Both the position numbers and the translations under genes were made by a program. Positions 1-64,000 of a stretch of 64,000 nucleotides of DNA are shown here, piece by piece. This DNA is from Macrostomum lignano. Taxonomy: Eukaryota. A model generated the notes under the pieces. It was not told the origin of the DNA. It saw nothing but the letters and a program-made list of their open reading frames with translations, and made no database searches. How positions within the stretch are numbered: the stretch's first letter is position 1; each line of letters opens with the position of its first letter. The stretch is from NCBI GenBank assembly GCA_002269645.1, contig NIVC01002255.1, forward strand, positions 62,001-126,000, written 5' to 3'.

Positions 1-60
1 CAATTAGTGACTCGGGTCAGGAAGGCGCCACAATTAGTGACTCGGGTCAGGAAGGCGCCA
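1..60. repeat. Two exact copies of a 30-bp unit, probably the end of an intronic minisatellite
   Basis: caattagtgactcgggtcaggaaggcgcca x2 at the window edge. Confidence 0.8.
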
Positions 61-97
61 AAACTGACATGTAAATTATCAAAGTACACAGTCTCAC

Positions 98-1459
98 CAA
101 AGTGCTTATCCTGCTGATAAGTGCTATTGTACTCTTTGATGCACTGTTTGGTGCACTTGGGCGTCGGTGAATCCCCGGTGCAGGGCTGGTACTCTCCGGT
201 GGTGTGGTGCTCGCAGTGCGGCAGCGAATAGGGCTGGCAGCCGTCCTTGGTGCCGTACTGGCCGCCCGTGACCAGGCCTTTGCTCTTCCAGTAGTGCCAG
301 GCGCCCTCGGGGAAGCCGCCGTTGCAGCCCATGCCGCAGGAGAAGCCGCAGCAGCTCAGCAGGTCCTCGGCGCTCAGGTACGGCTTCGACTGCAGCGATT
401 TTAGCGAGGAAATATTGTTTGTTACCAGGTTTACATGTATCTAATTTAATACCTTGATCCCTGAGTCTACAGGAATTCCCTATCTCAATGGGGATCCCCA
501 AAGCTACAGGAATTCCCTATCTCAATGGGGATCCCCAAAGCTACAGGAATTCCCTATCTCGATGGGGATCCCCAAAGCTACAGGAATTCCCTATCTCAAT
601 GGGGATCCCCAAAGCTACAGGAATTCCCTATCTCAATGGGATCTTCAAAGCTACAGGAATTCCCTATCTCAATGGGGATCCCCAAAGCTACAGGAATTCC
701 CTATCTCAATGGGATCTTCAAAGCTACAGGAATTCCCTATCTCAATGGGATCTTCAAAGCTACAGGAATTCCCTATCTCAATGGGGATCCCCAAAGCTAC
801 AGGAATTCCCTATCTCAATGGGATCTTCAAAGCTACAGGAATTCCCTATCTCATGGGGATCCCCAAAGCTACAGGAATTCCCAACCTCAATGGGGATCCC
901 CAGGCCAAAGCTACAGGAATTTCTTATCTCAATGGGAATTCCCAAAACTACAGGACCATCTAAAAGTTTGGAACTGTATACTACTGCACCACTGACCAAT
1001 CTACAATAAAAGGTTGCCAGCAAATGAAAAGTTATTTTAATTATAACTAAGCACCTTTCCACCGCTGTGGATGCAGTGCCGATCAGACATGGCTTCAACA
1101 GCGCCAAATGCCCAACAGGATCCGCAGTTGCTCTGGTCGCGTATTTCGCCAATAGTTGGACAATTCGGCCATTGTTTGCGCGAATCGAATTCCTCTGGCA
1201 AATCTTTGAGAGCGGACTCGGGGTAGCTTAACTCCGGCAGGCTGCTCGGATTGGGATTCGGCAGGACTCCCAGTAGGACTCGGACATCGGCTAGGGTTTT
1301 GAATCGATTGTACCTTGTAGCCGTCCAGGTGCTTTGCTTCTGGCTGTTCACATAGTCAATTAGCGAGTCAGTGAGAGGCCGGTGCATCGGCTTGTAGATT
1401 AGCGGAGTGCCAGCAGCGAAGGCAACAAGGAGTAGCAATAATAGCAATTTCTCAGCCAT
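98..1459 (-). CDS. CTSB: Cathepsin B, first two coding exons (1459-1055, 389-98); the gene continues off the left edge of the window
   Basis: Signal peptide, propeptide, [43 protein letters not shown] with the catalytic Q/C. Exon 2 translated by hand: [31 protein letters not shown]...[15 protein letters not shown] (occluding-loop HH of cathepsin B). GT/AG sites at 1054, 390 and 97 keep the frame. Confidence 0.95.
460..960. repeat. 36-37-bp minisatellite in cathepsin B intron 1
   Basis: Unit ggggatccccaaagctacaggaattccctatctcaat, about 13 copies with variants. Confidence 0.95.
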
Positions 1460-2662
1460 TTCTGTCTCAGTGCTAATAAGATTGATGGCTGAAAAGCTGA
1501 AGCCAAGTAAACTAAACCTGAATCCGCCAGGATAGATAGAACTGCTTTAAAATATATAAATACGTACAGCGTTTGGGCCGTACTAGTGTAACGCGGGGTC
1601 AGCTGATGCGGGGTTAGAGGGTGTGCGGAGCTAGAAAGTCTACCCCTCTGTCCCTTTGAGCCCGAGTGTACATTAGATGTACATTCACCCTATATAATCG
1701 CTCTCTGCTCGGCCTGGGGGAAGATAAGGGGTCGGCCGGTTCAACGCGCTTGTTGTACATTAAATCTCGTCTCATTTCTCTCTTCATTCCTGGTGTGATA
1801 TTCACATTAAATCTAGCTCGCTGTTTGCTTTGTTGTGACAACGCTGTAAGAGGCTTTTTATTGAGAGGCAATAGCTACACTCTAGTAAGCTGTACTGTTT
1901 ACTGTACTGGCCTACTGGCTACTATTGAAATAGGAATTTCTAGGAAAAAATTACCCAAAGCCAAGGAGGGTTCTTGCATACTGATTATTTCTGATGCAAT
2001 GTTTAATAAAAGAATATAAATACATTTAAAACACCTGCAAACGCAAAGGCACACTGCGCTACCCTGCGCAGTTGAATTTTATGAACGCCATTAAACTGAA
2101 GCTGTATGCCCAATGTGTGTTATTGGTAGCTATTGCTTTTGCGATTGCTTGCCAAGCTTAAAGCATGAAACCCCACACCAAGGCCCTAAAATATCTGATC
2201 TTAAATGAGCATGTGCTTAAGTTTACTATAAATAATTACATGTATGTCAGCCGGAACCAATTAGAAAGCCAGCGATTAGCCTACGAAGTAAAAACACGTC
2301 ATGATAATTCAACTTTTTTCTTGTGCATGTTTTTGTTATTATAATTATATCTGCTCTTCAGTCCCGACATTCCATACCTAAATTTTTTGTTTTAGACTAA
2401 TTGTGGTTAAATATTCGAAGAAAAAACTGCGATCAATACCATTCGAAAATTTTAAGGAATTGAAGCCGAAACAGAAAATTTTTTTCATAAGTTAAAGGAA
2501 TTCAATGCATTGCTTTGCAGATTGTAAAAGTTAGTAAAAAAGCAAAAAATGTTGCTTGCTAAAATTGAAATGCTATAAAGACCGATCTTTTAAGAGACTC
2601 TTAAGAAAGAAGTTTCATCTCAAATAAATTACCAATATTTGACTCGATTTTAAATTAAAAGA

Positions 2663-4761
2663 ATGCTGCCCAAAGCCTGTCTGCTGTTTGCTCTGCTGGC
2701 TGCTGTTGCTGAAGTACCGCTGATAGCGGGCAGTAGAAGTGAGTATCTATGCTAGCTTATCTATGCTAGCTGCTGTGATAGCTTCTATGTGATTGAGTAA
2801 ACTGACCGTTTTGTAGTTAATTAGTACAGATTGTACTAATTATAGACAGGCACTAGACAGGCACTATACACTAGCTAAGGCAGACACTATACACTAGCTA
2901 AGGCAGACACTATACACTAGCTAAGGCAGACACTATACACTAGCTAAGACAGACACTATACACTAGCTAAGACAGACACTATACACTAGCTAAGACAGAC
3001 ACTATACACTAGCTAAGACAGACACTATACACTAGCTAAGACAGACACTAACACTAGCTAAGACAGACACTATACACTAGCTAAGGCAGACACTATACAC
3101 TAGCTAAGGCAGACACTATACACTAGCTAAGACAGACACTATACACTAGCTAAGGCAGACACTATACACTAGCTAAGGCAGACACTATACACTAGCTAAG
3201 ACAGACACTATACACTAACTAAAGCAGGCACTATACACTAGCTAAGACAGGCAGACAGGCAAGCAGACAAGGACACAGAAGCAATAAAGCCTGTATTATA
3301 TTCTGAGCGATTGTATACTCTACACTTCAGCATTTGAGGAAGCTTACGAGGGCTGCTTCGAACCATGGTACGGCGATGGCGTGCTAAAATTTCGCAAAAG
3401 AAAAATCGACCGTTTCATGTCGCCAAAAAAATGCTACTATTTCTGCGAGTCCTTTAAAGTCTACTCGTACTTCGGCCTAAAGAACGGCTTGGATTGCTAT
3501 TGCGGCCACAGGATGCACTCGTACGCGAGGGCCTCATCAGATAAATGCCAACTCCCTTGCTCGGGTTATCCGAAAGAACTTTGCGGCGGTGAAGCATCGA
3601 TGGACGTGTACCAACTGGATAGGATAAGAAGCTACCTATATGGTAAATTTTTACTGTAAAGTAAATATTTTTTCTTAATACTAGCTTAATTAATGCATGT
3701 ATCTGCAGATTGAGGCAGGACTTCCGGATCTTGGGGTGGTCATCGGTTTTTTTGCTAGGGTGCCGCGTCTTCGGGAGCGTCATCTTGGGGACGTCATCGT
3801 GGGGCGTCATCGTGGGACGTCATCGTGGGACGTCATCGTGGGACGTCATCGTGGGACGTCAACGTGGGGACGTCATCGTAGGACGTCATCATGAGACGTC
3901 ATCGTGGGACGTCATCGTGGGACGTCATCGTGGGACGTCATCGTGGGACGTCATCGTGGGACGTCATCATGGGACGTCATCGTGGGACGTCATCGTAGGA
4001 CGTCATCATGGGACGTCAAAGTGGGGACGTCATCGTGGGACGTCATCGTTGGGCTCTAAAACTAGGGGCGCCAAAGCTATTCTAGGGGGGGTTGCCAATA
4101 TTTTGTTTGAGTGGTGCCAATGATAATGCAAAATGCTACCCGTTTACTTTGCCAACCAATTAGCCATTCCATTGGCAAGGCCGTTGATAAAGTTTTAAGT
4201 CCACCTCACTTGAGCTGATGTTTAATCAACACCAATTAATGTTTCCAAGGTGCTAACAGAAATTGACTCCCAACCCTTACCCAAACCCAATTGCCATAAC
4301 CCCATTAACAAAACCAAATCAGTCAAATTAATTGTGGTACACAAGTCACACCGGATGAAATCTTCATTTCAAGTATTTTTGCATCCTATATTTTAGACTC
4401 TAACGAGAAGTCCAGTCTTGAATTCGCCACCACAACTCCCAAGCCCACTCTGCGGCCGCCCAACCCGAATCAGCTGGAGAACTCTCGTCATGTGGGCTGC
4501 TTTAAGCAAAACTTTTGGGAGTATGCGCTAAGTACAAATTTCGGGTTCTACTACAACCTCACTCCGCTGGTTTGCTACAACCTGTGCTACAAGAGAAGAT
4601 TCGGATTCTTCGGCGTATCGAGCGGTAACAAATGCTTCTGCGATGTGCGCCTTTATCGGACGCAAATGTCGCGCAGCTGCAACGTGCCCTGCTATGGAAA
4701 CGCGAATATTCATTGCGGCGGCTACAACGAAGTTGACGTCTACGCAATCGAGAAAATCTAA
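2663..4761 (+). CDS. Secreted double-WSC-domain protein A (exons 2663-2738, 3331-3642, 4397-4761)
   Basis: Signal exon MLPKACLLFALLAAVAEVPLIAGSR. Two phase-1 exons each carry the WSC pattern (YEGCF...C...C...FGLKNGLDCYCG...C..PC.G...CGG...MDVY; HVGCF...CGGYNEVDVY). Canonical splice sites. Confidence 0.88.
2847..3250. repeat. 23-bp minisatellite in WSC-A intron 1
   Basis: Unit cagacactatacactagctaagg. Confidence 0.95.
3775..4050. repeat. 13-bp minisatellite in WSC-A intron 2
   Basis: Unit catcgtgggacgt. Confidence 0.93.
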
Positions 4762-5169
4762 ATCTATAATCTACATAAACCAAACTGATATAAACTTACA
4801 ATCAATAATTGCAGTGAGCCGCGTGTGAAATTGGCAATAAGAACCAAATAATATAAAAGTGAATTAATTAGGAAACGTTTATTTATGCGACTTGATTGAC
4901 AATAGTGGCAGGAGGGCTGTAGGCACCCTAACGGCGTCCTTAGCTGCAAACAGCGCTGCCCATTCCGCCGACTGGATGAAATTGCAGCGGCCGGTTTGGC
5001 TTATTCCTACGTATTTTTCTATTCAAAACGCTTTGAGAACAGAGATTGATAAACAATAAGATTCTTTGTTTTTCCCCAATCGAGATAGGAAAGGCTTGCA
5101 TTAAAACAAATATCACGTTTCCAGTTTTGTTTTAACTATCAGCTGACAAACTAAAATTTGACAAAGCTG

Positions 5170-5290
5170 ACAAACCCTGTGTGAGCGTGTGCGCCTGCTC
5201 AGGGAAGTCTGCAGAATGGGCAGTAAAGCCTCTCTCCGGTTGTGTGACAATGGCGTCTCTTAATGGCCAAAAACAGGTCCACCAGGTCCA
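5170..5290 (+). mobile_element. Partial copy of a dispersed SINE-like family
   Basis: ccctgtgtgagcgtgtg...cctgctcaggg..gtc.gc.gaatgggcagtaa.gcctctc.cc.gttgtgtgacaat is shared with 18940-19070; related pieces at about 32890-33110, 54090-54230 and (minus) 4900-4990. Confidence 0.7.
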
Positions 5291-5408
5291 CTTCATGTCG
5301 CAATGTATTTTTAGCAGTGGGAGCAAATTTATAGTCTATGGCTAATAATGAAGCTGGAGTTTAGGTGATGTGATTCGTCCACTCATTAACTGCACATGCC
5401 CAACTTGA

Positions 5409-6167
5409 TTGTCTATGGCCAACACGTCTTGGTTTTTCTCTAAGGGGTGAGAAATTGATTGCTTTTTTTGAAATGCATTTTTGGATACTGGGTGGGTAGC
5501 ATTGATGAAGGAATAGAAAGGATTGCTCAACTGAAAACGAGTCTATGACCAAAACCTACTAAAAATTGGGATATCCCCCCCCCTCATGAATTTCATTGGC
5601 TGCTGGAATTTAATAATAGAACGCGAAATACTGTGCTGTGCGACAAGTATTTGTCTCCAGACTCAAACTCGTTGTTTTCTCAAGGGTCTTTCGCAATGGA
5701 AAAAGAAAAAAACAATACCCATTGTAAAAAATTACTATGCAATACCCAGCTTCGCCGCAGCTTCCAGCTTCAATCCCACCCCAAGTTCCGCCCAACAAGT
5801 TGTCTTGTTTCTTAACTTTTGCAACAATTTGTTATTTGTTTCAATCACTGCCTCCTTTCTTTCAAACTAACTGCTGGTCTATCAAGACTCAAGAGGCAAA
5901 ATTTGTTTACCAGGCAAAAGAGGGAAAATGTAATGTCAGGCCATGTTACTTGTATGTCTTTAAAATAATTAATTCTTTTCCTGTACAAGCTTCAGCCAGT
6001 AAGAACTTAGGGGGGGGACTTATTATTAAATTGCAGCAGCCAATGAAGTTCATGAGGGGGGGAATATCCCAATTTTTAGTAGGTTTTGGTCATAGACTCG
6101 TTTTCAGATGAGCAATCCTTTCTATTCCTTCATCCATGCTACCCACCCATTCTGGGCCATAGACAAT
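5409..6167. mobile_element. Foldback/MITE element with about 130-bp inverted arms
   Basis: 5490-5618 is the near-perfect reverse complement of 6021-6149; outer ttgtctatggcc (5409) pairs with ggccatagacaa (6156-6167). Confidence 0.8.
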
Positions 6168-6677
6168 GAAAAGCAAGTCTTGAATAGCTTGATTCTTCCG
6201 CTAAGAAAAGAGAAATTGGGCCAATCTGACTTTTTAAATGCTATATTATACAGAATCACTATAGTAGTTGAACCTTTTTCCTACAAAAAAGCAAGGAATT
6301 CGACAGCGTAGTCGTAGAAGCAACTGCTGCAGTATCGATTTGTGCTGTGAGGCGCATAATCGCTATTGAAAACAACTCAATAAAGTAAGTTGATCTCGTC
6401 ATGTATAAATGAGTCAGTCAATACTTTCCTGTGCAACCGCTGCTCCAACTTGGTACCATAACGTGACTGCCTGCTATTGGGCATAAGCCACCTTGTCTTC
6501 TACTCTCCACTCAGAGCAGCAAAAGAAATTGTTGCTAGCAATAATTTTATGCTTGCTTCTGCACTGGCAGCACTGGTACTTGCTTTGGTCTTTTCCTGCA
6601 TTGAAAACTGTTCTGCCTGTTTCAGCCATTAAACAGACGGATATATTATAAGTGGTGAGTTTTTCCCGCACTATATG

Positions 6678-7072
<395 letters not shown>

Positions 7073-7143
7073 TTCTTTCCATCTGCTGTATCGTGAGTAG
7101 TAATTCTCATTTCAGACCGGCATCACTAGGGCGATTAAAAAAC

Positions 7144-8353
7144 ATGTCTTCATCAATCAGGTCGGAGCTCGTTCTCTCAATTGTCTTTGTCTGCTTGACG
7201 GTTCAAATTTCCATCGCAGCATCGGCCAGTGAGCAGCCTAAAAAGGATATGTGTGAGTCCTCCCTGTGTTTTAAAATGTTTTCAACTTTACAATAAATTT
7301 CCCCGATCCTAATTGGGTACCTGTAACGATGATGAACCCCGACAGTCGACGAGCTGACATTCAGCGGTTGCTATACCGACACGGCGCAACGACCAACTAT
7401 CGAGGGCCGCAAAGAGATCAACGCAAAGGGCATGTCTCGAACCAAGTGCTTAAACGCCTGCGCTAAACGTGGCTACAAACTGTTTGGCCTGAAGTCTGGC
7501 TCGGAGTGCTACTGCGGCAACAATCTGATGCACTCCAGCCTGGCTGACGCCGGCAAGTGCTCTCTGCCCTGTCCAGGCGACAAGTCCCAGCAGTGCGGCG
7601 GGAAGTCGGAAATGTCCATCTACAAAATCAATGATGTCACCTTTTTTGACAAGCTGACCACTGAAGGTTGGTTACTAAAGCGCGCGAGTAGACGGGACTA
7701 TTTAGGCTGAAATTCTTGAAGGGCAGTCTGCGTACGGCTGTTCAGTCCAAGGACTGGGGGGTTCCAGTGGGATCGAGAATCGAACCACCGACCTTTCAAT
7801 CGTGAAGTCCAACGCTCTAACTACTATAGGCTACAACCCCCTAATCATCAGGCATGTACACTCTCTGGAGGGTTGACCCTCGTGGGGTTTAGTTCTGTAT
7901 ATGGACGATAAAAGTTGGGAGTGTGTCTATACGTATGCTATCCACAAGCCTGCATGGTCCGTGTCAGTGAAATTGGAACTCGTACTGCAATCTTCAGTCA
8001 CCGCTGCGGCATTCTACGGCTGTTACAAAGACGACGACAACAAACAGTCTGTCCTACTAGACGTTATCGAGAAGAAGGACAACGCTCTGTCTAGCGAGAT
8101 CTGTCGCAGATTCTGCTCTCAGAAGCAGATGAAATTCTACGGCATGAAGGCTGGCAATCTCTGCTACTGCGGCAGCGCCCTACGCAAGCAGGCCGCTACC
8201 GAGGATGGCATGTGCGGCCTCCTGTGCCTGGGCAACCGAGCCGAGACATGCGGCGGCAAGAAGCACACGGAAATCTATCAGATCCTGCGCATTGGCAACT
8301 TTCAATTGCCCAAACCGCCGCACTTGACCGATGGTGAGTTTATCAAGTGTTGA
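7144..8353 (+). CDS. Secreted double-WSC-domain protein B (exons 7144-7252, 7346-7666, 7998-8333/8353); 3' end uncertain
   Basis: Signal exon MSSSIRSELVLSIVFVCLTVQISIAASA. WSC1: FSGCY...CLNAC...FGLKSGSECYCG...CSLPCPG...CGG. WSC2: FYGCY...CGGKKHTEIY. Phase-1 introns. Ends either by read-through to TGA at 8351-8353 or by splicing at the GTGAGT donor at 8334. Confidence 0.85.
7766..7834 (-). mobile_element. tRNA-derived fragment (SINE head or tRNA pseudogene) in WSC-B intron 2
   Basis: Minus strand GTAGCCTATAGTAGTTAGAGCGTTGGACTTCACGATTGAAAGGTCGGTGGTTCGATTC has A-box/B-box-like motifs, but the anticodon and acceptor stems pair poorly. Confidence 0.6.
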
Positions 8354-8360
8354 TACCAAC

Positions 8361-9640
8361 GACTACTCAAGTAGAAGGATGGGAATTTACATTTCTTAGA
8401 AAATGTTTATGGGGCTGTTTTTTTGCCAAAGAATACACTACGAAGATAGGAAGTTTTTAATTTTTCAGCACAAAAATTAGTATTACTTTCGATAGGAGGC
8501 AGATCCAGTGTTCATCTTTTGATATGTTGTGCCTTTCTTATGGTTCTATTGATATTTATAAAGCTTTTTGTTCAAAGAATTAGGACTCTACGTCAAATTT
8601 CTATTCTACGTACAATTGCATGTCATGTACCTAAAACCATTAAAATGGCACAGCTCGGCTCATGGGTTTTAGAAATCTAATCTAGTTCGTATCATTCTTA
8701 GCTGACTGTGTAACAAAATGTCTAACAGACATGATAAAATAGATTCATGAATCCAAAGAGTCAAGATGTACCATGCAGTATTATGATTTTTAGGCACAGG
8801 AAATGTACGTAGAATAAAAAATTGACATGGAAATCTAATTTTCTAAAAGGAAAAGATTTATGAATATCAATATATCAAGAGCTATAGGAAAGGCAAAAAA
8901 TATCAAAAGATGAACATGGGGTCTGCCTCCAATCGAAAGCAATAACAATTTTAATTAGGAAAAAGCAGTGTTGGGCGCGATACTTTAAAAAAGTATCGTT
9001 TTAAAGCGATACTCCGATACCGATACCCTAAAAGGTATCGGCGATATTTGTTGGTCCGATACCAAAATTTGAGTATCGCGCGATACTTTATTCCGATACT
9101 TGGTCCGATACCCGATACATCATTTTTTCGTGTTTTCTCACTTTTCTGCATCTATCAAGCCAAAATTGAAGAAAAAGCGCTCTTAGCTACTTAATTTTTA
9201 GACACTAAAGACTCTAGTGAGACGTGGCTGACCAAAGAAGAAGATTAAATGGGCAAAATATTGTTATAAATTTGCTATAAATGTTATAAATATGCTGATT
9301 GCCCCGGAGAAGTACCAGCCTCATCATGGGGGTCGAATGGGCCAGTCGAGCGCGCTTAGCACGGAGAACTTTCATTATATTTTTATATTAGAATTTGCAC
9401 CTACCTAGTACATTAAGATGAAAAGATTACATGATACAAAAATAAAAAACAATGCTCATGATATATAAAAAATCCAACTCATTAATTAGAAATTAGATGT
9501 TACTTGACTTTCACTAAATTAAATTTATGAACAATTTAGAAAATTTAGAAAAGATTTTCTCCGTAGTGTATTTTGGCGAAAACCAGCCTCATTACCTTTT
9601 CTAAGAAATGTAATTTCCCATACTTCCACTTGAGTATGTC
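8361..9640. mobile_element. Degenerate nested inverted-repeat element(s)
   Basis: About 90-bp outer arms (8361-8450 vs 9555-9640) and inner arms (about 8477-8640 vs 8780-8950), imperfect; a CAGTGTTGGGC hAT-like end near 8963. Confidence 0.65.
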
Positions 9641-9948
9641 TAAAAGTTATAAACCGATATAAATTTTTACAAGGGCCGTCCCAGAAGTAGTATTACTTTT
9701 GATTTATATATCTCGTTCTGATAATGCAAACATCATCATTTCTAACAGTATGCACAATTTTTGACACAGCAAAAGGAGAGAACAAGAAGCAATGAAGCTG
9801 AAGCCCAGTTGGGAAATGTTCTGCTGCTTCGAAAGTTTTTTTGTTTCTTCAAGTTTTTGCATAGTTGTCTCTTTCTCACTGCATCCTAGCAAAGAAGTCT
9901 GAGTGCATTTAATCAAAAGTACTTTCTCTACTTTCCACAAGCTTGTTG

Positions 9949-10265
9949 GAGTCACCATCAAATAACCCGAAAAATCACAACTCCGAAAACCAAAATAGCA
10001 TTGCCCATCATAAACCCGAAATATCACAAAGCCGAAATATCATAAATCCGAAAACTAAAATAGTGTTGGACATTGCTAGAACTTTCGGAGTTATGATATT
10101 TCGGGTTTATCATGGGCAATGCTATTTTTGTTTTCGGAGTTATGATATTTCGGGTTTGTGATTTCCGGGTTTATGATGGGCGTTGCTATTTTGTTTTTCG
10201 GAGTTGTGATTTTTCGGGTCTATGATATTTCGGGTTTGTGATATTTCGGGTTTATGATGGAAAGC
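9949..10265. mobile_element. MITE/foldback with subterminal cccgaaa.atcac repeats and an 8-bp TSD
   Basis: Left half is the inverted counterpart of the right half; gcttgttg at both 9941-9948 and 10266-10273. Confidence 0.7.
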
Positions 10266-10557
10266 GCTTGTTGACTTACTGCAAGTCTATCGTCGAGTTC
10301 CTGCTAAGTTTTTGTTCAAAACTTTTGTTTCCCTTGTTCAAAATGTCTATGGTCATTTACGTTAGGGCAATGACATTCAAGCAATGACCAGTCATTGTTT
10401 GAAATTGACAATAAAACAATTTACTGGGATATCATTTTTGAAAACAAACGAGTCTATGAGCGTAAAATAAAATAGTCTATGGTTGTAAGTGGGGTCTTCA
10501 CCCCCACACCCCATTCCCTCTTCCCACTCGGATCCTGATGGAAAAATTGACCAATGA

Positions 10558-11151
10558 AGTTAGCTGGAAGTGAGAATTCATTGTAATGGCCATAGACATG
10601 AGCGGCTATCGCCGCTATCGCCGCTATCGCCGAATTCATGGTAATGGCCATAGACATGAGCGGCTATCGCCGCTATCGCCGAATTCATGGTAATGGCCAT
10701 AGACATGAGCGGCTATCGCCGCTATCACCGAATTCATGGTAATGGCCATAGACATGAGCGGCTATCGCCGCTATCGCCGAATTCATGGTAATGGCCATAG
10801 ACACGAGCGGCTATCGTCGCTATCGCCGAATTCATGGTAATGGCCATAGACACGAGCGGCTATCGCTATCGCCGAATTCATGGTAATGGCCATAAACATA
10901 AGCGGCTATCGCTATCGCCGAATTCATGGTAATGGCCATAAACATAAGCGGCTATCGCTATCGCCGAATTCATGGTAATGGTCATAGACACGAGCGGCCA
11001 TCGCTATCACCGAATTCATGGTAATGGCCATAGACACGAGCGGCTATCGCTATCGCCGAATTCATGGTAATGGCCATAGACGCGAGCGGCTATCGTCGCT
11101 ATCACCGATCGTGTCTATGGCCATTACCATGAATTCTCACTTCCAGCTAAC
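10558..11151. mobile_element. TIR-bounded element filled with a tandem array (about 48-54 bp) of its own inner TIR sequence
   Basis: gttagctggaagtgagaattcattgtaatggccatagac (10558) matches the reverse complement of 11112-11151 with 1 mismatch; internal unit catagacatgagcggctatcgccgctatcgccgaattcatggtaatggc, about 10 copies. Confidence 0.8.
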
Positions 11152-11814
11152 CCCCCATTGTCGGTTTTAAAAGATTTTTTAAATTTCATATGAAGAAGAG
11201 AGTTGCTGCTATAAGTATGTGCAAAATAATGTTATTTGGATCATCAGAACGAGAATTACAATCAAAAGTACTCGTAACATCACTTTTGGGACAGCACTCG
11301 TATATTACGAGTATTTTATCAAAGTCAGTGAACTTTTGAAACCATTAAAAAACAACTTACTGGATGCAAATGCTCTAGTACTGCACTGTCATGGTTACTT
11401 ATTGGTTATTTGATTATTTTGATTATTAGTATACTGTGAGTTTTATATCAATACTAGCTACACTCGTAATTATAGACGTCCAACAAACAATCATCCATCT
11501 ATACTTTCAATTTGCAGAACTGTAATCAGAGGAAGAAGCGCTTGATCGTTAATAATTGTTTTTTGTTATCAATTTTTTCGCCGACTGGCCATTTAAAGAT
11601 GGCCATTGGAGATGAACCATTTGAAACAAAAAAGTATAACTACTGGCTAACTCTTCGATCAAAATATATGCATTCTGAGATCATTCTTTAACGAAAAATC
11701 TGATTGTTCTTAACAAAAAATGATTTTTTTATGCTGCTTCTTCTGATGACACAGCGCCGATGATGTGGCCTGCTGCCTGCGATTGCCGACCAATATGAAC
11801 CAGGACGGCACTGT

Positions 11815-12607
11815 GGTACAGTGATGCAACACAGTGATACAGTGATGCAACACAGTGATACAGTGATGCAACACAGTGATACATTAATGCAACACAGTGA
11901 TACATTAATGCAAAACAGTGATACAGTGATGCAACACAGTGATACAGTGATGCAACACAGTGATACAGTGATGCAACACAGTGATACAGTGATGCAACAC
12001 AGTGATACAATGATGCAACACAGTGATACATTAATGCAACACAGTGATACAGTGATGCAACACAGTGATACATTAATGCAACACAGTGATACAGTGATGC
12101 AACACAGTGATACAGTGATGCAACACGGTGATACAGTGATGCAACACAGTGATACAGTGATGCAACACAGTGATACAATGATGCAACACAGTGATACATT
12201 AATGCAACACAGTTTTACAGTGATGCAACACAGTGATACAATGATGCAACACAGTGATACATTAATGCAAAACAGTGATACAGTGATGCAACACAGTGAT
12301 ACATTAATGCAACACAGTTTTACAGTGATGCAACACAGTGATACAGTGATGCAACACGGTGATACAGTGATGCAACACAGTGATACAATGATGCAACACA
12401 GTGATACATTAATGCAAAACAGTGATACAGTGATGCAACACAGTGATACAGTGATGCAACACAGTGATACAGTGATGCAACACAGTGATACAGTGATGCA
12501 ACACAGTGATACAGTGATGCAACACAGTGATACAGTGATGCAACACAGTGATACAGTGATGCAACACAGTGATACAGTGATGCAACACAGTGATACAGTG
12601 ATGCAAC
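11815..12607. repeat. 21-bp minisatellite between the convergent WSC-B and WSC-C genes
   Basis: Unit gatacagtgatgcaacacagt. Confidence 0.96.
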
Positions 12608-12859
12608 AATTGGCTATTGAAACAACCTTGATAAAAACTTGTCTTAAGGCATTTTTCATAGCTTCGTATGTCACATAAGAATTAAGTAAAGAATACTGGC
12701 TTTTTGTAAGAGTTTTTCCGAACTCAGTGTTCAATTAGTTTGAAAGTTTATTTTAAACACCCCAAAGATGTCAGACTCTTCGTCATTAAATGTTAAAACT
12801 GTTTAACAGTTTGTCAAAACGGCCAATTAGAATCTGATATCACGAACCAGATCGATAAG

Positions 12860-15800
12860 CTACTTAGTAATTTCGTAGACCTCAATGCTGCGCACTCCAC
12901 CGCAGGTTTCCGATTTCTTACCCGAACACGGCAGGTTACAGTTTTTCGCCCACTGGTACTTCTTGATTTGCTGACCACACTGACAAATGTTGCCATCTAG
13001 CAGGCCAAAGTACAAAAATCGCTTACTGAAGCAGGAGTCGAGGCAATATTTTTTGGTTAAATCGTAAGGTTTGTAGTCGAAGGTGTCCAGCAGCGGTTCA
13101 CGCTTCAGCGCCTTGTAGCAGCCAAGGAGTTTGGTGTTGGGCAGCGGCGGAGGCCAAGGCTTGACGCCTGATGGAAAAACAATTGCGACAGCGCGTGAAA
13201 TAACTCACTCGCGGGAAATCATTCTTGTGCGAATAAATTATCAAGCATTTTGTTTTCTCCAAGACTTCACATCTCCGACACCTCACATCTCCGACACCTC
13301 ACATCTCCGACACTTCACATCTCCGACACCTCACATCTCCGACACCTCACACCTCCGACACTTCACATCTCCGACACTTCACATCTCCGACACCTCACAT
13401 CTCCGACACTTCATATCTCCGACACTTCATATCTCCGACACCTCACATCTCCGACACCTCACACCTCCGACACTTCATATCTCCGACACTTCATATCTCC
13501 GACACTTTCACATCTCCGACACCTCACACCTCCGACACTTCACATCTCCGACACTTCACATCTCCGACACTTCATATCTCCGACACTTCACATCTCCGAC
13601 ACTTCATATCTCCGACACTTCACATCTCCGACACTTCACATCTCCGACACTTCACATCTCCGACACTTCACATCTCCGACACTTCATATCTCCGACACTT
13701 CACATCTCCGACACTTCATATCTCCGACACTTCACATCTCCGACACTTCACATCTCCGACACTTCATATCTCCGACACTTCACATCTCCGACACTTCATA
13801 TCTCCGACACCTCACATCTTCGACACTTCATATCTCCAAAACCTCACATCTCCGACACCCCACACCTCCGACACTTCATATCTCCGACACCTCACATCTC
13901 CGACACGTCATATCTCCGACACCTCACATCTCCGACACTTCATATCTCCGACACCTCACATCTCCGACACTTCACATCTCCGACACCTCACACCTCCGAC
14001 ACTTCATATCTCCGACACTTCATATCTCCGACACCTTACATCTCCGACACTTCACATCTCCGACACCTCACATCTCCGACACTTCACATCTCCGACACTT
14101 CATATCTCCGACACCTCACATCTCCGACACTTCATATCTCCGACACCTCACACCTCCGACACCTCACATCTCCGACACCTCACACCTCCGACACTTCATA
14201 TCTCCGACACCTTACATCTCCGACACTTCATATCTCCGACACCTCACATCTCCGACACTTCACATCTCCGACAATTCATATCTCCGACACCTCACATCTC
14301 CGACACTTCATATCTCCGACACCTCACACCTCCGACACCTCACATCTCCGACACCTCACACCTCCGACACTTCATATCTCCGACACTTCATATCTTCGAC
14401 ACTTCATATCTCCGACACTTCACATCTCCGACACTTCATATCTCCGACACTTCACATCTCCGACACTTCACACCTCCGACACTTCATATCTCCGACACCT
14501 CACATCTCCGACACTTCATATCTCCGACACCTCACACCTCCGACACCTCACATCTCCGACACCTCACACCTCCGACACTTCATATCTCCGACACTTCATA
14601 TCTCCGACACTTCATATCTCCGACATTTTACATCTCCGACACTTCATATCTCCGACACTTCATATCTCCGACACTTCATATCTCCGACACTTCACATCTC
14701 CGACACTTCACACCTCCGACACTTTCACATCTCCGACACCTCACACCTCCGACACTTCACATCTCCGACACTTCACATCTCCGACACTTCATATCTCCGA
14801 CACTTCACATCTCCGACACTTCACATCTCCGACACTTCATATCCCCGACACTTCACATCTCCGACACTTCATATCTCCGACACCTCACATCTTCGACACT
14901 TCATATCTCCAAAACCTCACATCTCCGACACCCCACACCTCCGACACTTCATATCTCCGACACCCCACACCTCCGACACTTCATATCTCCGACACCTCAC
15001 ATCTCCGACACGTCATATCTCCGACACCTCACATCTCCGACACGTCATATCTCCGACACCTCACATCTCCGACACCTCACATCTCCGACACTTCACATCT
15101 CCGACACTTCACATCTCCGACACTTCACATCTCCGACACTTCACATCTCCGACACTTCACATCTCCGACACTTCACATCTCCGACACTTCACACCTCCGA
15201 CACTTCATATCTCCGACACCTCACATCTCCGACACTTCATATCTCCGACACCTCACACCTCCGACACCTCACATCTCCGACACCTCACACCTCCGACACT
15301 TCATATCTCCGACACTTCATATCTCCGACACTTCATATCTCCGACATTTTACATCTCCGACACTTCATATCTCCGACACTTCATATCTCCGACACTTCAT
15401 ATCTCCGACACTTCACATCTCCGACACTTCACACCTCCGACACTTTCACATCTCCGACACCTCACACCTCCGACACTTCACATCTCCGACACTTCACATC
15501 TCCGACACTTCATATCTCCGACACTTCACATCTCCGACACTTCACATCTCCGACACTTCATATCCCCGACACTTCACATCTCCGACACTTCATATCTCCG
15601 ACACCTCACATCTTCGACACTTCATATCTCCAAAACCTCACATCTCCGACACCCCACACCTCCGACACTTCATATCTCCGACACCCCACACCTCCGACAC
15701 TTCATATCTCCGACACCTCACATCTCCGACACGTCATATCTCCGACACCTCACATCTCCGACACGTCATATCTCCGACACCTCACATCTCCGACACTTCA

Positions 15801-17444
15801 TATCTCCGACACTTCACATCTCCGACACTTCACATCTCCGACACTTCACATCTCCGACACTTCACATCTCCGACACTTCACATCTCCGACACCTCACATC
15901 TCCGACACCTCACATCTCCGACACTTCACATCTCCGATACTTCATATCTCCGACATTTCATCTCTCTGACACGCAAAATTCTAACCCAAAGTCAAACTCT
16001 AACCTTGTCTTAATTACTATTATGTCTGGATGCTTTCTTTCAGATTTAAAATCAGTAGTTTTTTTTATTGGACAATATTTTATTGAAAAAATACACCCTG
16101 TTCCATGCCGTACTCCCATCATTCCATCCGCGCTCATTTGTAGCGGCGGGTTACCATACAACAGCCCTGACTTTCAAATCGTCAAGAAATGTACGCTCTC
16201 AGTGCCTTGGGGGTCGGCCCTCGTAAATATGAATTGCACAACAATTTTAGAGTGGTCAATTTCGTGTACAAGCCCCCAAATGAAGATGAACGCTCATGAA
16301 ATCAAGCCAGAGTTGAAAAGTGTTTCGAAATCAATCGCAAATTTACTTACCGTTAACAATGACTCTACTGATGTCGTAGACCATCGTGTAATTGGGGCCT
16401 CCGCAACTATCTGACGGTTGGCCAACGCATGGAGTCTGGCAATATTTCGCATCCTCCCTAGCATTGTGCAGCAGGGCTTGACCGCAGTGGCAGATCCTTC
16501 CGTTTCTCAGACCGAACAGTGGGAAGAATCTCAATTTGCAAAATCGGTAGCAAATTGCGGGGCTCATAAGTTCGACCACTCTTACTCGCGCAACTCCGAG
16601 TGCCGGAAGCGACATCGAATGTTTGTAGCAGCCTGTTTTAGCTTGGCTAAAGTCTGGCGTTTTGGAATTTTAGAGTTCGTTTTAACATGGTTTTAAAATA
16701 ACCATTCATCATATTGCATGTACGAACGAACAAATTCGTGTACTTAATGGATATGACCACAAATTCAAGTTGATAAACGATTAATCAAGCGGGTAACTAC
16801 ATTAATAATAAAATGGGACCTAGTGTTTCTATCATAGTAAAGAGCCTTAAACAGCTGATTTGGCTTGCAGTCTGTGGGAGAGTGCAGTTCTGTGGCAGTG
16901 GCTTTGATCGGCTTTATTGTCTATGGCCGAGTGCAGTTCTGTGGCAGTGGCTTTGATCGGCTTTATTGTCTATGGCCGAGTGCAGTTCTGTGTCAGTGGC
17001 TTTGATTGGCTTTATTGTCTATGGCCGAGAGCAGTTCTGTGGCAGTGGCTTTGATTGGCTTTATTGTCTATGGCCGAGTGCAGTTCTGTGGCAGTGGCTT
17101 TGATTGGCTTTATTGTCTATGGCCGAGTGCAGCTCTGTAGCAGTGGCTTTGATTGGCTTTATTCTCTATGGCCGAGAGCAGTTCTGTGGCAGTGGCTTTG
17201 ATTGGCTTTATTGTCTATGGCCGAGTGCAGTTCTGTGGCAGTGGCTTTGATTGGCTTTATTGTCTATGGCCGAGTGCAGTTCTGTGGCAGTGCATGGCCG
17301 CTGTTACAGCCAATGGGGAGTTCCAACTATAAAAATTCTATCAGCTATCACTAGCTATGAAAACTTTGACCACTCACCTGCGCTCGCTTGGACAGAAGCG
17401 AGCAGAAAACCAACTAGAAGCAAACTCTTTACAACCAGCTTCAT
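12860..17444 (-). CDS. Secreted double-WSC-domain protein C (exons 17444-17378, 16653-16351, 13167-12860)
   Basis: Signal exon MKLVVKSLLLVGFLLASVQASA. WSC1: KTGCY...CYRFC...FGLRNGRICHCG...CQTPCVG...CGG. WSC2 is absent from the ORF track and was translated by hand: LLGCYKA...YCLDSCFSKRFLYFGLLDGNICQCG...CNLPCSGKKSETCGGVRSIEVYEITK*. Phase-1 GT-AG introns. Confidence 0.88.
13262..15962. repeat. 16-bp satellite, 2.7 kb, in WSC-C intron 2
   Basis: Unit cacatctccgacactt with cat/cac and ctt/cct variants. Confidence 0.97.
16881..17292. repeat. 49-bp minisatellite in WSC-C intron 1
   Basis: Unit gtgcagttctgtggcagtggctttgattggctttattgtctatggccga, about 8 copies. Confidence 0.95.
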
Positions 17445-18003
17445 TTTTCTTGTTGTTTCTAGTAGCAATAAAACTATTGTTGCTAATTACGTACTGTATA
17501 ATAACTCCAAAGTTAAGGATTAGAGAAAAAGTTTTTTTTTGATTTAAATAGATTTGCCAACTTGCATAATTAGCATTCCAGAAAGAACTTCGTGTTTTCA
17601 GAAAATGTTTTAGAAGAAGTTCATTTCATTTCATTTATTCTCAAAGAATTGTTAAGAAAATCGAACTAGTTATTTTTCGATGTTTAACCACCCAGAAACT
17701 GAAAATTAAATTCCAATAGTAAAAAGAAATAATGTTCATTTAATTTTCAAACCAATTTAATTTTGTTTTGAATTGCCTAAAATAAAAACTGCATGTTATG
17801 TATGTCAGACACTTGATGAATGACTCGTAATTTAGAAGTTTTTTTGTTAGAAAATCGTTTGCATTGTAACTTTTTACGAGTACGCTCGTATGTGACTCAA
17901 ATCAATTTGGTAAAACTAGTAGCGCTTTCAAATAAATATTTTTTTTATTTTTAAACATTTTTCACGCATTTCTTTGCAGCCAATCAGCAGTCACAGGGAC
18001 AAA

Positions 18004-18140
18004 TGGCGCCCCCTCTGTAGCTGGCGCCCCCTCTGTAGCTGGCGCCCCCTCTGTAGCTGGCGCCCCCTATGTAGCTGGCGCCCCCTATGTAGCTGGCGCC
18101 CCCTCTGTAGCTGGCGCCTCCTCTGTAGCTGGCGCCTCCT
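18004..18140. repeat. 18-bp minisatellite
   Basis: Unit ggcgccccctctgtagct, about 7 copies. Confidence 0.93.
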
Positions 18141-18297
18141 CCATTGCTCTTGTCAAAAAACAGACTGTTCATGGTGGTTTATTAGCACCGAAAATCAATT
18201 GTTTATTTAAACAATAAAAAGACGAAGTTACTAGATTTAAAGCAACATTCCGGGTATCAGAGTTCGGTGCTGACAATTGATAGCTAAAATACTATAC

Positions 18298-21200
18298 TCA
18301 AAGTATCTCAAACACGTCCATGCAAGTTTTCCCGCCGCAGGTCTCTTCCCTGTTACCCTCGCAGGCCACGCGGCACTGATCGCACGCCATGCAGTTCACC
18401 ATCATTTTGTCGCAGTAACAAAACCGACTTTTGGTTAATCCGAAATACTTGAATCCTTGTTTCACGCAATAGTCATAGCATAACTTGCCAGTCATCTTCA
18501 CAGTCGAGTGCTGAACAGTCTTTGACAGTGGGAAGTTGTAACTGTAGTGGTAGCAGCCCAAGTACACGGAATTCGCTACTTTCGGAGTCTGTTTTAACCA
18601 GGCTTCTGCAAGGGGTTTTAAAAATGAGTCTCTGAGGTCGCCAACAGATCGAGAATTAGCAGCCGACTCAGTGTCTCAGTGATCAACAGCTTTCTTTCTT
18701 TCCTGAGCAATGAGCATACAGTAACACAGGTAGCTAGTGTAGCTAGTGAGTAGAGAGACACGCTACACTTGGCGGTTTGGCACGGTTGCTTTGATGTGCC
18801 AGAGGCCCAGGCTCGATTCCCAGTGCAGTCACATTAATTTTGGGGCTAAATTGGAATCTCGGCTTGGCTCTGCTCGTGCAATTAACGCCATTGAGGGCCA
18901 ACCCTAAGGCACAGTGAAGTGTACATGCATAAGTTAGGGCCGCTGCGCACTCCTGTGTGAGTGTGTGCCTGTGCATATGACTGCGTACGTATCCGCGCGC
19001 TAGTGTGCCTGCTCAGGGGAGTCGGTGGAATGGGCAGTAATGCCTCTCACCAGTTGTGTGACAATTTCCCTTAAAGTGCTCCGAGGGCGTTTACCTAACG
19101 CCAAAAGTGTTCACAAGGCTTCAAAGCATAAATGTAATGTAAATATGAGTACATTCTGACGTCCTCTTAAAACGCAGTATCTTTGATGAACAACGGCAAA
19201 ACCCCGCAAGCAAAGTCACAGAGCAGGGTGCGTCAGATGGTGCGCCGCAGAGCCTGAGAGCGGACGAAGTCCGTCCCGTTGGCAGTGTCGGGCGTCCCGG
19301 CGTCGCGTAGGAGGCAGTCCACGTATCGACGGGTTCGGGCCTGACCCCGCCTGAGCGGGCTCTGCAAGGTGAGCAGCAGAACGTTTTGAACAGGAATTGG
19401 GGGCAGTAGCCCTCGGCCCGGATCACGTGGCCCGCCAGTTGAAGTTGCCGCCGGCGCAGGATGATGGACGGGCGCTGCAGCTTGGCCCGATCGTACAGGG
19501 CCTCGGTCCCGACGCTCTCGTCAGCTCGAAAGGCCGCACGGAGCAGCCCTGAGTGCGCCGAGTCCAGCTGCCGCTCCAGCGCAGCCGTCAGCGTCCACGT
19601 CTCGGCGTTGTATAGCAGGACGGTTTCGACCACCGCCTGCCACAGCCGAGCCTCTGGCGGTCGGGCAGCGCTTCGGACTGGACGACGACCCGGATCGAAC
19701 GGAGGGCCGCCCAGGCAAGTCCTCTGCGCCGCCGGAGGTCTTCCTCCACGTGGGGCACCAGACTGCCGAGTTAGGTGAACCGCTGGCAGCGTGCGAGCCT
19801 GGTCGTCTGCCCGTCTGCGCCGCGGCACGTCAGGCCCGCTGGGATGTCGGCCGGCACATGTCGGCCGGCACCTCGGTCTTCAGCGTGTTGTCAACCAGAC
19901 CGACCCTCGATGCCATCTCGACCAGCCTGTCAATCTGGCGCTGGGCGCCTTCAACGGACGAGGACAGGAGGGCGAGGTCGTCGGCGTAGCCAAGCACGCT
20001 CAGCCTGTGCTTTTCGCTGTGGCGGCGGCCGATGCGTCTACGCAGCAGGAAGCCGTCGTCAGCAGACGGGAGTGCGGTCCAAAGCACCCAGTCCAGCAAC
20101 ACCACGAAGAGGAACGACACCAGTGTGTCGCCCTGCAGAACTCCTGATGAAGTGTCGAACAGGTCAGACAGGCCGTCCGCCGTCACCACAGCTGCTCGAG
20201 TATCGCAATACAGCGACATGACAGCGTCGTTTAGCTGCTGGGGTACCCAGTAGGCTCGAAAAACGAAGGGAAGCGCGGCTCTCAAAACCGAGTCAAACGC
20301 CTTTCAAAAGTCAAAGAAGACAATGATTAGCGTAGACTAGCGGATGCGCGCCTCCTCGATGACACGGCGGAGTGCGAGGATCTGTGTCACTGTACCGCGT
20401 TGCGGCCGGAATCCGTTCTGCTCGTACCGCAGGTACGGGTCCAGCACCGACTGCAGGCGATCGAGCAGCAGCCGGTTGAGGAGCTTCACGGTGCAGGACA
20501 TCAGCGAGATCCCGCGGTGGTCTTCTTTCCGCGTTTTCCCTGCCTTCTTTGAGGTCGGCACGATGTGTGCGACGGTCCACTCGGTAGGTGCAGGAGCGCC
20601 GGCGAGCACGCGGTTCGTGACGCCTGTGACCTGGGAGGCCACAAAGCGGAGCCGCAGCGCTTCGACCGGGACCTCGTCGGGGCCGAGCACCTTGCCGCCT
20701 GATGTTTTCCGAGCGAACAGCACAACGTCCTCCGTGGTGACTGGTCTGGTGCAGAAGTCCTCCTCAGCTGGGAGCGGCGTGTCCAGTGGGAGCGCAAAGC
20801 TGGCGGGCAGCGGCGACGCGGGCGCGTTCACGATGCCGGCGAAGAAGTCGCGCAATTCATTCCTGCGCTCCTCTGGGGTGTCGCAGGCCAGGTTCAGCGC
20901 CACTCGCTTTTTGCGCCCCGTCAGAGTCCGGACGGCCGTCCACACTGACCGGCTCTTCACGTCGGGGCCGGCTGCAGCAGTGATGGACCTGACGGCGTCT
21001 TCGACAGCGCCTGCTGCCGCTCGTCTAGAAGGCGCTCAAACGCGTCTTCAGCGTCGCCTGTGGGCCGCCTGTTTCTGCGGAGTCGCTCGATGTTAAGCCG
21101 CGCCTGCCTGATGGTCGGGTCGCTCTGCCAGACAGGCATCGATTTTTGCGCTGGCCGCATCAGCGGGACCGTCTACTCCGCAGCGGCTCTAATGACGGTG

Positions 21201-23728
21201 CTGATGTCGGTATACTCCGCCTCGCGCTGGTCTCCAAGCGCGCCGACGAAGGCGCCCGCGAATTGACGCTTCACGCGGGTGTCCAACAGTGCGCGGTAGT
21301 AGCGTCGTGGCCGCTGCTTTGGCGGTCGGTAGAGCTGGTCGCGGAGACGCAAGTCGCAGAACAGGAGTCGTTGGTCTGACCAGAGAGCCACTGGAGCCAT
21401 GGTGTCGCAGTTGGTGACGCGGCGGCGCTCGCGAGTGCGAACCAGCGCATGATCGAGTTGCGCCAGTCTCCTCGTGGCGTTCCGCCCGCATGAGTTCCGT
21501 CACCTTTTGCAGCCCGAAAAGGTGACTTGCAGCCCGCACCGCAGGGGGCTTGCGGAACTGGGTGTTCGCGGACACCAGGTCCAGCCGGTCAAGCAGATTC
21601 TCCAGCGCATCGGTGTTTGGCGTTCTCTCGTCCCGCGACAAAAGACGAGTGCTCGGACCTCCGCAGGACTGCGTTCAGGTCTCCGAGCACTGCCAGTGTG
21701 TCGCGGTTTGGCACCTCTTCCAGCTGCCTAGCCAGGAAGTCGAAAAACACGAGCCTCCTCGGGGTGAGCAGCGGTGGGTGCATACGCGCAGAACAGCCGG
21801 ATGCTGTTCCACCCGCATTAGTCGCGGGGACAGCGAGATGCAGTGCACGCTCTGCTGGAGGCGCGGTCCGATCAGCACGCCGACACCGCCCCGGCCGCGG
21901 TCGTCTGCCGACGTGTACAGGAGGCTCCAGCCAGTTCCGAGGTCCTCAGAGTGGAGCCCCGGCTCAGCCACGATAGAGACCTCCTGCAGCATGACGAGGT
22001 CCAGCTGTAGGTCGTGGGCCAGCTGGACGAGATTGATGCGACGCCAGGGGGCCTTCAGAGTTCGGCAGTTCATCGTGCCGAGCCTGAGGCGGCCACCTGG
22101 TACAGCTGGGGCCAGATGGAGGTTGGCCTCGTGGTCCCCGCGGAGCCACCCGGCTGATCCATAGTTGAAGTAGCAGCTGGACTGGGGACAACAGACGCCT
22201 GGCCGCGCCGCGGAGTCGTCTTCGACCGACCTCTGTGTGTCCCTGGAGTGCTGAGCTTTGCTGTCGCAGCCGTAGCGCGGCCGTCCGAGCCAACCGAGGT
22301 CATCCGCGGCCTGGTGATCTGGCCGCGATGCCAAGAGGTGTCAACACTGTTTGCACGGGTGTGCACATATAATGTCTCTGCAAATGTATTGGTTCTTTAA
22401 TGAAGCACAACAGCTTCAGCAACATACCGCTTTTAAAGTGATCATCGTTAAGTACCAGACCAACCGCGAACACCTCCATTGAGTATCTGCCTCCGCACGT
22501 GGCTGACTTCAGCATCTTGCACTGCATTTTTAGGCAACGTCTGTCACTCAGCCTTTGAGTAACAGTAAGCACAGCATTTCCACAGTAGCAGTCCACTCCG
22601 TTGTGCAGGCCAAACAGCCGACGCGAAGCTTTGATGCAACAGTAGTAGCATTTCTCCGGTGTGATGTCAGTCACTTTTGTGCACATCCTGGCCTCTATGG
22701 CCTGGTTCCATCTGGTGTGCGAGAAGCAGCCAACTCCTGCTTTGCTTAGATCTGGAATGGGTTTTTGTCTTGTTGAAGCACTGGGGTTCTTATGTCGTTA
22801 TGAGTAGTCTCGAGCATTAGGTTCCGTTATTAAGCGTTTGGTCCGTTAAAGTAACAGAGGTACTGTTTTTATAACGATTAACGTACCATACTCGTAGTTA
22901 CTTTTTTCGGGGCAACGGAATAACAGTTTTGCGTTGCTTTTTGTTCTCTTCCGTTAAACTTTTTCACTTTTTTCTTTTCTTTGCTTTTAAAAAGCAAGAA
23001 GTAACGAATTAATGCTTTTTTGTAAAAAATTTCCAGTTTTTGTTTATTTTATTTCATTTCGTTTTGTTCTATGAGGATTTTTCTTTTACCACTAACTGAA
23101 TTAATTCTTTTTAATAACGCTGCCCAAAACTTTTTTCGAGCGTTTAGTTTCAACGGGAAATTTATAATAAGACATTTTATACTTGAATTTTTGTCATGGC
23201 ATCTTAAAATCGAAAATAAGACTTAGATTTAGATACTTTAAATAGTTGTTTTCTATCCAATAAAGTTAGATTTTTTTAGTTCTGTATAAAATGAGTGTAA
23301 ATTTCTTCTAAGAAATGAAAACCTGCGCTGTTATGCTTACCTGGGGTCGCCATTACAAGCTCGAAAAATCACATCGTCGAAAACTGATTTACCAACCACC
23401 ATCACAAGCTCGAAAAGTCATAAGCTCGAAAAATCACATCGTTGAAGAGTTTAGCAACCATCATCACAAGCTCGTAAAGGCACAAGCTCTAACCCTAACC
23501 CTAAAGCACCAGTACCCTAACCTAACCCTAAACCCTAACCCTAAAGGCACAAGTTCTAACCCTAACCCTATTCGAGTTTGTGATGGTGGTTGTTAAATCA
23601 GTTTTCGACGATGTGATTTTTCGAGCTTGTGATCGGCCCCCCTTACCTGGACTCTTCGTCGCAGTCGCAATGAAAGCAGGCAACAGAATTCCTACTAGAT
23701 GTAGGAGAAAGCACTGAATTCGCTTCAT
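18298..23728 (-). CDS. Secreted double-WSC-domain protein D (exons 23728-23647, 22751-22428, 18605-18298)
   Basis: Signal exon MKRIQCFLLHLVGILLPAFIATATKSP. WSC1: GVGCF...CYYCC...FGLHNGVDCYCG...CGGRYSMEVF. WSC2: YLGCY...FGLTKSRFCYC...CGGKTCMDVFEIL*. Phase-1 introns. Confidence 0.87.
18745..19143 (+). mobile_element. Near full-length tRNA-derived SINE
   Basis: B-box-like GGCTCGATTCCC near 18810; body shared with 4 other copies; 3' tail taaagtgctccgag...aaagcataaatgtaatgtaaat resembles LINE-derived SINE tails. Confidence 0.6.
19150..22340 (-). mobile_element. Degraded RTE-type non-LTR retrotransposon (APE endonuclease + RT) in WSC-D intron 2
   Basis: APE: RLGTMNCRTL...LVMLQEV...GRGGVGVLI, LGDLNA, DLVSANTQFRK. 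RT: DHRGISLM, EQNGFRPQRGT..QI.ALRR, GVLQGDTL, LGYADDLALL. C-terminal LLYNAETWTLT. Split over about 8 frames by frameshifts and strongly GC-rich. Confidence 0.92.
23345..23641. mobile_element. MITE with subterminal cgaaaaatcacatcg repeats, a central (CCCTAA)-like tract and a 9-bp TSD
   Basis: Inverted arms (acaagctcgaaaaatcacatcgtcgaaaactgattta / taaatcagttttcgacgatgtgatttttcgagcttgt); cttacctgg at 23336-23344 and 23642-23650. Confidence 0.8.
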
Positions 23729-23897
23729 TAAATTATTGTTTTCTATGGACAAGTGCGACACAAAATAGTACTTTTCCGACTTTGTGCTCTTCAAAATATC
23801 AGTATAAAAATAAAACATAGCTAAGCTAGCTGGCTACACAAAACGGGAGAATGGTTCACTCTGAAATCGACGTTTTTCTGCCATAGACATACGTAGG

Positions 23898-25747
<1,850 letters not shown>

Positions 25748-25929
25748 TCAGTAGCATTAGATGAGTAGCATTCAGCTGGTTTGGCCAATGAAAGCTGTTT
25801 CAAATCCTACATCCTAGTCCTGAGGCTACAAGAGGATGAAAAAACATCTAAAAGGTAGCTGCGTTTCAATGCAACAGAGAAATTTCTTGCAGCTAACTGG
25901 TAGCAACAAATTTGCTGGAACAATCGACA

Positions 25930-27247
25930 ATGAAGTCCCTAACGCTGACTTTGTGGTTCTATTCTGTCGTTCTGTTTTGTCTCTATAAGCCAACATCAGC
26001 TGGGATCGTGTTCACAGTCAACAAGATGGGCAGCCTCTCAACTCCGATTGAAATGGGCTCCGCTGCCGGCAGCGACAGGCTGAAATGCGCCAAATACTGC
26101 ACTGCGAACCCGGCCTGTTTCGGTTTCACCTGGTTGCCGAGTATTTGTCGCCTCTTCAACCTGTCCGCTTTCTACGACTTGGCCTGGGAGAACTCAGCCG
26201 CTAGCGACGTCTACACGAGGAAAGTTGGTAAGTGAAAAGCCTAACCATCTGGTCCTTCGGTGCATTTCCTGCAGTCCTTCGGTGCATTTCCTGCAGTCCT
26301 TCGGTGCATTTCCTGCAGTCCTTCGGTGCATTTCCTGCAGTCCTTCGGTGCATTTCCTGCAGTCCTTCGGTGCATTTCCTGCAGTCCTTCGGTGCATTTC
26401 CTGCAGCTTTCGGTGCATTTCCTGCAGTCCTTCGGTGCATTTCCTGCAGTCCTTCGGTGCATTTCCTGCAGTCCCTCGGTGCATTTCCTGCAGTCCTTCG
26501 GTGCATTTCCTGCAGTCCCTCGGTGCATTTCCTGCAGTCCTTCGGTGCATTTCCTGCAGTCCCTCGGTGCATTTCCTGCAGTCCTTCGGTGCATTTCCTG
26601 CAGTCCCTCGGTGCATTTCCTGCAGTCCTTCGGTGCATTTCCTGCAGTCCCTCGGTGCATTTCCTGCAGTCCTTCGGTGCATTTCCTGCAGTCCCTCGGT
26701 GCATTTCCTGCAGTCCTTCGGTGCATTTCCTGCAGTCCCTCGGTGCATTTCCTGCAGTTTTCATTGCTGTCATTAAATGATCATAACGAGCTCGTTAACA
26801 ACTATGGTGTTAGAATTTCCATAGAAAAACGTCATTATTGCTATTTCAATTGCAGCCAAACTAAACTTCATTGCCTGCAATCAAAGCTCGGTTCTTCAAG
26901 ACGGAGTCTGCGAGAGAGCGATCGATGGAAATAAGATTCAACAATATCACCTTGGCAAAACATGCATGCAAACTGACAGCAAGGGCTACCCAGGCTGGTG
27001 GGAGGGTCAACTCTCTGCTGCTGCTGAGGTGTCGCATGTGACCATCTACAACAGGGTGGACTGCTGCAGCAACCGGTTGAACAAGCTTTCCCTGCAAGTG
27101 GACGGTGTCGAGTGCCACAGGGTGGACCTGACCGTGCCATTTTCGAAAGCCACCTTCAACTGCAACGCCTTTGGAAGCAGGCTCACCGTCTTGAGCCTAG
27201 TGAAGCACATTATTTCCATGTGCGAGGTCGAGATCTATGGAATCTAA
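25930..27247 (+). CDS. Secreted PAN/Apple + F-type lectin (FTP, F5/8-like) protein (exons 25930-26227, 26856-27247)
   Basis: Signal peptide; PAN-like CAKYCTANPACFGFTW....CRLF. Exon 2: ACNQSSV...CERAIDGN...CMQT....PGWWEGQL...VTIYNRVDCCSNRL...SMCEVEIYG (F-type lectin fold motifs). Phase-1 intron. Confidence 0.85.
26252..26758. repeat. 22-bp minisatellite in the PAN-FTP intron
   Basis: Unit cttcggtgcatttcctgcagtc, about 23 copies. Confidence 0.96.
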
Positions 27248-27409
27248 TAACACTGCCCGAGATTTGGAGAACGAAACGTTACTCCGTTGTACTACGAGCG
27301 TATAACAACTTTTCAATTATTTGTTTCAAGTTTTACATTTTCAATAACTGCTTTAATCTACGCTCTCCTCGTATGGCAAGTATAGCAAACGTTCTAGAAA
27401 ATCTAGAAT

Positions 27410-27442
27410 CTACTACTACTACTACTACTGCTACTGCTACTG

Positions 27443-27483
<41 letters not shown>

Positions 27484-27496
27484 GCTACTGCTACTG

Positions 27497-27549
<53 letters not shown>

Positions 27550-27560
27550 GCTGCTGCTAC

Positions 27561-27594
<34 letters not shown>

Positions 27595-27683
27595 TCTACT
27601 ACTGCTACTACTACTACTCATACTACTACTAGCTCGTACTACTACTACTGATACTACTACTACTACTGCTACTACTACTACTG

Positions 27684-27745
<62 letters not shown>

Positions 27746-27785
27746 GCTACTACTACTACTACTACTGCTACTACTACTACTGCTG

Positions 27786-27862
<77 letters not shown>

Positions 27863-27879
27863 GCTACTACTACTACTGA

Positions 27880-27937
<58 letters not shown>

Positions 27938-28030
27938 GCTACTACTACTACTACTGCTACTAGTACTAGCTCGTACTACTACTACTGCTAATTCTACTAC
28001 TGCTACTAGTATTACTACTACTACTACAAC
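27410..28030. repeat. (CTA)n / (CTG) microsatellite
   Basis: Direct reading of the sequence. Confidence 0.97.
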
Positions 28031-31000
28031 TTAACTAGCTAATTTTAGGAATAGTAATAACAATCGAAAGAGACACCAAAAATAATTATTAATAAATAAT
28101 ACAGAACCAACATATTTCGAAACCGCAATTATACAAAACAAATTGCGATCTTGGTTTAATAATCAGGCATGCCAAACCTATTTGACTTTAGAATTTCACT
28201 TTCTTACTATGACTTAAGCAGGTTTCGAGGTGCCCTGTGCAATACGACTCCAATTTAAACAGTGGCCCAAAGTCGCAAAGTTTTGGGGAATATTATGATG
28301 ATTGGATTTGAAAGTCTGTAAGCATGTTGCTTGCGCTGAAACGAAAGCTTTGAGAGTGGCGCTGCCTGTGGAGTCAAAATGAGTGTCAATGAGTGAAAAT
28401 AACTTAGGAGTTTAGTCATGTAGAGTTCTTGGCTTTGTCCTCCCCACCATAAAATCCATGGCAACCGGCCCCTGTTTCCAATGCTGCTTTTGTTTCTTGT
28501 CCAAAGTTACCCTCGAGTAAACGCCTCCCACGGCACTGATGGTCCCCATCTGTCGTTTTTCTCTCTGAATTTAGCCCCCCCCCCCAGCTCAACTTGGGAA
28601 ACTGCAGGCAGCAGCTCAAAATCCTTTAACAAAGGCTCCACTTAAGAATAGATTTGCTTCTTTCAGCTGTTGGGGGTGAGTCTCCAGCCGGCATGCATGG
28701 TTTCTCAATCGAACTCCACTCTGCTAGTATAATGCGGTTCCAGTCCAAGGAACAACAATGGACAGCCCAAGTGTGTATGTGTGGTAAAAATTTTCTACCA
28801 TTTTTCCAAAAGTGAAGATCCAGTTTCTTTTAGAGGATCGACAATTTCTGTGAGTGAAGGATTCCTCTCTCCTTACAAGCTTATGCAGTCCCACTTTAAG
28901 CAGTTCGCGGATAGGTACCTAAATTGTTGTTGACACAGTTCCAGCAGGTAGTCTTATAGTGCCAGTCTTGTTTAAGTACGCGGTCACTCCTTGGATTGAA
29001 CGATTCAGTCAGGCTAATTCACTCTACTATTAGTAGGTTCCAGGAGAAATGTTAGTACGCTCGTAGTTAAGTTTATTACGGAGTTGTGAGTTTGTATAGG
29101 TGTAAAAAGCAGTTGAGCTTCTAAGGAAAGCAGACCTTTTTGGAGTTAAGATCTCTGCCTTTTGGTTTCCATCTGCTCACCTCGATCCATCTGCTGTCTC
29201 TCTCCTCTGGTAGTCTCCCTCTGCTATTTGTGTCTTGGCTCCCATCACTGACTGGGGTCAGGCGTCCCGGATTAGGAGTTCGGTTCCGAATCGGGGAAAA
29301 CCGGCTCTGGTGTGTCCTTTCGCTCTGGTGTGTCTGCTCCCTCTCCGGTCCCTTGGCGTGGGCAATTTGAGTTGGGAAGCGAAATAAGCCTTGTGGCTTG
29401 CAACCCTATTAGAGGTGTGAGGGCAAGCTTACTGATAGGAGTTTCGCCCTGCAGGGGGAAATAAGCTGCTCAAACTCGTTCCAATCTGAAAGCCTTTGAT
29501 CCGTAGACTCGGGGCCGCCCTGGGTGCCTTGTTATAGGTAAAAACAATGCCCGGGGTATTTCCGAAGTCCCGCTCTCGGACCTGCTTTCTAAAAACTTTC
29601 CAAAAATTTCCTTTCTAATTCTATTTTTTTTGCGCGCACACTCAGGTTATGCCGTTGGGATGGTGGCCTGGGGACAGTCTTAGAACGCGTCTACCTGATT
29701 CCACTGGTTGGGTTCTCTTTGTCCTCCTCAATTTGTTGAGCCCTGCAGTTGCTAGGGTCAGACTCCTAGCTCAAATCCTGGTGACCCTGTTAGGCTTTCT
29801 TTTTCACCGGGGTCTTAATTTACAAGATCAGGCGCATGTAAATGCGTGGGGCAGAAGGACACCATTAAGCGAGAATGGGACTGACTCAGAGTGCTTGGGA
29901 GGGGCAGATAAGATGCAATCATGCAGTCTAAGAATGAATCGACAATAGAATGTCGTTAAATGTACCCGTACAAGCGTACATGCCATGAATATCAGTGTAC
30001 GAGCTAATAGCCTGCAACGGAATGTGTTGCGCAAATTATAAGAAACCTTTTATTTTCAGATAAGTTGGAATATATTTCTTGTCTAAGTCCTACGTTTCGG
30101 AAAAAAATTCACTCGGTGGCCAAAGTAACGCTAAATGAAGTGTTTTTTTTACGTTTTTAGCGACGAGCATGAATTGAGCTGCCGGAACATTCCAGTACAA
30201 AAGAGAGAGATAATCTGCAGAAGAGGTGGAGTTAGCGGGTCTACCGCATCATCAAATGTCTCAGCAAAAATAGCTGGTTCTCATCAGCTGGCTGGTTTCT
30301 AAAAATGTGAAAACGGAAGGCATCTCAATCAAAGCCTCGGAAGAAGGCTGTGACTCATCAGGCTTCATTCAGCGGATCGCCAGTTTTTGATTTATCGAAT
30401 TAGATTGGTGAATGGAATTACAAACTGCTTTTTGGTTGGCAATAGTAGCCTTAATTTTAGATATTTTGGAGTGTTTAAAAAAGCCGACATTGTTATTGAA
30501 ATATACAGTTAAATAGCATGTCGCAGATGTTTGCCATTGATAAGGTAGCAAAAAGTGATTTTCTACTTTGCGAAAAGTGATCTCGAAATTTTTTGCTATT
30601 TCTAGCCCCGGATATCAGTCGCCGGATGTCCTAAAGCAAACCTCTGTCTCCGCAGGCTGACACCTCTCTTTCAACCTACAGTCGGATGTCCTTAGACAAC
30701 TTCCCCTTCTTGTGATCTCCGGGCCGGATAGCAGAGTCAGTGCCGTAGGATGTCCGGAAGAGACATCTCAAAGTGCCCGGACAATGCAAAGCAGCTCAAG
30801 ATATCCGGGAAGGAGAAAACACAGCAGGTTTTTTGCTTGGCAGTATCCGGGCGGATATTGTAAGTGCGTTTGGATATCCGGGCCAGACAAAAACCCCGGA
30901 TAGTATAAAGTGTAACACCGGGTCAAGTACCTCTGGTGGAATAACCATAAATACCTTGCGGCAGAGCCCTTTCCTGTGCTGATCCGCGCTAGCTAGGCAT

Positions 31001-32011
31001 AGCTTGGCATCCCCGTTTAACAACAACAGACCTTTATTACAACTTTTAGAAATTTCGAGGTAAGAGCGGAAATAAATTTAGAAAATTGAAACTGCTCAAA
31101 GATTTGTCTCGTCTTTCACAGGATATTGGTACACCCGTGAATAATTATTTAAAAAAATTCTTTTAATAGCTTCACAGAAACTTGACAGTGACCCAACAGC
31201 CTTATAGGTTGTTTTTGAATAAATAAATAAATAAAACAAAAGCGCAAAGCGCTTCATTTGAGGATGCCGGATTTTGCGCGAATTTGTTTATTAACTTCGC
31301 GACTGAAAGTTTAAGCGTCTTTTATATTTCAGTGGCTTAAAACATTTTGCTTTGATATCAAGATAAAGATGTTTTCATCAGTTCAGTGGCTTGACATTAT
31401 TACGAAAGCAGGTCGATTTTCAGTTAACATCGAAAGGGACTTTCTGCAGAACAAGCAGCGGGTCAACTCTCAAACAACTTGACAACAAATTTTACGACAT
31501 CAATAAATCCAATAGCTTTTGTTTTTAATGACTTTTGTATTTTTTTTAATGTGGATATTTTAACTATTGGTATCCATTTAAAAGTTTTTTTTAAGTTTGA
31601 ATAACTGTTAATTAATTAAAATGGTTTACATAATTTCAATGGTTATAAATTAATTAATTATTTTACTCGCCATCTTATATTGATTAACAATATGTAATTT
31701 TGTAGTCTAATTCACAAATAGCTCTCAAACACGGGCAACTGTACAACATCGAACAAAATATAATACGCTTTAATAATTATTTATTGATCCAGTTTGATAA
31801 AGCGAGATCTAGTTGAGGAAAAAGTTCCCAATCTCAGTTTGGTCTTATGAATAATTTTTTCCTGTATCACAGTTAATTAGGTTAAGAAGACGAATAAACA
31901 GAAGCCAATTTTCGGCAGACGACAACATTTAACCACTCTTCTTAACATTAACACAAGTTCCGTTTGTCCATTTTTCGTTAATCCGTTTCCGAGATTAGCC
32001 AGTTGTTGTTG

Positions 32012-49081
<17,070 letters not shown>

Positions 49082-49580
49082 TTTTGAAACGGAATCTTGC
49101 TGCTACTAAAACAGCAGCATTATTATGCCAAAGCCAGCAATTTTTTAATTCTTATAATTTCCTAAAAGTTAGAAAGAAGCCGCACCGCAAAAAGCAAAAG
49201 TCGGAACGGTTGGAGTATTTAATATTCAAATAAAGATATCAGCGATAACTGGAAATGCCAAAAAACAAGTAGGTTTTAAATTAAGTATATCTTTTATATA
49301 TTTCTAACATTTTTTAATTAAAAACACAGATAAAGCACTAAGTAATGAAAAAATATTTATCGTTTGTTTATATGTGTAACAATCGAAGAAAATAGCAGGA
49401 GTTTAACTTTCTGTCATGATGATTTTTTATTAGTTAATCAATTTATTTAATACACACTCTATTCTATTTAATCTTCCAGAAAGTTTATATTTCGCAAAAA
49501 ATATCAACGTGCTTCAATTGACTTTGCATCCTAACTTAGGTTTCCTTTTACTGCTTTAGAGCTTCCTAAATCAGCTCGAC
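49082..49580. promoter_or_regulatory. Putative bidirectional promoter between PTPRN and NDUFS4
   Basis: Divergent start codons at 49081 (minus) and 49581 (plus, inferred NDUFS4 exon 1). Confidence 0.55.
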
Positions 49581-52500
49581 ATGGCCCACCGAGTTTCACT
49601 AGTTGCGAATTCTTCAAAGTATATTTCTTCGTTTCGTCTTGGTTTTAGGTAAGACAGAACTAGCCTAAGACGAATCGGGTTTGGAATTTTCAAAAAAAGT
49701 TTTATTACAATAAAATTTACTTCTTGTTTTAAAATGTATATTTTCTAGGCCTCTAAAACTAGACTTATTGTATAACTAGGCCTATTTTAACAGATTAAGA
49801 AGCCTATGCATTTTCATTGCATACCTTATTGAATTTATTAACATTAATTACGATTACCTATTTATTTTGATATACAAGTTCACATGACAATAAAATGCAA
49901 TATTTTTATCACTATTAGGTTCTAAAACATTTTTATCATTGTATATTGATGTCAGTGTTGGGCACCATTAATGAAAATCTTAACTTCCGTTAATAGCAAA
50001 AGCGTTAGTGTTAAAACAAAAAAATCTTAACTTTTTAACTCCTAATTTCATTAAGTTAACTGAAAGTTAACTGATAATCATTAATAAGCGTTAATCCGTT
50101 AATGTTAACACAGAAAATATGGAAATCTTGCACGTTTTTTTCCAAAACAGAACCCTTCATATTGCACGTCTGCTATTCCAACTTTTTAGCGAAACACAGA
50201 GGTCATCTAAGCAATTTGAAAGCTAAAAAAGTAATAAATAATCATTTTAAAAACTTGCATGCATAATACTACTAAAAGTAAAGCATATGATGATATGGTA
50301 AAAAAGTAACTTATTTTATTTGAAACTTAAAAGCTAATAATGAGAAATTCATAATTAAATATGCATAGGAAGGTTGTTTCAATACCATTAGCAGGCGCAG
50401 CAGAAAGTTGCCAAAGATTGGGACAGAAGTGAATCAAAGCGATCGATGCTCACGTGTAAGAAATAAAGTTTCACACTATTTTAACTCATTATTTTAAAGT
50501 TTATTTGTAAGAAGTTGTTAACTACATGTACGTCTATATGATCATCGTCATAAATAAAGAGATTATATTTAGGCATATAGGTAAGCTCAAATACATTCAT
50601 AATGTTTAAACTTCTTGTAAGACTTCTATTTTTCGTTCCTTCTTTGCCTCTTTGGTCATTGACATAGACACTACCGTTAACGATGAATTTATTGTTAATT
50701 CACAATTTTTTTAATGCAAATTTGTTAATCTGTTAGTTCAAAAAAATCTTAACGACAGTCCATTAACATTAATGAAAAATCTTAACGCTTATTAACACTT
50801 ATTAACGGATTAATGCTTATTAATGGACTGGTGCCCAACACTGATTGTTGTTCAAATTTTTGGTTTCATTTTTTAAAATAAATACAAACATTAAGTTAAA
50901 AATATTTGCTTTCTCTATCTTACCTTTATAATAGCTGGCTCTTTTTGTTTTTCAATCTTAAGCATAACTAATAGTCAATAACACAGTCAAATAATTAAAT
51001 TAATTAATATAGCATATATAATATATAGTAAGATTGACAAATAAGATGTTAATGAATTTTGTAATATCTAAAATGCCTTAATATAGCATAAGAATTATAG
51101 TGTGCTTGTGTAAGCATAGAAGTGCTATTTTCTTAGCCATATATTTAAGCATATATATATATTGATCTAATATACAATGAGCACAGTATGCACTATTGCA
51201 TAATAAGTGCAAAGATGCTAATACAATGCTGGGGCACACAGGGAAAAGCTAGAGCAAGAGCAAAGGAGAGAGATCAGACATCATAGTCCAGATCATGCTA
51301 GGTACATACCTAATCAAAAATTGAATAGCTATAAATGCATTCCAAAACATTTTTGAGTGCATGCCCACATTCAAAACTAGGGCAATGTTGCAACAATAAA
51401 TGACCTTTTTTGCATCTTGATAATAAATGACCTTTTTGAATTGTATAAAATATATTTTTGGCTAATAATTTGGTTGGTTGTTTATCTTTCTTGCTTATAC
51501 TATTTATAAAAAAATGATATATATAAACATTTGTTAAAATGCCTTAATTATAAGCTTAAAAACTAGAAAGCTTGAAATTTATGCTTAAAATTGAATTTGT
51601 TCAATCTTTTTTTCCACTTAACACTCAACCTTCCACGTGATTCTATAAAGTGCATGCTAGGCGTGCACATAGAATATTTTTCTTAGGAGTAACACATACC
51701 AACTATGCATGCTTAACTATTGGCATGCAAGGCCAATGCATGCCCACATTTTGGGCATATGCCCAAGGACATGATGTAGAGTATAGATCAGACAATACAC
51801 TATATCTCTCCTCAACCAAAAAAGTATAAGGCTTACAAGTCTGGAATTTGATAATTTTGCAAATTCAATTGAATAAAAATTGGAACAGTTGAGTCTATTA
51901 GCATTTGACATTTGTATATGCTTGTAATTTGCCTAATTAGTAGAACACAGCTGTGTTGCTGTGGCCTTGTTGCCATACAGCCAGTGGACTTCCCAAAGCC
52001 CATTGCACAGCTTTGGTCACTTGCTAATAGAATGCTAATTGAAAGTAGTGATGGGCTATCTGGTTACTAGCTTCCAGTTGCTCTCTGATGGCTGCTGAAT
52101 GTCTACCTCCCCTGCTGTCTGCCACTTGCTTTTGTCCAGCTAGGAGCCTCTTGCATGCGCCATTGCCCCAGATGTCCTGGTATAAGCATCTCTTTGACAG
52201 AGCTGCCTGCGCCTATTGAGCCAAGCAAGTCACTAGAATTTCTGCTGCAACTGGTCAATGGCCTTCCTCCTATTTAATTAACCCTGGTGGGCCCAACTGA
52301 TAGTCTGCTGCTGAGTTACTATGGGTAGACAATCCTGCTGTCCCGAGCAGCAAGCTGGATACATTTATTGGAAAAATAGACTAATCAAGATTTGAGCTAT
52401 TACAAATATATTTAGTGAATGTTTAAGCATCATTAGGCCTACTTGCATGTTTATAGTTATTGGGTAGATATTAATGGATAAGTATTAAATTAACTTTTTA

Positions 52501-53573
52501 TATATGCAACATACAAGTATATATACTTTAGCTCAGTAAACAGTTAAAAGAATATTATTAGATTTGGAGTTTTTTCTCCATAAAAAATTAATTGTGTTGC
52601 TTTATTTAATTGTACAAGTTCCTGTTACTGAATGAAACTATAGAGAGTGTTGCCAAGTCTAACAATTAAAGCACTGATTAAAACTATAAACAGGCTGTGC
52701 AGCACAGCTAGTGGAGGCGCTAAAAACTACACCAGCATAGACAAAGAAGATGTAGCTAAAGAGGCTGAGTACAAGCAGCATCAGGCGGATCGCAAGCTGA
52801 CAACTCCGCGTAATCTCACGGATGAAGAGAAATTCGCCTCGTCCAACATGCGCCTGATCAAATATCGGATCCGGGATGCGGAGGTTGACAAAGCCGCCCC
52901 TGGCTTAGTTGAACGGCGAGTCGAACCCGGGACCACAGTGACAGTGCCAGCTAAGGATGACGTCACGGCTTTGTCGGGTGTGCCTGAGGAGCATATTAAA
53001 ACTCGGCATGTTAGAATTTATTGCCCCACTAGGTGAGTAACAAAGGTGCTTCTTTTTCTTTAAACCACCCAAAAAATCGCCCCTAACCCACCCTCAAAAT
53101 CGCCCTGAACCACCTCGAAAATCGCCCCTAAACCACCCTTAAAATCGCCCCTAACCCACCCCAAAATCGCCCCTAAACCACCCTTAAAATCGCCCCTAAC
53201 CCACCCCAAAATTGCCCCTAACCCACCCCAAAAATCGCCCCTAAACAACCCTAAAGAATCGCCCCTAACCCACCACAAAACCGGTCTCGAACCCAGGTCC
53301 GTCACCCAGTCCGGTTCGCACGGCACCAAGAATTGGCGCATCGAATTCGACAACCGGGAACGCTGGGAGAACCCGCTAATGGGCTGGACCAGCTCAGCCG
53401 ATCCGTTATCCACAATGGCCATCAGCTTCGCCAGCTCCGAGGAGGCCGCAGAGTTCTGCAGCAAAAACGGCTGGGCCTATCATATTGAGGAGAGGCGGGT
53501 GCCGCCGCTTCGGCCGAAATCTTATGGAGCGAACTTCAGCTGGGACAAGCGGACTCGCAGATCTACTAAGTGA
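49581..53573 (+). CDS. NDUFS4: NADH dehydrogenase (ubiquinone) Fe-S protein 4 (exons 49581-49648 inferred, 52694-53032, 53297-53573)
   Basis: [54 protein letters not shown]...[18 protein letters not shown] is the NDUFS4 signature. Inferred exon 1 [22 protein letters not shown](R) has a GTAAGA donor, matching phase 2 and presequence-like composition. Confidence 0.9.
49953..50843. mobile_element. hAT-type MITE (891 bp) in NDUFS4 intron 1
   Basis: 14-bp TIR CAGTGTTGGGCACC...GGTGCCCAACACTG; 8-bp TSD attgatgt / attgttgt (7 of 8 match); subterminal ttaac/gttaa repeats. Confidence 0.88.
53060..53280. repeat. About 23-bp minisatellite in NDUFS4 intron 2
   Basis: Unit aaaatcgcccctaacccacccc(a). Confidence 0.9.
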
Positions 53574-54325
53574 AGAAAAACTGTCTATTATTCAACTGTT
53601 TACTGCTGATTTCGGAAGGAATGTGTAGCATCTAGCTTGAGTCTTGTAATAATAATAATAATAATAATAACAGAATTTTCTGTTTTTCCCCCTAGTTGCT
53701 TCAAAATCCTCGTTCAAATTACATAAACTTTGGAAAGTTTAATTTTTCAAAACCGACTTTACGAAAGGCTCTGCGAAGATGTTTTATTTGCGCACGTTTA
53801 AAATAAACAAAAGTTCAAGGTTTTAAATAAAGACTTGATAAATAGTCTATACATTTGAGCTCCTAAATCATTGCCAAATTCTGTATAATTTTTTTTTCTT
53901 GTACGTTGATAAATTTGGCTAGCAATATAGCTACTAATAGTAGGCTATTTCACAGAAAAAATAAATATTTCAAAGTATTACGAGCGTAAGAGTCGGTGGG
54001 ATTTCGATTTGGTCAGAAGTCGTTTATAATTGCTATCAGGGCTTCATTCGCAAACAATTAACGCTGCAAAGTTAAGCAAAGCTGGTTTTGGTTAGTCCAG
54101 CACAGAGTGTGTACATGTCTGACTGATTAGAAAGTCAGGGCCGCTGTACACCCTGTGTGAGCGTGTGTACGAGTGCGTAACTGAGTACAGTATTGACGCG
54201 CTTGTGTTGTGCTCAGGACTCAGCGAAGTGAGCAGACTTGCTTCAGCGCTGGTTGCTGCTGGGCGATGTCGCCGAAGGCGTTCGTCAAAGTGCTCGCAGC
54301 CCTCTTCAGAATATTATATCAAATA

Positions 54326-54721
54326 TTACTCAATCAAACCAGTTATCCACTGAGTGGAGCAGGCGCGTCGCCACCGGGGGGACATGGCAATGCTTTGTCC
54401 ACGACGACGACAGAGCACGACGCGGTCTTCTGCGTGTTGACCACCAGGCTTTGGTTCAGGGACATATTGTTCAGGGTCAAATGTACACGAACGAAAATTT
54501 ACAGGGTACGGCAATTCAAACAGTTCAGGATCCGGATAGTGGCCAAACCAGTCTACGCGAATCTTCTTCGATTCTTGAAAGAACTCTTGCCTCAATAGGT
54601 TTTTCACAAGTGTGGTCTTGCCGCTTTGAGCCACCCCAGCAAAAATTGCCGACGTGTTGGGGGAAAATTTTAAAGAGTCGGGGTCTATTGTTTGATACAT
54701 TTTGATAGGCCGCCCAATCAT
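54326..54721 (-). pseudogene. Polinton/Maverick A32-like packaging ATPase, copy 1 (frameshifted)
   Basis: SAIFAGVAQSGKTTLVKNLL Walker A; a hydrophobic VVVVD stretch lies in a shifted frame; adjacent to capsid genes. Confidence 0.75.
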
Positions 54722-54799
54722 GCATATATTTATGGATGATGCTGCTTTATTTGTAGACAGTGATTCTGCACCATCAAGTCGTTCTCATAAAGATTTTTG

Positions 54800-55170
54800 C
54801 TATAAAACAATCACGCAATATTTTTTTAATAGACAGACCCTCCAAAAAGTGTTTTTCAGCCACAAATATTACATGAGCCCCGCAGGTCACACTTAGCGGA
54901 TGTTATACAGGATGCCGGTTCATTGCCACCTCCACAGGGACATACTTTGCGATCCACAACTTTAATAAATCTGGCACAGAATCGATACACAAGGGGTCAA
55001 AAAATGTCACGCTCTCATCGGCATGAAGACAAATTAAAGCCCGGTAGATTGCCAGTGTCAAAGTTAATCACGTATGCAGCAGGATAAACAGGCTGCGGAA
55101 TCCTGTCAACCGGTATAACTCTAACAGGGACAGGTAGTATTAAACGGTCTAATATATCTAGACTATTCAT
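54800..55170 (-). pseudogene. Polinton adenain-like cysteine protease, copy 1 (not in the ORF track)
   Basis: Hand translation: YPAAYVINFDTGNLPG / frameshift / TFFDPL ... NRHPV*HPLSVTCGAHVIF. The His-Trp segment is missing and the oxyanion Gln position is a TAA stop. Confidence 0.72.
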
Positions 55171-55221
55171 ATCGGCATGAATATAGCCGTTATTATAGAG
55201 AATAAAAAAAGATGTTTGTTT

Positions 55222-56539
55222 CTACACGTAGTCTAGAATAACCTGACGACCGCGAGTGATTTGCACAGTATTGCCAAAGTAGCCAAACACCAACACGTTG
55301 ATTCCTACGGTCAAGGCAGCAGAAAACTTTATTTGTAGCGTCAGATTCCCTCGCTCGCGAGGCATGCTATGCCCACCCAGCTCCATGTCGGGCATGAGAT
55401 TCCAGGCGAAGAAGCAGTAGCCAGCTCCATAGTCGGAATATGATATGTCAATATCCAGGTCCCGATTCATCTTTCCTAGGCTTTTTAGTAGCATGGCATA
55501 CTCGCGAGCATAGTTATTAACACCGAATCGAGGAGTAAACGGTTGTCAACACAGGCTGACCCAGTCCTTATACAGAGCCACACTGTCGGCTCCAATGGTT
55601 CAAAATTAAACGGGTTATGTTTAGCCACACCATAGTAAGCACCGCTGTTCACCATACCAACAACCACAAGTTTAGGCTTTTGCTCAGGAAATATATTGTT
55701 GATTGACACGTCTCGAACACCGCCGGCCACTGAAGTATTGTGCACAACAAGCCGCTCAATTGGATAGACTGCATTCTGTTTGCCTAGTTGTTCTTCAATC
55801 TCCAAAGCCAATTGGGGGTTTGCCTTGACGCGGCGCACATGTAGCTTGGCACTGCTTGGAACTGCGAGTACCAGCCGCGCCTCAACCCCGTTGGCATGGT
55901 TTTCCAGAACGAAGCCGGAATTGTGCATAGTTAGCGTAATTATCATATCCGTGTATGGCAGCAGCGTTCGGTCGGATCGTTGGTGACATAAAAGTCTAAA
56001 CTAAGAGGTCCATAAAGGTGAAATGTGCGTGAGTCTGCCGCCATCGCCTTGCGAGCTACAAAGCCAGGATTTCCAACCACGGCAATTTGGCCTCCAGCGT
56101 CCTTTGCGTAGCCCATCATTCTCAGTTGGTTGGTTTTTGAATCGTGACCGTAATTCAGGCACGTGCGAATATAGGCCTTGTAAGCGTGATTGTTATTGCT
56201 CGACTCTACGTGGGTCCCGTTGATGGTCAACGTAACATTTTTAAACGAGGACGCAATTGACGTAATTTTTTAAGGACGTAATTGACCGGCGCAACATTCG
56301 AATCAGCAGCAAGATTTGTGCCATTAGATTGCCCAACGCGGGCCTTAATCTCGAGGTCAATGTCGTTAAGATCGATAAGCGTCTCACCGCCAACAATCCT
56401 AAATTCGACCACGCTGGCATTTTCAACACTGCATGGCAACAGGGTGAACTTCTTCAGTGGTAGCGCTAATTGCAGCAATTTGGTGCGCACGAGGAGCAAA
56501 TAGCTCGAATTCCGACTTTTTACACAGACACTCAGTCAT
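55222..56539 (-). pseudogene. Polinton double-jelly-roll major capsid protein, copy 1 (several frameshifts)
   Basis: KS-EFELFAP, VVEFRIVGGETLIDLNDIDLEIK, VAPVNY, LTINGTHVESSNNNHAYKAYIRTCLNYGHDSK, YPIERL, KPKLVVVGMVNSGAYYG..HNPFNF, ISYSDYGAGYCFFAWNL..D, GNLTLQIKF; motif order of the Maverick MCP. Confidence 0.88.
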
Positions 56540-56579
56540 TTTTTTAACAGCGGCTTAGTGTGGTGCTCTAATAGTCAGA

Positions 56580-56915
56580 TCATAATATCAGAATGCTGCA
56601 GTCTTTTTCTCGTTTTTTGTTAGTCTTCTTTCTACGCCTCTGACCACCGCCGCTACCTCGTTGTGCGACTGTGTCTTTGAAAGCATCTTTAGCTGCCTGG
56701 ACAGAGTTGCGCAATGCTGCTTCTTTCAAGTTCCCGTCTTGATCGAGTGTGTCGCTAACTGTTGTAGTTAGGGCTCGTGTTCCGTGGCAAAGAATATTTT
56801 TGCCAAAACTCTTTAAAATTGGCAGGGCAAATCGGGCAATGCTGCCAAACAGGCCGTTGCCGCGCTGTGCACCGGAAAATACCGGTAAAGCTTCTCCGAT
56901 CAAGATTGAAGGCAT
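56580..56915 (-). CDS. Polinton small basic core-like protein (adenovirus pVII/pX-like)
   Basis: PVFSGAQRGNGLFGSIARFALPILK...QRGSGGGQRRRKK; QRGxG motifs resembling protease cleavage sites; lies just upstream of the MCP. Confidence 0.72.
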   Translation of the reverse strand: MPSILIGEALPVFSGAQRGNGLFGSIARFALPILKSFGKNILCHGTRALTTTVSDTLDQDGNLKEAALRNSVQAAKDAFKDTVAQRGSGGGQRRRKKTNKKREKDCSILIL

Positions 56916-56959
56916 ATTGATAATTAGCTGCTGACTTTTTATTCGTGAAAGTTCTTTAT

Positions 56960-58112
56960 TTATAGCATAATTTCACGAATGTTGATCGATAAAACAGTTT
57001 TGCCTCGAAGAATCCGATCCATTAACTTGCCCATATCGTCACAGATTTGCACCTCAATGGTTTTGAATGGGTGTTTCACCAACGGTAAGTACAGGATGGA
57101 TTGACAAACTCGTAATACTCTCGTTCACCGTGTACCTTTTCATTCAAAGGAATTGCCCCAAGCAGTGTGACTTTGACGTCTCCAACAATGGCAGAGTCGA
57201 CAATACTTGAATAGATGTACATAGTTTGTATACCATTTGTTAAATCGATTGGTCGTTTAGCTGTCTTTGGAGTTTCATTAAAAACCTTCACGAAAGCCGA
57301 GAATGGCAGCAAGCTCTCCAATATCGAATAAAATGTTTTCAATGGGTTTGTACTCACACCGGTTCAGAAAAGGGTTGTAGCGGAATGCATCCACTCTCGT
57401 CGCTGGACTTATTGGGAGCTTTGAAACGACGCTCCAGAGCGCTCCATTAACATAATTTAAGAGCTCATCAGGCGTGCAGTAGAATCCTTTAGCAATCCGC
57501 AGTGACGTTCTAGAAGGCCAGACACTCTTTTCAACCGTAAGAGTCATGGGACTCTCTATGGAGGCTTCCAATTCTATAGCGAATACTAATTAACGAATTT
57601 CTTGGGTTTACTAAAAAACTTGTTACTTCGATATTTGATTTATTTCCAGCGTCATCAACCTTTTTAAACATGCTACGCACATTACTGGACAGCCTAATTT
57701 TCACACCATACCATGATTTATTCACAATCGAAATTTGACCTTCCTGTGAACGCTCTATGCAAATCATTGCATTATCGTCTTGCGCATATTTTAGAGCGGC
57801 GATGATTGCATCAACCACTTCGTTAGCTGTGGATAGGCCCGCGGGGAGACAAACCGACGCAAACTGCTTATACGTGGAGGCGGGTTTTTCTTTAACCTTG
57901 ATGTCAATCACTTCATCCTCGGGAGCGTTGGTCAGGACATCAACAATTCGATTATCGGGGACGGTTTTGAATTCTTTACAAAAGTAGATCCGTTCGATGC
58001 AGACTACATGATTTGGAAAGTGGAGGGTGTTGGGCAAATTAATGCTATAATGAGCCGAATTATTCTCAAGATAGTGCTCAACGCACGCATTGCTAGGTAG
58101 GAATAGATGCAT
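56960..58112 (-). pseudogene. Polinton minor capsid (penton-like) protein, frameshifted
   Basis: N-terminus MHLFLPSNACVEHYLENNSAHYSINLPNTLHF; C-terminus MYIYSSIVDSAIVGDVKVTLL...YLPLVKHPFKTIEVQICDDMGK...GKTVLSINIR. Confidence 0.8.
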
Positions 58113-58563
58113 TGTAATATACACACGTTTCGGTTGTGTGTGTGTGTGTGTGTATGCTTATCCTTGTCTTGTATTTATAACTTCCTCAGCTGGTACAAAT
58201 GCATTGAACGACTCGGGATAGCCGCGCCAACTAACGAAATGATGAGCGACGCCATTGATGACAACATTGCGTCTGTTGTCATCTGTCTGTGTATTGGCTA
58301 TCTTATACCGATTTGAACTGTACTGCTTTGTGCGTTTGGCTGCTCAATTCTAGCTTACCATTTTAGACCCTCCCCCTCCACTGAGCTGATCAATTTCTAT
58401 TTATACGAACAGTACTTCTTCGCAATGTACATCGTTCGTCCTAACTACATGTACTCAGTTCTATAATACAACATAAAGGACCAACGCGTCAGTCAAGAAA
58501 CGCTGTTTACAACTTGCGGCTCAAGCCAATTCAATCGCTTCGTCCTGATCTCAATCCATCACA
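58113..58563 (+). mobile_element. Putative 5' LTR of the Gypsy element
   Basis: TGTAAT...ATCACA termini, immediately followed by a PBS-like TGGCGTCGAGG and gag; no second LTR in the window to confirm it. Confidence 0.6.
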
Positions 58564-60927
58564 ATGGCGTCGAGGACTTTTGGCCAAATTCCAGAACTTT
58601 CTGCTGAATCAGACCTTGAAATCTACGCTGAGCGCATGAACCAATATTTCATATGCAATAAAGTTGAGACTGCCGAGGCCAAGCGTGTTATCTTTCTTAC
58701 TGCCATTGGTGAGAAATACTACAAATTGCTTCGCGACTTGTGTCAGCCACAGAAACTGACTGAAAAATTCTACGAGAAGCTGCAGGACATACTAAAGAAG
58801 CATCGCTCGCCCGAACTTTCGGAGATCGCCGCTTGTTTCAAATTTCAGCAACGTCTTCAGCAAGATGGTGAATCTTTCGCTAACTTCTTGGCAGGACTGA
58901 AAAACGCTGCAAACCATTGCAAGTTTGGCGAATCCCTTCAGGAGCGACTTCGAGATCAGTTTTTGTTCGGAATGAGAAGCGACACTTTCCGCTCTAAGCT
59001 ACTCGAGAGTTCGGATCATTCGTACGCTGGGCTGATCAAACTGTCCTTGGACCTCGAAGCTGCTCACAAATCGTCAAGCGAGATGGCGCACACTTCAGCA
59101 ACCAATTGAGTCAGCGCGAATCCATCAGTGGCACGCCCGAGAGCACAGTACAACATCAGCCAACACTCTGGTCCCGCTGGATCAGCATCCAAGCCAGGCA
59201 CCTGCGACAGCTGTGGAGATCCACACTCGCGTCAGAACTGTAAATTCCGTAACTCGAAATGCCATGCTTGCGGGAAGGTTGGCCACATTAAAAAGGTTTG
59301 CAGGTCAGCAAAATCTGTGAAACTCCTGGAGGAGAATGAAACCGGGTCTCAGTACGACGAAGAAAACTACGAGGAAGAGCCAATATTACATGTCTCAATG
59401 ACTTCCAAGTCCCCGATTCTGGTGCCTCTGCAAATCGAGGAAGTGCAATCTCATTTTGAGCTGGACACAGGATCTGCTGTAAGTCTCGTTCCTAAGGCAT
59501 TCTATGACAGCCGTCTGTCTCATCTGCGACTGCATCCGTCCAAGACGACTCTGCGAACCTACACGGACCAGAGTTCTCTCCGATTGGATAAGTAACAGTG
59601 AAGGTCACTTACGAAGGGCAGGTAGCTTCTCTGCCGCTACTCGTGGTGTCTGAAGGCAGCGCTCGACTCCTGGGACGCAACTGGCTAACCGTCATCCGCC
59701 TAGACTGGCCTCGCTTGACAGCACCTGTCAACTCGTTGATCGCAGCACCTAACGATATGGCTACTGAGCTGGTCCGTCAGTTTCCGGATGTCCTCGCCGA
59801 GGGTCTCGGTAAGTATCGCCTCAGTGAAGTCGATCTTTATTTACAAGAAAATGCGACGCCAAGGTTTTACAAGGCGCGACCGATTCCCTATGCTCTGCGT
59901 GAGACCGTCGATTTAGAGCTTCAGCGCATGGAATCAGAAGGGGTCATCACTCCAATAGCGACTTTTCGATGGGCTGCCCCGATTGTGCCAGTAGTAAAGA
60001 AGGACGGTTCTGTACGAATCCGCGGAGATTACAAGTTTACATTCAACCAGGTCGCAAAGCAAGAGCACTACCCACTGCCGAGGATCGAAGATTTATTTGC
60101 GAGACTGGGTGGCGGCCACAAATGGAGCAAAATCGACCTGGCAAAAGCATTTCTGCAGCTCCCAATATCAGAAGACAGCAAACAGTACCTCGTTATCAAC
60201 ACTCAACGTGGACTGTTCAAGGTGAACCGCCTGCCATTCGGCATCTGCTCGGCCAGTGCAATTTTTCAACGCATCCTTGACAGTCTACTCGGGCACCTCA
60301 ACGGCGTCCAGGTTTATCAGGACGACATACTGGTTACCGGGTCTTCACTGGCGGCTCACAAAGAAAATCTGCTGCAAGTCCTGCACAAGCTTCAAGATCC
60401 GGACTGCGTCTCAACGTCGCCAAGTGTGCTTTCTTCCAAGACTCCATCGACTATCTGGGCCACCGAATTGACCAACACGGGCTGCGGCCGCTCGAGAGCA
60501 AGGTCGAAGCCGTTCAGAACGCGCCGGCTCCGAAAGACGTGTCTCAGCTGCGATCCTATTTGAGAATGCTGACACATTACGCCAAGTTTCTTCCCAACCT
60601 GGCATCAGTCGTGGCGCCGCTTAATCAGCTCTTGTCGAAGGGCGTCAGCTGGCTTTGGGGCGACCGCGAGAACGAAGCCTTCCAAGCATCGAAGCGAATG
60701 CTGCTCGAATCAAAAGCTCTGATGCACTTTGATCCAAATCTGCCGATTCGTCTCGAGTGTGACGCTTCCGCGTACGGCATTGGCGTGGTTCTCAGTCACC
60801 GGGTGGGCGGTCAGGATCATGCGATCGCATTTGCTAGTAAGTCGCTGACTTCAGCCCAGCGAAACTATTCTCAGCTGGATAAAGAGTCACTAGCAATAAT
60901 CTACGGTGTCCAACGCTTCCAACGGTA
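58564..60927 (+). mobile_element. Mag-like Ty3/Gypsy retrotransposon: gag, two Zn knuckles, protease, RT, RNase H; 3'-truncated with no integrase
   Basis: YAERMNQYF gag; CDSCGDPHSRQNC and CHACGKVGHIKKVC; ELDTGSAVS protease; WAAPIVPVVKKDG, RLPFGICSASAIFQ, YQDDIL RT; CDASAYGIG, YSQLDKESLAI RNase H; stops and frameshifts. Confidence 0.93.
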
Positions 60928-60929
60928 TG

Positions 60930-61150
60930 CAGCTCTCAATGTGTTTTTGTGCAATAATGATGAATTCGCGACCTTCGTTGTCAGTACGCACATCCTTGAT
61001 GATCAAAATAGGGATTGCATTGGCTGAGTAGAGAGGTCTCTGTTCGTCATATTCAATGTCAAACGTTTCAATCCCGTTGAAGCTCGGACCACGCGGTTTG
61101 AGTGCCAGCTGCTCTCGCTTGACGCAGTTGAAGTCTTGCACTGCCTCCAT
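60930..61150 (-). CDS. Unassigned ORF with an upstream TATA box, probably from the second Polinton, truncated at the Gypsy junction
   Basis: Minus-strand GGGTATAAAAG about 60 bp upstream of ccATGG; no family recognised. Confidence 0.35.
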
Positions 61151-61966
61151 GGCTCTTGATTTTAGAAAAAGTTGCAGTTACGGGCGCTTGATGCTCCGGG
61201 CTGGTGCTTTTATACCCGAGAGACTCAATAAGTTTTTTTGTTTTAATTACACGATAACGAGCTTTTTACGGAGTTGTCGTTATCGGGGATTCCGGAAAAA
61301 ATGAACCTTTTGTTCCTATTTTCGGGTGCTGGCGTTGGAGGCGTGTTGAAATCCTTGCTCCAAGTTGTTGGCAGTTCAAGCTTGACGTGTCGTTACCTTG
61401 ATGACGTGTCTGGCTACAAAGTTAGCATTGTGTCTCGACCGGGTTGTTGCGTAACACTGCTGGTAGCTATAGCGGAGCGCGTAGGGCAGAGGGGTGGACA
61501 GCAGCGATTTACAGCGGCTGACTGACTCATGTCTCCTCCGCGGGGCCGCCAATTAATTGCGAGGGGCGACTGAATATGAAGATTTTCTTGGATGGGTGGG
61601 CGCTAATTCTGCGCGTACACCAATTTTGAATATATATGGCCAGTTAATATGGACAGCTAATAATATGGACAGTTATGGGTAGGTGGGCGCGCTAATTCTG
61701 CGTACAACTATGCTGCATTGAAACTTGGGGGCTGGGCGCGTCCGCGCTTCTGCGTACAACAACAGCTACAGTGGAGTAGGCCGAGCGCTAATTATGCGTA
61801 CTATATTGTACTGATCGCTTCTGTACGACACAATGTACAAATGGGAATGTACACTGATTACATGTATAATTAGATTTACATGAGAGTTACATGTATAAAT
61901 ATCTCACATAATGACTTACATGAATCATAATGAAGGTCTGGATCAATTAGAAGAGGTCTAATGCAT

Positions 61967-62275
61967 TTAGATAGGCGTTGAATTTGCATTGGCTCTGACA
62001 CCCACCTTACCTCCAAAATCAACCACTTTCTGCACGATACGTAGTAATCCTTGCTGTAGGTGCACTCCAAGACTGCTCAGCTCAGAATGGGCTGGTTGGA
62101 TAATCCCATAGTGCCACAGAACTCTCCCTGGCTTCACATCAAACAGATTATCCCTGTACTGTATCAGATGCTTTACGAATGTTGTTTTTCCTGCATTCGT
62201 GGGGCCGCACACAATCATGCAGCTTCCTTGCCGCAGGCGGATATCATAACATCTTCTACTCACAGTTGATTCCAT
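61967..62275 (-). pseudogene. Polinton packaging ATPase, copy 2 (N-terminal fragment)
   Basis: YDIRLRQGSCMIVCGPTNAGKTTFVKHLI...FDVKPGRVLWHYG; homology is lost after about 62040. Confidence 0.82.
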
Positions 62276-62341
62276 CTCTAAACCGAGTTAAGTAAAAAAA
62301 TCACGATACTGTTCCTTTCTTAAGCTATCTTCAAACTCCCA

Positions 62342-62660
62342 CTACATTCTGTCATTCAGATGACTTTTTTCCTTTGCATGCAGATGCCACAGAATGCACC
62401 GAAACGACCGCTTGAATCGAAACTTCTGATAGACAAAATAGAGACAAAACAGACCGCAGTTAACAGAGTTGCAGCTCTGAATTCGATTCAAATTACAACG
62501 CATATGAATTGGGGAATTCCAAACTTCTTTGAGGGTTGTATGTATTACCCCTAAAGTCTTTAGATCCCAGCCGAGAGAATTAAAAAGTTCGATTGAGTTT
62601 CCTTCACTAACATAGCAAACTACCCAGTGACCGAAGGACACGTTATGTTGTAGCAAGAAG
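62342..62660 (-). pseudogene. Polinton adenain-like cysteine protease, copy 2 (N-terminus missing)
   Basis: GHWVVCY...LFNSLG...NLNRIQSCNSVNCGLFCLYF, in the H-(D/N)-Q-C order of adenain-type proteases. Confidence 0.82.
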
Positions 62661-62689
62661 AAAATAAAGTGAATTTACTTCTATATGCA

Positions 62690-63140
62690 TCATCTTTCAG
62701 ATTTGCGAACATGCAGAACGCATTGGGAAATTTCCATGCGCTAGTCTGTGGTGTTTTCAGCCGGGGTTCTGATGGAAAATGCAGCATCGCTCGGTAGCGA
62801 CTTGACATGTAGGTGCAGATTGTTCAACAGAAACACTGGGCACTGAAAGATGTCGCTGAGCAGCGGACCCGCATACTCCACCCATCGGGACTCCCTGTGG
62901 CTCTCCAGGTGCGACTCAGCAGCTGAGTCGGGTTGCAGGAATCCCGCAGGGTAGAACTTTAGGTGCTGTGCATCGGATGAACTCATCAGAGCTTTGAAGT
63001 CGGCATGGTAGGGATACCGTAGAGTTGGTCTCCCCCAGACACAACTCGCTGGTTGATGCTGACGATGCTGATGCTGGCCGAAGATAGCACAAAGTTTTCG
63101 GGGTATACATCACTGTCTCTGCGTTCGGTAACAACTCCAT
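62690..63140 (-). pseudogene. Polinton major capsid protein, copy 2 (N-terminal third, frameshifted)
   Basis: Joined frames: SIVSINQRVVSGGDQLY / PYHADFKALMSSSDAQHLKFYPAGF ... VEYAGPLLSDIFQCPVFLLNNLHLHVKSLPSDAAFSI ... VLHVRK, collinear with the MCP copy 1 motifs. Confidence 0.68.
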
Positions 63141-63144
63141 CATC

Positions 63145-63850
63145 GTCTCGAACATCCTCTCTCAACTCCATCACCATCTCGAACATCCTCTCTCAACTCC
63201 ATCACCATCTCGAACATACCCTCTCAACTCCATCATCATCTCGAACATCCTCTCTCAACTCCATTATCATCTCGAACATCCTCTCTCAACTCCATCACCA
63301 TCTCGAACATCCTCTCTCAACTCCATTATCATCTCGAACATCCTCTCTCAACTCAATCACCATCTCGAACATCCTCTCTCAACTCCATCACCATCTCGAA
63401 CATCCTCTCTCAACTCAATCAACATCTCGAACATCCTCTCTCAACTCAATCACCATCTCGAACATACTCTCTCAACTCCATCATCATCTCGAACATCCTC
63501 TCTCAACTCCATTATCATCTCGAACATCCTCTCTCAACTCCATCACCATCTCGAACATCCTCTCTCAACTCCATTATCATCTCGAACATCCTCTCTCAAC
63601 TCAATCACCATCTCGAACATCCTCTCTCAACTCCATCACCATCTCGAACATCCTCTCTCAACTCAATCACCATCTCGAACATCCTCTCTCAACTCCATCA
63701 TCATCTCGAACATCCTCTCTCAACTCAATCACCATCTCGAACATCCTCTCTCAACTCAATCACCATCTCGAACATCCTCTCTCAACTCCATCATCATCTC
63801 GAACATCCTCTCTCAACTCCATCATCATCTCGAACATCCTCTCTCAACAA
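63145..63850. repeat. 31-bp minisatellite interrupting MCP copy 2
   Basis: Unit catcaccatctcgaacatcctctctcaactc. Confidence 0.95.
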
Positions 63851-64000
63851 ACCTCCACCCCCGTCGGACAAGGCGACAGCGAATGTATAGAAAAGAGTTA
63901 AGCAGATCAGTGTATTCGTCAGCTGATGGATGGCAGTCAAATTCAATGGGAGAGTTTGCAGCAATGGAGTTCACAGGGTGGATATCAACATATGAGGACT

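Follow-up and report, generated by a model that had tools for sequence, protein, structure and literature searches.

In the virion module of Polintons, a double jelly-roll major capsid protein (MCP) and a penton protein form the shell, an ATPase packages the DNA, and maturation of core and capsid proteins falls to a protease. In vertebrate Mavericks the module is conserved in the order mCP > PW > MCP > protease, 96% of loci are degraded, the integrase lies upstream of the minor capsid gene and the ATPase is mostly found in an opposite-strand module, while modules on the same strand are reported from Xenopus tropicalis (PMC8097293). Adintoviruses (PMC8502044) are defined as Alpha or Beta on PolB (with an OTU domain or not) and on whether hexon and penton cluster with the Mayetiola or the Terrapene references; they have in common with the locus described here an animal host and a hexon-penton-adenain-ATPase set, of which all but the hexon are putative here. 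Endogenous Polinton-type regions are also present in flatworm genomes, i.e., the Orthopolintovirales-related insertions of Rhabditophora, which are poorly covered by reference databases (10.1101/2025.04.19.649669). Several Polinton lineages per genome (in corals), mostly degraded copies, a conserved gene order and flatworm insertions are already in print. For Macrostomum, a literature search, with subscription papers and Repbase outside its reach, gave no description of Polintons, and the M. lignano genome paper does not mention them in its text or three supplements.

We analysed a stretch of 64,000 nucleotides of Macrostomum lignano (contig NIVC01002255.1, positions 62,001 to 126,000), hereafter the window. 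Two virion modules lie on its minus strand, their capsid pseudogenes ca. 5.4 kb from each other, and a truncated retrotransposon sits in the interval. We consider it highly probable that these are what is left of two dead Polinton/Maverick elements with different capsid families, which entered the germ line in separate integrations and then decayed. The gene order of the left element on one strand, an MCP of ca. 430 aa with a predicted double jelly-roll fold and the decay itself resemble Polintons/Mavericks (Polintoviricetes; PMC8097293). In contrast to most vertebrate Mavericks (PMC8097293), the protease is followed by an ATPase encoded on its own strand. A retrotransposon stands where the integrase would precede the minor capsid gene, and pPolB, integrase, PZ/PM, TIRs and 6-bp duplications were not seen in the window.

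Gene content of the two virion modules

The left element comprises the following features:

54390..54720, minus strand: P-loop ATPase, 5' part, truncated, with a Walker A motif (end point set by eye)
54760..55170, minus strand: putative protease pseudogene, broken, following the MCP, with YVINFD, FDPL and CG motifs
55222..56539, minus strand: MCP pseudogene, full-length, predicted double jelly roll, four frameshifts
56580..56915, minus strand: putative core or PW-like protein, an open frame of 111 aa with a basic C-terminus and two QRGxG motifs
56960..58112, minus strand: putative minor capsid (penton) pseudogene, broken into four, preceding the core and MCP genes

Their order is mCP > PW > MCP > protease, in which the mCP, PW and protease labels are putative. 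Five pieces of the left locus cover residues 1-427 of P0015, an intact 427-aa protein, at 70-79% identity (tblastn); the fragment at 55488-56000 matches it with E 2.4e-52, and 314 of 414 residues of the left MCP are identical to it (76%). The predicted model of P0015 (pLDDT 96.4) aligns with a PBCV-1 capsid chain (VIA Z 28.4, rmsd 3.0, 356 aligned) and has a Foldseek match in the PDB at E 1.6e-18, and the left MCP is accordingly modelled as a double jelly roll. The minor capsid and core genes proposed in an initial annotation are present as candidates in the expected positions, with labels that stay under curated cut-offs. For the former, ESM Atlas returned unnamed viral clusters (0.97) and a mostly eukaryotic cluster (0.96) with the N-terminal piece and only uninformative short clusters with the C-terminal one, and a single-sequence fold reached only pLDDT 34, with no Pfam match; we take its terminal motifs to be minor-capsid-like. 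The core-like protein is identical at 14 of 38 positions to the pre-capsid segment of a fused model, P0036, a segment picked by eye (0/500 shuffles as high). As the amphipathic, basic product of a small gene ahead of the MCP, it may also resemble, by description, the cupiennin-like accessory gene of Beta/Terrapene-class adintoviruses (PMC8502044). No His-Trp motif was seen in the two protease pieces searched, none of the three pieces had a Pfam match, and all three compared weakly with the right protease (z 0.6, 0.1 and 2.0; a weak match of 10/41 identical residues was equalled by 21 of 2000 shuffles). The left ATPase is related to its right counterpart (17/43 identical, 0/500 shuffles as high). 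The left set had been drawn as far as 54326; the frame running there leaves the truncated ATPase and enters unrelated sequence.

The right element, whose capsid gene is interrupted by a minisatellite, is composed of:

62050..62275, minus strand: P-loop ATPase (putative packaging ATPase), 5' third, truncated, matching P0014
62342..62650, minus strand: remnant of an adenain-like cysteine protease that lacks its N-terminal part
62702..63165, minus strand: MCP pseudogene, middle part (residues 74-227 of 427), one frameshift and one stop
63132..63848, no strand: tandem array, 23 copies of a 31-nt unit, inside the MCP gene and splitting it
63861..64000, minus strand: MCP pseudogene, 5' part, gene start beyond the window edge

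This module had been thought to begin at 63140, but residues 24-69 of P0001, another intact 427-aa protein, match 63998-63861 (85% identity, E 2.7e-20 by tblastn; capsid profile E 3.8e-12). The middle part is 66-70% identical to P0001 (tblastn), and its fragment 62744-63109 matches at E 3.8e-36, which bears out the reading of the 62.7-63.1 kb fragment as MCP; overall, 139 of 186 residues are identical (75%), and the C-terminal ca. 200 residues (228-427) are missing. An alignment of 432 columns links P0001 with P0015 (E 1.5e-42), and by it the right MCP can be assigned to the double jelly-roll family. The array (TRF: 23.1 copies, 94% matches; 23 units at exact 31-nt spacing) appears to have been amplified from the gene's own coding sequence, its unit in the capsid frame resembling residues ca. 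73-83 of P0001 and P0002. Long frames across 63023-63999 were rejected as genes, being the tandem array. The protease carries a His-Trp motif at 62629, ca. 70 nt past the capsid break, FNSLG at 62584 and a Gln..Cys-Gly that we read as a protease motif, and matches Pfam Peptidase_C5 at E 0.009 (16.2 bits, under the 21.3 cut-off). The ATPase is identical at 46 of 61 positions to the ATPase-like part of P0014, a Macrostomum lignano UniRef gene model, and the similarity ends near 62057. The same model includes the C-terminus of a capsid, with 85% identity to P0001, i.e., the right lineage recurs in this species as a capsid end followed by an ATPase. P0014 is annotated as 'Parvo_NS1 domain-containing' and seems to have been joined incorrectly as a gene model. 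No minor capsid gene of the right element was seen within the window, its expected place being beyond the edge.

The initial annotation had described two MCP > protease > ATPase sets on the minus strand. Both modules are indeed on that strand, as are both Walker A motifs (GVAQSGKT and GPTNAGKT) and the two capsid peptides it had quoted, but the right set is incomplete, lacking the capsid end and the protease N-terminus, and both ATPases are truncated. None of the protease, ATPase, minor-capsid or core candidates reached a curated Pfam or NCBIfam cut-off (for the ATPases, where truncation removes the family motifs, FtsK_SpoIIIE gave E 0.03, other P-loop matches were also sub-threshold and Pox_A32 was not matched), and these labels are less secure than those of the capsids.

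Relationship of the two capsids

Among 1813 six-frame fragments of the window (>=20 aa), a capsid profile had eight matches at E<=1, five in the left locus, three in the right and none elsewhere; as the profile contains P0001 and P0015, it is dependent on the pairwise matches to these proteins. The left and right capsids are identical at only 38 of 176 aligned residues (21.6%), and cross-family identity is 21-27% (right to the left's family 36/170, left to the right's family 108/394). The best DNA match between the modules is 15 bp (E 1.1), tblastx gave a single 11-residue match (E 0.54), and three of three direct pairwise capsid alignments were not above shuffles, so that relatedness is visible only via the family alignment. 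The strong divergence claimed earlier, with MCPs that are not near-identical at the DNA level and no recent tandem duplication, is thus confirmed.

Each window copy has closer relatives outside the window, i.e., 71-75% identity to P0001 and P0002 (right) and to P0015, P0170 and P0172 (left), and 53% to P0003. All six (P0003 with the right family) are uninterrupted whereas the window copies are broken, and public data hold several intact capsid variants per family, 80-85% identical within a family. The tree places the left and right pieces of the window in different clades (support 100 and 99), the right one with P0001 and P0002 at 99. Forcing the two narrow families together was rejected (p-AU 4.3e-94, 55 proteins), while a wider common clade for both families was not (p-AU 0.077). 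P0001 and P0015 share 27% identity, a distance typical within a 98-protein capsid set (median of any pair, 28.6%). Judged from these sequences, the two capsids are separate lineages and not products of a local duplication.

No named hexon occurs among the close relatives of either capsid. Placement among named adintoviruses finds no support: no named reference hexon was among the proteins returned, and the sole 'Adintovirus sp.' entry in BFVD is 12% identical. The top BFVD match to the P0015 model was R9XLG5, an uncharacterised protein of Cotesia sesamiae Mombasa bracovirus (E 6.2e-30, 27% identity), which may be a capsid protein from a Maverick that the bracovirus had captured. The capsid relatives matched no Pfam capsid family (15/15), P0001 and P0015 no NCBIfam model, and PDB sequence searches gave chance matches only; a search for literature on DUF5901 found none. 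The Polinton label of the capsids, as a putative family assignment, comes from gene context and the top BFVD match and not from a named HMM. The virion module is the one part of a Polinton on which membership is based.

Intervening sequence and element ends

Between the modules lie three further features:

58151..60935, plus strand: Ty3/Gypsy-type LTR retrotransposon, gag-protease-RT-RNase H, 3'-truncated, gag ATG at 58564
60935..61150, minus strand: short ORF of unknown kind that enters retrotransposon sequence, no Pfam or NCBIfam match
61570..61930, no strand: non-coding tract with short direct repeats (17 nt x3, 15 nt x3)

The retrotransposon, which the initial annotation does not mention, has a gag zinc knuckle, RT and RNase H in that order (zf-CCHC E 0.007, RVT_1 E 4.6e-15, RT_RNaseH_2 E 2.7e-29). 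Its integrase and second LTR were not found, nor was another copy of 58151-58570 in the window, and its 5' LTR boundary is putative. The short ORF may be part of the left element, and the tract is possibly the sub-terminal region of one of the two elements (61150-62100 holds seven direct-repeat families and no inverted pairs). At least four deletion-like junctions can be recognised, i.e., from capsid residue 227 to mid-protease and at the ends of the right ATPase, the retrotransposon RNase H and the left ATPase. The window as a whole is repeat-rich (29.6% tandem arrays), with another RT remnant at ca. 19.8-21.0 kb, and had no Rfam matches.

In agreement with the earlier observation that pPolB, integrase and TIRs are not visible, neither pPolB nor an rve integrase turned up when 22 + 37 frames of the window were compared with Pfam, or by tblastn with P0036, a search over truncated elements, one running off the window, whose outcome says nothing on the parents. 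The polymerase-like and integrase-like parts of P0036 are our own reading by eye, which Pfam did not support. No TIRs or target-site duplication were found around either module, none of the 25/38 inverted-repeat pairs listed brackets them, and the (AGT)2 / (AG)3 end motifs are absent at plausible ends (no AGTAGT, ACTACT, AGAGAG or CTCTCT between 61031 and 63130); deletion may have removed the true ends, or they may lie beyond the window.

History of the locus

Under two separate integrations, each parent would have been a standard Polinton with pPolB, a retroviral-type integrase, TIRs and a virion module, and would have inserted by its own integrase. Frameshifts, the retrotransposon insertion and minisatellite expansion inside the right capsid gene would have followed, and the deletions would have removed the replication and integration genes and brought the remnants together. 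The two modules would have the same gene order because module synteny is conserved, not because of a recent common origin, and the locus is now most likely without function.

An old tandem duplication of one element, diverging in place, would account for the shared strand, order and near spacing, yet we give it practically no credence, as each copy is ca. 75% identical to a separate intact family against 22% to its neighbour, the joint narrow families are rejected and DNA similarity is lacking; the tree, p-AU and identities reject local duplication, recent or old. The strand and order would also suit a composite element moving as a unit with two divergent virion modules. Module swapping among adintovirus lineages is reported (PMC8502044), as are butterfly Polintons in which hexon and adenain are each present twice (10.1101/2025.02.07.637071). 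The butterfly copies, however, are inverted repeats in TIRs whereas ours are direct and strongly diverged, P0014 shows the right lineage only and no shared termini were found, which makes this reading very unlikely. Hardly more probable is that viral genes were domesticated to serve the host or that unrelated pieces were joined in assembly: the core-like frame is still open, but a short frame may stay so by chance and all other genes of both modules are broken; and the M. lignano assembly is described as difficult owing to repeats (PMC5730564), but the window has no N, and sequencing indels could add frameshifts yet would not account for a capsid short of 200 residues, a tandem array or a retrotransposon.

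Nested or targeted insertion, i.e., one Polinton in or beside the other at a preferred or tolerated site (a TE graveyard or piRNA-cluster-like trap), refines two separate integrations and does not replace them. Three mobile elements are stacked within ca. 10 kb, the repeats at 61570-61930 may represent the end of an element next to the right ATPase, and retrotransposons inside Polintons and related elements are reported (10.1101/2025.02.07.637071, PMC12220804, PMC8547959). Still, this is one locus in a repeat-rich window, deletions alone can join distant remnants, and no termini or target-site duplication were found, and we regard nesting as a possible but rather unlikely refinement. Of the earlier proposal of two distinct viral lineages at one site, the two lineages are borne out by the capsid clades; for nesting no termini were found. 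The insertion hotspot that it also raised finds no support in this single locus.

The locus is an ordinary fossil. Its use is as a pointer towards two families of Polinton capsids, neither of which gave a named close relative here; Macrostomum lignano has at least one of the two. The array is, in addition, a neat case of a minisatellite arising from viral coding sequence. We further speculate, with low confidence, that Macrostomum-type flatworms harbor two or more unnamed polintovirus families, deeply split with 27% identity between their capsids, perhaps active or recently active, perhaps one old flatworm-associated radiation, perhaps piled up non-randomly at trap loci. The importance is modest, and would grow with a demonstration of intact copies and of non-random clustering in a laboratory model. 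If the speculation is true, a transgenic-ready, regenerating animal would gain a tractable Polinton system, in which one could ask if Polintons of animals form virions and by what means they are silenced in a stem-cell-based germ line.

Capsid genes of two Polinton families

The major capsid proteins (MCPs) of the left and right modules, the two minus-strand Polinton virion gene sets of the window, are identical at only 38 of 176 common columns (21.6%). Each copy shares ~75% identity with its own intact 427-aa relative (P0015 for the left, P0001 for the right) and 21-27% with the relative of the other copy. P0001 and P0015 are themselves 27% identical, near the 28.6% median among 98 family members. 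A tree was built from 123 full-length proteins (those outside 380-480 aa were left out) and three unjoined window pieces, by a quick search with SH-aLRT support only; in it, the left pieces group with P0015, P0170 and P0172 (support 100) and the right piece with P0001 and P0002 (99). These separate clades, together with the low identity between copies, bear out the initial annotation, which had proposed two distinct lineages and no recent duplication. In constraint tests on 55 of the tree's proteins, with groups chosen after the tree was seen, forcing the two narrow families together was rejected (p-AU 4.3e-94), and forcing them together with their next relatives was not (p-AU 0.077), so a deeper common origin of both families is possible. 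Local duplication is excluded by the rejected narrow grouping and by the much higher identity of each copy to its own family than to its neighbor.

Decay of the two modules

Five minus-strand genes, spanning 58112 to ~54390, make up the left module; the third (MCP) is a firm call and the other four are weaker. Searched against 1.84 billion representatives, fragment 55488-56000 recovered 788 proteins at E<=0.001, with P0015 at the top (E 2.4e-52). Residues 1-427 of P0015 are all covered by five tblastn pieces in changing frames (70-79% identity), showing that the left MCP gene has kept its full length and carries four frameshifts. The predicted model of P0015 (pLDDT 96.4, with a 98-sequence alignment as input) matches double jelly-roll capsids, e.g., the PBCV-1 capsid in VIA (Z 28.4, rmsd 3.0, 356 aligned); all of the best 16 VIA rows are viral capsid or scaffold proteins, and Foldseek concurs. 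In the ESM Atlas the penton candidate comes close to viral clusters without a name (score 0.97), 16-18% of whose members carry DUF5901; its fold prediction gave no usable model. The core candidate matches the stretch right before the capsid in P0036, a fused gene model, at 14 of 38 residues in a segment picked by eye (0 of 500 shuffles as high). The protease candidate is broken and bears a faint resemblance to its right counterpart (21 of 2000 shuffles as high), and the ATPase candidate retains a Walker A motif and ends early.

The right module runs off the window edge. With fragment 62744-63109 as query, 61 candidates yielded a single relative, P0001 (E 3.8e-36), so the expected MCP match at 62.7-63.1 kb is present. 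By tblastn, residues 24-69 of P0001 fall at 63998-63861 and residues 74-227 at 63165-62702, and residues 228-427 have no match within the module. As residue 24 already lies at 63998, the gene starts outside the window, not at 63140 as annotated initially. The two parts are separated by 23 copies of a 31-nt unit (63132-63848, 94% matches) that, translated in the capsid frame, resembles residues ~73-83 of P0001 and P0002, indicating that this minisatellite grew out of the capsid gene itself. The His-Trp motif of the protease lies only ~70 nt past the capsid break, which points to a deletion of several hundred bases; its Peptidase_C5 match (E 0.009) is under the cut-off. The right ATPase is identical to P0014 at 46 of 61 residues, with similarity ending near 62057.

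For the viral genes of the window, P0014, a Macrostomum lignano UniRef model, is the only close record with a name, which makes Macrostomum or a relative the probable host. Labelled "Parvo_NS1 domain-containing" (586 aa), it combines the end of a Polinton capsid with the start of an ATPase, an unassigned stretch and a TBP-like domain (Pfam E 2.8e-11), and is probably a gene model mis-joined across a Polinton copy.

Sequence between the modules and genomic setting

Features between the modules include:

58151-60935, plus strand: Ty3/Gypsy-type retrotransposon, 3'-truncated (Pfam domains; 5' LTR putative)
60935-61150, minus strand: start of a short ORF flanked by the retrotransposon and the repeat tract

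The gag ATG of the retrotransposon is at 58564; protease, reverse transcriptase (E 4.6e-15) and RNase H (E 2.7e-29) follow, and the element stops at ~60935. It has no integrase, and no second LTR was found in the window. Its putative 5' LTR begins at most ~40 nt from the left minor-capsid start, beside a (TG)n run. The short ORF has no Pfam or NCBIfam matches. Past the retrotransposon, non-coding sequence at 61570-61930 carries short direct repeats and might be the end of an element; both an inverted partner and a canonical end motif are absent from it.

The surrounding DNA is eukaryotic and intron-rich, contains no N, and is ~29.6% tandem arrays (25 in the TRF list); for M. lignano, the available text of PMC5730564 gives 21% LTR elements, with simple and tandem repeats at 15%. 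Host exons include a papain-type protease (Pfam) and NDUFS4 (53061-53573, plus strand, Pfam E 3.2e-33); ahead of the NDUFS4 exon, at what looks like an intron position, is a tandem array (23 nt x 9.6). WSC domains occur in six frames, four on the plus and two on the minus strand. Together with an F5/8-type domain and the exon of a tyrosine phosphatase, they are spread over 3288-8353, 18298-18675, 22300-22797, 26825-27247 and 33424-33921 and are possibly pieces of WSC-rich receptor genes. A 273-nt x 10 array (39266-42032, 99% matches), with TAAC and ACTA microsatellites at its borders, seems to have been amplified very recently. Inverted-repeat pairs of MITE-like type (74-94 nt) occur at 5489-6149, 9964-10260 and 23343-23642, those at 10.0 and 23.4 kb being mutually related. 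The 63% GC block at ~19100-22300 (minus strand) contains two fragments of reverse transcriptase (RVT_1 E 5.5e-7 and 2.4e-7) and is another degraded retroelement. A short repeat is dispersed in both orientations (82-89% identity), with copies at 32892-32985, 16157-16205, 7841-7867 and 54100-54195, the last lying immediately to the left of where the left ATPase breaks off.

Origin of the locus and published relatives

No pPolB, integrase or TIR was detected in the window, Pfam having covered 22 frames in 52.6-64 kb and 37 others (33 drawn from 77 frames of at least 120 aa in the first 48 kb, the rest of the 77 being mostly tandem-array frames); tblastn of P0036 against the window matched the capsids and nothing else. 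Set against the class definition in the available part of PMC11071308, the Polinton capsid is present, and the parts for replication and integration and the termini are missing or beyond the window. The locus works as, and very probably is, a pair of Polinton fossils: most likely two Polintons of different families inserted separately and then died. Of this proposed history, the presence of two capsid lineages, the decay of both, the 31-nt array and the retrotransposon are observed. Each Polinton would have been inserted by its own integrase, deletions would have taken away pPolB, integrase and TIRs, and the region would have been compacted at four junctions. Owing to such deletions, nesting and adjacency of the two elements are not separable, and a single locus cannot show a hotspot. 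A bolder reading, in which these are two unnamed flatworm polintovirus families that may be active and whose clustering is not random, is unlikely in our estimation.

According to the accessible portions of the literature, integrase, minor capsid, PW, major capsid and protease form one conserved module in vertebrate Mavericks, 96% of whose loci are degraded (PMC8097293). Single hosts with more than one distinct polintovirus lineage are described there among corals (PMC11131425) and among butterflies and moths, whose Polintons also carry Gypsy and LINE inserts (10.1101/2025.02.07.637071), and nested retrotransposons are on record in PLVs and virophages (PMC12220804, PMC8547959). The available main text of the adintovirus paper PMC8502044 does not mention flatworms, and the available text of the nematode preprint 10.1101/2023.08.22.554363 adds nothing on nesting. 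Polinton-type insertions in Rhabditophora are already published in the part available of 10.1101/2025.04.19.649669, and the left and right families may be among them. We consider both elements to be additional instances of the Polinton/Maverick type already described.
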